A DNA stretch of 64,000 nt from the NCBI GenBank assembly GCA_026416955.1, contig JAOAEE010000036.1, positions 24,455 to 88,454 of the forward strand, read 5' to 3'. The position numbers and the translations under genes are program-made. The notes beneath the pieces are model-generated. The model saw only the letters and a program-made list of their open reading frames with translations. It did not search any database and was not told where the DNA came from. Each line of letters starts with the position of its first letter. Positions within the stretch are counted from its first letter, which is position 1. Below are positions 1 through 64,000 of the stretch, piece after piece. This DNA is from Ignavibacteria bacterium. Lineage in GTDB: Bacteria > Bacteroidota > Ignavibacteria > Kapaibacteriales > UBA2268.

Positions 1-2
1 AT

Positions 3-1712
3 CCGATTGAATTTATTGTTCCTGAAGAAAAAAATAAACATTTGCGTGGTTTGGATATTAGTTCTGTTGAAAGACTAAATGATTGGTTCCAACTCGCTAT
101 TGAACGAGGGGAACCAACTGCTACCAATGTTTTTCCGTTCCGTGGTCCCGATACTCTCAGTATGTTTTTGATCTACCCAGTTTATGATAGGAGTTTCCCA
201 ATCACAAACAACAAACAAAGGCGCGAGGCTTTTAAGTCCGCAGTTCTAATGGAAATTGATATTCCTACCTTTTTTAAGCAATCGCTTGGGGCTGGTGTTC
301 CAAGCGATACGAGCATTGTTTTTTATTGCTTCCAAAAAGAGAACGATTTACTGGAAACAAGGTTGTTTAGTTCTGCTAATGCAAATCTTTTGCAAACCGG
401 CTACAAACCTATGATTACACAAACTTCCGAGTTCAATATACTTGACAAAAAAGTATACATATATTTTGCAACAGTTCCCGATTTTGGTGGTACATTTCAA
501 AAATATCTACCTTTGATTGCACTTGGGGTTTCGCTACTCCTTTCGTTCATTTTCTTCGGGTTGATAATTTCTATTACTACAAGTCGAGCCAGAGCAATTG
601 ATTTGGCAGAAAGAATGACCCGTTCGCAAAGGCGTATCCTTGAATCCACCAAAGACATAATTGCAGTTTTGGACTTCAACGGAACTTGGAAAACAATGAA
701 CCCTGCTTCGTTATCTTTACTTGGTTACGAACCTGTTGAATTAATAGGGAAGAAGATAGATATTTTATTTGCTAATACAAAAGACCTGAGCGACTTTTAT
801 TCTTATTTCGACGGAACCACGAACGAGGTTACAAAAAAGGTTGATTATTTAATGAAAGCAAAAAATGGAGAGCAAAGATGGATAAATTGGTCTTTTACAT
901 TTTCGCCCCAAGATGCTTTGATTTATGCAATAGGTCGTGATATTACACTTGAAAAGTTGGCTGAAATCGAAGAAAGAATAAAAGCAAAACAAACAATTCT
1001 TGCCGAACAAATTTCTCGCGAAGCAAGCGAATTTAAATCCTATTTTATGACAAAATTCAGCCACCAATTAAGAAATGCTCTAACAACGATTTCTGGTTAT
1101 CACCAAATCCTTGCCGAAGGTAAATATGATAGTATTGAAGAAATGCGAACATATCTTGAATTAGCAATTAACGAAACACAAGAACTTCTTAGCTCCTCGA
1201 CCGATTTATTTGATGTCGCTGAATTTGGGCAAGAAGGTTCGAAAATTTTGAGTACTATCAATATCTACAATGTTATGAACGAGGCGGTTGTGGAGTTCCA
1301 AAGAAAAGTACCACATAAAAAGATTTTGTTGAAATTCGAGGAAGGTAGCCAAAACGTAACAGTTGCAAGCGAAAGAGTTGAATTACGAAAAGCTTTCGAA
1401 ACTCTTTATCTTGCATTTATCAACGATATGCAGACACTTGAAATGCAAATACAAATTGTAGAAAGCAAGGTAGAAGGTATTGCGGAAATTCAAATTCTTG
1501 CAACCCCAAATGAAAACGTCTCGAAAATGATTGTTCTTTACAACGAAAACTATTCCAACCTAATAGAGGCACTTCGCTATGATACAGACGATATTCTTCT
1601 AAATCTTGCCCTTTTTGGCTCGATGATACGAACATTAAACGGGCAAGCTCGATTGGATACTCTTGGCTCCGAGGGGAATATAGTTTCTATTATACTTCCT
1701 AAAAGCCAATAA
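3..1712 (+). CDS. Sensor histidine kinase, 5'-partial: CHASE-like periplasmic domain, TM, PAS, HisKA and a degenerate HATPase-like C-terminus
   Basis: The frame is open back to the window edge with no upstream stop, so the TTG at 42 is probably internal. TM segment LPLIALGVSLLLSFIFFGLIISI. PAS-like stretch (IIAVLDFNGTWKTMNPA...GRDIT). H-box FSHQLRNALTTISGY. The C-terminal 200 aa lacks recognisable N, G1 and G2 boxes. Confidence 0.8.
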   Translation, partial: PIEFIVPEEKNKHLRGLDISSVERLNDWFQLAIERGEPTATNVFPFRGPDTLSMFLIYPVYDRSFPITNNKQRREAFKSAVLMEIDIPTFFKQSLGAGVPSDTSIVFYCFQKENDLLETRLFSSANANLLQTGYKPMITQTSEFNILDKKVYIYFATVPDFGGTFQKYLPLIALGVSLLLSFIFFGLIISITTSRARAIDLAERMTRSQRRILESTKDIIAVLDFNGTWKTMNPASLSLLGYEPVELIGKKIDILFANTKDLSDFYSYFDGTTNEVTKKVDYLMKAKNGEQRWINWSFTFSPQDALIYAIGRDITLEKLAEIEERIKAKQTILAEQISREASEFKSYFMTKFSHQLRNALTTISGYHQILAEGKYDSIEEMRTYLELAINETQELLSSSTDLFDVAEFGQEGSKILSTINIYNVMNEAVVEFQRKVPHKKILLKFEEGSQNVTVASERVELRKAFETLYLAFINDMQTLEMQIQIVESKVEGIAEIQILATPNENVSKMIVLYNENYSNLIEALRYDTDDILLNLALFGSMIRTLNGQARLDTLGSEGNIVSIILPKSQ

Positions 1713-1766
1713 TCTTGTAACTATTTGTTAATTAATTTGTTACTCTATTGATTTTATGGGGTTGAA

Positions 1767-2975
1767 ATGAAAAGAATTTTGTTTTTTCTTTATGTTTTTT
1801 CTTTACTGTTATATTCTTGTGTTCAAAATGTAACAGAGGTCGAAAAGCCAATACGACCTTTGAACGAGGTAGAAACTCGATTAATTTCGAATTCAAATGA
1901 TTTTGCTTTTAAACTGTTTAAAGAAGTAAACAAGGAGAATACTGGTAAGAATTTGTTTATTTCCCCTTTTAGTGTTTCCATCGCATTGAGTATGACTTTG
2001 AATGGTGCTCGTGGCGAAACCTTCGAGGAAATGCAATCAACTCTTTCTTTCGAAAATCTTACTATGGAAGAGATTAATTCCGCTTTTAAAGAATTGTTTC
2101 CAATGCTTAGAGAATTGGACAAGAATGTCCAGATGGATGTTGCCAATTCTATTTGGTGTCGGAAGGATGTTCTTTTCGTTACTGAATTCTTGGAAACCTT
2201 AAGGAATTACTACGATGCAAAGTCCGAAACGTTAGATTTTACCTCCCCAGAGGCTGCCAAAATAATTAATAAATGGGTTGAAGAAAAAACCAAAGGTAAA
2301 ATCAAAAATATGTTGGAATCAATCCCAGATTATGCGGTAATGTATATAATTAATGCTTTGTATTTCAAAGGCGTTTGGAAATATCCTTTCGATAAAAGTA
2401 AAACGCGGGACGGAGATTTTGCAATCTCGGAAAATAATTTTGTAAAGGCAAAATTTATGTTTCAAGTTCGAGACTTCGATTGCTATTTTGGAGATGAATT
2501 TTCTGCTCTTCGTTTACCCTACAGCAAAGGAAACTTCTCTATGATGGTAATTCTGCCAAAATCAGAGTTCCACATTAACGATTTTGTTGCAAATTTTAAT
2601 CGAAGTAAGTGGGAAACTTGTTTATCAAATTTAAGAAAAACAGAAGAGGTTACTGTCTATATGCCGAAATTTAAAATTGAGTTCGAAACAAGCCTAAAAA
2701 AGGTGTTGACATCATTAGGAATGAAATTGGCATTTACAGACGAGGCAGATTTTTCGAATCTTTGTAGAGTTTTGCGGTGCCAAATAACTGAGGTAAAACA
2801 TAAAACTTTTGTTGAAGTTGATGAGGAGGGAACCGAAGCTGCCGCTGCTACTTCTGTCGAAATTGGATATACTGCTTATAAACCCGCGTTTTATTTAAAT
2901 AGACCCTTTGTTTTTGTAATTTACGAAAAGCAAACTGGTGCAATTCTGTTTATGGGTAAATTAGTAAATCCTTAG
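1767..2975 (+). CDS. Serpin (serine protease inhibitor), predicted lipoprotein
   Basis: Signal peptide with lipobox (LLLYSC). Serpin core FISPFSVSIALSMTLNGARGETFEEM. Reactive-centre hinge EEGTEAAAATSV followed by NRPFVFVI. Confidence 0.9.
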   Translation: MKRILFFLYVFSLLLYSCVQNVTEVEKPIRPLNEVETRLISNSNDFAFKLFKEVNKENTGKNLFISPFSVSIALSMTLNGARGETFEEMQSTLSFENLTMEEINSAFKELFPMLRELDKNVQMDVANSIWCRKDVLFVTEFLETLRNYYDAKSETLDFTSPEAAKIINKWVEEKTKGKIKNMLESIPDYAVMYIINALYFKGVWKYPFDKSKTRDGDFAISENNFVKAKFMFQVRDFDCYFGDEFSALRLPYSKGNFSMMVILPKSEFHINDFVANFNRSKWETCLSNLRKTEEVTVYMPKFKIEFETSLKKVLTSLGMKLAFTDEADFSNLCRVLRCQITEVKHKTFVEVDEEGTEAAAATSVEIGYTAYKPAFYLNRPFVFVIYEKQTGAILFMGKLVNP

Positions 2976-3120
2976 TTTGCAAATAGATTTGACAATCAAA
3001 ATGGTATTTTCTTTACGAAAGAGTTTCCTTCTTCTTATTTAGAATTTATTTTCTATGGGTTTTCTTATTAATTCTTGATTGAAATTTATTACTCTTTTTT
3101 ATAAAGATTAATTTCAAAGC

Positions 3121-3149
3121 GAAAGAGAATAGATAATCTACTCTCTTTC
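3121..3149. terminator. Possible hairpin between the convergent serpin and PEPCK genes
   Basis: GAAAGAGA..TCTCTTTC forms an 8-bp stem. It is flanked by an A-run on the plus strand, which is a T-run 5' of the stem on the minus strand. No clean 3' U-tract in either orientation. Confidence 0.3.
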
Positions 3150-3188
3150 AAAAAAAGCGATTCTGAAAATTTTCTTTTACTTTCCAGT

Positions 3189-5075
3189 TTAATCAACGAT
3201 TTCGAATAGTTCGGGCGAGATATAATCACCGAATTTAGCTTTGGCTTCCAAAAGTCGTTGCTTTTGGGCTTCGAGTACCTCGAAAATAACGCTAGGAACA
3301 TTTTCTTCCTTCGACCAGAAATTAGTTACTCTCTCGATTTTCAATAAGTTTTCGGGAACACGTATTGTAAATTGCTTAATATAGTCCTCTTTCGAATAAG
3401 TTTTATTTAGAACGCTTTGGAATAACCCAACCAAATCCTCGTAAAGTGGAATTAAACCGGTAGGAGTTTTACGGGCTTTTACATCATTATTTACTCTAAG
3501 TTCCATCCATTTTACCCAAATATGTTTGTCTCTTCTTGAATTCAAGAACTCCCCAGTTTGCAAATCTTTTAGGAAATAATTTACTCCGAAAATAAATGGT
3601 ACTTTGCTCAAGTTTTTGCCAAATTGTACATAATTTGCAACATATTCGCCAAGAGGTATCGAAACAAAGTCTTGAATACTCATTACATTAATTTCGTATT
3701 TACCCTCTTGCCCGACAATCGCAAAAGTGGTTTCGGTCTCTAATGCTGCACCATATGCAACAACACCGTGTGTCCAGTCGTAACTTTGCTGAACAGGGAC
3801 ATAAGCGCGATAATCTCTTCCGCCGAACATAATACCAGAAAGTATAATTCCCTCGGGATTTTCTAACTCAATATCGCAATTTGGTAGAGCAGACAACGCA
3901 ACAGTATAGCGTGCATTTTTGTGGGCTGGGGGAATTTCGTTGCCTTCCTCGTCTTTTTTGCCTTTGTACCAATGCCCACTAAAATTAAACCCTTCGGTGG
4001 GTATATCGCAACCCATACCAAGCCACCAAGTTCGGCCATCTTTTACAAGTACGTTACTAAAGATAATCTCGCCGGGTGAAGTCAAGGTTTGCCAAATTAA
4101 TGGGTCATCTTGGGGGTTAATATCTTGAATTATTCCAAAAATACCTCGTTCAACATTTACTGCACGGCATTCCCCATTTACATTTCTAATATACATAAGG
4201 TCGTCGGCGAAAATTGTTTCGCCGGGAAGCATTGCTGTGGAGGTTTTTCCACAAGCGGATGGAAAAGCACCCGCAAGATAAGTTTTCCTTCCGTTCGGAC
4301 CCTTTACCCCAATTGCCATAAAGTGTTCGGCAAGCCAACCTTCTTTGTGGGCTTTTCTAATAGCCAATCTTAATGCAAGTTTCTTAAAACCAACAGAATT
4401 ACCAGCATATTGAACGTTTACGCTATAGACGGTGTCTTCGATATAGTCGATATATATTCTCTTTTTGTCATAATCAACACTTACAACATTTTCGTCGAGT
4501 TTTCCAGCCGAATGCAGCGTTTTGAATATTTGAGTTCCTTCCGGGATTTTGCAAAATGTTTTGTACCCTTTGCGATATAGTAAGTCGACGCTGTGGGCGA
4601 CATACCAAGAATCGGTACATTCCATACAAGGTATAGTAAAAATTGAATCGGCTGGACCAAGTGTTAGAAATCTAACAATCATAGTTTTACCTTCCATCGC
4701 ACCTTTAAGTAGGCCAAGGACTTCTTGCAAACCCTCGTTCCTTTCGATTTGGTTCAATGCTGGACTTAAATATTCCCCCTTTGGTACAAGGAATTTAGTT
4801 ACCTCTCGGTCGCGGCCTTGGTCGTTAATTCCATCGAAATGGTAAGTATGTCCCGGGATTAGCAGTGCGGCGGATTCTTCGCGTGAAACTATTGCCATAT
4901 TCTTAATATGTGCAATTTCGTCGGGGGTATCGGAACAAATGTAAACATCTTTGGGTTTGCAAAGTTCAATAGATTCAAGGATAAACTTATGAACATCTGA
5001 ATTTGGAATTTTCAACAATTTTTCAAATTCAGAAGCACTAAGATATTGCTTTAACGTTTCCAAAAAAGAATTCAT
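3189..5075 (-). CDS. pckG: Phosphoenolpyruvate carboxykinase (GTP)
   Basis: 628 aa. GTP-PEPCK kinase-1a motif GAFPSACGKTSTAM. Strong SD (AAGGAGG) 7 nt upstream of the ATG. Confidence 0.95.
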   Translation of the reverse strand: MNSFLETLKQYLSASEFEKLLKIPNSDVHKFILESIELCKPKDVYICSDTPDEIAHIKNMAIVSREESAALLIPGHTYHFDGINDQGRDREVTKFLVPKGEYLSPALNQIERNEGLQEVLGLLKGAMEGKTMIVRFLTLGPADSIFTIPCMECTDSWYVAHSVDLLYRKGYKTFCKIPEGTQIFKTLHSAGKLDENVVSVDYDKKRIYIDYIEDTVYSVNVQYAGNSVGFKKLALRLAIRKAHKEGWLAEHFMAIGVKGPNGRKTYLAGAFPSACGKTSTAMLPGETIFADDLMYIRNVNGECRAVNVERGIFGIIQDINPQDDPLIWQTLTSPGEIIFSNVLVKDGRTWWLGMGCDIPTEGFNFSGHWYKGKKDEEGNEIPPAHKNARYTVALSALPNCDIELENPEGIILSGIMFGGRDYRAYVPVQQSYDWTHGVVAYGAALETETTFAIVGQEGKYEINVMSIQDFVSIPLGEYVANYVQFGKNLSKVPFIFGVNYFLKDLQTGEFLNSRRDKHIWVKWMELRVNNDVKARKTPTGLIPLYEDLVGLFQSVLNKTYSKEDYIKQFTIRVPENLLKIERVTNFWSKEENVPSVIFEVLEAQKQRLLEAKAKFGDYISPELFEIVD

Positions 5076-5498
5076 TTCTGTAACCTCCTTTTAGATATTT
5101 TTTATTACATAAACACAATCTTATCCTAAGGTAAAAAATAGTTTACTTTATAAGTTATTATAAATTAATTGAAAAATACAAATTATAAATTTTTTATTAA
5201 TCAAAATAAAATTCAATAATATTTTTTGTTCTGTGTACTTTTTGTTTTAATGTTTGTTCCATTTTCCCTTGTAATGTTAAGTAATTAAGAATGTTTTATC
5301 CATTTTGAATTTAGTTGCTATGTACATCTAAAAAATTGATAAAAAATAGTTTTTCTGAAAATTTACTTTTTAGATAGGATAAATTTCCTTTTCAATAAAG
5401 AGCAAATAATAGGAAAAGAGAAACTCAAAATAATATTGGTTAATCTCTGAAAAGTAAGATTTTTGTTAATTTGTGTTTTAAATAAAAAAAGTTAATAT

Positions 5499-7568
5499 AT
5501 GAAACCATTACGAATTTGCTTTCTTTGGCACCAGCATCAACCGTATTACCGATTAGAAAACCGATTTATTCTTCCTTGGGTTCGCTTTCACGGTGTTAAG
5601 GATTACCTAGATTTGCCCCTACTTTTAGATGAGTTTCCACAAATGAGGCAAACTTTTAATATAGTTCCATCTTTACTTTTGCAACTAATCGAATATACTA
5701 ACGAAGGTGTATACGACCGTATCCAAGAACTTACCAAAAAGCATCCATCCGAATTGTCCGAGGAAGAAAAAAACGAAATTAAAAAGCAGTTTTTTGTTTG
5801 CAATTTTAACAATTTGATTTTTCCCTACGAACGATATTTGGATTTATATAAAAAAGCTAAATCAAATGAAGAATTGAGTGAACAAGATTGGCTCGATTTG
5901 CAAGTTTGGTATAATCTTGCCTGGATTGGACAACTAACTCGACAAAAACCTCAGTTTCGAAGGTATTTTACCAAAGGAAGGAATTTTACTCAAAAGGAAA
6001 AGGAATACCTTATTGAGGAACAATTAAAACTGCTCGAAGAAATTATTCCTACATTAAAAAGGCTTTGCAATCTTGGTCAAATTGAATTAAGTGTATCTCC
6101 TTTCTACCATCCAATTTTGCCTTTACTTTGCGATTCGGGTGTTGCTAAAGTTGGTTTACCAGAACTAAAAATTCCCGAACCACCGTTTGCCTATCCCGAG
6201 GATGCTAAATTGCAAATTCTCGAAGGAAAAAAATTTTTTAAGTCAGCTTTTGGGTTCGAACCAATTGGATTATGGCCCTCCGAAGGTTCACTCTCAACAG
6301 AAGTTTTAAATATTATTTTAGAACAAGATTTCCAATGGACTGCTACCGACGCTAAACTCTTGTTCAAAACAATTGGAGAGGGAAACCAAATACTTCAATA
6401 TTTTCCTTTTGTCTACGAGAAAGATGGGCGAAAATTAGTTTTGTTTTTTCGCGATAGCTTGCTTTCCGATGCAATTGGGTTCACATATCAAAATTGGAAC
6501 TCCGATGATGCTGTGTTGGATTTTGTGAACATTTTGAAATTGATTAGAAGTAGAATTGTTGATGCTTTTGGCGAGGATTCGCTTGGGCTTGCTTGTGTAC
6601 CCATTATTCTCGATGGAGAAAACTGTTGGGAATATTATAAAGACAATGGAGTTCCATTCCTTCGAAGGTTGTACGAGACTATTTTGAACGAGCCGACAAT
6701 TGAAACATATACTTTCGGCGATATTGTTGCTTCAATTCCCAAAGAATATAAATATTTTTTAAAGGCAATTTACCCCGGGTCTTGGATTAATGCAAATTTT
6801 TATACTTGGATTGGACAACCAGCTAAACAAACAGCTTGGAGTTTCCTTTCCAAAGCAAGAAAAGAAGTCGAAAATCATAAAAGCAACAAAGAACTTTACG
6901 AAAAAGCGATGAAGTTGATATTGATTGCAGAGGGTTCCGATTGGTTTTGGTGGTATGGCGACGACAACATTGCTCCTAACAAAGACGACTTCGATAAGCT
7001 GTTTCGTTGGTATTTGCGAAAAGTATACGAAACGCTTGGTGAAACAGCTCCCGAAGAATTAGATAACCCAATTGGGAATATCCCATATATTAGTCTTTTG
7101 AATATGCCTACCAAGCAAATCACAGAGAACAATCGAAGGAATTTGAACATTGACTTGGGCTGGGGTATGTTCTATGCTAAATCTGCTATTGGTACGATGC
7201 AAGCAAATAAAGCATTTATTTCCGAAATTTACTTTGGTAACACAAAAAAAATGTTTCTCATTGGATTAAAATTTTTAAGGAAATTAGAACTAAGCGATAA
7301 AGTTTGGATATATATAAACTCTCCTAAAGAATTGGAAATTGAACTTGGAGCTAATGAGATTACTTTCAAGACAGAGGGAACAGTTGCGATAAACAATTTT
7401 TATTTTTCATTTGATGAAGATATTGTTGTTGGGGTGGATTTGCAATCGATGTTTGGAGCGAAAGAGAACTTTACTGGTTCGTTGCTTGAATTTACAGTAA
7501 AGACTGAAAATGAACTTGGCGAAATGAGGTATCCTTTCGATGGAACTTTTACCTATTTCGTAGTGTAA
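5499..7568 (+). CDS. Glycoside hydrolase family 57 (alpha-amylase / alpha-glucan-active enzyme)
   Basis: N-terminus LWHQHQPYY...WVRFHGVKDYLD. WPSEGS (nucleophile region) and ILDGENCWEYY (acid/base region) are typical of GH57. Confidence 0.85.
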   Translation: MKPLRICFLWHQHQPYYRLENRFILPWVRFHGVKDYLDLPLLLDEFPQMRQTFNIVPSLLLQLIEYTNEGVYDRIQELTKKHPSELSEEEKNEIKKQFFVCNFNNLIFPYERYLDLYKKAKSNEELSEQDWLDLQVWYNLAWIGQLTRQKPQFRRYFTKGRNFTQKEKEYLIEEQLKLLEEIIPTLKRLCNLGQIELSVSPFYHPILPLLCDSGVAKVGLPELKIPEPPFAYPEDAKLQILEGKKFFKSAFGFEPIGLWPSEGSLSTEVLNIILEQDFQWTATDAKLLFKTIGEGNQILQYFPFVYEKDGRKLVLFFRDSLLSDAIGFTYQNWNSDDAVLDFVNILKLIRSRIVDAFGEDSLGLACVPIILDGENCWEYYKDNGVPFLRRLYETILNEPTIETYTFGDIVASIPKEYKYFLKAIYPGSWINANFYTWIGQPAKQTAWSFLSKARKEVENHKSNKELYEKAMKLILIAEGSDWFWWYGDDNIAPNKDDFDKLFRWYLRKVYETLGETAPEELDNPIGNIPYISLLNMPTKQITENNRRNLNIDLGWGMFYAKSAIGTMQANKAFISEIYFGNTKKMFLIGLKFLRKLELSDKVWIYINSPKELEIELGANEITFKTEGTVAINNFYFSFDEDIVVGVDLQSMFGAKENFTGSLLEFTVKTENELGEMRYPFDGTFTYFVV

Positions 7569-10232
7569 TTAAAAAAGTTTACTACCAACTGAAAAATATA
7601 ATTGAAGCGGACCCCAAACAGTTGTATTTGGATTTTTCAGGAAATAAAAAATATTTCCAGCCGAGAAACGAACAGGACCAATTGGGGTGTCGAAGCCTAT
7701 CGAAAAACCTATTCCGTGCTTTAATTCACTTATTCTAATTACTTCAAAATGTTCCCAAACGGAACCCAAGTTGTATGTTAATGTTAAATAAGTATCGAAG
7801 TAAATTTTGAATGGTAAATGGTATTGAAAATCTAATTTTGCGTTAAATATTTGTCGACCAAGCATTTCATCTTTTAGGAAACCGTAAAAGTTTTCCTCCC
7901 CGCCAAGAGCGAAGAAGTCTGGGAATGGTAAAGTGTTGTCAGCAAAACCGAATAATATCGTTGGTCGTATAACAAAATCGTTGAACGAAAAGTGATTTGA
8001 ATGCAAAAAAACAGCTCTTGTAAACGAAGAGTTTTGTGGCAATTTGAAAAGTGGTGTTTCTAAGAAAATGTTAATAAATCGACCATCGGTAGAAAACTCT
8101 GCTTTATCGCGGGAATCGAAAATTAATCCAATAATGAGGTTACTAATATTATAAAATGGTGGTTTTTGCTCCTCGTTCTCGTCGTAGTATCTTTGCTTTT
8201 CGAACTTAAGTCCTACTGAAAGATTTCCTAAGCGTTCGATTTGTGTTCCAGCGGAAAAATTGAAACTATACTTTTCGGTTTCAATGTTTTTAAGGAGAAA
8301 ACTTTCATACTTGTTTAAGGGGCTTGGCTTTTTCCTTTCGAAAATAGGTACAATACGATAGTGGTAGAACCCCTCGGCGGACAATGTAAAGTTAGTTTTC
8401 CAGACTCGAGGTTGGGAAAAATTGATTTTGGCTAGCAAGTCGGTTTTGCAACCCCAGAAAGAAACCAAGAACCTTGTCCCAGTGTTGAAAAGATTTTCGT
8501 GGATCAAGTCTATTCCACCTTGTAAATTATTTTCACTATCGACACGGAGCAAGAGATTTAGAACTTGGGTGCCGCGCTCGTTTGCAGAAACAAAAATTTC
8601 GCAAGAAGAGTTTGTGGTATCGATTTGAAAGTCGATAAAAACATCGCTGAAAAGACCAGTGCTTATTAGATTGTTCCAAGATTGTGCAATTTCTTCTGAA
8701 TTTGTGAAGTCCCCTTCTCGGAAAGTAAGTTCTCTTCGGACAATGTATTCGCTCGTTTTTATTCTATTGTCTATTGTTATTCTACTAATTCTGTTTGGGG
8801 AGATTTTTAAAGTCAAATTTTTCGAAAAACTACTTGGTGCGATTTCAATTTTTACAAATGAATAACCATCTTTGGCAAAGGCTTTTTTCGCTGTCTCTGT
8901 AATTTGCTTCCGAGTAAATGGATTGTCGCAATGTCCAATAAATAGAGAAAGGAGACTATCTGCTTTCTTATTATTAAGGGGTGGTTCGCATATACACTTA
9001 ATTCCATCGATTTTTGGATATTTTGAGAGTTCAATGATTATTAAACCTTCTTTTTCGGAAAAGATTCTAACTTTTTCGACTTCGTTTCTGTCGAGGTTGA
9101 GAAAGAAGGTCTGTAATGGAACTCCATCGGGTTCGGTTGTTAACTTATAAAGTTCGTTGTTTTCTTTGTCCAAATCTAGTTTCAATTGCTTGACAGCAAG
9201 AATTCCTTCCAAATCATATTCTTTCCTAATTTTTTGAATGTAAATATTGATTAGGGAGTCTTTATAAAGATTAATAATTTCTCTTAGTTTTGGAAGTGAA
9301 TTCAAAGCACATTCTTCCCCTTTTCGAACAAGGGTGTCCAACCCGTTAAAATTATCGTTTGGGTGGTCTCCGATATCAGGGGTTAAAACCAAATCGGCTT
9401 TGGTTAATGCTTCGGTGAAGTAACGGTCCATATATATCGAGATAATTTGCGAGGCAAGTGTCCAAGGTTTATTTAAATCTTCTCTTTTTAAAATAGGAGT
9501 TGTAGTGTTAATTCCGATTACAATATCGGGTTTTAATTCCAAGGTTTGTTCGACTGGAAGGTTTGCGAAAAGCCCACCGTCGACTAATATGGCTGTATCC
9601 GATTGAATTGGTGTGTTCAACAATGGGATTGCAGCACTTGCTCGCATAGCAGTTGTTAGGTTCCCTTTGCCAATAGAAATTGTTTTTCCTTTTACGACAT
9701 CAGTAGCAACTGCTCTAAATGGAATTTTTAACTTATCGAAATCATTCGAAATGTAGGCTCCATTCCATATTAATTTTTGGATAAAAGAGTTAAACTTCCA
9801 ACCCAATGAAAGAGCTTGAGGATAAACGAACTTGAAATTTTTGAACCGTAAGGTAGCAAATGTCCTATCTTGAATAACCTTTTGGTCGAAAAATAATTCA
9901 CTCCTATCTTGTTCTTGAAGTATTGTTAATACATTATCCCATTTTGTAGTCAAGGCTATTTCTTCAAGTTCCTTTGGGGAATAGCCAACTGCATATAGTC
10001 CACCGATGAAAGCTCCAATACTCGTACCCGTTATTGCATATATTGGTATATTCTCCTTTTCTAATATTTTCAATACCCCTATTTGGGCAATTCCCCTTGA
10101 ACCACCTCCACTAAGTGCTAAACCAATTTTGACTTCTAAATCAAGAGGTGAAAAAATAATTTCCTTTGAGAAAAGAAACAAAGTATTGGTAAAGAAGAAC
10201 AAAAAAATTGCGACCAATTGTTTAGATTTCAT
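7569..10232 (-). CDS. Patatin-like phospholipase fused to POTRA and an Omp85/surface-antigen beta-barrel (type Vd autotransporter-like, PlpD/FplA type)
   Basis: Signal peptide. Patatin motifs GGGSRG (oxyanion hole), GTSIG (G-x-S-x-G) and VDGG (catalytic Asp). The C-terminal ~350 aa has an alternating beta-strand pattern and ends in ...LYFSVGSKLF. Confidence 0.85.
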   Translation of the reverse strand: MKSKQLVAIFLFFFTNTLFLFSKEIIFSPLDLEVKIGLALSGGGSRGIAQIGVLKILEKENIPIYAITGTSIGAFIGGLYAVGYSPKELEEIALTTKWDNVLTILQEQDRSELFFDQKVIQDRTFATLRFKNFKFVYPQALSLGWKFNSFIQKLIWNGAYISNDFDKLKIPFRAVATDVVKGKTISIGKGNLTTAMRASAAIPLLNTPIQSDTAILVDGGLFANLPVEQTLELKPDIVIGINTTTPILKREDLNKPWTLASQIISIYMDRYFTEALTKADLVLTPDIGDHPNDNFNGLDTLVRKGEECALNSLPKLREIINLYKDSLINIYIQKIRKEYDLEGILAVKQLKLDLDKENNELYKLTTEPDGVPLQTFFLNLDRNEVEKVRIFSEKEGLIIIELSKYPKIDGIKCICEPPLNNKKADSLLSLFIGHCDNPFTRKQITETAKKAFAKDGYSFVKIEIAPSSFSKNLTLKISPNRISRITIDNRIKTSEYIVRRELTFREGDFTNSEEIAQSWNNLISTGLFSDVFIDFQIDTTNSSCEIFVSANERGTQVLNLLLRVDSENNLQGGIDLIHENLFNTGTRFLVSFWGCKTDLLAKINFSQPRVWKTNFTLSAEGFYHYRIVPIFERKKPSPLNKYESFLLKNIETEKYSFNFSAGTQIERLGNLSVGLKFEKQRYYDENEEQKPPFYNISNLIIGLIFDSRDKAEFSTDGRFINIFLETPLFKLPQNSSFTRAVFLHSNHFSFNDFVIRPTILFGFADNTLPFPDFFALGGEENFYGFLKDEMLGRQIFNAKLDFQYHLPFKIYFDTYLTLTYNLGSVWEHFEVIRISELKHGIGFSIGFDTPIGPVRFSAGNIFYFLKNPNTTVWGPLQLYFSVGSKLF

Positions 10233-10247
10233 TCAATGGAATTATTA

Positions 10248-10517
10248 TTATCTAATTTCAAATTTACTAAATTCATTTTTAGGTTCGGAGTATTCAACCT
10301 CGACTTTTTGAACGAAAGCGTGCGATGGTCCAACCTTCAATTGCCTAAGCAACTCGTGGAGTTTTTCTTCTTCCCCTTCTGCAACAACAAGTACAGAACC
10401 GTCGTAAAGATTTTTTGCATATCCTTTCAAATTTAACGAACTTGCAATCCTATATACAAAATATCGATAACCAACACCTTGTACTATTCCGTAGACCTTG
10501 TATTCTGCTCTTTTCAT
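10248..10517 (-). CDS. acyP: Acylphosphatase
   Basis: YGIVQGVGYRYF...AKNLYDGSVLVVAEG. The ATG at 10517 has a GGAG 10 nt upstream and is preferred over the TTG at 10532. Confidence 0.85.
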   Translation of the reverse strand: MKRAEYKVYGIVQGVGYRYFVYRIASSLNLKGYAKNLYDGSVLVVAEGEEEKLHELLRQLKVGPSHAFVQKVEVEYSEPKNEFSKFEIR

Positions 10518-10522
10518 AATAG

Positions 10523-11083
10523 TTATCTCCAATAAACGATATCGCTTGCAATCTTATTAGAAAGTTCTTTATTTGCAAGAAGTTCAATAATTTTCAAGGC
10601 AAATGGTATGGAAGTTCCTGCCCCACGGCTTGTAACAATTTTACCCGAGACAACAACTTCTTCTTCTCGATAGTTATATTTTAGTAACTTATCCTTAACC
10701 AAAGGGTGGCTTGTTATCGTATCTGCATTTGATAGAATATTGAAACTATCCAAAACCAAAGGTCCAGCACAAATTGCAGAAATCCATTGGTTCTTATCTT
10801 TTTGGTTTTGAAGAAAGGTTCCAACTAATTGGGTATTGATTAAGTTTTCAACTCCTTTTGCACCACCGGGAATATATATTAAGTCGAAGTTTTCTTCTAA
10901 AGGAATTTGGGCTAAAAGTCTATCGGGGATAACTTTTAAGCCACGAGCGAATGTAATCGTTTGCTTATTCCCAGCGACAACAACTTCGAAATTTGCACGC
11001 CGAAATAAATCGATTGGAACAGTTGCTTCGATATCTTCCGTGCCATCTGCAATTATTACAAGTACTTTTATTTGCTTTTCCAT
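10523..11083 (-). CDS. DJ-1/PfpI (ThiJ/YajL) family protein
   Basis: 186 aa. Nucleophile-elbow motif AICAGP. Flavodoxin-like N-terminus KVLVIIADGTEDIE. Confidence 0.85.
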   Translation of the reverse strand: MEKQIKVLVIIADGTEDIEATVPIDLFRRANFEVVVAGNKQTITFARGLKVIPDRLLAQIPLEENFDLIYIPGGAKGVENLINTQLVGTFLQNQKDKNQWISAICAGPLVLDSFNILSNADTITSHPLVKDKLLKYNYREEEVVVSGKIVTSRGAGTSIPFALKIIELLANKELSNKIASDIVYWR

Positions 11084-11084
11084 A

Positions 11085-13067
11085 TTAGTTGAAAGCCTTT
11101 TTTAGGAATGAAACAAATTCTTCGACATCACGAGTAAAAGCACTTGTTGCTATTACTTTTTCATCTGGAGTTTGGATTACATACAAAGGTAATTCAATAG
11201 AATTGAACCGACGCATTTGAAGTTCTTTATTCGAAATGTAGGGTTCTTGTTTGCGGTCGGTAAATAATCGAACTTTTACCATATCATCGAGTAATGTTTT
11301 TACTTCTTGTTTGGTAAACATATTCAATTCCATCCAACGGCAGTTTGTACAAGTAAAGCCGCTAAAATCGATAAACATTGGTTTTCCAGTTCGTCTTGCG
11401 AGTTCCAATGCTTGATTGTAATCGTGCAGCCAATCTTCGCTCTCGGCCTTTGTTGGGACATTTTTGTTTTCCAACGATTTTTCAAGATTATTGCTTGGTT
11501 GGTTTGAAATGATTTGTTCATAATCTGGTGGTGGTAAAAAAGCGTCCAATTCCCCAAGTTTTTTCCCAAAGAGACCACTCATTAAGTAGAAACTAATCGA
11601 AATGAAGAAAGTTGCGAAAAGAATTCGCATTGTTCCAACATTTTCGATAGGGGAGTCGTGGGGTAATCGAAACAAACCAAGAATGTAGAATGTTATCAAA
11701 ATTCCAACCCCAATCCAAATTCCCAAGAAAAGTTCTCTTGGCATAATTCCAAGACCCCAAACAAGGTCGGCATTACTAATGAATTTAATTGCAGCGGCAA
11801 TTTCGAGAAATCCCATTACAACTTTTATGTTGTTCATCCAAGCCCCACTTCTTGGCATTTTCGATATCGCCGAAGGGAACAAAGCCAAGAAAAAGAATGG
11901 CAAAGCAAATACGAATGAAAAACCAAGCATTCCAACTATTGGATAGAACCATTCCCCACCTGCAGCAGAAACAAGAGCTACACCTACAAAAGGAACTGTA
12001 CAAGTGAAGGATGTTAAAGAAAATGTCAGCCCCATTAACATAACGCTAAATATTCCGGTACCTTGGCTTTTCACATTTAGTGCATTAAGCCAAGAAGTAG
12101 GAAGTTGAAATTCAAAAGCACCAAAGAGGTTTAAAGCAAATACAACAAAGATTAATGCTATGGCAAGATTCAACCAAGGATTTGTGGCAAAGTTTTGTAT
12201 ACCCGAGGCACCAAATAACAGTGCAAGAATGAAACCCAGAGCAGTGAATGTCAATATGATACCAAGACCGTAGACTATCGAGTCGCGTAAACCTTTTCCG
12301 GGGTTCTTTTCGGCTCTTTTAGTGAAAAAAGAAACTGTAATCGGTACCATAGGAAAAACACAAGGTGTTAACAAAGCCAAAGCCCCAGCACCCATCGCAA
12401 AAAGAAGATAGGCGAAAAGACCACGCTTTTTTGCAGTTTCGATTTCCTTGCTTGTGTCTGTCTTTGTTCCGATACTTTCCTTTTTTTGTTCAAGTTTTTG
12501 TTCATTTGCAATGGCACCGGGTGATTGTTCAATTGTTCTATCGTCATTAATCAGTGCTTCCTTTGTAGCGGGAATATTGTCGGCAACGACTAAGGTTTTA
12601 AAGTCCATTCCCGGAAGGCAAAGATTGTCTTTGCATTGCTGAAGGTATACTTCTGCGAAAAGTTTGTCTTTAGCAAAGTCGATTTCTTTTAACGCTACAA
12701 CAGGAACTTCGAAAGAGAATTTGCCACTAAAGGTTCGAATATCAATGTAGAAAGCACTGTCGTATTTTATTTTGGGCTTGGGGGTTTTTATTTTGCCGCT
12801 GATTTTAACAAAGTCTTTGGGTTTGAAAGAAATTTCGGTCTTTTGCGGTCCCAAACCCTCGGGACCAATTTGCTCGATAATGTCATAGGTGTACCATCCT
12901 TTTTCAAATTCGAAGCTTAGAAGGATGGTGAACTTTTCCCCAACATTTACTTTAGGAACAGAAACTTTAGCAGACCAATTAAAATGTTGGTTTTTATCTT
13001 TATTAAAAAGTACAAAGTTCGAAAATAAAAGAGAAATAATTACCAAAAGAAAGAGTTTTTTTCCCAT
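11085..13067 (-). CDS. dsbD: Thiol:disulfide interchange protein DsbD (N-terminal domain, CcdA-like TM core and C-terminal thioredoxin)
   Basis: N-domain CKDNLCLP, TM core PCVFPMVP, C-terminal thioredoxin FTCTNCRWME. The ATG at 13067 (MGKKLF signal) is preferred over the TTG at 13088. Confidence 0.85.
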   Translation of the reverse strand: MGKKLFLLVIISLLFSNFVLFNKDKNQHFNWSAKVSVPKVNVGEKFTILLSFEFEKGWYTYDIIEQIGPEGLGPQKTEISFKPKDFVKISGKIKTPKPKIKYDSAFYIDIRTFSGKFSFEVPVVALKEIDFAKDKLFAEVYLQQCKDNLCLPGMDFKTLVVADNIPATKEALINDDRTIEQSPGAIANEQKLEQKKESIGTKTDTSKEIETAKKRGLFAYLLFAMGAGALALLTPCVFPMVPITVSFFTKRAEKNPGKGLRDSIVYGLGIILTFTALGFILALLFGASGIQNFATNPWLNLAIALIFVVFALNLFGAFEFQLPTSWLNALNVKSQGTGIFSVMLMGLTFSLTSFTCTVPFVGVALVSAAGGEWFYPIVGMLGFSFVFALPFFFLALFPSAISKMPRSGAWMNNIKVVMGFLEIAAAIKFISNADLVWGLGIMPRELFLGIWIGVGILITFYILGLFRLPHDSPIENVGTMRILFATFFISISFYLMSGLFGKKLGELDAFLPPPDYEQIISNQPSNNLEKSLENKNVPTKAESEDWLHDYNQALELARRTGKPMFIDFSGFTCTNCRWMELNMFTKQEVKTLLDDMVKVRLFTDRKQEPYISNKELQMRRFNSIELPLYVIQTPDEKVIATSAFTRDVEEFVSFLKKAFN

Positions 13068-13325
13068 CGATTTACCATTAAAAATCAAATTAATAGTAAC
13101 GAAAGGTTATGATAAAAATTTTTTTATAATTTGTGGGCATAATAAAGTCATTAATATCTGAGATTTGGATAAATGATTTTGCAAAAAAGGCAATATTCTT
13201 ATACTTTCTTTGTATTAAAAGAAGATAAAAAATCGAAACAGAAATTATCTCCACTATTTTTTTATAGTTTTGTTATTATTTTGGTTTTGATTAATTTTGT
13301 AGTTCTTTTTGTTTTAGAAACTTAA

Positions 13326-14666
13326 ATGTTCGAAAGTCTACAAGAAAAACTTGAACTTGCGTTAAAGCGGCTTAAGGGGCAAGCTGTCATAACCGAAAGC
13401 AACATTGAAGATGCTGTTCGGGAGATACGGCGCGCTTTAATAGAAGCAGATGTGAATTTCAATGTTGCCAAGAAGTTTGTCGAGGATGTTAAGCAAAAGG
13501 CTCTTGGAACGCAAGTCAAAGGGAAACTTCTTCCCGAACAAGTAATTGTTAAAATTGTTTACGATGAACTTGTTGAAGTTCTTGGGAAAAAACTTTCGGA
13601 TATTGTTTTCTCGCCTACACCACCTACAAAGATTCTTGTTGCTGGGTTACAAGGTTCCGGAAAAACTACTTTTTGTGCAAAGTTGGGAAAGAGTTTGAAG
13701 AAGAAGGGCCGCCAGCCTTTGCTTGTTGCTTGCGATACACGACGTCCTGCCGCAATTGAGCAATTGAAGCAACTTGGTCAGCAAGCAAACATACCAGTGT
13801 TTTCTATTGCTGGCGAAACAAATTCCTTGAAAATTGCCGAAGAAGCCCTTGTATATGCAAAGAAGTTCTCTCGCGATGTTGTGATTTTTGATACCGCTGG
13901 GCGAACCACTATCGACCAAGAAATGATGGACGAGGTCGAGAAATTGGCTAAACTTGTAAACCCAACCGAAACTCTTTTTGTTTGCGATGCAATGATTGGA
14001 CAAGACGCTGTCACTACTGCAAAAGCTTTCGACGAGAGACTACCTCTTACTGGAATTGTATTGACAAAATTGGATGGCGACACTCGTGGTGGTGCGGCAC
14101 TTTCTGTTCTTTCGGTAACTGGAAAACCGATTAAATTTATTAGCACAGGTGAAAAACTCGAGGCAATTGAACCATTCCATCCAGAACGGATTGCTTCTCG
14201 AATACTTGGAATGGGCGATATTATTACTCTTGTCGAAAAAGCAGAACAAGAATTCGACGAGAAGCAAGCCCAAAAGTTAGAAGAAAAGCTTCGGAAAAAT
14301 CAATTTACTTTCGAAGATTTCCTCGAGCAATTACGCTTGATAAAGAAAATGGGTTCGGTTCGCGAATTACTTGGCTTTCTACCCGGAATGGACAAAGCAT
14401 TGAAAAACGTAAACATAGATGAAAAACAGTTCTCGAGGGTGGAAGCAATTATTTTGTCTATGACAAAAGAAGAAAGGCAAAATCCAAAAATTTTGAATGG
14501 TTCCAGACGCAAGAGAATAGCAATGGGAAGTGGGACAACTATTCAAGATGTTAATCGTTTAATTAAACAATTCGAAGATATGACTAAATTGATGAAAACG
14601 ATATCGCGAGGAGGTAGAAATAAATTTTTACGAAATTTCAACTTACCTCCAGGTTTTGGAATGTAA
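13326..14666 (+). CDS. ffh: Signal recognition particle protein Ffh
   Basis: GLQGSGKTT, DTAGR and TKLDGD GTPase boxes. M-domain RILGMGD. Confidence 0.97.
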   Translation: MFESLQEKLELALKRLKGQAVITESNIEDAVREIRRALIEADVNFNVAKKFVEDVKQKALGTQVKGKLLPEQVIVKIVYDELVEVLGKKLSDIVFSPTPPTKILVAGLQGSGKTTFCAKLGKSLKKKGRQPLLVACDTRRPAAIEQLKQLGQQANIPVFSIAGETNSLKIAEEALVYAKKFSRDVVIFDTAGRTTIDQEMMDEVEKLAKLVNPTETLFVCDAMIGQDAVTTAKAFDERLPLTGIVLTKLDGDTRGGAALSVLSVTGKPIKFISTGEKLEAIEPFHPERIASRILGMGDIITLVEKAEQEFDEKQAQKLEEKLRKNQFTFEDFLEQLRLIKKMGSVRELLGFLPGMDKALKNVNIDEKQFSRVEAIILSMTKEERQNPKILNGSRRKRIAMGSGTTIQDVNRLIKQFEDMTKLMKTISRGGRNKFLRNFNLPPGFGM

Positions 14667-14692
14667 TTTTAATAACATAAAAAAGGGTTTGT

Positions 14693-15097
14693 ATGGTAAA
14701 GATAAGATTAAGAAGAAAAGGCAAGAAACACTATCCAGTCTACGATGTTGTAGTTGTAGATGCCCGGGTTAAAAGGGATGGGAAGTATATTGAGCGATTG
14801 GGTTACTACAATCCGAACACTCAACCTTCAACGATACAAATAAATCCCGACCGAGCAATTTACTGGCTCAATCAAGGTGCCCAACCAACCGATGTTGTTC
14901 GAAACTTGCTTTCCTACGAAGGCATTCTTTTGAAACGACATTTACAATTCAAAGGGAAAACACCCGAAGAAATTGAAGAAATATTGAAGAAGCACAAAGA
15001 AATTGTTCTTGCTCGCTACTGGCGTCGAAAAGAGTTACGTAAGAAACGAGAAGAGGCAAAGAAAAAAGCCCAAGAGAAAGCAGAGCAAGAAGCCTAA
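14693..15097 (+). CDS. rpsP: 30S ribosomal protein S16 with a K/E-rich C-terminal extension
   Basis: MVKIRLRRKGKKHYPVYDVVVVDARVKRDGKYIERLGYYNP. Confidence 0.95.
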   Translation: MVKIRLRRKGKKHYPVYDVVVVDARVKRDGKYIERLGYYNPNTQPSTIQINPDRAIYWLNQGAQPTDVVRNLLSYEGILLKRHLQFKGKTPEEIEEILKKHKEIVLARYWRRKELRKKREEAKKKAQEKAEQEA

Positions 15098-15217
15098 CAG
15101 TCCGTAGATTTTGTCGAAATAATATCTAATTTTTTAAAAAAAAATTAAGACTATCTAACTTTTTTTGTAACTTATCCTAATTTTGTTTGTTATTTCCCAT
15201 TTAGGAGAACTCAAATT

Positions 15218-15631
15218 ATGGACAGAAAAGAGTTTATTAAAATTACTGCATTTGGATTGGGCACTTTATTCGTATTTCAAAACTTTGTTGGGTGCAATAG
15301 TAATTCCACTCAAGCTCCCGCTAATGTTGATTTTACGATTGATATGAACAATCCAGAATTTTCTGTTTTAAAGGAAATAGGCGGGTACGTTGTTGTGAAT
15401 AATATACTTGTATTCCGGGATGCAAATGGGAATTATGGTGCTGTAAGCAGTAAATGTACCCACGAGCAAACAACATTGGAATTCAACTTGCAGAAAGATA
15501 AAATAATTTGCCCAAAACATAATTCAGCTTTTGCGAAAAATGGTCAAGTTCTTGCCGGTCCCGCCCGCAAAAATCTGATTGCCTACAATGTTGAGGTCAA
15601 TGGTAATGTTATTCGGATATTTTCCAAATAG
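15218..15631 (+). CDS. Rieske [2Fe-2S] domain protein, exported (Tat-like RK signal, possible lipoprotein)
   Basis: Cluster ligands CTH-x15-CPKH. N-terminus DRKEFIKITAFGLGTLF...VGC. SD AGGAG upstream. Confidence 0.8.
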   Translation: MDRKEFIKITAFGLGTLFVFQNFVGCNSNSTQAPANVDFTIDMNNPEFSVLKEIGGYVVVNNILVFRDANGNYGAVSSKCTHEQTTLEFNLQKDKIICPKHNSAFAKNGQVLAGPARKNLIAYNVEVNGNVIRIFSK

Positions 15632-16472
15632 CAAAATTTTTTCGTTTGTGTTTTTCTTATCAAGTTGTTTGTTTTATTCAGTTGTGTATGGGAAGTTTCA
15701 AAACTTTGCACAATCGGATTTTGTTATTGCTACAAAACTAAATTGCAACGATTACAATTCATTGGAGTATATTAAAAAAGACGATTTCATTAACAATGTT
15801 AATTTATTTTCACTTCGAGACAATTTATTATCGGTCGAGCAAGATTTTTTAGTTAACAAAAGCTTTCAGTCCGAAATAAACACCTCTGTTGGTTTTCTAA
15901 GTAGTGATACAAATACATTGCAGTTCGATGATATTGACACTGAAATCGAACTTCTCCCAAGTCGAATGAGTTTTGTAGAGCAATTCTTGTGGTCGAAAAA
16001 CGGCTTTTTAAGAAAAATTGGAATTACATCTAATTTAACTCCAATCCAGCGCGAAAAAGAACTTGGCTGGAGAAGAAATATGTTGACTGTCCATCAAACA
16101 TTAGGGTTGGTTTCTTGGAGTTTGATGGCTGGAACAGTTATTACTGGGCAACTTTGGCTCGATGGGTCAATGGATTCGCCAGATTGGCACAGAAGATTTT
16201 TATATTCCACGATTGCAACATATTCGTTGGCTGCGATTATTTCTGTGTTTACCCCTCCACCTTTAAAAAGAGAAAAAGAATTCTCGTCGATTACTGCACA
16301 TAAACTACTAGCTTGGGTTCATTTTATTGGTATGATAGCAACACCTATTCTTGGTAAAGCGATTTCCTCCAGTTCCGATTACTACAAAGCCGCAAGAATT
16401 CATCAAAAAATTGGGTATGTTACTTTTTCTACTTATACTATTTCGATGTTGACGATTTTGCTATTTCGATAA
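15579..16472 (+). CDS. Membrane protein with a His-rich 4-TM C-terminal half (possible b-type cytochrome). Start uncertain.
   Basis: The ORF overlaps the Rieske stop by 53 nt; the in-frame ATGs at 15600 and 15606 still overlap the Rieske gene and only the GTG at 15648 would clear it. Four predicted TM helices carry His: VHQTLGLV, AHKLLAWVHFIG, IHQKIGYV. Confidence 0.55.
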   Translation: MPTMLRSMVMLFGYFPNSKIFSFVFFLSSCLFYSVVYGKFQNFAQSDFVIATKLNCNDYNSLEYIKKDDFINNVNLFSLRDNLLSVEQDFLVNKSFQSEINTSVGFLSSDTNTLQFDDIDTEIELLPSRMSFVEQFLWSKNGFLRKIGITSNLTPIQREKELGWRRNMLTVHQTLGLVSWSLMAGTVITGQLWLDGSMDSPDWHRRFLYSTIATYSLAAIISVFTPPPLKREKEFSSITAHKLLAWVHFIGMIATPILGKAISSSSDYYKAARIHQKIGYVTFSTYTISMLTILLFR

Positions 16473-16484
16473 TTATGGTTAATA

Positions 16485-17030
16485 ATGAGAACTTTTTGTA
16501 TAATTTTTGGGTTCTGTTTGTTTGTTCTTGTAAGTTATAGTCAAACGCTTGTTATTAACAGTGTTAGCGGGAAGAGTGTAATTTCGTACGAACTTCGCCA
16601 TCCAGCACACGATGTTGTTGGAATAAGCAGAGATTTGCAAATTAAAATCGAATACGATAAGAACAAGAACCAAATTCTAAACGCTATTGCACAAGTTAAG
16701 GTTACAACTTTCAATAGTGGGAATTCGAACCGAGACTCGCACGCTATGGAACTTATCGAAGCAATTAAATATCCTTTTGCAAAATTTCGTAGCACAAAAA
16801 TTGTCGATTACGGCGATTCACTGACAATTTATGGCGATTTAACTTTTCATAATGTTACAAAAAATATTACAATAAAAGCGAAAAAAGTTATTAATCAAAA
16901 TAAAATTTTTATAAAAGGGAACTTTGCTATTAGTTTAGACCAATTTAATGTTGAACGACCTAAACTTTTGTTTGTTCCATCCGAAGAATACCTTCGATTT
17001 GAATTTAGTTGTGAATTTATTATTAATTGA
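16485..17030 (+). CDS. YceI-like domain protein (periplasmic, polyisoprenoid-binding family)
   Basis: Signal peptide. FNSGNSNRDSHAMELIE and LTFHNVTKNI are typical of YceI. Confidence 0.85.
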   Translation: MRTFCIIFGFCLFVLVSYSQTLVINSVSGKSVISYELRHPAHDVVGISRDLQIKIEYDKNKNQILNAIAQVKVTTFNSGNSNRDSHAMELIEAIKYPFAKFRSTKIVDYGDSLTIYGDLTFHNVTKNITIKAKKVINQNKIFIKGNFAISLDQFNVERPKLLFVPSEEYLRFEFSCEFIIN

Positions 17031-17038
17031 GGAAAGGA

Positions 17039-17857
17039 ATGATAGTAAAGAGCATTCGTATAATTGCTTGGGTAGTAGTGGTTTTGTTTTTCGCCTTTCA
17101 AAGCGAAACAGAAGCAAAGCGGAATGGAATTGTAAACCGCACTAATACAAACTCAAGAAGTTGCGGGGAATGTCATTCAGCGAACCCAAATCCTAATGTA
17201 GTCGTAAAGATTACTTCTGAAAAAGGAACTTTTCAAACAACACCAAATGAAATAGTTAAATTTATTCTTACCGTTCAAAGCCAAAGCGGCTCGACTGCTG
17301 GTTGCAATATTGCTGTAAAAACACAACAAAATGGAAATGTGTCTGCTGGTCGTTTAGAACCCTATGCCAATAGTGGTTTAATTCTTAGTCAAAGGGAATT
17401 AACACACCAACAACCCAAACCTATTACCAATGGTACTGTATCGTTCGAGTTTCTTTGGCAAGCCCCAGAAACTCCCGGGACGTACTTTTTGCAAGCAGTT
17501 GCATTGGCTTCCAACAATAATAATAGAGAAGATGCCAACGATATTTGGAATTTTGCACCAGTGCAAGCAATTGAAGTTGTTTCTCCAAGTTCGGTCGAGG
17601 ATTGTAATGTCGACGATATCTTTACTATTCCCAATCCTTACACCTCCAATTCTGTTGTGAAAATCAATTACAATGAAAAGTTTAATAAAATAAATAGTAT
17701 TACTTTGTTTTTATTGAACAGTGGTAGGTTCGTTCAAATTTCTCCTAACTTGGATGAATTAGTAACTACTCTAAGGGGACTTCCACAAGGAATTTACTTT
17801 TTATCGTATTCAATAGAAGGAAAGACATTTAATCGAAGCTTTGTTAAGTTGGATTAA
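17039..17857 (+). CDS. Secreted protein with a single CXXCH motif and a T9SS-type C-terminal sorting domain
   Basis: ATG at 17039 after a GAGGAAAGG SD. Signal peptide. CGECH near the mature N-terminus. CTD: FTIPNPYTSNSVVKINY...GIYFLSYSIEGKTFNRSFVKLD. Confidence 0.65.
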   Translation: MIVKSIRIIAWVVVVLFFAFQSETEAKRNGIVNRTNTNSRSCGECHSANPNPNVVVKITSEKGTFQTTPNEIVKFILTVQSQSGSTAGCNIAVKTQQNGNVSAGRLEPYANSGLILSQRELTHQQPKPITNGTVSFEFLWQAPETPGTYFLQAVALASNNNNREDANDIWNFAPVQAIEVVSPSSVEDCNVDDIFTIPNPYTSNSVVKINYNEKFNKINSITLFLLNSGRFVQISPNLDELVTTLRGLPQGIYFLSYSIEGKTFNRSFVKLD

Positions 17858-17968
17858 TTAACATAATTATCCAAGGGAACTTAATTTAACACAGAAAAAA
17901 TAATTCCGACTTATTTAAGAAATCTAGGCCTAATAATTCACCTATTCATTTTTCGTAATTTTGCTTTT

Positions 17969-19330
17969 ATGAAACTTATTAAACTATACATATTGCGTTT
18001 TCACATAGGTCCATTTCTTTTTGGAACTCTTTTGGTAGTTTTTTTATTTCTTTTTCAACTATTGATGCGCGATTTGGATAAATTGGTTGGTAAAGGGCTT
18101 AGTATTTGGGTTATTGTTCATTTAATTACTTTGAATCTTGCTTGGATGGTTGTATTAGCAATTCCAATGGGGGTTCTTTTTTCGACCCTTACGACCTTTG
18201 GCAATCTTTCTTCTACATTCGAAATAACCGCTATGAAATCTGGTGGTGCAAGTTTTTTTCAATTAATTTCTCCGGTGATTATTATTTCACTCTTGCTTTT
18301 TGCTTTTTTGGTTTGGTTCAACGACCGTGTCCTTCCCGAAGCGAACCATCAAGCGAAAATTATGTTGTTCGATATAAATCGCAAGAAGCCTACTTTTTCG
18401 CTCGAATCTGGGCAATTTTCAACACAAATTGAAAATTACACAATTTTAGCGCGCAAGGTCGATTCTGCTTCGAATGGCTTGAGTGGAATTACTATCTACG
18501 ACCTATCGAACTCACGGCAAACTAATACTATTTCGGCCGACTCTGGTTATGTTGTTTTTATTCCACAGATAGAAAAACTTCGTTTTTTACTTTTCAATGG
18601 AGAGGTTCTTCAAGTTGTCCCTTTTGAGCCCAAAAATTATAAGAAAATTTATTTCAAAGAATTGGAACTTTTGCTCGAAGGAAAAGGTTTCACCCTTGAA
18701 CGAACCCCTGAAGGTTTGATATCTCGTAGCGACCGCGAAATGCGAATTAAAGATATGCAAAACATTGTCGACGAGTCGAAAAAGATTGTCGAAGAAAGCG
18801 AGGAAAGAATACGAAAATTGTTAACCACACCTCCTAAAATATTCAACAAAGCACAAGAAGAGAATAAACTCGATGGGGAAGCAATTTTTGAGCTTATCAA
18901 GAACGACTTTTCTTACCTAGAAAATCAAATTACCACAGAGATGTTTCGATTGGCCGACTACGACTCGCGTGCCCGGCAATATGAGGTCGAAATCCAAAAG
19001 AAATATGCAATTCCTTTTGCTTGTGTAATTTTTGCACTTGTTGGCTGCCCACTTGGTTTGATTTCGAGGCGTGGAAATTTTGGTGTGACTGCAGCAATTT
19101 CTTTGGGTTTCTACATCTTTTATTGGGCTTGCTTAATTGGTGGCGAAAAACTTGCCGACCGTGGCATTATTTCACCTTTTCTGAGTATGTGGTTGGGCAA
19201 TATTATTATCTTTTCGTTTAGTCTTGTGCTATTGGTTCGAGTTAATTACGAAAATTCTATCATTTTGACCAAGATAAATAACTTATTTTATTTCTTAACC
19301 AAATTTCATTGGAGGAAAAATGGCTTATAA
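17969..19330 (+). CDS. LptF/LptG-family LPS export permease (YjgP/YjgQ)
   Basis: N-terminus LYILRFHIGPFLFGTLLVVFLF. Three N-terminal TMs, a large periplasmic loop, then three C-terminal TMs. Confidence 0.85.
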   Translation: MKLIKLYILRFHIGPFLFGTLLVVFLFLFQLLMRDLDKLVGKGLSIWVIVHLITLNLAWMVVLAIPMGVLFSTLTTFGNLSSTFEITAMKSGGASFFQLISPVIIISLLLFAFLVWFNDRVLPEANHQAKIMLFDINRKKPTFSLESGQFSTQIENYTILARKVDSASNGLSGITIYDLSNSRQTNTISADSGYVVFIPQIEKLRFLLFNGEVLQVVPFEPKNYKKIYFKELELLLEGKGFTLERTPEGLISRSDREMRIKDMQNIVDESKKIVEESEERIRKLLTTPPKIFNKAQEENKLDGEAIFELIKNDFSYLENQITTEMFRLADYDSRARQYEVEIQKKYAIPFACVIFALVGCPLGLISRRGNFGVTAAISLGFYIFYWACLIGGEKLADRGIISPFLSMWLGNIIIFSFSLVLLVRVNYENSIILTKINNLFYFLTKFHWRKNGL

Positions 19331-20651
19331 AATTTGTGTTGTAGGAACTGGTTATGTCGGTCTTGTTTCTGGTACTTCTTTTGCTGCAACTGGAAATGAT
19401 GTTATTTGCGTCGATATCGACCCAGAAAAAGTGGAAAAATTGAACCAAGGAATACCAACAATATTCGAGCCGGGTTTGGAACCACTTTTGCAAAGGAACG
19501 TAAGGGATGGTAGACTTCGATTTACTACTAATTTGGAAGAAGCGGTTGTACCTTCTTTGGTCACATTCCTTTGTTTGCCAACTCCCCCAAACGAGGATGG
19601 TTCCGCGGATTTGACACATTTATTGGCAGTAGCAAAAGAAATTGCAGAAATTTTCAAGAAACATAACATAACCGAACATCGAATTGTAGTCAATAAAAGC
19701 ACAGTTCCCGTTGGTACTGCCGATAAAGTCAGAGCCCTTTTTGCCGAAGTTTTTCCCGAAAATAATGTAGATGTTGCAAGCAACCCGGAATTTCTACGCG
19801 AAGGATTTGCTGTCGAAGATTCTATGAAACCCGAAAGGATTGTAATCGGAACAAGAAGTAAATTTGCCGAAGAGGTTTTACGCGACCTTTACGAACCATT
19901 CGTTCGCAGTGGAAACCCAATCTATGTTTTCGACGAGCGGACAGCCGAAGTTGTAAAGTATGCTGCAAACTCCTTCCTTGCAACTAAAATTTCGTTTATG
20001 AACGACCTTTCGGCTTTTTGCGAAGCCGTAGGTGCCGATATAGAAAAAGTAAGAATTGGCATTGGTTCCGATAGTCGTATTGGAAAAAGGTTCTTATTTG
20101 CTGGATTGGGTTTTGGTGGTTCTTGTTTTCCAAAAGATATCCGTGCTTTAATAAGAACAGCCGAAGAGGTTGGTACGCCCCTTGCTATTGTAAAAGCCAC
20201 CTATGAGGTCAATCAAAAGCAAATCCGCCGATTTATCGATAAGATTTTAAACTATTTCTCTGGAGATATTAAAGATAAAACTTTTGCACTGTGGGGTTTA
20301 TCATTCAAACCGAATACTGATGACGTTCGAGAAGCCCCAGCGTTTAAAATAATTGATGCCCTACTCGAACAAGGAGCAAAAGTTTTTGCATACGACCCCG
20401 AAGCTATCGACAATACGAAAAAGCATTATGGGGATAAGATACTTTATGCTACGAATATGTATGAATGCCTTGAAAATGCCGATGCTTTAATAATTGCGAC
20501 TGAATGGACTGTCTTTCGAAACCCAGATTTTAAGAAGATGAAGGATTTGATGAAAAATCCATTGATATTCGATGGGCGAAACCTATACACTTTCGAAGAA
20601 ATGGGGAAATATGGTTTCGATTACATTTGTGTGGGTCGGGTCAAACTTTGA
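19320..20651 (+). CDS. ugd: UDP-glucose 6-dehydrogenase
   Basis: Rossmann motif VVGTGYVGLVSG. Catalytic-Cys motif GFGGSCFPKD. GGAGG SD. Overlaps the upstream gene by 11 nt. Confidence 0.93.
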   Translation: MAYKICVVGTGYVGLVSGTSFAATGNDVICVDIDPEKVEKLNQGIPTIFEPGLEPLLQRNVRDGRLRFTTNLEEAVVPSLVTFLCLPTPPNEDGSADLTHLLAVAKEIAEIFKKHNITEHRIVVNKSTVPVGTADKVRALFAEVFPENNVDVASNPEFLREGFAVEDSMKPERIVIGTRSKFAEEVLRDLYEPFVRSGNPIYVFDERTAEVVKYAANSFLATKISFMNDLSAFCEAVGADIEKVRIGIGSDSRIGKRFLFAGLGFGGSCFPKDIRALIRTAEEVGTPLAIVKATYEVNQKQIRRFIDKILNYFSGDIKDKTFALWGLSFKPNTDDVREAPAFKIIDALLEQGAKVFAYDPEAIDNTKKHYGDKILYATNMYECLENADALIIATEWTVFRNPDFKKMKDLMKNPLIFDGRNLYTFEEMGKYGFDYICVGRVKL

Positions 20652-20707
20652 AACTTTTTTTTCAAAACTCCGTAGTCATCAAAGGTAAGTTCATACGATA
20701 TAAAGTG

Positions 20708-21445
20708 ATGATACGAATTTTAAGCTTACTTTTGCTGTTTGTCGTTTCAATTTCTCTTTCTGGATGCTTCGGAGTTTATATATGTACCGAAGGTAGTGGT
20801 CATCTTTCCCGACAAGTGTATGAGGTTTCGTCGTTCAATAAAATTTCAATCAATGTTCCTTCGAACATATTTATTGTCCAAGACTCAACCCCAAAATTGG
20901 AGATTGAAACCGACGACAACTTGTTTTATTTTCTTTATGTAAAAACTTCCAACGATAAATTGATAATCGAAAGCGAAAAGGGACTTTGCCCAAGGAAATT
21001 AGATATTTATATTACAAGCCCCGATTTTGCCGAGATTGAGGTCAACGGTAATTCCGATATTATTGCTCAATCTCCTTTAAATACAGAGAAGTTAGCTATT
21101 TTGATTAATGGTTCGGGGGATATTATTATTGATAGCATAAAGACAAAGAAAGTTTCTGTTGAAGTAAATGGTAGCGGAGATGTAAGAGTCGGAGGTATCA
21201 CCGAAAGTTTCAATGTTGAAATAAATGGTAGCGGTGATGTCCAAGGGGTGAAACTTGTTGCAAAAGAGGTTCAAGTTGAAATAAATGGTTCGGGAGATGT
21301 TTATGTAAACTGCCAAGAAAGTATGAAAGTAGGAATTTTTGGTTCGGGCGATGTTTATTATCTTGGCAATCCTTCGCATTCAAATATCGAAATAAGTGGT
21401 TCAGGAACTGCTAAAAGATATTCAGAAAAAAGTAAAGTAAGGTAA
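20708..21445 (+). CDS. Lipoprotein with a DUF2807 / head-GIN-type repeated (I/V)NGSGD(V/I) beta-helix domain
   Basis: ATG at 20708 gives MIRILSLLLLFVVSISLSGC (lipobox). Six GSGD-type repeats follow. Confidence 0.75.
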   Translation: MIRILSLLLLFVVSISLSGCFGVYICTEGSGHLSRQVYEVSSFNKISINVPSNIFIVQDSTPKLEIETDDNLFYFLYVKTSNDKLIIESEKGLCPRKLDIYITSPDFAEIEVNGNSDIIAQSPLNTEKLAILINGSGDIIIDSIKTKKVSVEVNGSGDVRVGGITESFNVEINGSGDVQGVKLVAKEVQVEINGSGDVYVNCQESMKVGIFGSGDVYYLGNPSHSNIEISGSGTAKRYSEKSKVR

Positions 21446-21459
21446 TCTTTTTTACAAAA

Positions 21460-21490
21460 GAAAGGCTGTTTCAAATCGAAACAGCCTTTC
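21460..21490. terminator. Bidirectional rho-independent terminator between convergent genes
   Basis: Perfect 13-bp stem GAAAGGCTGTTTC / GAAACAGCCTTTC with a 5-nt loop. TTTTGT follows it on the minus strand, downstream of the peroxiredoxin gene. Confidence 0.7.
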
Positions 21491-21513
21491 CTTATTTGGT
21501 AAAATTATAGGTC

Positions 21514-22164
21514 TTAGTCCTTTTCGTTCAAGTCGCGATAAAGGAACCACCAGTCGAAGTTTTGATATTTTGCTTTTTTGTACTCAGCGGCTTTAATATC
21601 TGTTGGGGGTGGGATAATAACCTTGTCGCCAATTAATTCGTTGTTTGGCCAATTTGCTGGGATAGCGACTTTTTGCTCGTCGGAAGTTTGCAAACCTTTT
21701 AACATTCTTAAAAATTCGTCGAAGTTTCTACCGAGTTCTTGGGGATAATACACAATTGCTCTGATTATTCCATTTGGGTCGACAAAGAAAACAGCACGAA
21801 CAGTATTCTTCCCTTTGGATGGATGTACTAGCCCAAGAGTATTAGCCAAATCACCAGTGTCTGCAATAATTGGAAATTGAATATCCACATTCAAATTGGT
21901 TTTAATCCATTCAACCCATTTGATGTGTGAGAAAACTTGGTCGATACTTAACCCAACTAATTCGCAATTAAGTTTTTTGAATTCTTCGTAACGATTCTGA
22001 AAAGCAACAAATTCGGTTGTGCATACAGGAGTAAAATCAGCAGGATGGCTAAACAAGATGAACCATTTACCTGCAAGGTCGTTTGGTAACTTCATCGGTC
22101 CGTGTGTAGTCTGGACCTGAACTTCGGGAAATCGGTCGCCGATTAAGGGCATTCTTCCTTCCAT
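21514..22164 (-). CDS. Peroxiredoxin (1-Cys / Prx6-like)
   Basis: [14 protein letters not shown]. An alternative start at 22152 would give MPLIGDRFP. Confidence 0.93.
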
Positions 22165-22256
22165 TTTAACCTCATTATTAAAAATAACAAAAACAAAGTT
22201 TAAAGAAGATTAAATTTTTATTTTATTGCAGATAAAAGCAAGGAGTTTGGGAACTT

Positions 22257-22487
22257 TTATATTTTAATATCGAGATAGCCTTTTGAAATTTGTGCTTGTG
22301 CAGTTGCTTGGGCTTGTTGTAAATTGGGTAAGCTAGATGAAATAAGTTGTAGCAATTGGGATTGCAATGAATTCGGAGAAACACCTATTGCTTGACGCAA
22401 TACATCTTTTTGTATCTCGAATTGAACATTCATTCGCTTGTTTTCTTCGTTATTTTGTTGTGAATAATTTACAGGGTTAATCATCAT
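22257..22487 (-). CDS. Small Q-rich protein resembling the YjfB 'putative motility protein' family
   Basis: 76 aa. GGAG SD 6-7 nt upstream. Central VLRQAIGV...LLQLI and C-terminal ...GYLDIKI resemble the YjfB pattern as I recall it. Confidence 0.5.
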   Translation of the reverse strand: MMINPVNYSQQNNEENKRMNVQFEIQKDVLRQAIGVSPNSLQSQLLQLISSSLPNLQQAQATAQAQISKGYLDIKI

Positions 22488-22572
22488 AGTTTACTCCACA
22501 CAATACACAATATCAATTACAAATATAAGGAAAAAACATAAATAATACAAGCAAAAGTAAAAAATTTTTAGT

Positions 22573-22580
22573 TAATTTTG
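22573..22580 (+). promoter_or_regulatory. Candidate Bacteroidota-type -7 promoter box (TAnnTTTG) for tRNA-Val
   Basis: TAATTTTG ends 8 nt upstream of the mature tRNA 5' end. No clear -33 TTTG partner. Confidence 0.3.
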
Positions 22581-22588
22581 CAGTAACT

Positions 22589-22663
22589 GGTGGCTTAGCT
22601 CAGTTGGTCCAGAGCGTTCGCCTCACACGCGAAAGGTCACTGGTTCGAATCCAGTAGCCACCA
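22589..22663 (+). tRNA. tRNA-Val (anticodon CAC)
   Basis: Folded by hand into a cloverleaf. Acceptor GGTGGCT/AGCCACC, D arm GCTC/GAGC, anticodon arm TTCGC-CTCACAC-GCGAA, T arm ACTGG-TTCGAAT-CCAGT, discriminator A. CCA is not encoded. Confidence 0.95.
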
Positions 22664-22673
22664 CGAAATTTTT

Positions 22674-24911
22674 TTAGTAATTATACCTTAATCCAAGATA
22701 AGTTTTTCTCCCCTCGATTGGTCCCCAAATCATCGAACCATCGAAGTAGTTTGAAAATGGCGATTTGTATGCAACAATAGGATTTGGTTGACGAAAATTT
22801 GTAATGTTTTCGCTACCAATATAAATTTCGAATTTTCCTATTTTATAAGTTACTTGACCGTAAAGTACAAAGTAGGGGTTGTATGTATCGGGCAATTTAT
22901 ATTCTGCTGGGTTAGAATTTGTTTCTGGAATGCGACCACCACCATTGTATTCAAGTGTTACATCAAACATAAACGGTTCTGGCTTGTAGGCAATATTGAA
23001 CAAAGCTTTGTGTGGGCTAATTAATGGTTTCCTTTGAAGTTTCCAATTTGTAGTTGTCCAAACATCATTTAGTCTGTATGCAGCAAGTATAGTCAAATTC
23101 GAAAAAATATCCGCAGTTAAATCAATTTGGAAACTATTTGAAAAGGATTTACCATTTAGATTGTAAATATAAATTTTATCTGGTGCAATGTCTCGGTCGA
23201 CAATTGTTTGGTTTATGAACTTTGTGTGGAAAAACTCCAAGTTGAGTACAAAACATCTTCCAAGCATTTCGATGTTATGGGTTGTGTTTATTCCAAAGTT
23301 CCAAGCTTCCTCGATTTTTAGTTCTTCTTTGAATGTTATTTCGCGCGATGATGTTAAGATTCCTTGATTTTCGGGAATTGGGAGAGGGAAGTGATAGCCT
23401 TTGCCAGCAGAAACTCGTATTATATTATTTTCGTTAAGTTGATATTTAATATGAATTCTTGGAGTAAACAATTTTCCAGCAATGTTGTGAAAATCTAATC
23501 TAATCCCAGAAATGATTTGAAAATTTTCCAATGGATTTACTGTAAACTCTGCAAACAATCCACCAACAGATTCTCGGGTCGATAAATCCAGATTATCCAA
23601 AATTTGTAAGTAATTGTTGTATTGATAACTTAGACCAAAAGTGTAATTTAGGTTTGTTTCAGAGTTATCATTGCTACCCTCCAGAAGGTTGTAAGAGGAC
23701 GAAAAGAGTATAGTTGCAAAAACCGAGTTTTGTTCGGCGTTGTAGGTTCTTTGCCCAAAGTAGGAATTTTGTTTATGATGAATAAAACTTAATATTGTTC
23801 CAATATTTCTATTTGTTTCCTCATCGAAAATAAACCCGTTTTTAGTTGTAAGGTTTATTCTTTGAATATCCACATTCGAACCCCAATAGGAGTTTGAATT
23901 TGGGGAATCAAAAAACCAAACTTGCCCACTTTTTGAATTATTTAATAGCCAATGGACAAAAGTTTTGCCCTCGAAATTACCAACTGAGTAATCTAATCTT
24001 TCCAATATATTTATTTGCTTGTTTGTTGGAATGTCCAAGAAACCGTCGCCATTGTGGTCGATCTTTTTATTAAAATAGTTACTATGAATAAGATTTGTTA
24101 GAAAAATATTTTCTTCTAATTCAAATTTTGTTATGATATTTGCTTCAAGCCTAAAAATATCGTTCAAGTAGTTATTGAAAATAAGGTTCTCGGAACTTTC
24201 TGGTCCTTTTAGTTCCACATTTATCTGTCCGGTAATAGATTCGTAGCCCCGAGTTACTGAGGAAGTTCCTTTTGAAATGGAAATTGAATTAATCCAAGGT
24301 CCCGGAACGAATAGCAAACCATAGTTCGAGGCGATACCTTGAAGATTTGGCACTATTTCAACCATAAGTTGAGTGTAGTTCTGTGCCAAACCCAACAATT
24401 GAATTTGTTTCACCCCAGTTACAGCATCCGTATAGGTTACATCGACAGTTGGGTTAGTAAGGAAGCTTTCACTTAAATTGCAGCAAGCAGCCTTTTTTAG
24501 TCCACTTCCAGTAATAACTTCGGTCTTCACAATCGAGGAATTTTCGAGAATGAAATCGGGTTTGGGTTTTTCGACAACAACTTCGGGGGTTTTAAATTCT
24601 TGGTACAAAACAAATTCGATTTCATTTGTTTCTGGTTGAACTAAAATCGTGTCCAATTTGTATCCAAAATAAGTTGCCACCAATTCGGCTGGTGGATTTA
24701 CTTCCAGTTCGAATTCACCATTTTTGTCGGCTATTGTTCCTATTTTTGAATTATTCACTTTAATTGTTGCGTTTGGAAGTGGGATTTTTTGTCCGTTTTC
24801 GTTAATTCCTAATATTCTACCTTTGATAACTTTTGCTTGTGCAAATAATGGTAATATTACAATAATAGTAATGATAGAAAGAATTTTATTAAATCTATTA
24901 TTAATTTTCAT
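22674..24911 (-). CDS. TonB-dependent receptor with an N-terminal CarboxypepD_reg domain
   Basis: ATG at 24911 after a GGAGGG SD. Signal peptide. VIKGRILG...ATIKV...ADKNGEFELEV, then a plug and a long barrel ending LGLRYNY. Confidence 0.85.
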   Translation of the reverse strand: MKINNRFNKILSIITIIVILPLFAQAKVIKGRILGINENGQKIPLPNATIKVNNSKIGTIADKNGEFELEVNPPAELVATYFGYKLDTILVQPETNEIEFVLYQEFKTPEVVVEKPKPDFILENSSIVKTEVITGSGLKKAACCNLSESFLTNPTVDVTYTDAVTGVKQIQLLGLAQNYTQLMVEIVPNLQGIASNYGLLFVPGPWINSISISKGTSSVTRGYESITGQINVELKGPESSENLIFNNYLNDIFRLEANIITKFELEENIFLTNLIHSNYFNKKIDHNGDGFLDIPTNKQINILERLDYSVGNFEGKTFVHWLLNNSKSGQVWFFDSPNSNSYWGSNVDIQRINLTTKNGFIFDEETNRNIGTILSFIHHKQNSYFGQRTYNAEQNSVFATILFSSSYNLLEGSNDNSETNLNYTFGLSYQYNNYLQILDNLDLSTRESVGGLFAEFTVNPLENFQIISGIRLDFHNIAGKLFTPRIHIKYQLNENNIIRVSAGKGYHFPLPIPENQGILTSSREITFKEELKIEEAWNFGINTTHNIEMLGRCFVLNLEFFHTKFINQTIVDRDIAPDKIYIYNLNGKSFSNSFQIDLTADIFSNLTILAAYRLNDVWTTTNWKLQRKPLISPHKALFNIAYKPEPFMFDVTLEYNGGGRIPETNSNPAEYKLPDTYNPYFVLYGQVTYKIGKFEIYIGSENITNFRQPNPIVAYKSPFSNYFDGSMIWGPIEGRKTYLGLRYNY

Positions 24912-24989
24912 TTTTCCCTCCAAAAGGTTTATGATTAATTTTTGATGAAGGTTATCTTTAGATTAAGAATAAGCAAAAAAGATTAGGAA

Positions 24990-25490
24990 TTAATGGAGTG
25001 TCTCGCTATTGGTGGGTAAAATGAAATGGGTTATCAATTGGATAAAACGTACAATTTTTTGTATAGGATTAATAATTTTTACTTGTACTTGTTCATATTT
25101 TAGTTTAAAGTAATTTGTAATAGAAGATTTGATGTATTCAATTCTAAGAGATAATTTGAATTTCTCGGTAAATTTTTTCAAGTTCTTCTCGTTGGTAGCA
25201 ATATCGATTTTCGAAAAAATCTTTGTGTCGGAGCAGCAGTTATCATTGCTATTTATGGTTGGTATGGATTTAGGTTCGGACGGATGCGAACAAGTTTGGG
25301 AATAATCTACATCGCAACAGCCAAAATTGTGTGAGTGGTGTTGGCACTTGCTTTCGTAGAATTCCTCGATGCTAACAAAAATTTTTTGCTCTTCTTTGCA
25401 AATATGATTTAAAATAGTTACACCGGCAGAAGATAGGATAATTCCTATTGCAAGAACAATGCCGAGTATTTTTTTTACTATTTCCACCAT
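24990..25490 (-). CDS. Small N-terminally anchored Cys/His-rich protein (possibly HYC_CC_PP-like)
   Basis: One TM (ILGIVLAIGIILSSAGV), then NHIC...CQHHSHNFGCCDVD...CSH...CCSD. Sits 66 nt upstream of the TonB receptor on the same strand. Confidence 0.6.
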   Translation of the reverse strand: MVEIVKKILGIVLAIGIILSSAGVTILNHICKEEQKIFVSIEEFYESKCQHHSHNFGCCDVDYSQTCSHPSEPKSIPTINSNDNCCSDTKIFSKIDIATNEKNLKKFTEKFKLSLRIEYIKSSITNYFKLKYEQVQVKIINPIQKIVRFIQLITHFILPTNSETLH

Positions 25491-26469
25491 ACAATTTCAG
25501 AAACGAACAAAATTAAGAATATTTTATCTACCTATCCAATTATGTTACCATTTTTCTTCATTGCGGAATTTCGCTAATGTCCGAAAAATGTTGAATGTTA
25601 AAGCAAACACCCGTCATTAAAAAAAAGGCCTTTTCGTAATGAAGAAACTAGAGTGCTTTTGCTACTTCGTAAGTAACAACGGGAGCTTTTCCGTTTAGAA
25701 GCACAAATAAGATGCTTATGCTACCGTGTGAAATACTGGCTTCTCAACTTAAGTGAAAAGAAGTAGCGGATGCAAATTCCCTTGCGGGTAAATTTCCGAA
25801 AGTAGGGTGCAAATTCGATATGCTTTTGGATGCACAGATAGAAATGAAAAACATTTAAAATTGCGACAGAATGGTTGAAGTTATTTGTTGCAAAATAAAA
25901 TTTTTTATTAATAATTTTAAGAATAAAAAAAATTGGGGTTTCCGTTAACCACGTACCAACCACCGATAATCGCAACTTATTGTGGAGGACAGTTTGCTAT
26001 TGCGGATGTCAAAAGAATATAATGTTAAAATACTCGATAAACGATTTAATATGCAATATGTTTTGACAGGAAAAACTGAACAATGAAGACAACAACAAGG
26101 TTTATATAGAAAAATAAGTAATGTAAAAATATTAATGATATTTTCAATAACATCAAAGAAGTAGACAAATTATATCATCCAAATAGCTCAATTCATTTAA
26201 TAGACTTAATTTATTCAATTAGATTTCCTACTTCAATAAATTTCCTACAAAGTTAGAATTAAAAAAAAACAGAGTAAATTGAAAAAGGAAGTTCATTTGT
26301 TTGAGTTTGTTTTACATTGTTTGGTGCAATACGAGCGAAGGCAGAAGAATAGAATGCAGAATTGGCAGTAGATTCGCGTTAGGTTCGGTTGGAAATGATA
26401 AAGAATAAATGTAATTTTGCGTTTGCTTCTTGATTTTTCATTTTTTTCTCAAAATTTGTTAAAAATATT

Positions 26470-26497
26470 TTGTTTTCTCAAAGAAAAATGTTATAAT
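26470..26497 (+). promoter_or_regulatory. Candidate sigma70-type promoter (TTGTTT, 16-nt spacer, TGtTATAAT) for the GAF/GGDEF-like gene
   Basis: Extended -10 TGtTATAAT at 26489-26497 and TTG-containing -35 at 26470-26475. About 45 nt upstream of the ATG at 26542. Confidence 0.3.
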
Positions 26498-26541
26498 GCA
26501 TTTCGCATAACGGGGAAAATCAATTTTCTTTTTTGGGTCGT

Positions 26542-28842
26542 ATGATGCTGGGGAATACTTATAATATATTGAAACAATTAGGGATAAAAGGATTAATCCT
26601 TGTATCTTGCGTAATTGTTGGCTTGGTTCTAATCCTAATTGTTCCAACCTTTGCAATGAAACTTCTGGGTATAGGTGTTGTAATACTTTCTATTTTGGGT
26701 TTGATAATTTCTTTCTATCAACGAGGGTATGTAACTGGTAAGGAGTTCATCGTAGAAAAAAAGAAACCATCGACACCTTTGCCCAAGAACTTGAAGATTG
26801 ATGAGATTCGTACAGAAAAAGGCAAGATTAAGTCCTTCGAAAATGTCGAGACAGATATTATTATTGATAGTGTTGATAGTAAACCCCAAAAGAAAAGCCC
26901 AAAGAAAAAATTTGGCTTAGTCCAAGGTTTTATCAATTTCGTTGCAAAAGCAGAGGAAAAATCTTATTTCCCAAGTGATTCAAAATTAAAGACAAAGAAA
27001 ACTTCTGGTATTCAAGAGAGCGATTTGGAAAGGATGAATGTTTATCGAGACGAGCCAGAGAGCAGTTTTAAAATAATAAGGAAATCGAAAACAAATCGCA
27101 CTGAAACAAATGTTGGGAGTGACCTTCCTAACAATAAAGAAGATTCGAAGTTCGAGGAGCCGTTGCAAGAAGTTAAGATAGAGATAAAGGAACCATACAA
27201 AGAAAAAGTCGAAGACGACTATGGTGAAGTTCAAACAAAAGAAATTGAAACCGATTCGATTTTGAAAGGAAAAAAAGAAGAGAAGGAGGTTCAAGAAGAG
27301 TTTCGAGTTGACATTGTAAATGAGCCAAAGTTTAAGAATAGAAGCGTTGAGTTTGATGTCGGAGAAGTATATTCCGAAGATGGGTTCATTCGTGGAGAGC
27401 CGATAAAAGAGATGAAGATACTTTTCGAGCGAATGTTGAATGTGATTGGAACAGTTACGAAAACAATAACAGCCGCATTCTATTTAGTCAACAAAGCGAA
27501 AAATGAATTGGTACTTCAGGCAATTGTATCTCATAACCCAGAGGCGTTGCGAAAGGAGAGAAAGATACCATTGGATGGCGACCTAATAAGTCAAATAGTG
27601 TATAGAGGGCGACCAGAAATAATTGATTTCAATCCATATGCATCTGAATTGGATTTGCTGCCGTATTATTCGAAGGAAGTTGGTGCAAGGACGTTTATTG
27701 GAGTACCACTTACAATGCGAGGCAGCATTATTGGCGTGCTTTGTGCCGATTCAACTTCGCCCGATGCTTTCGATAATTATACAATGAACTTTTTCCTACA
27801 TTATGCGAAAATTTTTTCCTTTTTCTTGGAAAGTTACACTGAAAAATACGAACTGTTGTTGGAATCGCAAGCACTGGGGCTCGTCGATGAGTTCCGAAAA
27901 GGATATTTTGCTGGTGGAAGCAAAGTTTCTGAATCGATGAAAAATTTGGTGCAAACTATTTTGAATTTATTCGATTTTACTACTGTTGGAATTTGCCTTT
28001 ATGATTTTAATTCTAAATTTTATCGAATTTACTATATTCGTTCAAAAAAGAATTTAGATTTGGAATTGAAAAACAAAAAGGTCGATTTGAAAAGAACACT
28101 CTTGGGTAAGTCTTTGAGCGAGAAAAGGGTTTTAAATGTCGAATTTGATGAACATATCCAAAGAGTGCATTATTTGGAAACAAAAATAAAACGGGGGAAC
28201 TTTGTCGCAGTACCAATAAAGACGCAAACTGGTGTTTATGGTGCAGTTTTTGGCTGGACCGATGAACTTAATCCAATTATTAATAATACAATTCGAATTT
28301 TGGAGGATATATCGTTTACTTTAGGTTTGTTCTACGAGAATGATTATTTAAACTTTGTAGCAAGAAGTTCATCGAAAGAAGAAGTTCATTTTGGTAAGGA
28401 ATTATTCCACAAAAAAGTGGAAGAGGAGTGGAAACGTGCAGTAGAATTTGGAATCCCATTTTCGATATGTAAGATTTCTATTGATAACTATTTGATAGAT
28501 TCAAATCTACTTGTAGAGTTCGAGAGCCAAAGTAGAAAAGTTGTGCAAGAAAATTTGCAAAAAGTTCTCAAAGATTTTGAATACTTTGCAGATTTGGAAG
28601 ATAAGTCTATTGGTGTGGTATTGATTGGTAGAACTGGGAAAGATGCAAAGTTGCTGTTTGAAATGATAAGAAAGAATATAGCACAAACTATGCTAAAAAT
28701 CAACAACGAAAATGTTTTCTTTACGATTTCGGTTGGAATTGCTCAATTTAATCGGGATACAAACGTCGATAAATTAATTGAAAATGTAGACAAGGCTTTG
28801 GAAATATCTTGTTCAAGAAAAAACACAGTTACACTATATTAA
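26542..28842 (+). CDS. Membrane-anchored protein: 2 TM, long K/E-rich linker, GAF-like domain(s), degenerate GGDEF domain
   Basis: The GGDEF fold is visible (FSICKISIDNY..., FFTISVGIAQF, VDKALEISCSRKNTV). The active-site GG(D/E)EF position reads EDKSI. GAF-like stretch RGSIIGVLCADSTSPDAFD. Confidence 0.75.
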   Translation: MMLGNTYNILKQLGIKGLILVSCVIVGLVLILIVPTFAMKLLGIGVVILSILGLIISFYQRGYVTGKEFIVEKKKPSTPLPKNLKIDEIRTEKGKIKSFENVETDIIIDSVDSKPQKKSPKKKFGLVQGFINFVAKAEEKSYFPSDSKLKTKKTSGIQESDLERMNVYRDEPESSFKIIRKSKTNRTETNVGSDLPNNKEDSKFEEPLQEVKIEIKEPYKEKVEDDYGEVQTKEIETDSILKGKKEEKEVQEEFRVDIVNEPKFKNRSVEFDVGEVYSEDGFIRGEPIKEMKILFERMLNVIGTVTKTITAAFYLVNKAKNELVLQAIVSHNPEALRKERKIPLDGDLISQIVYRGRPEIIDFNPYASELDLLPYYSKEVGARTFIGVPLTMRGSIIGVLCADSTSPDAFDNYTMNFFLHYAKIFSFFLESYTEKYELLLESQALGLVDEFRKGYFAGGSKVSESMKNLVQTILNLFDFTTVGICLYDFNSKFYRIYYIRSKKNLDLELKNKKVDLKRTLLGKSLSEKRVLNVEFDEHIQRVHYLETKIKRGNFVAVPIKTQTGVYGAVFGWTDELNPIINNTIRILEDISFTLGLFYENDYLNFVARSSSKEEVHFGKELFHKKVEEEWKRAVEFGIPFSICKISIDNYLIDSNLLVEFESQSRKVVQENLQKVLKDFEYFADLEDKSIGVVLIGRTGKDAKLLFEMIRKNIAQTMLKINNENVFFTISVGIAQFNRDTNVDKLIENVDKALEISCSRKNTVTLY

Positions 28843-28851
28843 AACTTATTT

Positions 28852-30999
28852 ATGGATGTACACAAACTCGAGCAAAAAGTAATCTCGGTACTTCGAGATA
28901 GCGGTCGCCCTATGCGGCTACAAGAAATTAGCCGACGCATAAATATTTCTCCAAAGACAAAAGAATATACGAATTTGTTAAGAGCTATCGAAAACCTTTG
29001 CACTTCCAACATTATCATAAAATCAACAAGGAGAAAATATCATCTTCAAGAGTATCTAAACGACTCTTTGGTTACTGGAATTTTGAGGATTGAGCACGGC
29101 CGGGGGATTGTACAATCCAAAGAGTTGAAACAACCAATCACTATAAAACGCAAGAACCTTTTTACAGCATTTGATGGGGATAAGGTTCTTGTGAAATTGC
29201 TTGGTATAAAGAATAAAGATAGACAATATGGTGAAGTTATAGAAATTGTTTCGAGAGCAGAGCATAAATTTATTGGCACCATCGAGTACGATGGTGGCTT
29301 GTTCTTCTTGGTTCCATCGGACGATAAGTATTATATCGATTTTGTGGTACCAGAAAGGAAACTGAAAAAAGCAAGCGATGGGGCGAAAGTATTAGCTCGA
29401 CTTGTGGAATGGAACGACCCCAACAAAAGTCCGATAGCCGAAGTAATAGAAATTCTTGGTCGTGCGGGCGATATTGCTTCCGAATCGGAAAGAATACTTT
29501 ATGAATTTAAATTGCCAAAAGAATTCCCAGAAAAAGTTTTGAAAGAAGTAACAGAAATACCAGAGAAAATTCCTCAAAGCGAAATAAAACGTCGAGTAGA
29601 CCTACGCGAAAAATTAATAATCACTATCGACCCAATAGACGCAAAGGATTTCGATGACGCCGTTTCTTTGGAACGGCTGCCGAATGGGAATTATCTTTTG
29701 GGTGTGCATATTGCTGATGTGAGTTATTATGTTAAGGAAAATAGTGAACTCGACAAAGAAGCCTTTCGGCGGGGGACAAGTGTTTACCTTGTTGACCAAG
29801 TGGTTCCAATGCTTCCCGAAAAACTTTCGAACAACTTGTGTTCGTTGCGACCAAACCGAGTTCGTTTAGCTTATAGTGTTATGATGGAATTCGACCAGAA
29901 ATTGAACCGAGTTCGATACGAAATTTTTGAATCTGTTATAAAAAGTCGAAAAAGATTAAATTACGACGAAGTTTATGAACTTTTGAAATCGGGTAGGGAA
30001 CCATCAAACGAAATCGAAAAATTACTTTACGAATTAAATGAATTTGCACAAAAGTTGCGAGAAAAAAGATTTAGCGAAGGTGGAATAAATTTCGAAACGG
30101 TGGAGGTACGGTTTGTTCTCGATGAGAATAAAAACCCAATAAGTGCCTATTTGAAGGAAAGTACAATTGCTACGCAATTAATCGAAGAATGTATGCTCGC
30201 TGCAAATCGAACTGTTGCGGAGCATATTCAAAAATTGAAAACAAAACATAGATTGAAAACGGAATTGCCATTTGTTTACCGTATCCACGACGAACCAGAA
30301 CAAAAAAAGATTAAAGAATTGGTTCACTTTTTCAAAATGATGTCGATTGATGCAAAAAACTTGGTTAGTGCAAAAGCAATAAACAAATTTTTAAAGCAAT
30401 TCGATGGTCGCCCCGAGAAGCCAATAGTCCACCAACTTTTAATAAGAGCGATGCAAAAAGCAATCTATTCGCCCGAGAACATTGGTCACTACGGCTTGGG
30501 ATTTAGGTACTATACACATTTTACCTCGCCAATCCGTCGATATCCCGACCTTGTTGTTCATAGGCTGTTGAAATTATATAATAATCGTATTCCGAAGGAG
30601 GATGAATTGCAAAAATTGAGTAGAATTGTTGATATTGCAAGCGACCAAAGTTCCGAGCGTGAGATAGTTGCTATGGAAGCCGAACGCGAAAGTGTAAAAC
30701 TTATGCTAACAATTCTTGCTGGTGAAAATATTGGGAAAGAGTTTACTGGAACAATTTCTGGGGTTACGAATTTTGGCTTGTTTGTTGTTTTAGATTCTAT
30801 TTATGCCGAAGGGTTAATTCCTGTTCGAGACCTAATTGATGATTATTATGTTTACGATGAAAGAAACATTCGTCTTGTTGGCAAAAGGAAAGGGAAAGTG
30901 TATAAGTTTGGAGACCGAGTTGCAACAAGAATTGTCGAAGTAGATGTCGAAAAACGCAAAGTCTGGTTAAAATTAGTTGAATACTTTTATAAATCCTAA
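28852..30999 (+). CDS. rnr: Ribonuclease R
   Basis: RNB motif HYGLGFRYYTHFTSPIRRYPDLVVHR. C-terminal S1 domain (GTISGVTNFGLFVVL). Confidence 0.93.
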   Translation: MDVHKLEQKVISVLRDSGRPMRLQEISRRINISPKTKEYTNLLRAIENLCTSNIIIKSTRRKYHLQEYLNDSLVTGILRIEHGRGIVQSKELKQPITIKRKNLFTAFDGDKVLVKLLGIKNKDRQYGEVIEIVSRAEHKFIGTIEYDGGLFFLVPSDDKYYIDFVVPERKLKKASDGAKVLARLVEWNDPNKSPIAEVIEILGRAGDIASESERILYEFKLPKEFPEKVLKEVTEIPEKIPQSEIKRRVDLREKLIITIDPIDAKDFDDAVSLERLPNGNYLLGVHIADVSYYVKENSELDKEAFRRGTSVYLVDQVVPMLPEKLSNNLCSLRPNRVRLAYSVMMEFDQKLNRVRYEIFESVIKSRKRLNYDEVYELLKSGREPSNEIEKLLYELNEFAQKLREKRFSEGGINFETVEVRFVLDENKNPISAYLKESTIATQLIEECMLAANRTVAEHIQKLKTKHRLKTELPFVYRIHDEPEQKKIKELVHFFKMMSIDAKNLVSAKAINKFLKQFDGRPEKPIVHQLLIRAMQKAIYSPENIGHYGLGFRYYTHFTSPIRRYPDLVVHRLLKLYNNRIPKEDELQKLSRIVDIASDQSSEREIVAMEAERESVKLMLTILAGENIGKEFTGTISGVTNFGLFVVLDSIYAEGLIPVRDLIDDYYVYDERNIRLVGKRKGKVYKFGDRVATRIVEVDVEKRKVWLKLVEYFYKS

Positions 31000-31004
31000 G
31001 GGTG

Positions 31005-31910
31005 CTAGGATAAAAAAGCCTCGCGTAATTGGTTAATTTCAAGTTTTCTCATTTTAAGTATGACCTTGAAAACTTGTTCTATTTGCTTGGGTGTTCCGTT
31101 CCGTATCATTTCAAAAAATTCGATAGGAATAATTTGCCAAGAAATACCATATTTGTCTTTTACCCACCCGCATTGTTCAGCTTCGGGAATACTTGATAAT
31201 CTTTCCCAGAAGTAGTCAATTTCATCTTGTGTTTCGCAAGTAACGATAAAAGAGAAAGCTTCGTTGAAGTTAAAGTCGTGTTGCCAACCATTGTCCATAG
31301 CAATGAACCATTGGTTTTCAAGCATAAAGTCTGTGTAGAGTATTGTTCCTTCTTTGTTTGGCTCCATCCCACTTGAATATCTTTTCAGAACACCTCTTTT
31401 GCTATTATTAAAAATTGAGATGTAGAAGTCGGTTGCTTCTTCGGCCCTTGCATAAACTTCGTTGACAAACATTAAGGCTGGGGTGATAAAGTTTCTTTCG
31501 TTCGTTTCATCCTCGACAAGAATTAATTGCCACGACAATCCAAATTTGTCTTCGACCCATCCAAATTTTTTGCTAAAAAAGTATTCATCTATTGGCATCA
31601 ATATGTTGCCGTCTTTACTCAATTTTTCCCAAAAGTAGTCTAATTTATTGGCTGCATTCCTATCCTTTATTGCGTCAAAAGTCAATACGAAGGAAATCGA
31701 GGGGTTCAATTTAAAATGTGGACCAGCACTTATTGCCATAATACTATAATCAAGTAAGTTGAATGAAACAAGTTCAGTTTCCCCAGAGGGAGTATCTTTA
31801 ATAATAATTCTTTCGCTGATTTTTGAGTTGCCACCAAATACTGATGTGTAGAATTCTGCTGCTTTGATTGCTTCAGTATTGAACCACAAATGTGGAATTA
31901 TTTTCTGCAT
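31005..31910 (-). CDS. VOC-superfamily protein with two PhnB-like / 3-demethylubiquinone-9 3-methyltransferase-type domains
   Basis: Duplicated I(I/T)P..W(F/M)...A.EA.(E/D)FY.S(V/I)F pattern and two (F/Y)G(L/I)SWQ(L/I)I motifs. Confidence 0.8.
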   Translation of the reverse strand: MQKIIPHLWFNTEAIKAAEFYTSVFGGNSKISERIIIKDTPSGETELVSFNLLDYSIMAISAGPHFKLNPSISFVLTFDAIKDRNAANKLDYFWEKLSKDGNILMPIDEYFFSKKFGWVEDKFGLSWQLILVEDETNERNFITPALMFVNEVYARAEEATDFYISIFNNSKRGVLKRYSSGMEPNKEGTILYTDFMLENQWFIAMDNGWQHDFNFNEAFSFIVTCETQDEIDYFWERLSSIPEAEQCGWVKDKYGISWQIIPIEFFEMIRNGTPKQIEQVFKVILKMRKLEINQLREAFLS

Positions 31911-31983
31911 TTTCCCTTATTAATTAAAAAATAGAAAGCGATTAAGGAAAATAATTATTTTAAGATTTTATTTTAACAGAAGG

Positions 31984-34341
31984 TTATTTCAACTTTACGA
32001 TAGTAACACCAGCCCCACCTTCTTCTATTGTTCCTTCACGAAAGCTATCCACTTGGGGATGGGACTTGAAGTATTCGTGTAAGTTCTGTCGCAACGCCCC
32101 AGTTCCCTTCCCGTGAATTATTGTAATTGTATCTACATTGCTTAATATGGCCTCGGAAATAAATTTGTCGACTTCCCGGATTGCTTCGCTTACTCTTTTC
32201 CCACGCAAGTCCAGTCGGGTGTTTGCAGAAAATTTAAGGTAATCTGTGGGTAAACTCTTTGATTCTGTTGGTTTTTGCGAAAATTTATGTAGTTTACTTA
32301 GTTTAGTTTTAAATTTTAGTCCATTGAAATCGACAAGTGCTTCTTCTGTCTCGTCGAAAATCTTGATTATTTGTCCGATACTTGTGGGGTCGTCGATATA
32401 AACTAAATCACCTTCAAACAATGTTTCGATATTGTGTGCGATTTGTTCGGAAGCAGTAAAAACCTTTTTTGCTTCTTCTTCGATTTCTTTCTTCTGCAAA
32501 GCAAAGTCCTTTTTAATAGAACCAAGAGTTTTTTGTTGTTCTCGTACTTCTTTGATTGTGTTTTCAATCAAAGCATTTGCCTTGCGAATAATTTCGTAGG
32601 CTTCGATTTTAGCGTTATCGAGCAATTCTTTACGCTTTGCCTTTATTTCGTTAAGTCGCTGTTGGTATTCTTCTTTTATCTTTTGTAGTTCAAGTTTTTC
32701 GGCTTCCAAATCCAATTTTAATTTCTCGGCTTGGATTTTTAGTTGGTAGATAATTTTCAATTGTTGTTCAATTTCGTTTTCTGATTTTGAAAGATAGGAG
32801 CGGGCACGCTCGATAATATGCTTTGGCAAACCAAGAAGAGTTGCAAGTTCAAAAGCATAACTATTGCCGGGGAAACCTTGAAGGAAGCGGTAAGTAGGTT
32901 TCAAGTTGGTCTCGTCGAATTCTAACGAATCGTTTTCGATTTCTTTTCGAGTTAACGAGAATACTTTTAAATAAGATTGGTGGGTTGTAACTGCAAAGAA
33001 CAAATTTATTGTGATAAAAGTTTCGATTATGGATGCGGCTAAAAGAGAACCTTCGTGTGGGTCGGTTCCAGAAACAATTTCATCGATTAGGACAAGAGTT
33101 TCGGGGTCGGAACTTTCGATAATATTTTTAATTCTTAAAATTTGAGAGCTGAAAGTGCTTAAATCTTGTTCAACAGATTGTAGGTCGCCAATAGAAGTGT
33201 ATATTTTAAAGATTTTGGTCTTGCAGTAGCCGTGTGTAAAAAAACCAGAAAGAGCAAGTGCAATATTTAGCCCAATACTTTTTAGTGCGACAGTTTTACC
33301 TCCAGCATTTGGTCCGGAGATAATGTGGCCCCGTTTGAGTTCAGAAAAGGTGATTGTTAAAGGAACAACGTTTTTAAAGCCACGATTGTGGACTAAAATT
33401 GGATGGCGAATATCTTGCAAGAAAATTTCTTTATTGTCCCAAATAATAGGTTTTTGGCAGTAAAATTGTATTGCGTATTTGGCTTTTGCAAAAGTTGCGT
33501 CGAAATGCACAAGAATATCAAGAGAGCGAATTAATTCTTTTGCAACATTGCCAATTTCTTCTGTCAAGTTACGAAGTATCCGATAGATTTCCCTTCGTTC
33601 TTCATTTTCAAGAAGGGAAAGTTCGTTGTTCATTTCGATAACTTCTGCGGGTTCGATAAAACAAGTTTGTCCGCTTTGCGAAACCCCGTGAATAATTCCC
33701 GAAATTTTGTTTTTATATTCAATTTTAATAGGGAGAACAAATCTACCTTCGCGGATAGTAACAAATTCGTCTTGAACAAGTTCATCTTGTGCTATGGTTT
33801 TTAAAATCTTATCAAGGCGGCGTCGAAGTTTTGCCGATTTTTCGATTATTTCGTTTCTAATTCGCAACAATTCTTTAGTCGCATTGTCGCGAACATTGCC
33901 CGTTTCGTCGATTGCCTCGCGAATATGTTTTTCGAGAATTCTGTTTTCGTACAAAAGGGAAGCAAGTTCAGCAAGATTTGGGAATTCTTCGGCTTTCGAT
34001 TGTATGAAGGAGCGAAATGTACGTGAAATCTGCAACAAATTCAAAATTTCGAGGATTTCACCAGTGGAAAGTACAGCGTTTTCAATTTCAGATTTATAAA
34101 TTTTTTGTCTCACATCTCCAAAATTTTCCAAAGGAACATTTTGGTAGATGTTAAGAAGATTCACACTTTCTTCGACAAGAATATGCTCTTTGGAAAGTTC
34201 TTTTGGGTCTAAAATAGGAAGTGAATTCAAAATTTGATTTTTTCCGTATTCTGTGATTGCATATTTCGAAACTTTTTCCAAAACAGTAAAGAATTCAAGT
34301 TGTTTAAGCGAGTCGAGATAAAGTGGGTCGATTTGTTCCAT
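31984..34341 (-). CDS. mutS2: Endonuclease MutS2 (MutS domain V ATPase plus C-terminal Smr)
   Basis: Walker A ISGPNAGGKTVALKSIG. Smr domain LDLRGKRVSEA...TIIHGKGTGALR. Confidence 0.93.
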   Translation of the reverse strand: MEQIDPLYLDSLKQLEFFTVLEKVSKYAITEYGKNQILNSLPILDPKELSKEHILVEESVNLLNIYQNVPLENFGDVRQKIYKSEIENAVLSTGEILEILNLLQISRTFRSFIQSKAEEFPNLAELASLLYENRILEKHIREAIDETGNVRDNATKELLRIRNEIIEKSAKLRRRLDKILKTIAQDELVQDEFVTIREGRFVLPIKIEYKNKISGIIHGVSQSGQTCFIEPAEVIEMNNELSLLENEERREIYRILRNLTEEIGNVAKELIRSLDILVHFDATFAKAKYAIQFYCQKPIIWDNKEIFLQDIRHPILVHNRGFKNVVPLTITFSELKRGHIISGPNAGGKTVALKSIGLNIALALSGFFTHGYCKTKIFKIYTSIGDLQSVEQDLSTFSSQILRIKNIIESSDPETLVLIDEIVSGTDPHEGSLLAASIIETFITINLFFAVTTHQSYLKVFSLTRKEIENDSLEFDETNLKPTYRFLQGFPGNSYAFELATLLGLPKHIIERARSYLSKSENEIEQQLKIIYQLKIQAEKLKLDLEAEKLELQKIKEEYQQRLNEIKAKRKELLDNAKIEAYEIIRKANALIENTIKEVREQQKTLGSIKKDFALQKKEIEEEAKKVFTASEQIAHNIETLFEGDLVYIDDPTSIGQIIKIFDETEEALVDFNGLKFKTKLSKLHKFSQKPTESKSLPTDYLKFSANTRLDLRGKRVSEAIREVDKFISEAILSNVDTITIIHGKGTGALRQNLHEYFKSHPQVDSFREGTIEEGGAGVTIVKLK

Positions 34342-34343
34342 TT

Positions 34344-34802
34344 CTAAACTGTTTTTTGAGACAAAAGTTCTTTTGCAATTGCTTGAACAAGATTTCCATC
34401 GGCTTTACCTTTTAAGTCCTTCATCGCTCTTCCCATAACCTTTCCGAAATCGCTAGGGGACTTAGCACCTATTTCAATTATTATGTTGTTTAGGAAAGTA
34501 CGAATTTCTTCCTCTGTCATTTGGGCTGGCAAAAAACTATGAATGATATCTAGTTCTTGGCGTTCCTTTTCGGCAAGGTCGTTTCGACCACCTCTTTCGT
34601 AAAGTTCTATTGCTTCTTTTCTTTTTTTTGCTAATGAATTTAATATTCTTAACTCATCTTCTTCGTTCATTTCTCTATCAATTCCGCTTTTTTTGAATTC
34701 AAGGATTGCTGCTCGAATTGAACGAAGGGCATCCAAGCGAACTTGGTTCCCTTCCTTTATTGCTTTCTTCAACTCCTCGCTAATTTTCTGCTCTAAGTTC
34801 AT
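34344..34802 (-). CDS. GatB/YqeY domain-containing protein
   Basis: 152 aa. KKAIKEGNQVRLDALRSIRAAILE and FGKVMGRAMKDLKGKADGNLV are typical of YqeY. Confidence 0.85.
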   Translation of the reverse strand: MNLEQKISEELKKAIKEGNQVRLDALRSIRAAILEFKKSGIDREMNEEDELRILNSLAKKRKEAIELYERGGRNDLAEKERQELDIIHSFLPAQMTEEEIRTFLNNIIIEIGAKSPSDFGKVMGRAMKDLKGKADGNLVQAIAKELLSQKTV

Positions 34803-34905
34803 AATTGCTCCAATTTCGTTTCGATAAGTTGCAAAATTACAAGATATTAATCAATTAATAATTTTCGATTACAATAGATTTAGGTAAATTTGTAATTTTA
34901 GGTAA

Positions 34906-36387
34906 ATGATGGGAGTGTGGTTCCGTAAAAAAATAATTTTTTTGCTCATTTTTTCTTTGTTCCTCTCGTTGGAATTTGGGGTCGAAGCACACTCTGGAAA
35001 AAAGAAGAGCAAACCTTCAATTTCAAAAAAAAGTAAATTAAGCCGAGCCTCTGCAAGCAAACATATAACCAAGAGTAAAATCAAGAAAAAAAGAAAAAAG
35101 AAACCACGTCTGGTCGTCCCCAAGGTTCTTTTAAATCAAATGAAGATATTGGATAGTCAAGAACTTAGCAAAGGAGTCTTTTATAAACAAATACAATTTG
35201 GAACGGACGAATTAAGGATTTTAGTGCATTTAATCGAAGTTGATATTGATTCAACACCTTACCAAGTCAGGTTGTTGAAGGCAAAGAACACAGTTGATGG
35301 GCTCGATTATATCCGTAATATCTATGATGATTTTCAATTTGAACTGACAAGAATTTATGGTGGGGATTTAATTGCTATTTCTAATGCAAATTTTTGGTCG
35401 GCATTTATGAATTACCCTATTGGTATTTTTGTTACAGAGGGAGAAGTAATTTCAATGAAAAAATATAAAGAATGGAGCACAGTTTTCTTTGATGAAGAGA
35501 ACAGACCATATATCGATAATTTTGAACTTTTTGGGGAAATTATTCTACCCGACGGACACAGAGTAAGAATTGATAATGTAAATCGGCGTAGTGAAACCGA
35601 TGTTCTTGTTCTTTACAACAAATATTTTGGCGATACCATACCGAAAGTCCATATCAAGGATTTAGAAAAATTAGTCGACGAGACAATTTCCGCAATTATT
35701 CAAAACTCCGATTTTACCGACACCACAGAGATAGAGATAGACACAAACGAAATCCGAAATCAAATAATTAATTCTAAAAAAGAGGAGTCGAAAGAATTTT
35801 CGACAAGAAAATTAGTTTTTAGATATTTAGAACAACCGGCAATCAATCGGAAAATTCTTGTTGAATTTTTAGGATATGATTCCTCGGTTGTTAAAATTCC
35901 GAGTAATGGATTTATTTTTACCTTGCCAGCCGAAAAAGGGAATCTTTTGAAACTTAAACGAGGGGAAAAATGTTATCTATATTTTTCAACCGACCGTTTA
36001 AGATATATTAAATTTACTAATGCAGTTTCTGGGACACCACGGCTTGTAAGGAAAGGTGTAGCAAAACACGAAGCATACCAGGAAGGTTCTCGAGGATTTC
36101 GATTTATTGGGGCCCAGTTGCCAAGAACTGCAATTGGTACAAATATGTCCAAAACAAAGATATTCCTTTTTGTTGCAGAGGCAAGCAAGACCAATAGAAG
36201 TCTTGGAGCAAATCTTTCTCAATTGTCAATAATAGCTAAAAAGATAGGTTGCTTCGATGCAATGAATTTGGACGGAGGAGGTTCTTCGATAATGTTGGTT
36301 AATGGCAAGAAAGTTGGTTCAAACGGCGAGAGCAACGGAAGAAGGATTTCGGGGGCTATTGGTATTTCGGTAAGAAATAAGAAATAA
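34906..36387 (+). CDS. Phosphodiester glycosidase family protein (DUF2233/NAGPA-like) with a polybasic N-terminal tract
   Basis: C-terminal DAMNLDGGGSSIMLVNGK. Signal peptide followed by a ~50-aa K/S-rich stretch. Confidence 0.75.
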   Translation: MMGVWFRKKIIFLLIFSLFLSLEFGVEAHSGKKKSKPSISKKSKLSRASASKHITKSKIKKKRKKKPRLVVPKVLLNQMKILDSQELSKGVFYKQIQFGTDELRILVHLIEVDIDSTPYQVRLLKAKNTVDGLDYIRNIYDDFQFELTRIYGGDLIAISNANFWSAFMNYPIGIFVTEGEVISMKKYKEWSTVFFDEENRPYIDNFELFGEIILPDGHRVRIDNVNRRSETDVLVLYNKYFGDTIPKVHIKDLEKLVDETISAIIQNSDFTDTTEIEIDTNEIRNQIINSKKEESKEFSTRKLVFRYLEQPAINRKILVEFLGYDSSVVKIPSNGFIFTLPAEKGNLLKLKRGEKCYLYFSTDRLRYIKFTNAVSGTPRLVRKGVAKHEAYQEGSRGFRFIGAQLPRTAIGTNMSKTKIFLFVAEASKTNRSLGANLSQLSIIAKKIGCFDAMNLDGGGSSIMLVNGKKVGSNGESNGRRISGAIGISVRNKK

Positions 36388-36390
36388 GAT

Positions 36391-36417
36391 GTAACCAAAT
36401 TAAATGATGATTTGTCT
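36391..36417 (+). promoter_or_regulatory. Candidate ECF-type autoregulatory promoter (AAC-containing -35, GTCT -10)
   Basis: GTAACC at 36391-36396, an 17-18 nt spacer, then GTCT at 36414-36417. Lies in the 40-nt gap before the ECF sigma gene. The geometry fits the AAGGAG SD at 36433. Confidence 0.25.
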
Positions 36418-36442
36418 TTGTATTTGAGTGCGAAGGAGTAAT

Positions 36443-37009
36443 GTGAAAAATTTTGGCGAAAAAAAAGTAGAGGAAGAGAAACTTATTCGGGCAACCGAGG
36501 ATTTTCGTCGGGGAAGTGCCGAGGCATTTCATATTTTGTATTCGCACTATAGCCAAAAAGTGTATAGGTTTTGTTTAAGAATGCTGGGAAGTAAAGAAAA
36601 AGCAGAAGATGCCTTTCAAGAAACTTTCATCAAGGTATTTGAAAATGCAAAAAGTTTTCGGAGTGATAATTTTGGTCCTTGGCTATTTACAATTGCACGC
36701 CACGTTTGTTTGAATATGATAAGATTGGAGAAACCATACCAAGAAGTTAACGACAACTCTTTGAAATTATCATATGTTAATAATAGCGACTTTGGGTTGA
36801 AGGATTTTGTTCAACGCGCAATTATGCAATTACCGATTAGTTTGCGCGAAGCCTTGTTGTTGAGAGAATACGAGGAATATTCTTACGAGGAGATAGCCCG
36901 AATTCTGGATATTGGCATTTCCCTGGCAAAAATTCGAGTTCATCGTGCTAGACTTCTCTTAAAAAAATTATTGGAACCAATTGCAAAGGAATATTATGGG
37001 AATCGATAA
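36443..37009 (+). CDS. ECF-family RNA polymerase sigma factor
   Basis: Region 2 (YRFCLRMLGSKEKAEDAFQETFIKVF) and region 4 (LREALLLREYEEYSYEEIARIL). GTG at 36443 lies 4 nt after AAGGAG. The longest ORF starts at 36428. Confidence 0.88.
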   Translation: MKNFGEKKVEEEKLIRATEDFRRGSAEAFHILYSHYSQKVYRFCLRMLGSKEKAEDAFQETFIKVFENAKSFRSDNFGPWLFTIARHVCLNMIRLEKPYQEVNDNSLKLSYVNNSDFGLKDFVQRAIMQLPISLREALLLREYEEYSYEEIARILDIGISLAKIRVHRARLLLKKLLEPIAKEYYGNR

Positions 37010-38354
37010 GTTCATTAATGATTATCTTGATGGTACGCTTACTCCCGAAGATGATAACAAGTTTCGGGAATTGCTCGAAAATGATATAGAAGCCCAAGAG
37101 GAATTCGATTTGATGTTGTCGCTCAATTCGATACTTAAAAATGATGCCGAAAGTATCCAAGTTCCCAAAAGTTTAGAAGAGAAGGTCGAGCAAAGATTAC
37201 TTGCTACCTATTTGAGTATGGTAGCAACCAAACCAAGTCGAAAAGGAAGAAAAATTGCTTTTGCGCTTGCTTCGTTCTTTTTCCTATTCTTAATTAGTAT
37301 TTATTATATAAATGAGGGAAATTTACCTCACAACAACACATATTTTATTTCGGAAATTGTTAAACAGCAAGATATATTGAACCAACAAATCCCAATTGCG
37401 GAAGAGCAATCAATGCCAAATGATAGTAAAATTAATCCTGCTTATTCCCTTGCCCTTTCTAATCTGTCGAACCAATCAGCTACCAAGACAGAAATTTCAG
37501 CAATTAGTCGATACGAAGGAGTATCGAAAAATGAACTTTTCCAACATAATGTTGTTACGATATCGAAGGGATTGTTTGTAGAAGATGGTTTCAAATACGA
37601 CAGTAAAGTAGAAAAAGATAGAAATTTGGTTTTTCTACCAAAGGAAAAGGGAAATGTTTTGAGTATACATTCTGCTCAACTTTCTTTGGATTATCAAAAT
37701 GTTAACAAATTTGGATATCATCCAAATTATTTTAACGACTTACCAGCAAAAGGAATTTCGTTAACTGCATTCTCTTCTTTACCTTTAAGGGAATATGGAT
37801 ACAATCCTCAAAATTTGAAGTCATATTCAAGTTTTTCTCAAAGTGTTGGTTATCAAATTTCCGACAACTTTCGTTTGGGGTTAGAATTCGGTTATTTTGA
37901 CTTCGATTACACCCAAAACACAACAATCCTTGTTCCAGCAATACAACCCTATGCACCAGAAAGAAAAATTTATGATAAATATATCAAAAAAGAAAAGAAT
38001 GAAACAGTTGTTCTAACAAACGGAGAAGATAATTCCTATCCAAAATATGTAGAAGTAACTGTACCTATCGATAGAAAATATCAACATTATTGGGGTAGCC
38101 TATTTGTCGATTATGAATACCCATTAAATAAATTTCTATCGATAGTAGGTCGTATGAATGTTGGAGCAACAAGCGATGGATTTCTTGGAGGCGTTGTAGT
38201 TTATACAGAATTCCAACCCTTTAATGGCTTAACCTTAAACTTTGGATTAGAGAATAAAACTTATTGGAGCGCATTCCCTTCGGAAACATCTACTTTGAAA
38301 AGCGTGGTTGGTTTGGTTTATGGTTTAAGTTTGAAATTTAATCTTGGGAAATAA
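36996..38354 (+). CDS. Anti-sigma factor: N-terminal anti-sigma domain, one TM, C-terminal beta-barrel-like domain
   Basis: FINDYLDGTLTPEDDNKFRELLE. TM IAFALASFFFLFLISIYYI. The C-terminal ~170 aa has an alternating strand pattern (LGLEFGYFDFDY...GLVYGLSLKFNL). Overlaps the sigma gene by 14 nt. Confidence 0.65.
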   Translation: MGIDKFINDYLDGTLTPEDDNKFRELLENDIEAQEEFDLMLSLNSILKNDAESIQVPKSLEEKVEQRLLATYLSMVATKPSRKGRKIAFALASFFFLFLISIYYINEGNLPHNNTYFISEIVKQQDILNQQIPIAEEQSMPNDSKINPAYSLALSNLSNQSATKTEISAISRYEGVSKNELFQHNVVTISKGLFVEDGFKYDSKVEKDRNLVFLPKEKGNVLSIHSAQLSLDYQNVNKFGYHPNYFNDLPAKGISLTAFSSLPLREYGYNPQNLKSYSSFSQSVGYQISDNFRLGLEFGYFDFDYTQNTTILVPAIQPYAPERKIYDKYIKKEKNETVVLTNGEDNSYPKYVEVTVPIDRKYQHYWGSLFVDYEYPLNKFLSIVGRMNVGATSDGFLGGVVVYTEFQPFNGLTLNFGLENKTYWSAFPSETSTLKSVVGLVYGLSLKFNLGK

Positions 38355-38436
38355 TGTTTAATGTTTGAATTTTGCTAAAAATAAATTAATTTTGCTTGAT
38401 TTATGTGGATATTATTAAACAAAAAGAGGTGTTATT

Positions 38437-40368
38437 ATGAGAAAGTCTTTACACATTCTCATTATTTTATTTTTCTTAGCACAAAATCCTGCAATTTTTG
38501 CTATCGAGCAAATTAATACTACGATTGCCTCGCCCAAAAGTTTCAAAGGGGTGGAGTTAGTTCCGGAAATACCTAATTATTTCTTTAAGTCGCCAGTAGA
38601 TAAGCCACTGTCAACAATAAACTTCCAAATCTTGGACTCCTTAGCAAATGCATATTCATATTTTAGCGAGTCTCAGCAACCGTTTGTATACGTTCCCAAA
38701 ATTAGACAACTTATAACTATCAAAAGGGGATACTGGGATATTGACAAGTATCCAGAATATACTGGCGACGACACGAAGAATAATCTTTTTATTAGATATT
38801 CTACGGATTGGGGCAAAAGTTGGTCGAATCCAATACTTGTCTACAAAGTACCAAGTGGGACACAATATGCAACTTGGCGTGCCCGTTACCCAAGTGTTTA
38901 TGCTTTCGATTACGAGGGAGATATTGCTTATGTTTACACTGCACCTTGTACAGATGGAAGTGGCTGGGTTGGTTTTGTAAATGGGTTATACTATCAAAAT
39001 AATTTCTTTCAATCGTTTTCAAAGTCTTTTACTTGGAAAGATGGAAATAGATATAACTGGGGCGGCACAGATTCTCGTATTGTTGGGGGAATGGACGGAA
39101 GCGACCCCTATGCAATTGCTGTTGGAACAATAATGATTGAAGGAGGCTTACCACTTACACATACGAGCCATTTAGGTTACCGACGTACAACAGATTTCGA
39201 TAAATGGAACGAAGTTATACCTCCTCAATGGGAAGCAAGTAAGTATAAAACTCCTGTTTCACAAAATGATAGTGTAAGGTCCTCTTTGATTGCTGGTTTC
39301 AAATTTGCCGATGATGGTTATATTTATATGGCAGCCTATGCAAATTTTGCAAACCTCACTTTAAATAGATTTTTCTTTGGTGTTTCTAAATCCACTGACC
39401 TTGGAAAAACTTGGAGCGATTTCGAATTCCCACCCGAGAATTTATTCGACTCATATTTACAGGAATATGGTCTAAATACTTCGTTGATTACCTGGGGGCA
39501 ACCACAATTTGTTCCATTGGGAAACGATAACTACACATTTCTTGTAAATATTAATGAAGATACTACCCAAACTTTCCGTCTTTGGGAAAATGCTCTTCAT
39601 CAACTGGTTGAAGTTTATAAACAAAATGGTGTTTGGGGTGTTCGAAAGGTCTCCGATTTGACTGGTTATGTTCTTGCTTATGTTGCACCAACTTCTTCAA
39701 ATCAACTTGGAGACGAAGCACAACTTGTTCGAACAGTTGATGGTTTAGCTCTTGTTGCAAAGTGGACTGATTTCGTTGATGTTGTGGTTAACGATACAGT
39801 TTATCCACGAGCAACGAACGATATTTTCGTTTCTGTGAGACGAATCAATAGCCCCGGGTGGTCGAAAGTCAAAAATATCACTGAAAGCTTTGATTATGAC
39901 AGAATTACTTGGTTGCCCGATATGGTTCCAAGTAATCTAAGAGATATTCCAATTTTGAAACTTGCTTCTATTCCAATAGAAGGTCAAACCGCGGCAGAAG
40001 CTCGACTTCGACAACGAATGCTCGATACTGTTCCACAATACCTTTTGGTTGGTTTCTTCGATGCAGATGATGTTTTGAATGTTGAAGAAGAAATCTATCA
40101 AAATCCAGAGATTACAAACCTTAAAGTTTACCCGAACCCTATGAGCGAAATTGGCTCTATTGAATTTGTTACAAGTTCACCCATACGTTTGACTATAGAT
40201 TTATACGATGTTTTTGGGAAAAAAGTTATGAATATTTTCGATGGGAATACTTTTGCTGGGGTTCAAGGAGTTACGTTCAAGACAAATAACCTTGCATCTG
40301 GCGTTTACAATGTTGTTGTAGAGTATAATGGTATTAAAAAAGTAATGCAGATAAATATACTGAAGTAA
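38437..40368 (+). CDS. Secreted BNR/Asp-box repeat protein (sialidase-like beta-propeller) with a T9SS C-terminal sorting domain
   Basis: Asp-boxes STDWGKSW and STDLGKTW. CTD KVYPNPMSEIGSIEF...GVYNVVVEYNGIKKVMQINILK. GAGGTG SD. Confidence 0.7.
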   Translation: MRKSLHILIILFFLAQNPAIFAIEQINTTIASPKSFKGVELVPEIPNYFFKSPVDKPLSTINFQILDSLANAYSYFSESQQPFVYVPKIRQLITIKRGYWDIDKYPEYTGDDTKNNLFIRYSTDWGKSWSNPILVYKVPSGTQYATWRARYPSVYAFDYEGDIAYVYTAPCTDGSGWVGFVNGLYYQNNFFQSFSKSFTWKDGNRYNWGGTDSRIVGGMDGSDPYAIAVGTIMIEGGLPLTHTSHLGYRRTTDFDKWNEVIPPQWEASKYKTPVSQNDSVRSSLIAGFKFADDGYIYMAAYANFANLTLNRFFFGVSKSTDLGKTWSDFEFPPENLFDSYLQEYGLNTSLITWGQPQFVPLGNDNYTFLVNINEDTTQTFRLWENALHQLVEVYKQNGVWGVRKVSDLTGYVLAYVAPTSSNQLGDEAQLVRTVDGLALVAKWTDFVDVVVNDTVYPRATNDIFVSVRRINSPGWSKVKNITESFDYDRITWLPDMVPSNLRDIPILKLASIPIEGQTAAEARLRQRMLDTVPQYLLVGFFDADDVLNVEEEIYQNPEITNLKVYPNPMSEIGSIEFVTSSPIRLTIDLYDVFGKKVMNIFDGNTFAGVQGVTFKTNNLASGVYNVVVEYNGIKKVMQINILK

Positions 40369-40388
40369 AACAAATAGAAAGGGAAAAT

Positions 40389-43300
40389 ATGAGGAAGACA
40401 TTATCCTACTTATTGTTGCTATGTATTAGTGTTTTGCTTCCTATATCGTTGGAAGCAAGCAATTATGGTACCCTTAAAGGTAAAGTTGTCGACCAAGACG
40501 GGAACCCAGTTGTGGGTGCTTCCGTTCGTATTCTTGGAACTCGTCTTGGTGGTGTTGTCAAAGCCGATGGTAAATTTATCGTTGTAAGTATACCAGCGGG
40601 AACATACAAAGTTCGTATCACTGCCGTTGGATATGCACCTTTTGAAGCAGAAGTTAGAATTTCTGCCGACGATGAGACCGAAATTAATGTTAGACTTAAA
40701 GAAGAAGGCAAGGTGACAGAAGAGGTTGTCGTTGTTGGGGAAAAACTTGTTTCGCACAAGGACATTGGCGTCAAGCGTCAATTTGAAAACCAACAACTTA
40801 CATCTATTGCTCGCGAGGGTTTGCAAGCAATAATAGGATTAAGTGCTGGCGTTTTCAATGCTGGAGGTGGTTGGATAATACGTGGGAGCCGAACCAACGA
40901 AAGCCAGATAAGGATTGATGGTATAGACGTTAGCGACAAGTTCACTGGTGGCTTTGGAATTGTTGGAGCTACTTATTATCCGATGGTAAGTGCATTTGCA
41001 ACCGAAGAAGTACAAGTTTTGACTGGTGGCTTTTCTGCCGAATATGGTAACGTTTTGGGTGGTTTTGTTAATACTACTTTGAAGACTGGTAGAACCGACC
41101 GATACGAAGGATATATTCGTTGGAGAACAGATATTCCTGCCTTGTTTGGTCGCCAACCTCACGATTTGAAACTCATTCGCGAAGGCGACCGATATAAAGC
41201 AATCGATTGGGGAGAAGGCAGAAAATTGCAAGGTACCAAAGAGCATACTTTTGAATTTGGTATTGGTGGACCAATACCTTTATGGGATAAAGCCACTTTC
41301 TTCATTGCTGGGAATTACTTTTACGAAAAATATCGTTCTGCAAGTTACGATATTTACGACCCAGTTCATATCAACAACTTAGGCAAGGTAGACCAAAATA
41401 ATCTTGGGCAGATTCCCAACAATCAATCTTGGAAGAAAAGCGTACAAGCGAAATTGAAGTTCCCAATCACACAAGATATCGATTTAATTCTATTTGGGAA
41501 CTTTGGGATGACTAACCTTGAAACTCTCGATTGGTCTTGGCTCTATGCTATCGAACCCGGTTCAATACCCGGATTGCCTTCTTATGGTGTAGAAGAAAGA
41601 AAAGCCAAGTCCCCTGTTTATAATCAATTTGCAAAGAGTGGGTACGTTCAGATTCAACATAGATTAGGTTCAAATAGTTTTTACGAGATAAAAATTTCGA
41701 ATACATCGAACAATAGCGATGCTTCGCGAAGGAAAACGTTCGACGACCCCAATTTCTTTACTGGATTTGAAGTATGGTACCCACAAGATGATTTTGCAGT
41801 AACAATTGGTAATTTGGAGCCCGGAAAAGATAAAATATTAGACCAATACACACCTGTTACCCAAATTAAGAATTCAAAGGATGGCTTTATCAAAATGGAT
41901 ATGCCTATTGTTAACCCACTTACTGGTTACATCGAAGGAAGTTCCAGTACTCAACACGCACAAAATGCCTATGGTTTGACTGGAATTTTCGATTTACACG
42001 GTAATGAAAGGACATTTGAATTTCGACGAAGCAATTATTGGCAAGTTGATGGAAATTACACACTTGCTGTTGAAGGTGAGTTCAGTCATATGTTCAAAAC
42101 TGGTTTCGAAGTTCAATTCTATCAACTTCGCCGACATATGAATAGTTTGCCTTGGGATGCCAATCCTTTCTTTGATGTTTACACAGACGAGTGGGGTGGT
42201 AATCTTTATGCCGACAATAAAAGTGTTTATGATAAAACAAGTAAACCATATAAACCTATCACAGGTGGATTATATATACAAGACCAAATTACCTACAAGG
42301 GCTTGATTATTACTCCCGGTTTGCGTTTTGATTTCTATATCCCTAATTCAGATTATCGTACCGTGGTAGAATATTTTGTTCCAATTACTTCGGACACAGG
42401 CTTTGCAAAAGCAACTACCAAAACACAAATCAGCCCGAGAATAAATGTAACTTATCCAATTACCGACCGTTCCAATATATCGATTTCCTACGGTGTTCTG
42501 TTCCAAATGCCACCAATGCAATATCTTTACGATGCTTTTGCTGTCGACCAATTGCGCGGCAACTCAATTCTTGGAAACCCCAATATGAAACCACAAAAAT
42601 CGAATATGTATCAAGTAACTTACAACAATCAACTTACTGATGATTTTGCTCTTGATATAGCTGCTTATTACAAGGACAATTATAACCAAGTTGGTTTGGT
42701 TTATGTTGCTGCTGTCCCCACTCCATATTATATGTATACAGTTTCGGAATATGGAAGTGCTCGAGGTATTGAATTTACCTTAAGAAAACGGCCAACTAAC
42801 CATATACAATTAAACCTAAATTACAATTTATCCTATGCTACAACAACTGGTTCATCCCCTGGGTCGAACTATTTGGTAGCAGTTGACCCATTCACTGGGA
42901 AACAGGCCTTCCCATTGGCTGAATTCCCCTTTTCTGCCGACAGAACCCACAGAGTGAATGCAATCATCGACTTTATTTGGGGTTACAAGCAAGGACCTTC
43001 CATTGCGGGTATTTATCCCTTGGAAAATACAGTTATAAATTTGACAGGTTTCTTCCAAACTGGAACTCCATATACAAGATTGGATAGGGCGGGAAATGCA
43101 ATCGGAGAGTTTAATGCCGAAAGGCAACCTTCGATTTGGAATGCTAATATGAGGATTCAAAAAGGATTTTTCTTGCGTGATTGGTTTGGCGACCAAGCTG
43201 GTAATTCTCGGTTGGAGTTCTTTATTGATGTAAACAATATTTTCAATCTTACAAGTGTTGCCGGCGTGTTTGCTCGAACTGGAGACCCAATTGATGACGG

Positions 43301-43571
43301 AGTAAACTTCTATCGTCCAGAAACTGATTTCAGCGCTGTAGTTTATTATCGAGAAGCTGATTATGCCCGTGCTGAATCATTTTCTACCGACCAGTATACA
43401 ATCTACGGAGATAGATTTTATAATATTAATGCCGATTTCGATAGAAATGGTATGGTTACACGAACAGAAAAATTCCAAGCCTTTACAAAGTATTTGGAAG
43501 ATGTTCGTAGGTTCCGGGGGAACTTCCTTGCTCCTCGAACTGTTTACGCTGGTATAATGTTTAGGTTTTAA
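40389..43571 (+). CDS. Large TonB-dependent-receptor-like outer-membrane barrel with a CarboxypepD_reg domain (1060 aa)
   Basis: GTLKGKVVDQDGNPVVGASVRI...AGTYKVRITAVGY. Plug-like IIRGSRTNESQIRIDGIDV. C-terminal GIMFRF. Confidence 0.8.
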   Translation: MRKTLSYLLLLCISVLLPISLEASNYGTLKGKVVDQDGNPVVGASVRILGTRLGGVVKADGKFIVVSIPAGTYKVRITAVGYAPFEAEVRISADDETEINVRLKEEGKVTEEVVVVGEKLVSHKDIGVKRQFENQQLTSIAREGLQAIIGLSAGVFNAGGGWIIRGSRTNESQIRIDGIDVSDKFTGGFGIVGATYYPMVSAFATEEVQVLTGGFSAEYGNVLGGFVNTTLKTGRTDRYEGYIRWRTDIPALFGRQPHDLKLIREGDRYKAIDWGEGRKLQGTKEHTFEFGIGGPIPLWDKATFFIAGNYFYEKYRSASYDIYDPVHINNLGKVDQNNLGQIPNNQSWKKSVQAKLKFPITQDIDLILFGNFGMTNLETLDWSWLYAIEPGSIPGLPSYGVEERKAKSPVYNQFAKSGYVQIQHRLGSNSFYEIKISNTSNNSDASRRKTFDDPNFFTGFEVWYPQDDFAVTIGNLEPGKDKILDQYTPVTQIKNSKDGFIKMDMPIVNPLTGYIEGSSSTQHAQNAYGLTGIFDLHGNERTFEFRRSNYWQVDGNYTLAVEGEFSHMFKTGFEVQFYQLRRHMNSLPWDANPFFDVYTDEWGGNLYADNKSVYDKTSKPYKPITGGLYIQDQITYKGLIITPGLRFDFYIPNSDYRTVVEYFVPITSDTGFAKATTKTQISPRINVTYPITDRSNISISYGVLFQMPPMQYLYDAFAVDQLRGNSILGNPNMKPQKSNMYQVTYNNQLTDDFALDIAAYYKDNYNQVGLVYVAAVPTPYYMYTVSEYGSARGIEFTLRKRPTNHIQLNLNYNLSYATTTGSSPGSNYLVAVDPFTGKQAFPLAEFPFSADRTHRVNAIIDFIWGYKQGPSIAGIYPLENTVINLTGFFQTGTPYTRLDRAGNAIGEFNAERQPSIWNANMRIQKGFFLRDWFGDQAGNSRLEFFIDVNNIFNLTSVAGVFARTGDPIDDGVNFYRPETDFSAVVYYREADYARAESFSTDQYTIYGDRFYNINADFDRNGMVTRTEKFQAFTKYLEDVRRFRGNFLAPRTVYAGIMFRF

Positions 43572-43603
43572 TTCGAAAATGTGTAATAATATTGGGTGAA
43601 TAT

Positions 43604-46600
43604 ATGAAAAGAATGAAACTAGGACTTTTTACATTGGTAGCGCTAATTGCTTGTACTACGTTGGTTTTTTCGCTACCAAAAGATTATGAAAAAAGCAAAA
43701 AAAGCGGCGATGAACCGCAAAGAACCTACACACAACTTTTCGACCTTCAACAAAATAGCGTTAGCAATATTCAATTTTACACCACCAACTATGGAATTTT
43801 TGGTTTAAATGTTGCTCAAAATCGTGGTGGTGGATACTGGCCTCGTGGGTCGAACAATCAGTATATTTTTGGTGGGGGCCTTTGGGTTGGTGCGATCAAA
43901 CCCAGACCCGATGGTAAACCCAAAAAATATGTCGAGGTTACTTACAACCCAAATAATGGTCGTTCTTGGATGGTTCCGGGCCGCATTACTGATGGCGACA
44001 GCAAAGATGTGTCCGACATTAAAAAGTATCGAACTTATTTCTCGACTGATTTCCGTAAAGGTGATGGTACACCTTTAAATGCTGACCACGGACCCAGTTG
44101 GCCCATTTGGGATACAAGCCCAAATGATACTTTGAAATATAATCGTTACTATGGTTATTACGTTGATGATGTAAACCAAAGAAATACTACAGCTTTTCCA
44201 AAAGGTCCTGCCTTTATTTCTGGCGAGGATATATTCTGCACATATAAAGATACTGATGTAAACGAATTCGATGGCGGGGCTGGGCTGCGAAAGAGCCAAG
44301 GATATCCACTTCGCCTTCAGTTCGAGCAAATGATTTATTCTTGGGGCTTTGGCGATTACAAAGATTTTATCTTTATCAAATACGATGTTATTAATTTCAG
44401 CAAGGATACACTTCGAGAAGTTTGGCTTGGTTCGGTGATGGATATCGATATCGCACGAGCACCCAACCTTGTTAACGGTGCACGAAACGATAGAGCCAGA
44501 TTTTACGAAGAAGATACTACTTTGAACCTTGGTGTTCAATGGACAAATACAGACCAAGGCGAAAAAGGCTTTGGATTCGGATATTTAGGGTTCGACTTTT
44601 TGGAGAGCCCCGCCGTTGTTAAATCGGAAAGAAGTGTTGTAACATATGAACTGCAAGGTGCTGATACTTTATTCCGTATTGTTGAATATATGTGCTACGA
44701 TAAAAAATTCTTTAAAATTGAAATTAGAGATTCAGTAGGAAATGTTATTGGTTACAAAGATTCAGTTGCTTGTTTGAAGGAGGAAGTTGTAAAAAGATGG
44801 ACTTCATTGCATAGGAAGACCGACACGGGAATTGTTGTTATCAATAACATTGAATATGATATTACTGGTTTTATTCGAAAGGATAGAAGAGTTTTCGAAA
44901 CAAGTGAACAACTTGGGTTGAAAACATTCCGTAATTGGCATATTGATGATGATAAAAATGATGACGACGAACGATACAATTTTATGTCTTCTGGTATTCG
45001 CGATGGCGACTTTGGACCTGGCGACCGACGGTTGATGATGGCAACTGGTCCGTTCAATATGGCTCCCGGAGATACTGCTCGTTTGGTTGTTGCTTTAATT
45101 TGCGCTCAAACAGCAGTGCGAGAAGATGCTGACGGAAGCACGGAAGACCTTGCAGAAATGATACGCAAAGATAAATTTGCTCAACAAGTTTACGACGACA
45201 ATTTCCGTGCTCCTTCGCCACCGGAGCGAGCCAATTTTGTTACTTGGACACCTTTGCACAATGGCTTTATTCTCAAATGGGATAGTACCGCCGAAATTTC
45301 GAAGGACTTTTACGAAAAAGGTATGGATTTCCTTGGATATAAACTTTATCGTGCCAGAAGAACCGACCTCGACACTTTCGATATCGACAATATCTCTCCA
45401 AGTTTGCAATATCCTTCTGGAAAAGGACCATTTGGATGGAAACAAATTGCTCAATGGGAACTTCCAACCCCATTCTACAAGTCTGTTTATAGAGCGGGTG
45501 GGAGCAATCTTACAACAATGCCTTTTATTGATTCATTGAGAATTGTTGGTCCATACCTTGAAAATCGAGGGGGACAAATAGTTATCGATTCGTTTGCTAT
45601 ACGAGTTTTGCGTGTGGGTCGGGGTATTAAACTTAATCCAACCAATCGATGGGTAATTCAAAATATTACCCAATCCAGTGGTAACATTTTCCCAGTGATT
45701 TGCGGAGTTGATACTGCTTATTTCTCCAAGCCTTGGGGTCCGTTCTGGCAATCAAAAATTAATATGGCTGCAAGAGAACTTCCAATTTATTACGACCCGT
45801 TCAACGCAATTAATCCAAGAAGACATTATCTACTTGATAGTGTGATGCTTGGAGTAGTTAAGTTGAACCGCTTGTTCCTTACCTATAACCCACTACTTTG
45901 GAGAAAGGAAACAATCAATGTTAATCCAAGCGATACTGCGACCTTGCCAGAAAGAACCGGACCAAATCTTGATACGATATACTTGAAGAAAACTTACCGT
46001 CGTGCAGTAGTAAATGGAACAAGTGTTCTTTTGATAGACCGAATGGTGCCAATGAATATCCAAATGGTTTTGCGCGATTCTTTGCATATACAACAAGCAT
46101 TGGACTCAATTTATAAATATATTCAACAAGGATTGGCAAAGGTCGAATTTCCAAACTTTGAACAATCGGACGAGGCGCTAAATAAAGTTGTCGTTCCATA
46201 TATGGACAGTATTACCAACCACAGGACATTTATCGACTTAGGGGACGACAATAAAGATATGATTGTAAGTTACAACGATAACCCCACTAAGACAGAAAAG
46301 ATAATTAACAATGTAGATTATTACTATAGACTACTTTCCTACGACGAAGGAGATTATATACAACAAACACCACAAAAATTGAATGATGCTTCTCCCGGAT
46401 TACCAAATATGCTTAATGTCTTTGCTCGTTCTGCCCCTGTTGGAAAACCAATTGAATTCAAAGTAACCTATGTAGATACTGCAAGAATTGGTGGTTTGTA
46501 TAACTTCAAACTATTTGCTGTTGACTACGACCGAGCTGTCCAACTTTTTGCTGGACACGAGCTTGAGTTGGAATTCAATCCATATTGGGAACTTGAACAA

Positions 46601-48259
46601 ATTACACTTCCAGGTAGGTCTACACCCTTGCGTTTTGGAATGTATTGGCGTAGAATGACTTTGAAAGATTTAACTACAAATACTTTGCTTTTCAATTCAC
46701 TAACTTTACTCGAAGAAAGCCCCGGAATGCTTAGATATTCCGGCTCCCCAACAGAAAATGCTGCCTCGTACATCTTTAGCGATACTGCAATTGTCGATAC
46801 AATAACAGGGAAACGAAATGAATTTGGTCTACCTTTCAACAATGGTGTAATTACACGCTCTGGGAAAATTACAACTGGGGACTTTACAATTCCAGGATAC
46901 TATTACAGTTGGGGCTTTATGACGAACTACCCAAGTCCGGGTCCTGCATTTGGTGTTCTAGGATTCAGTTTCGACTATACAATACAACAGTACGGTGGAA
47001 TTCTTCGACCAGATTCATCTTCAATTCGTATGGAACCCGACAAGACACCAATCAATATTATAACAGACCCATCGAAAATCTTTACAACACAACAAGTCGA
47101 CTTTATGACGCTCCGACAAGAATTCCTCGGTTACACAGCCGATAGGCAACCTGTTTACCAGGGTTACGGACAACCGATTTATGGTAGTTTCAATAATGGT
47201 CCCGGAGATTTCGAAGTTACATTTATGCCTGGTGGAGAAGAGACAATGGAATTGGTATGGGGTCCCGCTGGCGATAGAAAGAGAAAAACATTTAAAGTTA
47301 AATACCTTACATTAAAAGTTCGTAATCTTCTGACTTACAAGCGTCCTTCTGAAAATGGTAAAGACTCTGTTGTAGTCTCTTATCCTCTTGAACTAGAACA
47401 TATGGTGATTGACACCATCCCCGGAGTAAATCAATATCCGGTTCCGACCAATTTGCGTTCGAGAAATAATGAGTTTATAAATAAGTTCAATCTAAGTGCC
47501 TATGGTTGGGTTAACGGAAGAAGAAATAATTCTGCAATCAAGATGCGCGAGCAGCAAGCCAACCCAGCTTGGAATACTGGATTAAGTTCGTTCAGCACTT
47601 ATATTGGCACACAAGGGCGATATTACTTGTCCGCTGTTAGCGAAGATGGCAAGGATACTGTTGATTTCACCCACGTGTTAATAATTGGAGGCTGCCAGTT
47701 TGCTTTGGATTATGCAAACAAAGGTAGAAGATTTGGAAATGCTGAATGGGAATATATTCCTACCAATCAATACCAATATGGGCAAGACTTCAAAGAAGGC
47801 GACAAAATCGTTTTGAAAATCCGTGGTGGTGCATTTGGATTACCTTTGCCTGGTGCGAAAGTTCGATTTAAAATTTCCGACTTCAAACCTGAGAACGAAA
47901 ACTATACCGACGAAATGCTCGAAAAGTTCAAGGTTGTTCCAAATCCATACTATATTTCACACCAAGGGCAAAAAACGCCCTACGATGCAAAGATTTACTT
48001 TACAAAGCTTCCACCGCGATGCACAATCGAGATTTATACACTTGCAGGAGATTTAGTGCGAACGATTGAGCACAACGAAACAAGTGCAGATGGTCCAGAC
48101 AAAAACTCTGTCGAAATTTGGGACTTGCTTTCGAAGAACGGTTTAAGAGTTACTAGCCAAACATTCGTTGCGGTTTTGAAGACCCCAAATGGAGCACAAG
48201 CAGTTCAAAAATTCTCTGTCGTTGTTGGTGGATTTAGGTTAATTCAAAGTCAACAATAA
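43604..48259 (+). CDS. Giant secreted protein of unknown function (1551 aa) with a divergent T9SS/FlgD-Ig-like C-terminal domain
   Basis: ATG at 43604 gives the signal peptide MKRMKLGLFTLVALIACTTLVFS. FN3-like FRAPSPPERANF...WDSTAE...FLGYKLYRA. C-terminus VVPNPYY...IEIYTLAGDLVRTI...IWDLLSKNG. Confidence 0.8.
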   Translation: MKRMKLGLFTLVALIACTTLVFSLPKDYEKSKKSGDEPQRTYTQLFDLQQNSVSNIQFYTTNYGIFGLNVAQNRGGGYWPRGSNNQYIFGGGLWVGAIKPRPDGKPKKYVEVTYNPNNGRSWMVPGRITDGDSKDVSDIKKYRTYFSTDFRKGDGTPLNADHGPSWPIWDTSPNDTLKYNRYYGYYVDDVNQRNTTAFPKGPAFISGEDIFCTYKDTDVNEFDGGAGLRKSQGYPLRLQFEQMIYSWGFGDYKDFIFIKYDVINFSKDTLREVWLGSVMDIDIARAPNLVNGARNDRARFYEEDTTLNLGVQWTNTDQGEKGFGFGYLGFDFLESPAVVKSERSVVTYELQGADTLFRIVEYMCYDKKFFKIEIRDSVGNVIGYKDSVACLKEEVVKRWTSLHRKTDTGIVVINNIEYDITGFIRKDRRVFETSEQLGLKTFRNWHIDDDKNDDDERYNFMSSGIRDGDFGPGDRRLMMATGPFNMAPGDTARLVVALICAQTAVREDADGSTEDLAEMIRKDKFAQQVYDDNFRAPSPPERANFVTWTPLHNGFILKWDSTAEISKDFYEKGMDFLGYKLYRARRTDLDTFDIDNISPSLQYPSGKGPFGWKQIAQWELPTPFYKSVYRAGGSNLTTMPFIDSLRIVGPYLENRGGQIVIDSFAIRVLRVGRGIKLNPTNRWVIQNITQSSGNIFPVICGVDTAYFSKPWGPFWQSKINMAARELPIYYDPFNAINPRRHYLLDSVMLGVVKLNRLFLTYNPLLWRKETINVNPSDTATLPERTGPNLDTIYLKKTYRRAVVNGTSVLLIDRMVPMNIQMVLRDSLHIQQALDSIYKYIQQGLAKVEFPNFEQSDEALNKVVVPYMDSITNHRTFIDLGDDNKDMIVSYNDNPTKTEKIINNVDYYYRLLSYDEGDYIQQTPQKLNDASPGLPNMLNVFARSAPVGKPIEFKVTYVDTARIGGLYNFKLFAVDYDRAVQLFAGHELELEFNPYWELEQITLPGRSTPLRFGMYWRRMTLKDLTTNTLLFNSLTLLEESPGMLRYSGSPTENAASYIFSDTAIVDTITGKRNEFGLPFNNGVITRSGKITTGDFTIPGYYYSWGFMTNYPSPGPAFGVLGFSFDYTIQQYGGILRPDSSSIRMEPDKTPINIITDPSKIFTTQQVDFMTLRQEFLGYTADRQPVYQGYGQPIYGSFNNGPGDFEVTFMPGGEETMELVWGPAGDRKRKTFKVKYLTLKVRNLLTYKRPSENGKDSVVVSYPLELEHMVIDTIPGVNQYPVPTNLRSRNNEFINKFNLSAYGWVNGRRNNSAIKMREQQANPAWNTGLSSFSTYIGTQGRYYLSAVSEDGKDTVDFTHVLIIGGCQFALDYANKGRRFGNAEWEYIPTNQYQYGQDFKEGDKIVLKIRGGAFGLPLPGAKVRFKISDFKPENENYTDEMLEKFKVVPNPYYISHQGQKTPYDAKIYFTKLPPRCTIEIYTLAGDLVRTIEHNETSADGPDKNSVEIWDLLSKNGLRVTSQTFVAVLKTPNGAQAVQKFSVVVGGFRLIQSQQ

Positions 48260-48265
48260 ATTTTT

Positions 48266-48288
48266 GGTTCCCCCAATTTGGGGGAACC
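48266..48288 (+). other. Strong intercistronic hairpin between the giant gene and the PorV-like gene
   Basis: GGTTCCCCCA-att-TGGGGGAACC gives a 10-bp stem. Only TTT follows it, so it is not a canonical terminator. Confidence 0.5.
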
Positions 48289-48320
48289 TTTAACTATGTT
48301 GAAAAAAATGGAGTGAGAAA

Positions 48321-49358
48321 ATGAAAAAGATAATTTTGACAGTGGTTTTAATTGGTTTATTCGGGTACTTTGAAGTTTTTTCCATTGGGGGAGCAATTTC
48401 AGGTTCAACCACTGGCGAAACCTTTGTGAAGGTTGGTGCCGCTGGTTCACAATTTTTGAAAATCCCTATTGGTGCCCGAGCAAATGGGCTTGCTGGTGCT
48501 TATTCTTCTTTGTGTAGCGATTTAACCTCGATTTTTTGGAATCCAGCAGGTTTGGCAGATGTCAAATATATTTCTGCCGATTTTTCTTATACTCAATGGT
48601 TTGCTGGTTTCAAACATAGTTTTGGTGCTTTTGCTTTGCCAATTGGGCGTAATTTTACTTCTGCTATTTCTTTGGTAGCGTTAAATAGCGGGAATATCGA
48701 AATAACTACGCTCGAAAAGCCCAATGGAACAGGATTGAGCTATCAAGTTAACGATGTTGCAATCGCTTTCACTTTTTCGGGGTATTTGACAGACCAGTTT
48801 TCATTCGGTATCACTGCCAAGTATGTTAACAATATGATTTCTAACCTTTCGAGTAGTGGTATTGCCTTTGATGTTGGAACTATGTACGAGACTGGAATTC
48901 GTGGCATTCGGCTTGGATTTTCCATTCATAATCTTGGTGTGAAGCAAGCGTACAGTGGACAAGATTTAAATTCCTCGAGGAAATTGTACGAGGCATTGAA
49001 TGCTGCTCCATTGGATATTGCTTATATTGCCAGTAGCTATTCCCTACCGTTGATTTTCCGTGCGGGAATTTCTACAGAAGTCTGGAAAGCCGAAGACCAC
49101 CGAGTTGTTGCAGCTGCTGATTTTATTACTCTTTCCGATACCCCGGAACATTATGCACTAGGCGCTGAATATACTTTCAAGGATTTCTTATCGCTACGGG
49201 CTGGATATCAGTTTGGAACTGATATTTTCGGGCTTTCTGGCGGTGTTGGTTTGAAGTATTTCGCTGGTGGTTTCGAAGGTGAATTCGACTATTCATTGAC
49301 CCCAACTAAGAATATTGGTTTAGTGAATCGTTTGAGTATTAAAGTTGCTGTTAAGTAG
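48321..49358 (+). CDS. PorV/PorQ-family outer-membrane beta-barrel protein
   Basis: Signal peptide. AGSQFLKIPIGARANGLAGAYSSLCSDLTSIFWNPAGLA is the family N-terminal signature. GGAGTGAG SD. Confidence 0.75.
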   Translation: MKKIILTVVLIGLFGYFEVFSIGGAISGSTTGETFVKVGAAGSQFLKIPIGARANGLAGAYSSLCSDLTSIFWNPAGLADVKYISADFSYTQWFAGFKHSFGAFALPIGRNFTSAISLVALNSGNIEITTLEKPNGTGLSYQVNDVAIAFTFSGYLTDQFSFGITAKYVNNMISNLSSSGIAFDVGTMYETGIRGIRLGFSIHNLGVKQAYSGQDLNSSRKLYEALNAAPLDIAYIASSYSLPLIFRAGISTEVWKAEDHRVVAAADFITLSDTPEHYALGAEYTFKDFLSLRAGYQFGTDIFGLSGGVGLKYFAGGFEGEFDYSLTPTKNIGLVNRLSIKVAVK

Positions 49359-49418
49359 CTTAAATTTCTTTCTTTTTTTGGATGTGTTTTTTTGAGTAAG
49401 CAATTTTTTTTTCGATTT

Positions 49419-49449
49419 AGCAAGGGGTTGAACCCCTTGCTCTTTTTTT
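49419..49449 (+). terminator. Rho-independent terminator after the PorV-like gene
   Basis: AGCAAGGGG-ttgaa-CCCCTTGCT forms a 9-bp GC-rich stem followed by CTTTTTTT. Confidence 0.75.
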
Positions 49450-50959
49450 GGTACAAATTTTGTATTTTTCTTTTGTTTTTGTGACACTTTATATGGGAAT
49501 TTCTTATTTAGTAAATTTCAAACCATTATTTAAACTCGTTGGTTTTGTTGGTATTTTTTGGGTGATTTTTCTTTACGAATCCTATCCATATACAATACCG
49601 ATTTTTGTCGACTATTGTATTTTCAATCGAAACGAAAAGGAAAATGTCGTAGAAATTTACTATGGATTTTTGGATAATCAGTTATCTTACCATAAGCAAG
49701 GGAAAAAATTTGTTGCTGAATTATCTATGGAAATAAAATTTTTTGCCAATGACACTCTTTACGATTCATACAATTGGACAGTTTACTATGAAAAAGACAA
49801 AATTGATACCACCAACGAATTACAGAACTTATTGGTTGGTCAGAAAAATTTTGTAATCGATAAAAATTCCAAGATTAAGTTCCAACTTGATTGTTTTGAT
49901 ATTCGGGATTCATCAAATTATTATCGTAGGACATTCGAAGTTGAAAATCTCTTGTTCCCTCCGAATGAATGTTCGATAAGTGACATTCAATTTGCACAAT
50001 TTTTCGAGCACAGCGATACTACCAATTTTTTTTGGCAAAAAGAGTTTCTTAAAGGAAAATTTTATGTTATTCCAAATCCTACCCTTGAGGTTGTTGGAAC
50101 GAACCCTCGCCTTTATTCTTACTTTGAGTATTATTTAGGCTCTAATATTTCTATTAAACAAGTTAGAATTGAATATAGAATTTTCAACAATCTGAAAGAA
50201 GAAGTTTTATTTACTTTTAAGAATGCTAAAGTTGCTGGTAAATCCCAATTCGATATTAATGGTTTTGCGCTTGATGCTTTAAGTTCGGGGGTGTATTTCT
50301 TTGAGGTAACTTTATTGGATGCTAATGGCAAGTTTCTTACTCGCTCGAAGAAAAAGAAATTCTATTTATTGAATCCCGAGCTACCCCCAGAGCCTGTGCG
50401 TCGGTATACCGAACCAGAATTGTTCGAAAAAAGCATTTTTGCTACGTTGTCCGACAAAGAAGCCGATTTGGAGTTCGAAAAAGCTAAGTATATTGCTTCG
50501 GACTACGAGAAGGAATTGTTTAAAAGTTTAACAACAACAGAAGCAAAGCGCCGTTTCCTTTTTCAATTTTGGAGGCGTAGGAACCCCGATACTACTTTGA
50601 TATATAACCAAGCATACGAAAATTTTGTTCAGAAAGTAAATTATGCAAATAAATTCTTTTCGGTGGGCAATCAAGTAGAGGGGTGGAAAACCGATAGAGG
50701 AAGAGTATTAATTCAATATGGTGAACCAACTTCCCGAGAGTTCTACCCACGAGAACCAAATAAGCGTAGCTATGAAATTTGGTTCTATAGTGAATTGCAA
50801 GGTGGGGCGTTCTTTTATTTTGTCGACCTGGTTGGCAATGGTAATTTCATTCTTGTACACTCGACTGCAATGAATGAGATTTATAATGAAAATTGGTATA
50901 CCGATTTCGTAACTGGAACGAATTCCGAACGAATTCAAAAAATGTTTCTGAACAGATGA
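49448..50959 (+). CDS. GWxTD domain-containing protein. Start uncertain.
   Basis: Motif GWKTDRGRVLIQYGEP near the C-terminus. The TTG at 49448 lies in the terminator U-tract. The GTG at 49481 or ATG at 49493 are alternatives. Confidence 0.75.
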   Translation: MVQILYFSFVFVTLYMGISYLVNFKPLFKLVGFVGIFWVIFLYESYPYTIPIFVDYCIFNRNEKENVVEIYYGFLDNQLSYHKQGKKFVAELSMEIKFFANDTLYDSYNWTVYYEKDKIDTTNELQNLLVGQKNFVIDKNSKIKFQLDCFDIRDSSNYYRRTFEVENLLFPPNECSISDIQFAQFFEHSDTTNFFWQKEFLKGKFYVIPNPTLEVVGTNPRLYSYFEYYLGSNISIKQVRIEYRIFNNLKEEVLFTFKNAKVAGKSQFDINGFALDALSSGVYFFEVTLLDANGKFLTRSKKKKFYLLNPELPPEPVRRYTEPELFEKSIFATLSDKEADLEFEKAKYIASDYEKELFKSLTTTEAKRRFLFQFWRRRNPDTTLIYNQAYENFVQKVNYANKFFSVGNQVEGWKTDRGRVLIQYGEPTSREFYPREPNKRSYEIWFYSELQGGAFFYFVDLVGNGNFILVHSTAMNEIYNENWYTDFVTGTNSERIQKMFLNR

Positions 50960-51846
50960 AGCGTTTAAGGTTTTATCTTGAAACTTGTTTTGTTTACTTA
51001 ATAGGATGGTTTTCAAGTCTCTTTTCTCCTTCGAAAAGACTTACTTTTGGTAAAATCTTGGGTAGAATCTTATATTTTTTGCTTCCGCAAAGGGTCAAAA
51101 TTGCTCGCCAGAACTTGCTTTTTGCATATCCTACAAAAGACCCAAAATGGGTAAATGATATTACGAAAAAAGTTTTCGAGAATTTAGGTATTGTCTTTGC
51201 TGAATTTCTTGCACTTCCTTGGTTCGACGAGAATGTAATAAAAGATTATATACGATTCGAAAATGTCGAATTAATAAGGGAAAAATACAACGAAGGCAAA
51301 GGTGTACTTCTTCTTTCTGGTCATTACGGAAATTGGGAATTGCTTGCTTATTCAGTGAAAGTTTATCTGGGGCTGTCAGTATTAATCATAGTCAAACCCC
51401 TTTCGAATTATATTTTAGACAGAGTAATTAACCAATTTCGTACTCAAGGTGGTAACCAAGTTGTTTCGATGTACGAGTCTGCATTGAAAGTTGTAAGGAC
51501 ATTGAAAGAGAAAGGTATTGTGGCTTTGCTTGCAGACCAAAGTGCAACAAAAGATAAAGACATATATGTAAATTTTTTCGGGCGGAAAGCAGCAACTTTC
51601 GATTCGCCTGCTCATTTTGCACTAAAGTATAAAGTACCAGTTATCATTGGTTTTGCCAAAAGAGAAAGTTATTATTACAAAGTTAGATTAGAAGAAATAG
51701 ACCATTCCGATTTAAATTTCGATAAAGAAGGAATTTATGAATTGACAAGAAGATACATTGAAAAACTCGAAAATGTAATTAACGAAAAACCAGAACTTTG
51801 GCTTTGGACACACCGCCGTTGGAAACACAATCAAGAAAATTCTTAG
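50956..51846 (+). CDS. Lipid A biosynthesis (Kdo2-lipid IVA) acyltransferase, LpxL/HtrB family
   Basis: LLLSGHYGNWELLA (H-x4-E/D acyltransferase motif). Family-typical C-terminus PELWLWTHRRWK. ATGA start/stop overlap with the GWxTD gene. Confidence 0.85.
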   Translation: MKRLRFYLETCFVYLIGWFSSLFSPSKRLTFGKILGRILYFLLPQRVKIARQNLLFAYPTKDPKWVNDITKKVFENLGIVFAEFLALPWFDENVIKDYIRFENVELIREKYNEGKGVLLLSGHYGNWELLAYSVKVYLGLSVLIIVKPLSNYILDRVINQFRTQGGNQVVSMYESALKVVRTLKEKGIVALLADQSATKDKDIYVNFFGRKAATFDSPAHFALKYKVPVIIGFAKRESYYYKVRLEEIDHSDLNFDKEGIYELTRRYIEKLENVINEKPELWLWTHRRWKHNQENS

Positions 51847-51934
51847 CAAATGGTTCCCTCGCCTAAAATCCTTTTAGTTTTTTCAAATAATTAAAGAGTT
51901 AATTTATTATATTGTAATAATTTTGGAGAAAAAA

Positions 51935-53404
51935 ATGAGAAAATTTTTTCTTATTGTTGTATCTTTTCTTGCTATTTGCACTCTTGGTTATAGTACAGAA
52001 TGGAGATATCTTGAATTCCCTGTTCGAATTTCGAGCAACCTTGCAGTTTGTGGCAATCGGGTGTTTGTTACCGCATTCGATACTACAATTCTTGGATTTT
52101 GGGTTGAAAGAAGTGGTAAAAAAGATACTTTTGAATTCCGAGCATTAACAAAATCGGATTTTTATCGTAAGTTAGTTAATTTCGATTCTACCTACGACCA
52201 ACGATTACGATTGTTCCAAGGATTTCTTGGCGGGACACTTGAATGTACTTCAAATGGTGATTTGTGGCTTGTTGGTTTGTGTGCATTCAAAAACTATCTT
52301 GGGCAAGATTCTTTCCTTTATAAGTTGTATGTTTTTTCAAAGGATAATTTTTTTGGAGTAACCCCAATTTTGTTAACTCCAAATTTAGATACTATTTCAC
52401 CATTGAGAAGTACTAGAATTCTTGGTAGTGGGGGAACAAGTCTTCCCTGGTTGTTCGAAACTAAGCAAGAGGGCGAAAGGACAATGTTTCTTCTTGCATA
52501 TGGAATAGAGACTGCCGATGGATTTGCCTTTGTTGTAAAGGATACTATCTCGTTTCTTAGTTCGCTCCGAGTGTATTTCAATGGGGCAGATGTAGATGGT
52601 TATGGAAATTTGTCCTTTATTACCAACGATTTGCTGAAAACTATTAGCACGAAAAAGACAATTCGTGAATTAAGGATAGACCAAATGTTTCCACAATCAG
52701 GGCTTCTTTGTGGTTTGAAAATTGATAAGAGAAGTGGGAATATCTATATTTTCGATAGGGCTTTCAATCTTATTAAGTTCGATGGTACTTCTTGGACTTT
52801 TCGCAAAATCCCTACTGTCGATACATTTTCTTTGGATGCAAGAAAAACAGCTCTTGTTGCAATCGATAGTTTGGGCAATCTTTGGGTAACAATGAACACA
52901 GGTTTTAAAAATATTTATAAAATTTCTAAAACTGGTGAAGTCGCATCGATACCTTTGCCGAAGAATTTGACTGGTACACTTGGTAGCGTTTTTCAAATTG
53001 ATAAGGATGGGATATTATACTTTGTTGGCAATAAATTAGAAGTTGATAGCACTATTAAAGCAGTTTTGTACTATCTCGATACAAAAGAATTTCCTAATTC
53101 TGTGGAAAAATGGGACAATTTGAATGGAACCCCCGAAATCGTTTTCAACTTGGTAAGCAACATCCTTTATATCGATTTTTACTCAGAAAATCCTAGTTCG
53201 AATTCTATGGTTGTAGATATTTATAATTTACTTGGGGAAAAAGTAGGAAGTTCTCCTATCAACATAACTTTAATTAGTAACGAGAATAATCGATTTCGTT
53301 ACCGAACTGCTTTGGATATTTCTAATCTTTTTAATGGTGTATATCTTGTATCGATTTGGGATGGTTCTGCTTACAAAATACAAAAATTTATAATTAACAA
53401 ATAA
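51935..53404 (+). CDS. Secreted hypothetical protein (beta-propeller-like repeats) with a T9SS C-terminal sorting domain
   Basis: ATG at 51935 after GGAG. Signal peptide. CTD ILYIDFYSENP...VVDIYNLLGEKV...GVYLVSIWDGSAYKIQKFIINK. Confidence 0.7.
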   Translation: MRKFFLIVVSFLAICTLGYSTEWRYLEFPVRISSNLAVCGNRVFVTAFDTTILGFWVERSGKKDTFEFRALTKSDFYRKLVNFDSTYDQRLRLFQGFLGGTLECTSNGDLWLVGLCAFKNYLGQDSFLYKLYVFSKDNFFGVTPILLTPNLDTISPLRSTRILGSGGTSLPWLFETKQEGERTMFLLAYGIETADGFAFVVKDTISFLSSLRVYFNGADVDGYGNLSFITNDLLKTISTKKTIRELRIDQMFPQSGLLCGLKIDKRSGNIYIFDRAFNLIKFDGTSWTFRKIPTVDTFSLDARKTALVAIDSLGNLWVTMNTGFKNIYKISKTGEVASIPLPKNLTGTLGSVFQIDKDGILYFVGNKLEVDSTIKAVLYYLDTKEFPNSVEKWDNLNGTPEIVFNLVSNILYIDFYSENPSSNSMVVDIYNLLGEKVGSSPINITLISNENNRFRYRTALDISNLFNGVYLVSIWDGSAYKIQKFIINK

Positions 53405-53490
53405 TTTATTATATTCTTTTAAGAAATTTGCAAAAAACTTTGATTATTTGCAAAAATTCTTAATTTTGTCTTTTTTTATTATGATGTCTA

Positions 53491-54747
53491 ATGAGAGAGA
53501 ATGCACTTGAAAGGTTCCTTCGTTATGTTAGGATCAACACACAATCAAACGAATCAAATTCCGAGCAAACTCCAAGTTCACAAGGTCAATTTGAACTTGC
53601 AAGGATTCTTGTCGACGAGCTAAAAGAATTAGGAATTAACGATGCAGAAGTTGATGAACATTCCTATGTGATGGCTACAATTCCTTCGAACGTTCCCCAA
53701 TCGCATCCTTCGTTTGGTAAAGTTCCAAATATTGCTTTTCTAGCCCATTTAGATACTTCTCCCGAGGTATCGGGCGAAAATGTCAATCCGCAAGTTATTG
53801 AAAATTATGATGGGAAAGATATTGTTCTTCCTGGTAATCCAGAAGTAGTAATTAGAGTTGAGGAGAACCCCAATCTAAAGAAATGTATTGGCCATACAAT
53901 CGTTACCACAGATGGCACCACGTTGCTTGGAGCCGATAACAAGGCTGGTATTGCTGCGATAATGACTATGGCAGAAACTCTGGTTAGTAACCCCCAGATT
54001 TTGCACGGGAACATTAGGATATGCTTTACACCCGACGAGGAAATTGGTAATGGCACAAAGTATTTAAATCTTGAAAAACTCGACGCCAAATATGCCTATA
54101 CAGTAGATGGTGATTTGCCCGGCGAGTTGAATAAAGAAACATTTAGTGCCGACCAAGCCACAATAACAATAGTCGGACGCGACATTCATCCCGGAACAGC
54201 AAAGGGAATAATGATTAATTCCATTCGCATAGCAGCCGAAATAATTTCTCGGTTACCTAAAAATATGGCACCCGAAACCACAGAAGGATACGAACCTTAT
54301 ATTCATCCCTATACAATTGAAGGTGGAGTAGGGAAAACTACATTAAAATTGCTACTTCGAGACTTTAGAACACCCGGATTGGAAGAGCAAAAACAGATTT
54401 TGCAAAAAATAATCGAAGAGGTTTTACAGTTGTTTCCAAAAAGTGAAATTAAACTGGAAACAAAGTATCAGTATAGAAATATGCTCGATAGTTTGGAGAA
54501 GTGTCCCGAAGTTTTGGATAATCTATGGGAGGCTGCTATTCGTAGTGGGGTTGAACCATATTGGAAACCAATTCGTGGTGGTACCGACGGTTCTCGATTG
54601 ACTGAAATGGGCATTCCTACTCCGAATATATACACAGGTGGAAACAATTTTCATAGCCGAACTGAATGGCTTTCTGCCGACTTTTTGAATAAAACCGTTG
54701 AAACACTTGTAAACTTAGTTCAAATTTGGGTAGAAAAAGCAAAATAA
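53491..54747 (+). CDS. pepT: Peptidase T (tripeptide aminopeptidase, M20B)
   Basis: ERFLRYVRINTQS, GADNKAGIAAIM, FTPDEEIG. Confidence 0.93.
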   Translation: MRENALERFLRYVRINTQSNESNSEQTPSSQGQFELARILVDELKELGINDAEVDEHSYVMATIPSNVPQSHPSFGKVPNIAFLAHLDTSPEVSGENVNPQVIENYDGKDIVLPGNPEVVIRVEENPNLKKCIGHTIVTTDGTTLLGADNKAGIAAIMTMAETLVSNPQILHGNIRICFTPDEEIGNGTKYLNLEKLDAKYAYTVDGDLPGELNKETFSADQATITIVGRDIHPGTAKGIMINSIRIAAEIISRLPKNMAPETTEGYEPYIHPYTIEGGVGKTTLKLLLRDFRTPGLEEQKQILQKIIEEVLQLFPKSEIKLETKYQYRNMLDSLEKCPEVLDNLWEAAIRSGVEPYWKPIRGGTDGSRLTEMGIPTPNIYTGGNNFHSRTEWLSADFLNKTVETLVNLVQIWVEKAK

Positions 54748-54762
54748 ATTTTGGGGGTTTTA

Positions 54763-56874
54763 ATGGAAAGTGAAAATATCTCTACAACTACTGTTGGTTT
54801 GCCCGAAAATGCGCATAGGGAACTTAAACACGGAGAAGTATACCGACCAATTCTTCAACCAGAGTACAAATTTCCCGAAACAACTGCCTACTCTATTTCG
54901 CTTGGTTTGTTAATGGCAATTATTTTTTCGGCTGCTGCTGCTTATTCTGGCCTTAAAATTGGCCAGGTTATGGAAGCAGCAATACCTATATCAATTATTG
55001 CTGTTGGTATTTCCGCGGCAGCAAGAAAAAGAAAGGCTCTTGGACAAAATGTCATAGTCCAATCGATTGGTGCATCTTCTGGGGTAATTGTTGCTGGGGC
55101 TATTTTTACCATTCCTGCTCTTTATATTTTGAAACTAAATGCTTCGTTTTTCCAAATATTTTTTGCTTCGATGCTTGGCGGTTTTTTGGGGATTCTATTT
55201 TTAATTCCATTCCGTAAGTTTTTTGTTAAGGAAATGCACGGAAAATTTCCATTCCCCGAGGCAACAGCAATTACTGAAATCCTTGTAACTGGGGAAAAAG
55301 GTGGGAAAAGTGCTGGCGTTCTTGTAACAAGTGGAATTATTGGTGGGCTATACGACTTTTGCTTCTCTTCGCTCCACTTATGGAAGGAAACATTTACTTC
55401 CCGAGTTTTACCTTGGGGCGAAGTTATTGCCGATAAGTTGAAACTTCTTTTCCAACTCAATGTGAGCGCAATGATTTTTGGCTTTGGTTATCTGATTGGT
55501 TTGAAGTACTCCTTGATAATTACCATTGGTTCTTTCCTTTCTTGGTTTGTTATTATTCCATTGATTAACCAAATTGGTCAAATTGCGGCTGCAGGTTCTG
55601 GGGCAAATTTCTTTGCTGCTATGCCACCAGAACAAATTTTCTCCCAATTTGTAAGGCCCATAGGTATCGGGGCGATTGCAATGGCAGGAATAATTGGTAT
55701 TTTGAAATCGTATAAAATTATTGGTAATGCTTTTTCATTAGCAATTAAAGGATTTACTAAGAAGAAAAAACAATCGCAATACGATGCCGAGTTGCATTTG
55801 AGAACCCAAAAGGACATTTCGATGCATATTCTTTTGTTGCTTGTTGGTTTGACCATTGTTGGAATTTTTATTTTCTTGCTAATTGGTGTGAATATAACTC
55901 CATTGCAAGCAATTATTGCCTTGTTGACTGTTGTTATCATTTCTTTTCTTTTCACGTCAGTAGCTGCAAATGCAATTGCTATTGTTGGAACTAATCCAGT
56001 TTCGGGTATGACTCTGATGACTTTGATACTTTCCTCTTTAATATTAACCCAAGCCGGCTTATCGGGCAAAGAAGGGATGATTAGTGCATTAGTAATTGGG
56101 GGAATTGTTTGCACAGCATTATCGATGGCTGGTGGTTTTATTACAGACCTTAAGGTTGGTTATTGGATAGGTTCAACACCCTTGAAGCAAGAAAGTTATA
56201 AATTTCTTGGTGCTATTGTTTCAGCAGCAACCGTTGGTCTTGTTATTTTTATTCTCAACGCTTCGTATGGATTTACAAAAGAAGATTATGTTCGAAACCA
56301 AAATATTTTCACTCAGACTGAACTATTGATGATTGAAAATGGTACTGCCGACAAAGAATTGCTCGATAGATATGCGAAAGCCTTAAATGCTGCCGAACCC
56401 TTGGTTGCTCCCCAAGCAAATGCAATGGCAGCTGTAATCCAGCCCCTTATGTCGCCACAAGCAAAAGTAGATTGGATATTATATCTTGTTGGTGTATTTA
56501 TTGCTTTATTTGTTAATTGGTTGGGAATTTCTCCTTTGGCCTTCGCTTTGGGTATGTATCTACCACTTCCTTTGAATACTCCCTTGCTTGTTGGTGGTTT
56601 AATCTCCCACTTTGTACAAAAATGGACAAAAGAAGAGAAGTTACGAAGTGCACGAGTGCAAAGAGGAACATTAATTGCTAGTGGATTTATGGCTGGGGCG
56701 TCTCTCTTTGGTGTCGTCGGGGCTTTGTTGTTATTCTTCAAAGTTCAACTTTATAAATTTGTTGGAGATTGGGGAGAATCCAATGCAGCCGAATGGCTAA
56801 GCATAATTATGTTTGCTCTTTTGATTTTATACTTTGTTTTGGATACTCTTTCTGCAAAACCCGATAAAGAATGA
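54763..56874 (+). CDS. OPT-family oligopeptide transporter
   Basis: About 16 predicted TMs. N-terminal AAAAYSGLKIGQVMEAAIPISI, and ITDLKVGYWIGSTP, are typical of bacterial OPT proteins. Confidence 0.9.
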   Translation: MESENISTTTVGLPENAHRELKHGEVYRPILQPEYKFPETTAYSISLGLLMAIIFSAAAAYSGLKIGQVMEAAIPISIIAVGISAAARKRKALGQNVIVQSIGASSGVIVAGAIFTIPALYILKLNASFFQIFFASMLGGFLGILFLIPFRKFFVKEMHGKFPFPEATAITEILVTGEKGGKSAGVLVTSGIIGGLYDFCFSSLHLWKETFTSRVLPWGEVIADKLKLLFQLNVSAMIFGFGYLIGLKYSLIITIGSFLSWFVIIPLINQIGQIAAAGSGANFFAAMPPEQIFSQFVRPIGIGAIAMAGIIGILKSYKIIGNAFSLAIKGFTKKKKQSQYDAELHLRTQKDISMHILLLLVGLTIVGIFIFLLIGVNITPLQAIIALLTVVIISFLFTSVAANAIAIVGTNPVSGMTLMTLILSSLILTQAGLSGKEGMISALVIGGIVCTALSMAGGFITDLKVGYWIGSTPLKQESYKFLGAIVSAATVGLVIFILNASYGFTKEDYVRNQNIFTQTELLMIENGTADKELLDRYAKALNAAEPLVAPQANAMAAVIQPLMSPQAKVDWILYLVGVFIALFVNWLGISPLAFALGMYLPLPLNTPLLVGGLISHFVQKWTKEEKLRSARVQRGTLIASGFMAGASLFGVVGALLLFFKVQLYKFVGDWGESNAAEWLSIIMFALLILYFVLDTLSAKPDKE

Positions 56875-57944
56875 GTATAGAAGAGAAATTTAAGCCAAAG
56901 AACACCAAAGTCAGAAGAATAATAAATATTTCTATATCTTTAATATTACTGATTCTTCTGGTATATTTATCCTTGAAAGGATTAGATTTACAATCTTTGG
57001 CAAAATACATTGTTTCTGCGAATTATTGGTGGGTGTTGCTTTCTATTCCAGTTGGATTAGCCTCGCATTGGGTGAGAGCATTGCGATGGAAAACAATGTT
57101 GAAGCCAATAGCAAATCCCCATTCAACTTGGAACCTATTTTCCGCTGTTATGGCTGGCTATGCAGTGAACAATATAGTACCACGCGGTGGTGAATTGCTC
57201 CGACCCTATTACTACAGCAAACGCGAAAAAATATCTTTTACGATGACTTTTGCTACAATCGTTGTGGAAAGGTTTATCGATTTGATTTCTCTTCTTTTGG
57301 TATTCGTCCTTGCCTACTACTTTTTCCGAAATCAATTGAAAATGGCTTTGCCAAATTTACATATCGAAAAAATAATTTACCCAACAATTTTGATTATTAT
57401 CGTTGGAATACTAAGTTTCTACAAGAAGTGGATTGACTTTGTTCTAATGAAGGTTGTTCGACCAATTTCGAAAAAGTTTTATTCGAGATTGCTTGAACTT
57501 TTCGAAAAATTTTTTCTTGGATTAACAGTAATAAAGCAACCATCTCAATACATTCAACTTGCTTTAGAATCCCTACTTATTTGGTTTTTGTACACAGTTC
57601 CTCTATATTTGATGTTTTTTTCTTTTAGTTTTTCCTATTCATACAATTTAGGTTTCGACGACGCAATTCTTTTGATAATCATTTCTGGAATTGGTTATAC
57701 TATTGCACCGACCCCGGGGGCAATTGGTTTCTACCACTACCTTATTCAAAATGCCTTGAACAAGTTATATGGCATAAGTATGGAAGAATCCTTGGCTTAT
57801 GCAACTGTAACCCACGCAGTAAACTTTTTAACCCAAGTACTTGTTGGTGGAATATTCCTTTTACGAGAAAACCTAAGTTTGCTTCCAAGTTTAAATCCCA
57901 ATGAACTTGAAGGAAATGGAAAAAATCCGACTTCGAACGAGTAA
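56871..57944 (+). CDS. Flippase-like / lysylphosphatidylglycerol-synthase TM-region (UPF0104) family membrane protein
   Basis: ALRWKTML...NNIVPRGGELLRPYY. Eight or so TMs. ATGA overlap with the OPT gene. Confidence 0.75.
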   Translation: MSIEEKFKPKNTKVRRIINISISLILLILLVYLSLKGLDLQSLAKYIVSANYWWVLLSIPVGLASHWVRALRWKTMLKPIANPHSTWNLFSAVMAGYAVNNIVPRGGELLRPYYYSKREKISFTMTFATIVVERFIDLISLLLVFVLAYYFFRNQLKMALPNLHIEKIIYPTILIIIVGILSFYKKWIDFVLMKVVRPISKKFYSRLLELFEKFFLGLTVIKQPSQYIQLALESLLIWFLYTVPLYLMFFSFSFSYSYNLGFDDAILLIIISGIGYTIAPTPGAIGFYHYLIQNALNKLYGISMEESLAYATVTHAVNFLTQVLVGGIFLLRENLSLLPSLNPNELEGNGKNPTSNE

Positions 57945-59091
57945 TATTCAAAGAATTGAAAGTGGGCATCTTTGGATTTACAGCAATGAACTTTCCTTTG
58001 TTCCAAAACTTGAACCGGGCACGATAGTCGAAGTTTTTACTCCCGAAGGCAAAAGCCTTGGTCTTGCATTTTTCAATCCCCACAGTTTAATTTCCCTTCG
58101 TCTGTTGAAAATTTCAATTGTTGATGATGTTTTGCGGACAATTAAGTTTAGAATATACAAAGCAAAACAACTTCGAGAAAAGATTTTTCCAAACGAAAAC
58201 TGCTATAGGTTGGTTTATGCGGAATCCGATTGTCTCCCCGGGTTAATAATCGATAGGTTTTCGGATTATTTCGTTGTTCAGGTGAATTCTGCTGGAATGG
58301 AAAAATTTATCGAGAAAATTCCTCCAATTTTGTGTGAACTTTTTCCTAATTGTAAGGGTATAATCGCAAAAAACAATACTCATTTTCGGAAACTCGAAGG
58401 ATTGGATACTTACGAGAAGGTATTGTACGGAGAGATTCCCGAAGAAGTAATTGTTGTCGAAAGTGGAGTGAAATACATATTGAACTTTTTCGAGGCACAG
58501 AAAACTGGATTGTTTTTAGACCAGAAATTGAACAAACGTTTCATTCGTCGCATTTCATCTAATTTGCGTGTACTGGATTGTTATTCCAACTTTGGTGGTT
58601 TTGCTTTGAACTCGGCATTAGGTGGAGCAAGGGATGTAACACTTGTCGATATTTCGGATAATGCTCTAAAATATGCAAAGAAAAATTTTGAACTCAATGG
58701 ATTGAAGAATGGCTACTTTGTTTGTTCCGATGCATTGGAATTTTTACGCACTGAGTACCAAAAAGAAAAAAAGTACGACCTTGTGATATTGGACCCACCT
58801 TCTTTCACCAAAAGCAAGAAAAATGTGGAAACCGCTATTGCAGGTTACCATCAAATCAACAAATATGCAATGAGAGTTGTTGCCGACAATGGTTTTCTTG
58901 CGACTGCAAGTTGTTCAATGCATATCGACGAGCCAACTTTCTTGAAAATAATCCAAGATGTGGCTTTTTCCCAGAAATACCAACTTAAATTAATTTATCG
59001 TGGAGGTCAAGCACCCGACCATCCAATTCTTTTGCCAATGCCAGAAACTCGTTATCTAAAATTTTTTGTGTTTCAAGTTTTAAAGGGTTAA
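57916..59091 (+). CDS. rlmI: Class I SAM-dependent rRNA (cytosine-C5) methyltransferase, RlmI-like (PUA plus MTase)
   Basis: GHLWIYSNEL (PUA), KTGLFLDQ, LDCYSNFGGF (motif I), LDPPSF (motif IV). An alternative start lies at 57901. Either start overlaps the upstream gene. Confidence 0.85.
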   Translation: MEKIRLRTSNIQRIESGHLWIYSNELSFVPKLEPGTIVEVFTPEGKSLGLAFFNPHSLISLRLLKISIVDDVLRTIKFRIYKAKQLREKIFPNENCYRLVYAESDCLPGLIIDRFSDYFVVQVNSAGMEKFIEKIPPILCELFPNCKGIIAKNNTHFRKLEGLDTYEKVLYGEIPEEVIVVESGVKYILNFFEAQKTGLFLDQKLNKRFIRRISSNLRVLDCYSNFGGFALNSALGGARDVTLVDISDNALKYAKKNFELNGLKNGYFVCSDALEFLRTEYQKEKKYDLVILDPPSFTKSKKNVETAIAGYHQINKYAMRVVADNGFLATASCSMHIDEPTFLKIIQDVAFSQKYQLKLIYRGGQAPDHPILLPMPETRYLKFFVFQVLKG

Positions 59092-59092
59092 T

Positions 59093-59929
59093 GTGGGTGA
59101 ATTAATTTATGCTATAATCATTGGAATTATCCAAGGGCTAACAGAGTTTTTGCCAATTAGCAGCACTGCCCATATGACAATTGTTGCGAAACTTCTTGGT
59201 TCAAAAGCCTTTTCCGACCCAAAAGTTTGGACAGCAACAATGGCTACGATACAATTGGGCACACTTGCCTCGCTACTTTATTACTTTAGGAAAGATTTGC
59301 GTTCGATTGGGAAGAGTTTTCTTACTGAAAGACCCTCGTATGCCAAAGTTGCCGTTCAAGTTGCTTCGCCCGAGGCAAAGTTAGGTTGGATGATTGCTAT
59401 TGGTTCGGTTCCCATTTTCTTCTTTGGGTACTTTTTGCAAGAATTCATCGAAGGAGAATTTACTAAAAGTCTTTGGACAATTAGTATTTCATTGGTTGCT
59501 GTGGCTTTGATTATGTTATTGGCTGAAAGAATAGGGAAGTTTTCTAAATCTACCAACGACATTACTGCATTCGAGGCTTTTCTAATCGGAATTGCCCAAG
59601 CTCTTGCCTTAATTCCGGGAGTTTCGCGCTCGGGAGCTACAATCACAACCGGGTTACTTTTGGGAATGAAAAGAGACGAAGCTGCTAAGTTCTCGTTCTT
59701 GCTGAGTATCCCAGCAGTTTTTGTAAGTGGCCTCTACGAGTTTATTTACCATTTCGAATTGATTTCTAAACAGAATTTAACTTTCCTTTTTGTTTCGTTG
59801 ATTTTTGCTTTTTTGTCTGGAGTATTTGCAATTAACTTTCTCTTAAAATTTTTAAAGACAAAATCTACTCTTGTTTTCATCGTTTATAGAATAGTTCTTG
59901 GTTTAGTTATTATTGCTTTTTTGTTATGA
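59093..59929 (+). CDS. uppP: Undecaprenyl-diphosphate phosphatase
   Basis: GTG start. IIQGLTEFLPISSTAHM and PGVSRSGATI. Confidence 0.93.
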   Translation: MGELIYAIIIGIIQGLTEFLPISSTAHMTIVAKLLGSKAFSDPKVWTATMATIQLGTLASLLYYFRKDLRSIGKSFLTERPSYAKVAVQVASPEAKLGWMIAIGSVPIFFFGYFLQEFIEGEFTKSLWTISISLVAVALIMLLAERIGKFSKSTNDITAFEAFLIGIAQALALIPGVSRSGATITTGLLLGMKRDEAAKFSFLLSIPAVFVSGLYEFIYHFELISKQNLTFLFVSLIFAFLSGVFAINFLLKFLKTKSTLVFIVYRIVLGLVIIAFLL

Positions 59930-60666
59930 AATTAGGTTTTATATTTCTTATTTCCCTCCTTTTGTTTGCAAACGCGTGCAAAAAGGCTAATGAATCCAAT
60001 TCCTATTCTTCAAAAAATAATTTAGATACAACTGATAAAACCTACAAAGAAGTTATACCAGTTTCGAAACTTAAATTCGATATTCAGCTTAATCCCGATT
60101 CGATAAAAATTACGCACTATGCCACATTGAGAACTACCTTTGGTGATATCAAAATTGCTCTTTACGGCGAAGATGCTCCCAAGACAGTGAAAAACTTTGT
60201 TTCCCTTGCCCGACAAGGTTATTTCGATAATACTCTTATACACAGAGTAGCTAAAAATTTCCTTATTCAAATGGGTGATGGTAATACCAAGTACATATCG
60301 AAAAGAAACGAGTGGGGAAAAGGGGGGAAGAGCATTTATAGTGGTTATTTCAAAGATGAAATTAATTTGAACTCGATTCTATACAAAGTTGGTTATACTT
60401 ATGGAACGGTCGCTATGGCAAATAGTGGACCTAACAAGAATTTAAGCCAATTCTTCATTTGCCTCGACGAAGCAATAGAATTGGACAAAAAGTATACAAT
60501 TTTTGGTAAAGTTGTCGAAGGTTTTGATGTAATCGATAAAATTGAAATGCAAGAGATTATCCCATTCAAGTTCGATAGTTTAGATGGTATCCCTAAAAAT
60601 CCAATTAAAATAAATAAAGTTTTGATTTCGGAAAACAAATCTTTTAAAAAAAGTAATCAAAAATAA
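59926..60666 (+). CDS. Peptidyl-prolyl cis-trans isomerase (cyclophilin type), lipoprotein
   Basis: Lipobox LFANAC. IHRVAKNFLIQMGD and GTVAMANSGPNKNLSQFFI. ATGA overlap with uppP. Confidence 0.9.
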   Translation: MKLGFIFLISLLLFANACKKANESNSYSSKNNLDTTDKTYKEVIPVSKLKFDIQLNPDSIKITHYATLRTTFGDIKIALYGEDAPKTVKNFVSLARQGYFDNTLIHRVAKNFLIQMGDGNTKYISKRNEWGKGGKSIYSGYFKDEINLNSILYKVGYTYGTVAMANSGPNKNLSQFFICLDEAIELDKKYTIFGKVVEGFDVIDKIEMQEIIPFKFDSLDGIPKNPIKINKVLISENKSFKKSNQK

Positions 60667-60672
60667 AATACC

Positions 60673-61965
60673 TTACCAGTATTTAATCACTTTTTTGATT
60701 TTACTACCTAAAAGAAGAAAATAAATTCCCGATGGAAATCTGTTCAAATCGATAACTACTTTTTCTTTGTACTCAAACTCTTTGAAATAGATACATTCCC
60801 CGTAAAGATTAAACAATTTCAATTCTTTTCCAATTCCTTCATCGCCTTCGATAGTAAGTTCGCTGTTTTGGGGGGTTAGAATGTAGGTATCCTTTTCATT
60901 TGTTTCTTCGTTTACATTGGTTGTGTAAACGATAATTTGATTTAAGTACTTCCAAATGCTATCGCTTAACGACATTGTTAGGTCGAAGGAAGTATCGTCG
61001 CCCATACGAACTATTACCAAAGAATGTTTAAAAGAGACATTCAAAACTTGCCCATCTTTTCCCAACGCTGCAATTAAATCTTCGGGAGCGTATTTGAACA
61101 AAGGTCCTTTAAAGGTAAATTGAAAATTTGGTACCATAAAACTTTCTTTTCCGTTGAGCCAAAAAAGATATCCATAGGATTTATTTAATGATTGGGATGT
61201 GTTTATCATTTCGTTGTAGTATTTTTCTGGAATAATTCTTATAGTTTCCCAAACGCCTTTGTTCAAAAGGAGAATTCCAAATCGAGCCATCGACCGAGCA
61301 TTACTGAAATACACATTGTTGTAGCCTACTTTCACCCATAGTCCATTCATACCGATTTTATTACGAATTTTTTGGCTGAAGTATATGTTGTAATTTTTCC
61401 CCGTTGCTTTTTCAACAACTTTTTCTAAAAGCGTATACGGAGCGTTGTGGTATGCCCAGCGAGTTCCTGCATCGGCTTTATATTTGAGACACTCGGGCTT
61501 AGTGCAATAAGGGTCTTCCACCTCGTCGTCCAAACCAGTTGTCATAGTCAATTGGTGTCGAATTGTAATTAAATCCTCTTTTTCCTTTGGGCAATTTGTC
61601 CAACCTTCGCCAAGATATTTGCTTGTCTTGTCAGAAATAGACAAATATCCTTCTTCTTGTGCTATTCCAACTAATGCAGCGGTCAAAGTTTTCCCAGCCG
61701 AAGCCCATTTCCAAACACTATCTTGGGAAAATCTTCCGAAGTATTTCTCAAGGACAATTTTTCCTTCTTTCAATACGATAAATGCTTTCGTATTGTTTCT
61801 TTCAAGGAAATTGTATAGCGGAGGGATAGCGTCGGTGTTCCAACCAAGCTCTTGCGGTGGAACACTGTCCCAACTCGGTCCATCAATTGGTGGGAAGTAT
61901 ACAATTTGGCTAAAACCTTGGAAGAACATCAAAGGAAAAAGCAAACAAAGTAAACGAAATTTCAT
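60673..61965 (-). CDS. Serine hydrolase (beta-lactamase/transpeptidase-like) with a T9SS C-terminal sorting domain
   Basis: S-x-x-K (ASAGKT) and Y-x-N (YHN). CTD LKLFNLYGECIY...PSGIYFLLLGSKIKKVIKYW. Confidence 0.8.
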   Translation of the reverse strand: MKFRLLCLLFPLMFFQGFSQIVYFPPIDGPSWDSVPPQELGWNTDAIPPLYNFLERNNTKAFIVLKEGKIVLEKYFGRFSQDSVWKWASAGKTLTAALVGIAQEEGYLSISDKTSKYLGEGWTNCPKEKEDLITIRHQLTMTTGLDDEVEDPYCTKPECLKYKADAGTRWAYHNAPYTLLEKVVEKATGKNYNIYFSQKIRNKIGMNGLWVKVGYNNVYFSNARSMARFGILLLNKGVWETIRIIPEKYYNEMINTSQSLNKSYGYLFWLNGKESFMVPNFQFTFKGPLFKYAPEDLIAALGKDGQVLNVSFKHSLVIVRMGDDTSFDLTMSLSDSIWKYLNQIIVYTTNVNEETNEKDTYILTPQNSELTIEGDEGIGKELKLFNLYGECIYFKEFEYKEKVVIDLNRFPSGIYFLLLGSKIKKVIKYW

Positions 61966-62020
61966 TTAATCCACAGTAATAATTAAATAATTAGACATAA
62001 GAAATTAAGAAAAGTTTAAA

Positions 62021-64000
62021 TTACTTAAAATTATCTTCAATAATGCGAATTTCCTCTTCCGTCAAACCATAAATTTGGTAAACAAGTCGGTCGATTTGTT
62101 CGTCAATTGAACGAATTTCTTCTTCAATTTTTAGTCGTTCGTCAGTAAATTTTACTCCAATTTCGTTCAGTTTTCTATTCAGGTCTAACATTCTGTCAGC
62201 TAGGAAAATTAAAGGTGTTTGATCATCTAAATGAAGTTTCTTAATAGGTATCCTACTTGAATATTTATTATCGAAATGCATTGTTCTAATAGCACGAAAA
62301 TAGATAAAGTAATATGCATAAAATGAAATAAGTTTAGAGTTTAGTAATGATAGAATATATTTAATATTAAAATTTGTATCATAAATTTTAATATTGTTTA
62401 CGGTATCTAAAACCAATAATCCAGTGTGTTCATAAGTGCAAGTTATTCTAATATGGTCCTTAATGTGTGCAACAATGTTTTGCGCTAAAATTCTAGGTCC
62501 TTTGAACTTATTAATTTTTTTTAGAAATTTATTTAATTCCGTAGGATTTACATAACAAAATGTTCCCTTTATAATGTATCTATCAACTTGTTTGCCACCA
62601 ATTACTGGAACAAGGTTTTTTTCATAGTTGTTAGATTTGCATAACTTTTGAATTCCAATACCTCTAAAATTTTCACTTATCTCCCCTAAGAAAACTGATT
62701 GTTGGGTTAGTTTATTATAAATACTCCTTATCTTTGGATCAAAAACAAACATAGAATGATTAATAATTTCTTTTTGCTCTATTTTGTTTTCCAGCGCTTT
62801 TCTTGAATTAGTTAACGTTTTCAGAACAACTGGTTTGTCTAAGTTTGGATGACACTTTTTGATAATAATAATGACCTGCTCTAATCTAACATCCTTGAAT
62901 GCTTTACTTACATCCAAAATTTCCAAGATTTGTGAATTTTGTAATAAAAATTGCCGAATTTTGTACCAAGAATTAACATACAAAAAAGATTTAGGAATAA
63001 TAAACCCTAAACATCCATTCTGTTTTAGCAAATCATAGCTTCTTTTTAAAAAAAGAGCAGCAGAATTGATCACACCTTTTGATAATTTGTAGTAAAACCT
63101 TAAATTTTGTAATGGGTCTTTTGAACCAATTGTAGAATATGGTGGGTTACCAATAACAACATCAAATCCGCCTTCGTCCATAATTTCTTTGAATTCTTCC
63201 TCCCATTTAAATGCTCGTTCTCGGGCAATTTCTGGGTCGTCGATTAGTGAATTGCCACATTTTATGTTGTTTTGTAGCAAAGGTAATCTTTGTCCTCGTT
63301 CGGCAATTTTCAAAAGTAGGTTCAATTGTGAAATTTCCACAGCCTGTTTGTCCAAATCGACACCAAAAATGTTGTTCATAAGAATCTTTACTTTTCTGTC
63401 GAAGTGTAATCCAGTGGAAAAATCCATTTCTGTTTGGTCGTAGCTTTTATCGTGTTGAGAATAATATTCATTTAAAACATCGAAGGCTTTGATTAAAAAA
63501 GAACCAGAACCACAGGCTGGGTCGAGTATTCGTAGTTTTTCTACTTCTTCTGGTTTCTTATTTTTTAAAATTTCACCTAAAGTGTTTCTAACAATGTAAT
63601 CGACAATGTAAGTTGGGGTATAGTAAATCCCTTGTTCTTTGCGATGGGCTTGGCTTACTGTTAATTTTGTACGCTTTTGAGTCTTTTTCAATATATGGCT
63701 AAGATATTGTTCATAGATATTTCCAAGCACATCTGCCTCAATATTGGCGAAGTCGTAAGTAATAGATTTGTCTTTGGAATAATGCAACCCATTAATAATT
63801 TCGGCAAGTATAGAGTCTTCTATTTTTAGTTGGTCGCAAAGGTGGGGAGAAAATATTTTGCTATTATATGTATTGTTGAACTCTTCGAAAATTTTTCGCA
63901 AAGATAAGAATAAAGGTTTGGATCTTTCACTTGATTTCCAATTATTAAGAGCTGGAAGAAGTTTTCTTTCCTCAAGTTCACGGTCTTCACAGTTTCGAAT
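62021..64000 (-). CDS. Eco57I/type IIG-like N6-adenine DNA methyltransferase with a TaqI-like C-terminal specificity domain. The N-terminus lies beyond the window.
   Basis: Motif I LDPACGSGSFL, motif IV VIGNPPYS. TRD-like PVIGGKQVDRYII. C-terminal YQIYGLTEEEIRIIE. The frame stays open from 63901 to the window edge, so the TTG at 63901 is probably internal. Confidence 0.85.
   Translation of the reverse strand: MRNCEDRELEERKLLPALNNWKSSERSKPLFLSLRKIFEEFNNTYNSKIFSPHLCDQLKIEDSILAEIINGLHYSKDKSITYDFANIEADVLGNIYEQYLSHILKKTQKRTKLTVSQAHRKEQGIYYTPTYIVDYIVRNTLGEILKNKKPEEVEKLRILDPACGSGSFLIKAFDVLNEYYSQHDKSYDQTEMDFSTGLHFDRKVKILMNNIFGVDLDKQAVEISQLNLLLKIAERGQRLPLLQNNIKCGNSLIDDPEIARERAFKWEEEFKEIMDEGGFDVVIGNPPYSTIGSKDPLQNLRFYYKLSKGVINSAALFLKRSYDLLKQNGCLGFIIPKSFLYVNSWYKIRQFLLQNSQILEILDVSKAFKDVRLEQVIIIIKKCHPNLDKPVVLKTLTNSRKALENKIEQKEIINHSMFVFDPKIRSIYNKLTQQSVFLGEISENFRGIGIQKLCKSNNYEKNLVPVIGGKQVDRYIIKGTFCYVNPTELNKFLKKINKFKGPRILAQNIVAHIKDHIRITCTYEHTGLLVLDTVNNIKIYDTNFNIKYILSLLNSKLISFYAYYFIYFRAIRTMHFDNKYSSRIPIKKLHLDDQTPLIFLADRMLDLNRKLNEIGVKFTDERLKIEEEIRSIDEQIDRLVYQIYGLTEEEIRIIEDNFK

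Follow-up and report, generated by a model that had tools for sequence, protein, structure and literature searches.

Genes for a TonB-type barrel, a giant protein predicted to be secreted and a PorV/PorQ-family barrel form a strictly conserved, tightly spaced and terminator-closed unit in every Kapabacteria-type locus that we examined. The unit was studied in a 64,000-nucleotide stretch of DNA from an Ignavibacteria bacterium (the window), where a further gene precedes it on the same strand (Table 1). The module is assembled from known types of part and has itself never been characterised. We tentatively interpret the trio, with chances that we put a little below even, as a lineage-specific outer-membrane or cell-surface complex, composed of a T9SS-exported giant protein, a PorQ-like barrel that would tether it and a TonB-dependent barrel partner, with a role in capture and import.

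Table 1. Features of the module and its surroundings (positions counted from the first nucleotide of the window).
Feature	Position	Strand	Remarks
ECF-type promoter motif GTAAC-N18-GTCT	36391..36417	+	Upstream of sigma gene
ECF sigma-70 family factor gene	36428..37009	+	Sigma70_r2, r4_2; TIGR02937 81.6 bits (cut-off 42.9)
Anti-sigma-like membrane protein gene	36981..38354	+	Weak NCBIfam anti-sigma match
Candidate module promoter, -7 element TAATTTTG	38387..38394	+	Matches Bacteroidetes sigma-A TAnnTTTG; TTTG at 38364 and 38371
Gene 1	38437..40368	+	643 aa; BNR/Asp-box beta-propeller-like protein with T9SS type A CTD (predicted)
Gene 2	40389..43571	+	1060 aa; TonB-dependent-transporter-like barrel, Oar-type layout
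Gene 3 (giant)	43604..48259	+	1551 aa from ATG; secreted (predicted); in no named family
Giant N-terminal domain	43721..45208	+	aa ~40-535; beta-supersandwich (galactose-mutarotase-like) fold predicted by AlphaFold/Foldseek
Giant CTD	47924..48238	+	aa ~1441-1545; T9SS type A-like domain, divergent and interrupted by two insertions
Stem-loop GGTTCCCCCA-ATT-TGGGGGAACC	48266..48288	+	Directly 3' of giant stop codon; 10-bp G+C-rich stem, no U-tract
Gene 4	48321..49358	+	345 aa; PorV/PorQ-family (FadL-like) outer-membrane barrel
Intrinsic terminator closing the module	49419..49451 (stem-loop 49419-49441)	+	10-bp stem, 6 G-C pairs, T-run
GWxTD-domain protein and LpxL-type lipid A acyltransferase genes	49448..51846	+	Separate transcription unit, conserved

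The four genes between 38437 and 49358 are co-directional and separated by gaps of 20, 32 and 61 nt. At the N-terminus of each encoded protein a K/R-rich segment precedes a hydrophobic one, the pattern of a Sec signal peptide. ORF calls and N-terminal sequences thus bear out the four signal-peptide genes and the gaps given by the initial annotation, whose domain labels for genes 1, 2 and 4 are likewise matched by Pfam and NCBIfam profiles. An alternative TTG start of the giant gene at 43592 would give a protein of 1555 aa. The terminator at 49419 is, as had been claimed, the sole strong terminator on the + strand within 36.4-49.5 kb, so that none separates the upstream sigma/anti-sigma pair from the module, and a hairpin with a T-run is found at the equivalent spot after the PorV/PorQ-type gene in most of the related loci shown.

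At least 202 species genomes contain a relative of the giant protein, and those among them that carry a name are, with few exceptions, MAGs of the Kapabacteria or Ignavibacteria type. When gene order and strand were compared at loci with enough flanking sequence, the giant gene was immediately preceded by the TonB-type barrel gene in 66 of 66 loci and immediately followed by the PorV/PorQ-family barrel gene in 72 of 72. This order is kept over 36-91% identity, also in shorter subfamilies with a giant protein of 1262-1374 aa, and the median gaps within the trio are 33 and 55 nt. The arrangement lies far beyond chance: gene order and orientation are repeated without exception at all related loci whose flanks are long enough. 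The gene-neighbourhood comparison that had been proposed was therefore positive for genes 2-4. The idea of a four-gene module holds for this trio but not for gene 1, which is an accessory and optional member, common but not universal: tblastn detected it in 33 of 52 loci, divergent versions occur in a few more, about 15 loci are without it and one clade lacks it. Evolutionary rates co-vary most strongly within the trio, between the TonB-type barrel and the giant middle (partial r 0.64), the PorV/PorQ-type barrel (0.44) and the giant N-domain (0.42), as against -0.28 to 0.22 for the GWxTD, LpxL and sigma genes, in a test that is confounded by shared phylogeny and protein length.

Gene 4 passes the PorV/PorQ family model (NF033709; 173 bits, cut-off 90), in agreement with its earlier PorV/PorQ-like label. 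Its scores lie below the cut-offs of all three equivalog models, namely PorQ (NF033711, 97 against 220 bits), PorV (NF033710, 63 against 250) and PorV2 (NF052325, 62 against 325). Judged by these scores gene 4 appears nearer to PorQ than to PorV, and we do not call it an orthologue of PorQ, PorV or PorV2. The best PDB sequence match is F. johnsoniae PorV (6h3i_F, E 1.3e-7); no BamF chain is among the matches. No PorP/SprF or type B CTD model matched in the module. The initial annotation had compared the locus with SprB-SprF, a pair found in Flavobacterium, and the analogy stands in so far as a very large T9SS-type cargo with a CTD-like domain is encoded beside an outer-membrane barrel gene. 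However, SprF belongs to the PorP/SprF family, which serves type B CTDs, whereas the barrel here is of the PorV/PorQ family and the CTD is type A-like; conservation of the giant protein is also much higher than that of SprB-type adhesins. A closer fit is offered by PorZ-PorQ and PorU-PorV of the Porphyromonas gingivalis attachment complex, in which an uncleaved CTD protein is anchored on a PorV/PorQ-family barrel (PMC8545088, PMC11285876). By this analogy the module would share with them an Ig-like T9SS CTD protein, here with a presumably retained CTD, and a 14-stranded barrel.

Whether searched whole or in pieces, the giant protein matched nothing in Pfam or NCBIfam, and a search of PDB sequences gave no match either, which agrees with the earlier remark that no motif could be assigned to it, and its more than 440 homologues are all labelled 'hypothetical'. 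As a lipobox-like motif occurs in only 2 of 73 orthologues, it is not a lipoprotein. AlphaFold models (pLDDT 80.7 and 84.5) of this protein, which its signal peptide marks for Sec export, predict mostly beta structure, with a supersandwich head, a succession of Ig-like domains in the middle and a CTD of the T9SS type. The Foldseek search that had been suggested for such a model gave matches for the head and the CTD-like C-terminus but no confident match to a characterised enzyme, and no catalytic domain was found.

In the model the CTD has the seven-strand Ig-like sandwich fold of T9SS type A domains. Foldseek aligns it with the NucA CTD in 8glk_D, where this domain of a T9SS substrate occupies the translocon (prob 1.00, TMt 0.69, rmsd 3.6). 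Profile-profile alignment by hhalign with the canonical CTD profile gave E 6.3e-5 over 87 columns at a prob of only 65%, and Por_Secre_tail and TIGR04183 did not match the giant protein, even when the last 131 aa alone were searched at E <= 5. The product of gene 1, in turn, is predicted to be a T9SS type A cargo by canonical models above their cut-offs (Por_Secre_tail, PF18962, E 1e-7, 32.6 bits against 27; TIGR04183, 30.2 against 23); it contains two Asp-box motifs (SxDxGxxW; STDWGKSW and STDLGKTW), and its divergent orthologues match BNR_2 and Por_Secre_tail. The giant CTD (conservation 0.69-0.75) is conserved as strongly as the head and more strongly than the middle (0.50). The CTD of gene 1, which is of the cleavable type and was taken as a control, does not follow this pattern and is less conserved than the gene 1 body. 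The giant CTD further carries an insertion between strands beta5 and beta6. Such an insertion is also present in the uncleaved CTDs of PorU and PorZ (PMC11285876), and from this together with the unusual conservation we infer that the giant CTD is retained.

These likenesses could also mean that the module is this lineage's own version of the T9SS attachment complex, with the giant protein corresponding to PorU, the BNR/CTD protein to PorZ and gene 4 to PorV/PorQ. Its task would be the processing of T9SS cargo or the attachment of such cargo to LPS, and the LPS-type neighbours would supply the anchor glycolipid. We consider this reading unlikely. The porU and porV genes are adjacent in Bacteroidota, an order mirrored by the giant gene and the PorV/PorQ-family gene after it; a CTD is present in the giant protein as well as in the gene 1 product, which is also the case for PorU and PorZ, and the conserved, insertion-bearing CTD would fit here too. 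PorU (6za2) is among the weak Foldseek matches of the C-terminal model (E 2e-3). Synteny with the downstream neighbours, the mutually overlapping (median 4 nt) GWxTD and LpxL genes, is conserved in 55/61 and 53/59 loci, with a GT9 heptosyltransferase gene next in other loci. However, a terminator stands between the module and these genes, whose rates of evolution show no covariation with those of the trio. In alignments of 14 and 53 sequences no Cys or His outside the giant CTD is invariant, which excludes a C25-type Cys/His sortase site; with no Pfam match to peptidase C25 either, the giant protein was rejected as a PorU-like sortase. Neither the PorU catalytic domain nor the double propeller of PorZ is matched in sequence or fold (Foldseek probability for PorU 0.2-0.3). 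Moreover, gene 1 is missing from about 15 loci, and the universally linked TonB-type barrel, an invariant third partner that sets the module apart from PorQ-PorZ and PorV-PorU, would be left without a role.

The head of the giant protein is interrupted by a variable long beta-hairpin at aa ~341-420 (column conservation 0.73 in the domain against 0.23 in the insert). Foldseek matches the head only to the sandwich domains at the N-termini of GH94, GH116 and YidC-P1 (E ~2e-4), at a very low TM-score (TMq 0.16). The same domain is found in many proteins of ~520-590 aa (typically ~540 aa) with a canonical Por_Secre_tail, and this recurrence in small T9SS cargo proteins marks it as an extracellular module. 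We regard it as a new domain family.

On another reading, improbable in our judgement, the giant protein would be an abundant structural component of the surface (S-layer-like coat, adhesin or gliding adhesin), held on a PorQ-like anchor, and the TonB-type barrel would be a mere conserved neighbour or a second anchor. The predominance of beta structure and the many Ig-like domains are compatible with this, as are the Foldseek matches of the C-terminal part, which include adhesins, S-layer proteins and grappling-hook proteins. A stable hairpin right after the gene is typical for highly expressed structural genes. Bt1926/Bt1927 and BamF/BamG offer precedents for a FadL-like barrel with a surface protein, and the pair Bt1785-Bt1786, paralogous to BamF-BamG, is encoded in one putative operon (10.1101/2025.01.31.636011). 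In BamF-BamG of the Bacteroidetes BAM complex a FadL-family 14-stranded barrel likewise has a large extracellular partner, bound through loops, but BamG is a lipoprotein that has no CTD, the family models matched by gene 4 are those of PorV/PorQ, and BamA is not encoded near the module. For a coat or an adhesin the conservation of the giant protein would be unusually high: throughout the class its full-length identity is about 45%, and ~30% of head-domain columns are invariant. The strongest rate covariation is moreover with the TonB-type barrel, whose adjacency is invariant.

Gene 2 encodes a CarboxypepD_reg N-terminal extension above the Pfam cut-off (PF13620, 63.5 bits; PF13715, 64.1 bits), a Plug domain at residues 131-225 (PF07715, 29.5 bits against 23.9) and a barrel segment at 608-823 that matches TIGR01785 (E 2.4e-12), and it ends in Phe. 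The window protein does not match PF00593 at E <= 0.01, and its orthologues match PF00593 or PF25183. The latter beta-barrel model (OMP_b-brl_4), found in one orthologue, is one that we take to represent the Oar-type barrel family. By its predicted domains the protein has the Oar-type TBDT architecture, in which a CarboxypepD_reg extension precedes the plug (PMC6434023). The plug is the most conserved region of the barrel protein, which argues for real TonB gating.

SusC/RagA (TIGR04056) was rejected for gene 2, as the score of 63 bits against a cut-off of 368 comes from the N-terminal domain only. A SusCD-type PUL was rejected as well, because the gene downstream of the barrel has neither a SusD domain nor a lipobox; that the barrel is not paired with a SusD-like lipoprotein had been noted before. 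The locus resembles SusC/SusD in that a surface-partner gene follows a large CarboxypepD_reg barrel gene after ~30 nt and a secreted BNR-type protein is encoded alongside, but the partner here is a giant non-lipoprotein with predicted T9SS targeting, and unlike variable PULs the locus is single-copy and fixed across the whole class. The earlier proposal of an uncharacterised surface module thus stands, with synteny kept, no confident match of the giant protein to a characterised enzyme, and the barrel outside the SusC family.

Oar of Myxococcus xanthus is a TonB-dependent transporter required for secretion of the protease PopC, and gene 2 agrees with it in the extension and plug (PMC6434023) and in the length of about 1060 aa, with a putative 22-strand barrel. 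An Oar-like exporter that moves the giant protein or the gene 1 product over the outer membrane with TonB energy would also account for a barrel gene immediately upstream of a cargo gene in every locus, and for the PF25183 match. We nevertheless regard this as very improbable. The giant protein and gene 1 already have T9SS CTDs of their own, so that a second export route is unneeded; passage of a folded multi-domain protein of 170 kDa through a 22-strand barrel is implausible; and the Oar-type layout is the commonest TBDT architecture in Bacteroidetes (PMC6434023).

In the capture-import model that we prefer, the T9SS would carry the giant protein across the outer membrane by means of its CTD, which would stay uncleaved and dock on the co-encoded PorQ-like barrel, as PorZ does on PorQ and PorU on PorV in Porphyromonas, and so keep the protein at the surface. 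The tethered protein might sit beside or over the TonB-dependent barrel, its carbohydrate-binding-like head capturing a bulky ligand, which would probably be a glycan or a glycoconjugate, and passing this to the barrel for TonB-energised import. It would in effect replace the SusD-type lipoprotein, which is absent from the locus, and the BNR-propeller/CTD protein would be an optional secreted accessory. Resemblance of the head to the carbohydrate-binding supersandwich domains of GH94 and GH116 counts for glycan capture. A single-copy, universal locus fixed beside LPS genes is atypical for PUL-like uptake and counts against the model, as do the failure of the Pfam and TIGRFAM models to detect the giant CTD and its modest profile-profile probability. 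The low TM-scores of the head, the lack of a catalytic domain and the fact that no riboswitch or other known RNA element was found at the locus speak against the assignment of the ligand. It is possible, albeit somewhat doubtful, that all Kapabacteria possess a class-wide single-copy machine in which an Oar-type barrel is permanently coupled to a 170-kDa T9SS-delivered protein, non-covalently tethered by its retained CTD to a PorQ-like barrel. If so, a TonB-dependent capture-and-import complex would have been built without SusD or any lipoprotein, docking of CTDs on PorV/PorQ barrels would extend from T9SS housekeeping parts to an effector system, and the head would stand for a new family of extracellular domains with a glycan-binding or an enzymatic role.

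The upstream sigma gene is present in 46-47 of 52 loci, some clades being without the sigma/anti-sigma pair at this place. The anti-sigma-like protein starts with a zf-HC2-like domain, matched in 5 of 13 orthologues. A single transmembrane helix and a variable linker come next, and the protein closes with a beta-rich domain of about 190 aa that is conserved and in orthologues ends in ..YGxQFxF. The motif GTAAC-N17-19-GTyT precedes the sigma gene in 42 of 55 loci, which implies autoregulation of this gene. Upstream of the TonB-type barrel gene it occurs in 1 locus only, and never upstream of gene 1, for which reason the module was rejected as an ECF sigma regulon. The intergenic region before the module has TAnnTTTG instead (37 of 50 loci), so that control by the ECF sigma, suggested by the initial annotation, is not upheld by these promoter motifs. 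In the window, TAATTTTG is likely the module's own housekeeping-type promoter, as judged by its match to the consensus. Expression would come mainly from this promoter, and read-through from the sigma promoter is possible, which the sigma/anti-sigma pair may add under envelope stress.

The stem-loop between the giant gene and gene 4 (dG -20.9 kcal/mol) was not mentioned in the initial annotation. In 45 of 68 loci the corresponding position holds a strong hairpin (dG <= -8), whose sequence differs between loci and which in a few cases has a T-run after it. It is possible that the hairpin is a leaky terminator, a stabiliser of the mRNA 3' end or a processing site, and it would probably set the amount of the barrel relative to the giant protein. 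Its conservation means that equal co-expression of the two genes is not assured, and as it forms a full terminator in a few loci, it weakens the claim that they belong to a single operon.

Organization of the locus is as described in the initial annotation: four genes lie in the same direction with gaps of 20, 32 and 61 nt, each of the four proteins starts with a typical Sec signal peptide, and the sole strong plus-strand intrinsic terminator between 36.4 and 49.5 kb is located after the last gene. G+C is ~36%. The genes code for a BNR/Asp-box protein with a T9SS-type C-terminal domain (CTD) (gene 1), a TonB-type barrel (gene 2), a giant protein (gene 3) and a PorV/PorQ-type barrel (gene 4).

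Coordinates of the locus and of other features in the window
Feature	Position	Strand	Remark
Patatin-like phospholipase + POTRA + Omp85 barrel	7569-10232	-	887 aa
ECF-type motif GTAAC-N18-GTCT	36391-36417		upstream of sigma gene
ECF sigma factor	36428-37009	+
Anti-sigma-like membrane protein	36981-38354	+
TAnnTTTG match	38387-38394		region before gene 1
Gene 1	38437-40368	+	643 aa
Gene 2	40389-43571	+	1060 aa
Gene 3, giant protein	43604-48259	+	1551 aa
Stem-loop	48266-48288
Gene 4	48321-49358	+	345 aa
Intrinsic terminator	49419-49441	+
GWxTD-domain protein (listed ORF)	49448-50959	+	downstream of gene 4
LpxL-type lipid A acyltransferase	within 36.4-51.8 kb	+	follows GWxTD gene
Por_Secre_tail protein	51923-53404		493 aa; after LpxL
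Eco57I/MmeI-type methyltransferase	62021-63901	-

More than 440 homologues of the giant protein were found, every one annotated as 'hypothetical'; among the matches listed, identity is 42–91% and mostly full-length. Scanning of one genome per species reveals relatives in at least 202 genomes. The best 80 loci from these at least 202 genomes belong to Kapabacteria- or Ignavibacteria-type MAGs, the nearest being 'Candidatus Kapaibacterium sp. Ch6' (CP058732.1), with 90% amino acid identity in the giant protein. No paralogue of this protein is present within the window, and a homologue search seeded with a distant 1262-aa subfamily member returned no match labelled outside the Kapabacteria-type lineage. 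Record titles are obviously wrong for several of the best 80 loci. For many MAG contigs with this Kapabacteria-type locus (L005, L008, L009, L014-L016, L038, L069, L071 and others), the title reads 'uncultured Hyphomicrobiales', 'Desulfobulbaceae', 'Bradyrhizobiaceae' or 'Chloroflexota', so that the public records are probably mislabelled in their taxonomy.

Gene neighbours were counted by tblastn with the window's proteins, using only loci with enough flanking sequence. The TonB-type barrel is encoded directly upstream of the giant gene in 66/66 loci and the PorV/PorQ-type barrel directly downstream in 72/72, which bears out the proposed co-occurrence of the three genes; median spacing is 33 nt at the first junction and 55 nt at the second. 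A sigma factor gene is present upstream in 46-47 of 52 loci, and the GWxTD and LpxL genes downstream in 55 of 61 and 53 of 59, respectively. In most loci shown, the PorV/PorQ-type gene is followed by a terminator made of a hairpin and a T-run. Gene order is unchanged in the giant-protein subfamilies of 1262–1374 aa, where a GT9 heptosyltransferase gene follows. Gene 1 was detected upstream of the giant gene in 33 of 52 loci; divergent BNR/CTD genes, missed by tblastn, occur in a few further loci, and one clade lacks the gene. Because of these neighbour counts, the gaps and the position of the terminator, genes 2–4 (the trio) are regarded as an invariant core, gene 1 as a frequent accessory, and the GWxTD, LpxL and GT9 genes as a conserved downstream unit separate from the module. 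The four-gene module proposed earlier thus stands for the trio and has to be relaxed for gene 1. At one related locus, L029, an inserted paralogue (5058-6434) with the head domain of the giant protein and a Por_Secre_tail separates gene 1 from the TonB-type barrel gene. The window has a Por_Secre_tail protein after LpxL, at the place of the GT9 heptosyltransferase in other loci.

Pairwise evolutionary distances were compared over the 31 loci with all proteins, the mean of the remaining proteins serving as control in each comparison. The TonB-type barrel shows a partial r of 0.64 with the middle of the giant protein, 0.44 with the PorV/PorQ-type barrel and 0.42 with the N-domain (head) of the giant protein, and that between the PorV/PorQ-type barrel and the middle is 0.36. 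Between members of the trio and GWxTD, LpxL or sigma, values range from -0.28 to 0.22. Because partial r is higher inside the trio, these phylogeny-confounded distances hint at functional coupling within it and not with the neighbouring genes.

In 42 of 55 loci the sigma gene is preceded by an ECF-type motif, GTAAC-N17-19-GTyT, which implies that this gene is autoregulated. Elsewhere the motif occurs at background frequency only, with one case upstream of a TonB-type barrel gene. The intergenic region before gene 1 (before gene 2 if gene 1 is absent) contains TAnnTTTG in 37 of 50 loci, the -7 element that the housekeeping sigma factor of Bacteroidetes uses. The sigma/anti-sigma pair is missing at the corresponding position in some clades. 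From this motif distribution and these clades we conclude that the module has a predicted promoter of its own and is under ECF control by read-through at most. The ECF control suggested by the position of the pair is therefore not upheld, the sigma motif being absent from upstream of the window module. In the anti-sigma-like protein, a TM helix and a variable linker are followed by a conserved beta-rich C-terminal domain of ~190 aa, which has no match in Pfam or PDB. Its orthologues end in ..YGxQFxF, resembling an outer-membrane-protein beta-signal; an anti-sigma factor extending to the outer membrane would be unusual.

Directly 3' of the stop codon of the giant gene lies a G+C-rich stem-loop of 10 bp (dG -20.9). 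At the equivalent place, 45 of 68 loci have a strong hairpin, and in only a few a T-run follows. Its sequences differ among loci, so that conservation concerns the structure rather than the sequence. The hairpin probably attenuates or stabilises the transcript, and an Rfam search of 34000-52000 revealed no riboswitch or other family. The terminator stem between the PorV/PorQ-type and GWxTD genes is often near-identical (ATTGCCGTTG...CAACGGCAAT) in quite divergent genomes (loci L006, L008, L013, L018, L022-L025, L039, L047 and others); the window's own stem differs from it.

Gene 2 ends in Phe and contains CarboxypepD_reg and Plug, both scoring above the cut-offs of Pfam; among its orthologues, matches are to TonB_dep_Rec or to the barrel model PF25183 (OMP_b-brl_4). 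Its score with the SusC/RagA model is below the cut-off (63 bits vs 368). A rival reading takes this TonB-type barrel as an export route of the Oar type (PMC6434023). Gene 4 scores above the NCBIfam PorV/PorQ family cut-off (173 bits vs 90). With 97 bits for PorQ and 63 for PorV it is nearer to PorQ, and it falls below every equivalog cut-off. PorV is its only sequence relative in PDB, and the 80 related loci show no second PorV/PorQ paralogue in their 10-kb flanks. Gene 1 combines a canonical T9SS type A CTD (Por_Secre_tail, E 1e-7) with two Asp-box motifs, BNR_2 is matched by its divergent orthologues, and it has no relative among PDB sequences.

The giant protein, searched whole and in five pieces, matches nothing in Pfam/NCBIfam, and a profile search of PDB sequences was also without match. 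AlphaFold models are mostly beta (pLDDT 80.7 for residues 1-1100 and 84.5 for residues 1001-1551). In agreement with the initial annotation, which could assign no motif, Foldseek found no confident whole-domain enzyme match for either model, only generic supersandwich folds, Ig-like arrays and the CTD. The N-terminal model resembles only YidC-P1 and the supersandwich domains at the N-terminus of GH94, GH116 and related enzymes (E ~2e-4, TM-score 0.16); catalytic domains of these enzymes are unmatched. The C-terminal model gives weak matches to Ig-like arrays of adhesins, S-layer proteins and PorU, and the giant protein might on a rival reading be a structural coat protein or an adhesin with its anchor. 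Cys or His is invariant nowhere outside the CTD, by which a Cys/His or Ser/His/Asp protease and PorU-type catalysis were rejected. A lipoprotein, suggested by 'LIAC' in the window protein, was also rejected, a lipobox-like motif being present in 2 of 73 orthologues.

Searching 1.8 billion representative proteins exhaustively revealed 1202 relatives. The head domain, made up of residues ~10-340 and ~420-540, recurs at 37–62% identity in many proteins of ~520–590 aa, some of them named 'T9SS type A sorting domain-containing protein'. Because nine of ten sampled relatives (537–1076 aa) end in a canonical Por_Secre_tail, the head is assigned from sequence as an extracellular module, so far unnamed, of T9SS cargo proteins. 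Proteins P0164-P0251 and that at 8001-9755 of loci L081/L082 are members of this ~490-aa family, and many proteins of 520–590 aa are built from the head and a canonical Por_Secre_tail; the genomic context of a small paralogue was uninformative.

The last ~100 residues of the giant protein specifically match the translocon-bound CTD of NucA (Foldseek 8glk_D, prob 1.00, TMt 0.69, rmsd 3.6). Profile-profile alignment of 73 giant C-termini with 50 canonical CTDs covers 87 columns, starting at 'VVPNP' and reaching the last strand (E 6.3e-5, prob 65%). The giant CTD carries two insertions, one of them between its beta5- and beta6-equivalent strands, the site of an extra hairpin in the uncleaved CTDs of PorU and PorZ (PMC11285876). 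Conservation of this CTD is on par with the head (0.69-0.75) and above the middle (0.50); in gene 1, by contrast, conservation is slightly lower in the CTD than in the remainder.

The best-supported reading is that the trio proteins form a three-part outer-membrane complex. The giant protein would be exported by the T9SS, its retained CTD might then dock onto the PorQ-like barrel, and it would work together with the TonB-dependent barrel, its simplest role being to capture a ligand in place of a SusD-type lipoprotein, presumably in uptake. Synteny, domain identities, CTD fold and conservation pattern are observed, whereas export route, CTD retention, physical contact and transport direction are inferred. 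The proposed docking resembles that of PorZ on PorQ and PorU on PorV (PMC8545088) and the binding of large surface partners by FadL-like barrels in the Bacteroidetes BAM complex (10.1101/2025.01.31.636011). In a rival reading, the module would be an analogue of the attachment complex.

The part types are already known; what is new is their combination and class-wide fixation. T9SS-anchored proteins are usually regarded as A-LPS-linked cargo or attachment-complex components, and TonB-dependent transporters of Bacteroidota are, to our knowledge, understood almost wholly through SusCD-type pairs of barrel and lipoprotein. The locus unites TonB-dependent transport and T9SS anchoring in one strictly conserved unit of a deep-branching, largely uncultured sister lineage, which is of relevance to specialists in both systems. 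If the trio forms a complex, PorV/PorQ-type barrels can be general docking sites for functional surface machinery, and T9SS-delivered receptors can be coupled to TonB-dependent uptake. Two unnamed families are defined, the giant protein and the ~490-aa head domain common to many small T9SS cargo proteins; no curated family covers either, and no description of the module was found in the literature on Kapabacteria T9SS, PorV2, GWxTD and TBDT-PorV complexes. Because it is universal in the class, the module could be a lineage marker and a target for metaproteomics.

The TTG listed as the start codon of the GWxTD ORF coincides with the T-run of the terminator before it, and translation therefore probably begins further downstream. 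Across loci, the GWxTD gene shares a median of 4 nt with the LpxL gene, an overlap suggestive of translational coupling. Elsewhere in the window, the patatin-like fusion has a PlpD-like architecture (type Vd secretion). The N6-adenine methyltransferase has a TaqI-like specificity domain, is probably a type IIG restriction-modification enzyme, and sits in the window's lowest-G+C part (0.31).

Follow-up and report, generated by a model that had tools for sequence, protein, structure and literature searches.

A conserved 1551-aa secreted protein of Ignavibacteria with a non-canonical T9SS-like C-terminal domain, encoded between genes for a TonB-dependent-receptor-like protein and a PorV/PorQ-family barrel

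Introduction

Type B sorting-domain proteins of the T9SS reportedly (Kulkarni et al.) have cognate PorP/SprF-like barrels encoded downstream, for example SprB-SprF in Flavobacterium johnsoniae. The pairing of type B C-terminal domains (CTDs) with cognate barrels is also mentioned in PMC10947112. In the attachment complex of Porphyromonas gingivalis, the CTDs of PorU and PorZ are uncleaved, and barrels of the PorV/PorQ family, PorV and PorQ respectively, retain these proteins on the cell (PMC5562754, PMC10947112, PMC11285876). FadL/PorV-type barrels also serve surface proteins as platforms outside the T9SS. In BamG-BamH of the Bacteroidota BAM, a large extracellular protein has as its platform a FadL/PorV-like 14-strand barrel, into which a conserved terminal peptide is wedged; the paralogous pair BamG2-BamH2 shares one operon (PMC12578637).

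Here, we describe a 1551-aa protein, called BIG below, encoded in an Ignavibacteria window (the whole 64-kb stretch of DNA analyzed). Like PorZ and PorU, BIG appears to be a large secreted surface protein with an Ig-like CTD longer than cargo CTDs. Its CTD is nearest to theirs by profile and fold, and its gene lies directly 5' of a PorV/PorQ-family gene, just as porU (PG0026) adjoins porV (PG27). However, the body of BIG is unrelated to either protein, with neither the beta-propellers of PorZ nor a C25 peptidase domain, its conserved tail has ~10 residues, where those two have 1-3 extra residues, and its gene is paired with that of a TonB-dependent transporter. By analogy with PorZ and PorU, BIG may keep its CTD. 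BIG resembles SprB-SprF in that a large surface protein has a sorting domain other than type A and an outer-membrane barrel is encoded immediately downstream, but the barrel here belongs to the PorV/PorQ (FadL-like) family instead of PorP/SprF. BIG and its barrel can also be likened to BamG-BamH, in having a FadL/PorV-like barrel as a possible platform and a conserved terminal peptide, although BamH is a lipoprotein with an N-terminal anchor, no T9SS CTD, and no sequence relation to BIG.

Results

BIG is encoded by the largest ORF of the window, which is open without interruption from 43592 to 48259 on the + strand, with the ATG at 43604 starting MKRMKLGLF. See Table 1 for the features of the locus. 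The ORF confirms the 1551-aa gene at 43604-48259 that the first-pass annotation had called the largest of the window, and all of the motifs quoted there (RLMMATGPFNMAPGDTARLVV, FRAPSPPERANF, WDSTAE, FLGYKLYRA, VVPNPYY, IEIYTLAGDLVRTI, IWDLLSKNG, and, at the C-terminus, VVGGFRLIQSQQ) are present. The signal peptide proposed at the same time is borne out by a basic-plus-hydrophobic N-terminal leader in 36/36 aligned homologues; we placed its cleavage site by eye. BIG was rejected as a lipoprotein because the lipobox candidate, Cys21, varies among the aligned homologues. Searches of Pfam and NCBIfam with the whole protein returned no family at E<=1, and PDB sequence searches gave no match. Judging from these searches, most of its length appears to fall outside every curated family, as had been suspected.

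Table 1. Coordinates of BIG, its domains, and neighboring features in the window
Feature	Position	Strand	Basis
ECF sigma factor (36428-37009) and anti-sigma-like protein (36981-38354), head of conserved array	36428..38354	+	family hits, synteny
BNR/Asp-box propeller-like protein, 643 aa, canonical type A CTD, upstream module member	38437..40368	+	profiles, synteny
Upstream partner, CarboxypepD_reg + Plug + TonB-dependent-receptor-like outer-membrane protein, 1060 aa	40389..43571	+	family hits, synteny
BIG gene, stop codon included, 1551-aa secreted protein	43604..48259	+	ORF, full-length homologues
Predicted Sec signal peptide, about residues 1-24, not a lipobox	43604..43675	+	leader in homologues
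N-domain, about residues 41-530, conserved unnamed module, mostly beta, weakly supersandwich-like	43724..45193	+	conservation, model, Foldseek, profile
Variable insertion inside N-domain, about residues 340-420, predicted long beta-hairpins	44621..44863	+	conservation drop
FN3-like domain, first half, residues 534-587 (FRAPSPPERANF..WDSTAE..FLGYKLYRARR)	45203..45364	+	sequence, predicted strands
Insertion within FN3-like domain, about residues 588-875, mixed alpha/beta	45365..46228	+	BLASTP of BIG vs P0194, models
FN3-like domain, second half, residues 876-930 (FIDLGDDN..VDYYYRLLSYDEGD)	46229..46393	+	invariant residues, P0194 alignment
Long-form-specific region, about residues 931-1425, predicted beta-sandwich domains	46394..47878	+	model, Foldseek
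Non-canonical T9SS-like CTD, about residues 1440-1541	47921..48226	+	predicted fold, profile matches
C-terminal tail GGFRLIQSQQ past last CTD strand	48227..48256	+	conservation
Downstream partner, PorV/PorQ-family outer-membrane barrel, 345 aa	48321..49358	+	models, structure match, synteny
Terminator-like hairpin (10-bp stem, 6 GC pairs, T-run) closing the three-gene unit	49419..49451	+	sequence

BIG had been regarded as an orphan, and this description has to be dropped. We found at least 442 homologues, the best 120 of which are full length at 42-91% identity; full-length homologues overall span 37-91% identity, and all are labelled "hypothetical." Full-length members were found in the genomes of about 200 species from Kapaibacteria, Ignavibacteria, and Chlorobiota, and 200 genome stretches encode a relative. 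The family, which has no name, is large, conserved, and of a single architecture; it is seemingly confined to one clade and strongly conserved there, with very high identity over class-level distances. BIG shows no tandem repeats or length variation of the adhesin type. Outside the CTD, the family has no invariant Cys or His, and at the only near-invariant Cys position BIG itself has Val. BIG is therefore excluded as a C25-type sortase.

The N-domain (roughly 490 aa) has a conservation score of 0.6-0.8, many invariant polar residues, and a model with a pLDDT of 85; RLMMATGPFNMAPGDTARLVV occupies residues 476-496. Foldseek gave weak matches to the N-terminal sandwich domains of GH94, GH116, and GH65 and to YidC P1, the supersandwich matches having a TM of about 0.2 and an rmsd of about 18 Å. 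A profile of the domain retrieved 2160 cluster representatives. Short proteins (about 540 aa) with an ordinary T9SS sorting domain of type A at their end contain the domain as well, and hundreds of conventional type A cargo proteins share this widespread module. At its variable insertion, conservation falls to 0.14-0.40 and BLASTP coverage breaks to 73%; P0078 has Reg_prop repeats at this site.

The FN3-like module of the first-pass annotation, with its strings at residues 534-584, is real but not one piece. In a 1019-aa relative, P0194, the domain is unsplit by BLASTP, and residues ~588-875 of BIG are therefore an insertion inside it. The second half matches P0194 residues 526-570 and contains invariant D878, G880, D881, Y906, Y908, D914, and G916. 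The Pfam fn3 model did not detect this domain in BIG. The long-form-specific region that follows was modeled with a pLDDT of 80 and matched only generic Ig/FN3 arrays in Foldseek.

The CTD, which contains VVPNPYY, IEIYTLAGDLVRTI, and IWDLLSKNG, is predicted to be a 7-strand sandwich. A Foldseek search gave a local match to PorZ (5m11) with a probability of 1.00 over 132 columns and an E-value of 4.5e-3, and PorU was also among the matches. The C-terminal end (last ~95 positions) of the NCBIfam T9SS_PorZ model was matched by 20/24 family CTDs (best E 1.4e-6) and the end of the PorU model by 8/24, although the PorZ/PorU matches of the window protein are far under the family cut-offs (15.5 bits vs 260). 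None of the 24 passed Por_Secre_tail at 1e-3 and one matched TIGR04183 (E 0.045). The CTD gave no hit to the type B models TIGR04131 and CHU_C. It was rejected as a type A or a type B domain, as it fails both model sets. Alignment with type A CTDs by hhalign gave probabilities of 2.9% and 43.6%, and in the latter (E 2.4e-4) the strands align in order. [quoted passage not shown]

Like canonical type A cargo (TIGR04183 / PF18962), BIG has a signal peptide and a seven-strand C-terminal sandwich that starts from a PNP motif and keeps the same strand order, and paralogues of its N-domain are true type A cargo. However, BIG fails both type A models, an invariant S-Q replaces the type A G-x-Y motif, and its CTD has a 12-residue insertion after strand 1 as well as the added tail. 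The CTD is also far more conserved than in type A proteins. The last 100 aa of BIG score 0.67 versus 0.55 for the remainder, whereas in a neighboring syntenic protein the type A CTD is less conserved than the body (0.43 vs 0.50). On these scores, the CTD is constrained more strongly than a signal.

The extra tail that had been pointed out is real and conserved, with G1542 and R1545 invariant in 36 sequences. It lies past the end of the PorZ model match, has a pLDDT below 50 in the monomer model, i.e., is disordered, and is absent from the window's other (type A) CTD proteins. Four of these had been listed as canonical; those at 38437-40368 and 51923-53404 pass Pfam Por_Secre_tail, but the one at 60673-61965 falls short (26.0 vs 27 bits) and the one at 17027-17857 was undetected at E<=1e-3. 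A match to a characterised adhesin or glycosidase and a CTD scoring as type A had been named beforehand as outcomes speaking against the annotation, and neither was found.

Among N-domain proteins, CTD type tracks architecture and gene context. The special CTD is present in 159/160 long forms and 0/70 short forms, and a Pfam type A CTD in 64/68 short forms. One MAG has both, a long form beside a barrel (L016) and a solitary short paralogue (L081).

The BIG gene is separated by 32 nt from the TonB-dependent-receptor-like gene upstream and by 61 nt from the barrel gene downstream, with no terminator-like hairpin between the three. Wherever flanks suffice, the transporter, BIG, and barrel genes follow each other in this order on a single strand (75, 80, and 78 of 80 loci); the loci lacking the transporter gene are truncated, and the two lacking the barrel gene are truncated contigs. 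The order is the same for P0194, a minimal variant sharing the CTD. The downstream barrel scores 173 bits with NF033709 (cut-off 90), 97 with the PorQ model, and 63 with the PorV model, the last two under their equivalog cut-offs, and matches F. johnsoniae PorV (6h3i_F) at E 1.3e-7. The 64-kb window showed no other PorV-family gene. The proposed match between the CTD and the neighboring PorV-like barrel is strongly backed by this synteny.

The upstream TonB-dependent-receptor-like protein has an EEVVVVG motif after its N-terminal domain, and its L082 orthologue matches PF00593. The BNR/Asp-box gene is syntenic in 40/80 loci and likewise in L082; its profile has Asp-box matches to sialidase-fold proteins, and its orthologues match Por_Secre_tail (25/25) and BNR_2 (18/25). 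The ECF sigma and anti-sigma-like genes are syntenic in 48/80 and 47/80 loci, respectively. Since no STN signalling domain was found in the transporter and no FecR domain in the anti-sigma-like protein, classical cell-surface signalling is not indicated. A lipid A acyltransferase gene and a GWxTD gene lie downstream in 56-57/80 loci. Hints of a glycan come from the weak N-domain supersandwich matches, the BNR/Asp-box partner, and the ECF sigma/anti-sigma pair.

Discussion

We tentatively favor, with chances that seem to us just short of even, the reading that BIG is exported to the surface by the T9SS and stays permanently attached to a PorV-like barrel of its own, in a transporter-centered and probably glycan-handling module. 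BIG would be exported by the Sec system through its signal peptide. Its CTD would be kept, in contrast to that of ordinary type A cargo, and together with the conserved GGFRLI tail would dock permanently on the presumably co-transcribed barrel encoded immediately downstream, a role we infer from context. The barrel would thus anchor BIG to the outer membrane as PorQ does PorZ and PorV does PorU. With the transporter and the BNR-propeller T9SS protein, BIG would form a conserved surface capture-and-uptake station whose ligand would most likely be a glycan, and the N-domain, with its many invariant Asp, Glu, Trp, and Tyr residues, may be its ligand-binding or catalytic head.

BIG might instead be ordinary T9SS cargo with a lineage-specific divergent type A CTD that is cleaved after export; the barrel could then be the organism's general PorV shuttle, encoded by chance beside an abundant substrate, instead of a dedicated anchor. 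Consistent with this are the in-order alignment with type A strands and the single PorV-family gene seen in the window, and a genuine Ignavibacteria PorV might also score low because the NCBIfam PorV/PorQ equivalog models were built from other classes. We nevertheless consider it rather unlikely. In the same genomes, paralogous N-domain proteins and the BNR neighbor carry canonical type A CTDs that Pfam detects, and therefore lineage drift fails to explain the BIG CTD; moreover, no part of BIG is better conserved than its CTD and tail, which is unlike a cleaved signal, and the barrel is its constant partner over the full identity range. A role as T9SS machine component, a non-orthologous stand-in for PorZ or PorU on a PorQ-like barrel that might, e.g., present surface glycan or LPS for cargo attachment, would suit the nearest CTDs, the PorQ-over-PorV score, the porU-porV gene position, the highly conserved, apparently one-clade family, and the downstream lipid A acyltransferase and GWxTD genes. 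However, we judge it unlikely, as the likeness to PorZ and PorU is confined to the CTD, a C25-type sortase is excluded, the N-domain is shared by numerous ordinary type A cargo proteins, and L082 has neither the GWxTD nor the LpxL gene. The invariant partner is also a TonB-dependent transporter, and we know of no T9SS that includes one.

The C-terminal 900 aa, predicted as Ig/FN3-like sandwich arrays with only adhesin-like or macroglobulin-like arrays as matches, and the hypervariable surface insertion would fit a structural surface protein (adhesin or coat/S-layer-like) that has no uptake role and a transporter merely as conserved neighbor. This seems improbable to us given the lack of adhesin-typical repeats, the high identity over class-level distances with many invariant polar N-domain residues, and the tight spacing and invariant order of the three genes. 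Very improbable, in our view, is a T9SS-independent outer-membrane machine, whether an Oar-like TonB-dependent-receptor-like barrel that exports or assembles BIG or a BIG dome on a FadL-like platform as in BamG-BamH. The BamG2-BamH2 precedent, the invariant, near-universal trio, and a disordered tail that could latch into the barrel agree with such a machine, but the C-terminal domain has the fold and position of a T9SS CTD, it is clear that these genomes use a T9SS, with numerous type A cargo proteins, and nothing links the transporter to export.

The capture-and-uptake reading invites comparison with the SusC/SusD utilisomes of Bacteroidota, which likewise have a CarboxypepD_reg TonB-dependent transporter beside surface-partner genes, an ECF sigma/anti-sigma pair alongside, and carbohydrate-type folds in the partners. 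The BIG locus differs in having no SusD, and its transporter scores 63 bits with the SusC model against a cut-off of 368. SusC/SusD utilisomes are also variable, whereas this module is near-universal and highly conserved in its clade, for which a housekeeping role fits better than a nutrient-specific locus. The partners of the BIG locus would use the T9SS to reach the surface, while those of SusC/SusD are lipoproteins. If our reading is true, the BIG station would be the equivalent, anchored through the T9SS, of the SusCD-type complexes with their lipoproteins.

The long secreted protein belongs to a large family

The 1551-aa secreted protein (hereafter BIG) starts at an ATG at 43604, with the N-terminus MKRMKLGLF, inside an uninterrupted ORF spanning 43592–48259 (+). 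The first-pass annotation had described it as the largest gene in the window and as opening with a signal peptide. Both statements held, the signal peptide being of the Sec type, and all of the sequence strings quoted there were found in the translation. A lipoprotein reading was considered on account of an L-I-A-C stretch at residues 18–21, with Cys21 as the lipobox cysteine; this was ruled out because Cys21 varies among homologues. We also rejected BIG as a SusD-like partner, as it has no SusD/RagB match in Pfam or NCBIfam and no conserved lipobox cysteine.

Searches of whole BIG against Pfam-A and NCBIfam returned zero families at E ≤ 1, and searches of PDB sequences with BIG (phmmer), a family profile and a profile of the C-terminal domain (CTD) gave nothing usable. 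Most of the protein therefore lies in no curated family, as had been proposed. It is not an orphan. A search of a 5.8-billion-protein collection yielded at least 442 homologues, and a scan using one genome per species found relatives encoded in 200 genome stretches. The best 120 homologues are all full-length (~1470–1840 aa, 42–91% identity), are named “hypothetical” at the source, and carry no precomputed Pfam domain except for one insertion. The closest relatives, including one in Ca. Kapaibacterium sp. Ch6, share 90–91% identity with BIG, which places the source of the window in a Kapaibacterium-like organism. The best 80 of the 200 stretches all come from MAGs labelled Kapaibacteria, Ignavibacteria, Chlorobiota or “Bacteroidota,” bar a few evidently wrong labels, and the more divergent long forms (BIG-like proteins with the same special CTD) carry labels of the same kinds.

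BIG is encoded between a transporter gene and a PorV/PorQ-family barrel gene

We compared the neighbourhood of BIG across these best 80 loci using tblastn with the neighbour proteins of the window. A TonB-dependent-receptor-like protein with CarboxypepD_reg and Plug domains (TBDR) precedes BIG, and a PorV/PorQ-family barrel follows it, all on one strand (TBDR in 75/80, BIG in 80/80, barrel in 78/80); where a partner is absent, the contig stops at that point. Within the window, 32 nt separate the TBDR from BIG and 61 nt separate BIG from the barrel, and the sole strong terminator-like hairpin lies directly 3′ of the barrel gene. An ECF sigma factor (48/80), an anti-sigma-like protein (47/80) and a protein of 643 aa that ends in a type A CTD are commonly found upstream; orthologues of the last match BNR_2 (18/25) and Por_Secre_tail (25/25). 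Genes for a GWxTD protein (57/80) and an LpxL-like acyltransferase (56/80) are common downstream. We do not regard these two as obligatory members of the module, as both are missing at the locus of the minimal, 1019-aa long form (L082), which keeps a four-gene core of type A protein, TBDR, long form and PorV, and as the terminator-like site lies between. A literature search returned nothing relevant on GWxTD. See the table for coordinates.

Features of the window discussed in the text
Feature	Position	Strand	Remarks
Patatin-like phospholipase fusion	7569–10232	−	887 aa; patatin-like domain + POTRA + Omp85/BamA-type barrel
Second TonB-dependent-receptor barrel protein	22674–24923	−	749 aa; CarboxypepD_reg; no Plug domain detected
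BNR/Asp-box propeller-like protein	38437–40368	+	643 aa; canonical type A CTD; module member, 40/80 loci and L082
BIG	43604–48259	+	1551 aa
PorV/PorQ-family barrel	48321–49358	+	3′ of BIG
Terminator-like hairpin	49419–49441
GWxTD-domain protein	49448–50959	+	3′ of module, separated by terminator-like hairpin
LpxL-like lipid A acyltransferase	50893–51846	+	3′ of module, separated by terminator-like hairpin
PglX-type methyltransferase match	62021–63901	−	626 aa; partial match

The barrel scored 173 bits against the PorV/PorQ family model NF033709 (cut-off 90) and fell below the equivalog cut-offs, with 97 bits for PorQ (220), 63 for PorV (250) and 62 for PorV2. Because the family model is satisfied and the equivalogs are not, we place it in the PorV/PorQ family, with no subtype assigned. 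It also matches F. johnsoniae PorV in the PDB (E = 1.3e-7). None of the core T9SS genes (GldKLMN/SprA) was found in the window.

Many module-bearing MAG records (L005, L008, L009, L014–L016 and others) are titled “uncultured Hyphomicrobiales bacterium,” and others Desulfobulbaceae, Armatimonadota or Chloroflexota; mislabelling or mis-binning is the probable cause of such titles. Every gene in the ~26 kb from 34906 to 60666 lies on the forward strand, including those for a NAGPA-type phosphodiester glycosidase, PepT and an OPT oligopeptide transporter, and beyond close relatives synteny there extends only from the sigma factor as far as LpxL. Elsewhere, the window encodes the patatin-like fusion and second TonB-dependent barrel protein listed in the table, as well as a product that matches BREX PglX-type adenine methyltransferases only in part (123 bits; cut-off 500), and which may be a defence methyltransferase that is truncated or stands alone.

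Architecture and predicted structure of BIG

Conservation across 36 sequences is very high in residues 40–335 and 420–630 (0.6–0.8), drops to 0.14–0.40 in an insertion at residues 340–420, is moderate in the middle of the protein (0.4–0.75), and rises to 0.65–0.81 over the final 110 residues, of which the terminal tail is part. In one long-form homologue, P0078 (1838 aa; locus L068, 8447–13945), consecutive Reg_prop (two-component regulator propeller) repeats interrupt the N-domain at exactly this variable loop (residues ~340–420 in the window protein).

AlphaFold2 models built from 49-sequence alignments are confident and mostly beta, both for residues 30–1000 (pLDDT 85.1, pTM 0.77) and for residues 801–1551 (pLDDT 80.3, pTM 0.72). 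Using Foldseek against the PDB, the N-terminal part gave weak matches only (E 1e-4 to 1e-3, TM ~0.2). These involve the beta-supersandwich domains at the N-terminus of GH94, GH116, GH65 and GH15-like enzymes, as well as the P1 domain of YidC. A viral structure library returned nothing beyond the same weak GH65-type sandwich match. These matches hint at a galactose-mutarotase-like sandwich, for which we claim no family membership. Assignment to the glycoside hydrolase/phosphorylase families themselves was rejected: the weak matches cover the sandwich only, the AlphaFold2 models contain no helical ((alpha/alpha)6) catalytic barrel, and there is no sequence match. Apart from the CTD, the C-terminal part of BIG matched only generic Ig/FN3 arrays.

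The FN3-like module reported previously appears genuine but is not contiguous. Its pattern (PSPP..W..GYKLYR ... YYYRL.SYDE.GD) and predicted strands are compatible with FN3, with no match to Pfam fn3 (PF00041). In the 1019-aa homologue P0194, the two halves (PPP..W..GYRLYR and IDYYY..DQGD) are ~30 residues apart; in BIG, ~290 residues (588–875) are inserted between them.

The N-domain is shared with short type A proteins

We built a profile covering the N-domain (residues 38–645 of BIG) and searched 1.84 billion cluster representatives exhaustively. It recovered 2160 proteins at E ≤ 1e-3, of which 312 also pass E ≤ 1e-30. A large class of short forms (~510–600 aa) aligns only to the first ~425 profile positions, and 64 of 68 carry Por_Secre_tail, the canonical Pfam type A domain; a few proteins combine the N-domain with SBBP propeller repeats. 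The short forms (P0165–P0253, a gene at 8001–9593 of locus L081, and hundreds of 50%-identity clusters) make up a large unnamed family of T9SS type A cargo of about 540 aa, and their ~430-aa domain has no Pfam or NCBIfam model. The window contains no other N-domain paralogue. One MAG has both kinds: a long form within the module (L016) and, isolated among housekeeping genes, a short paralogue of type A (L081).

Residues conserved at ≥90% across short and long forms include R81, K99, R193, E208, D216, D280, D282, N295, D296, D474 and D515, along with many Trp, Tyr, Gly and Pro. Outside the CTD, the 114-sequence alignments show neither a Cys nor a His that is invariant; a protease or sortase function was rejected on this ground, and a PorU-like cysteine peptidase is disfavoured for the same reason. 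A putative carbohydrate-binding or -active site would fit this pattern.

The C-terminal domain belongs neither to type A nor to type B

In the predicted model, the last ~100 residues of BIG form a seven-strand Ig-like sandwich (strands within residues 1443–1539) followed by a low-confidence tail. Placed at the extreme C-terminus of a Sec-exported protein, this predicted domain has the features of a T9SS CTD fold. It is not an ordinary type A domain (TIGR04183/PF18962), in agreement with the first-pass annotation. The BIG CTD had no match to Por_Secre_tail or TIGR04183 at E ≤ 10, and among isolated CTDs of 24 family members each model matched one (E = 0.11 and 0.045, respectively), while positive controls from other window proteins and paralogues passed. 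The type B models TIGR04131 and PF13585 (CHU_C) matched 0/24 at E ≤ 10. A profile of the BIG CTD did not match solved T9SS CTD sequences in the PDB, whereas the type A CTD of a neighbouring protein family did in the same control.

Four canonical CTDs had been counted elsewhere in the window, of which two are not clearly canonical: the CTD encoded at 17027–17857 (+) has no Pfam match at 1e-3, and that of a beta-lactamase-fold protein at 60673–61965 (−) scored 26.0 bits, barely below the cut-off of 27. Aligning the BIG CTD to the four CTD-like tails with hhalign gave 2.9% probability. Because this four-sequence profile was too poor, we repeated the comparison with 68 type A CTDs; the strands then aligned in order at 43.6% probability, so we regard the BIG CTD as a divergent relative of the type A fold. 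It differs from type A in an insertion after strand 1, an invariant S-Q where type A has G-x-Y, and ~10 extra residues. This extra tail (GGFRLIQSQQ) had been noticed before, and its G1542 and R1545 are invariant. The BIG CTD also exceeds the remainder of the protein in conservation (0.67 vs 0.55); in the syntenic neighbour the relation is reversed, its type A CTD scoring below its body (0.43 vs 0.50). An HMM of the special CTD matched none of 70 short forms and 159 of 160 proteins of ≥1250 aa; the one it missed is annotated as partial.

The nearest known CTDs are those of PorZ and PorU. Of the 24 family CTDs, 20 hit the NCBIfam PorZ model over its final ~95 positions (best E = 1.4e-6) and 8 weakly match the C-terminal end of the PorU model (NF033707), at scores far under the family cut-offs, which thus indicate nearest CTDs only. 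BIG itself scored 15.5 bits against PorZ (NF052228; E = 0.0044), again over the last ~95 positions. The predicted CTD also gave a local Foldseek match to the PorZ crystal structure 5m11 (probability 1.00, 132 columns). BIG is not PorZ, which requires a full-length match with two beta-propellers above 260 bits, nor the PorU sortase (peptidase C25), as the match is confined to the C-terminal end and there is no invariant Cys/His pair outside the CTD.

Discussion

The T9SS substrates PorU, PorZ and PorA keep their CTDs, and the PorV and PorQ barrels hold PorU and PorZ on the cell; PorU and PorZ CTDs are longer than those of cargo, ending 1–3 residues later (PMC5562754, PMC10947112, PMC11285876). 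The BIG CTD, at ~100 aa, is of comparable length. This likeness, the high conservation of the CTD and the invariant adjacency of the barrel lend indirect support to a putative retained, barrel-bound CTD. In the BAM complex of Bacteroidota, too, surface proteins use FadL/PorV-like barrels as a platform (PMC12578637).

Based on the PorU/PorZ analogy together with the evidence on the CTD, the family and synteny, we propose that BIG would be exported by Sec and then the T9SS, keep its CTD, and be held non-covalently by the co-transcribed barrel; the conserved GGFRLI tail would act as an additional latch. BIG, the adjacent TBDR and the BNR-propeller protein could then form a station for capture and uptake at the cell surface, with a glycan as the probable ligand. 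Each of these points is an inference: dependence on the T9SS, retention of the CTD, docking, joint action with the TBDR, and the class of ligand. In a broader reading, Ignavibacteria/Kapaibacteria may possess a third, hitherto undescribed class of T9SS sorting domain, a permanent anchor with a GGFRLI latch in place of a cleaved signal, each matched to a dedicated PorV/PorQ-like barrel. The result would be a T9SS-anchored TonB-dependent uptake machine replacing the SusD/surface-lipoprotein solution of Bacteroidia, with a head of a new ~490-aa carbohydrate-active or -binding domain family. We put this broader reading forward tentatively, as less likely than not.

The CTD could instead be a drifted type A signal and the barrel a general PorV. 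We consider this unlikely, as canonical type A CTDs are in use in these very genomes and conservation of the BIG CTD is unusually high. BIG might also be a component of the T9SS attachment complex that replaces PorZ or PorU, as its CTD kinship, the PorQ-like barrel, the gene position and its near-universality would suggest. However, the body has no similarity to these proteins and no catalytic Cys/His, many N-domain paralogues are cargo, and the invariant partner is a transporter, making this somewhat less probable still. That BIG is a structural surface protein and nothing more seems improbable, and we give very little weight to the TBDR–BIG–barrel trio being a machine independent of the T9SS.

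The general arrangement, in which a surface protein of T9SS type is paired with an outer-membrane barrel dedicated to it, is already known. As far as our searches of Pfam, NCBIfam and the literature show, the BIG family, the CTD subtype with its tail, the N-domain family and the invariant coupling to a TBDR are undescribed; literature searches on Ignavibacteria with T9SS and PorV, and on Kapabacteria with T9SS, returned nothing relevant. What decides whether a T9SS substrate is released, covalently attached or permanently docked is still an open question, and to our knowledge retained CTDs have been studied only in a few machine components of one pathogen. The BIG family offers a natural and phylogenetically broad test set (~200 species), in which one N-terminal module occurs either with a cleavable type A CTD, in short forms, or with the special CTD and tail, in long forms; only the latter are adjacent to a PorV-like barrel. 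Two sizeable protein families, both lacking a Pfam or NCBIfam model, are thereby defined, and a conserved outer-membrane module (a TBDR, two T9SS surface proteins and a PorV-like barrel) is indicated in a clade with few cultured members.
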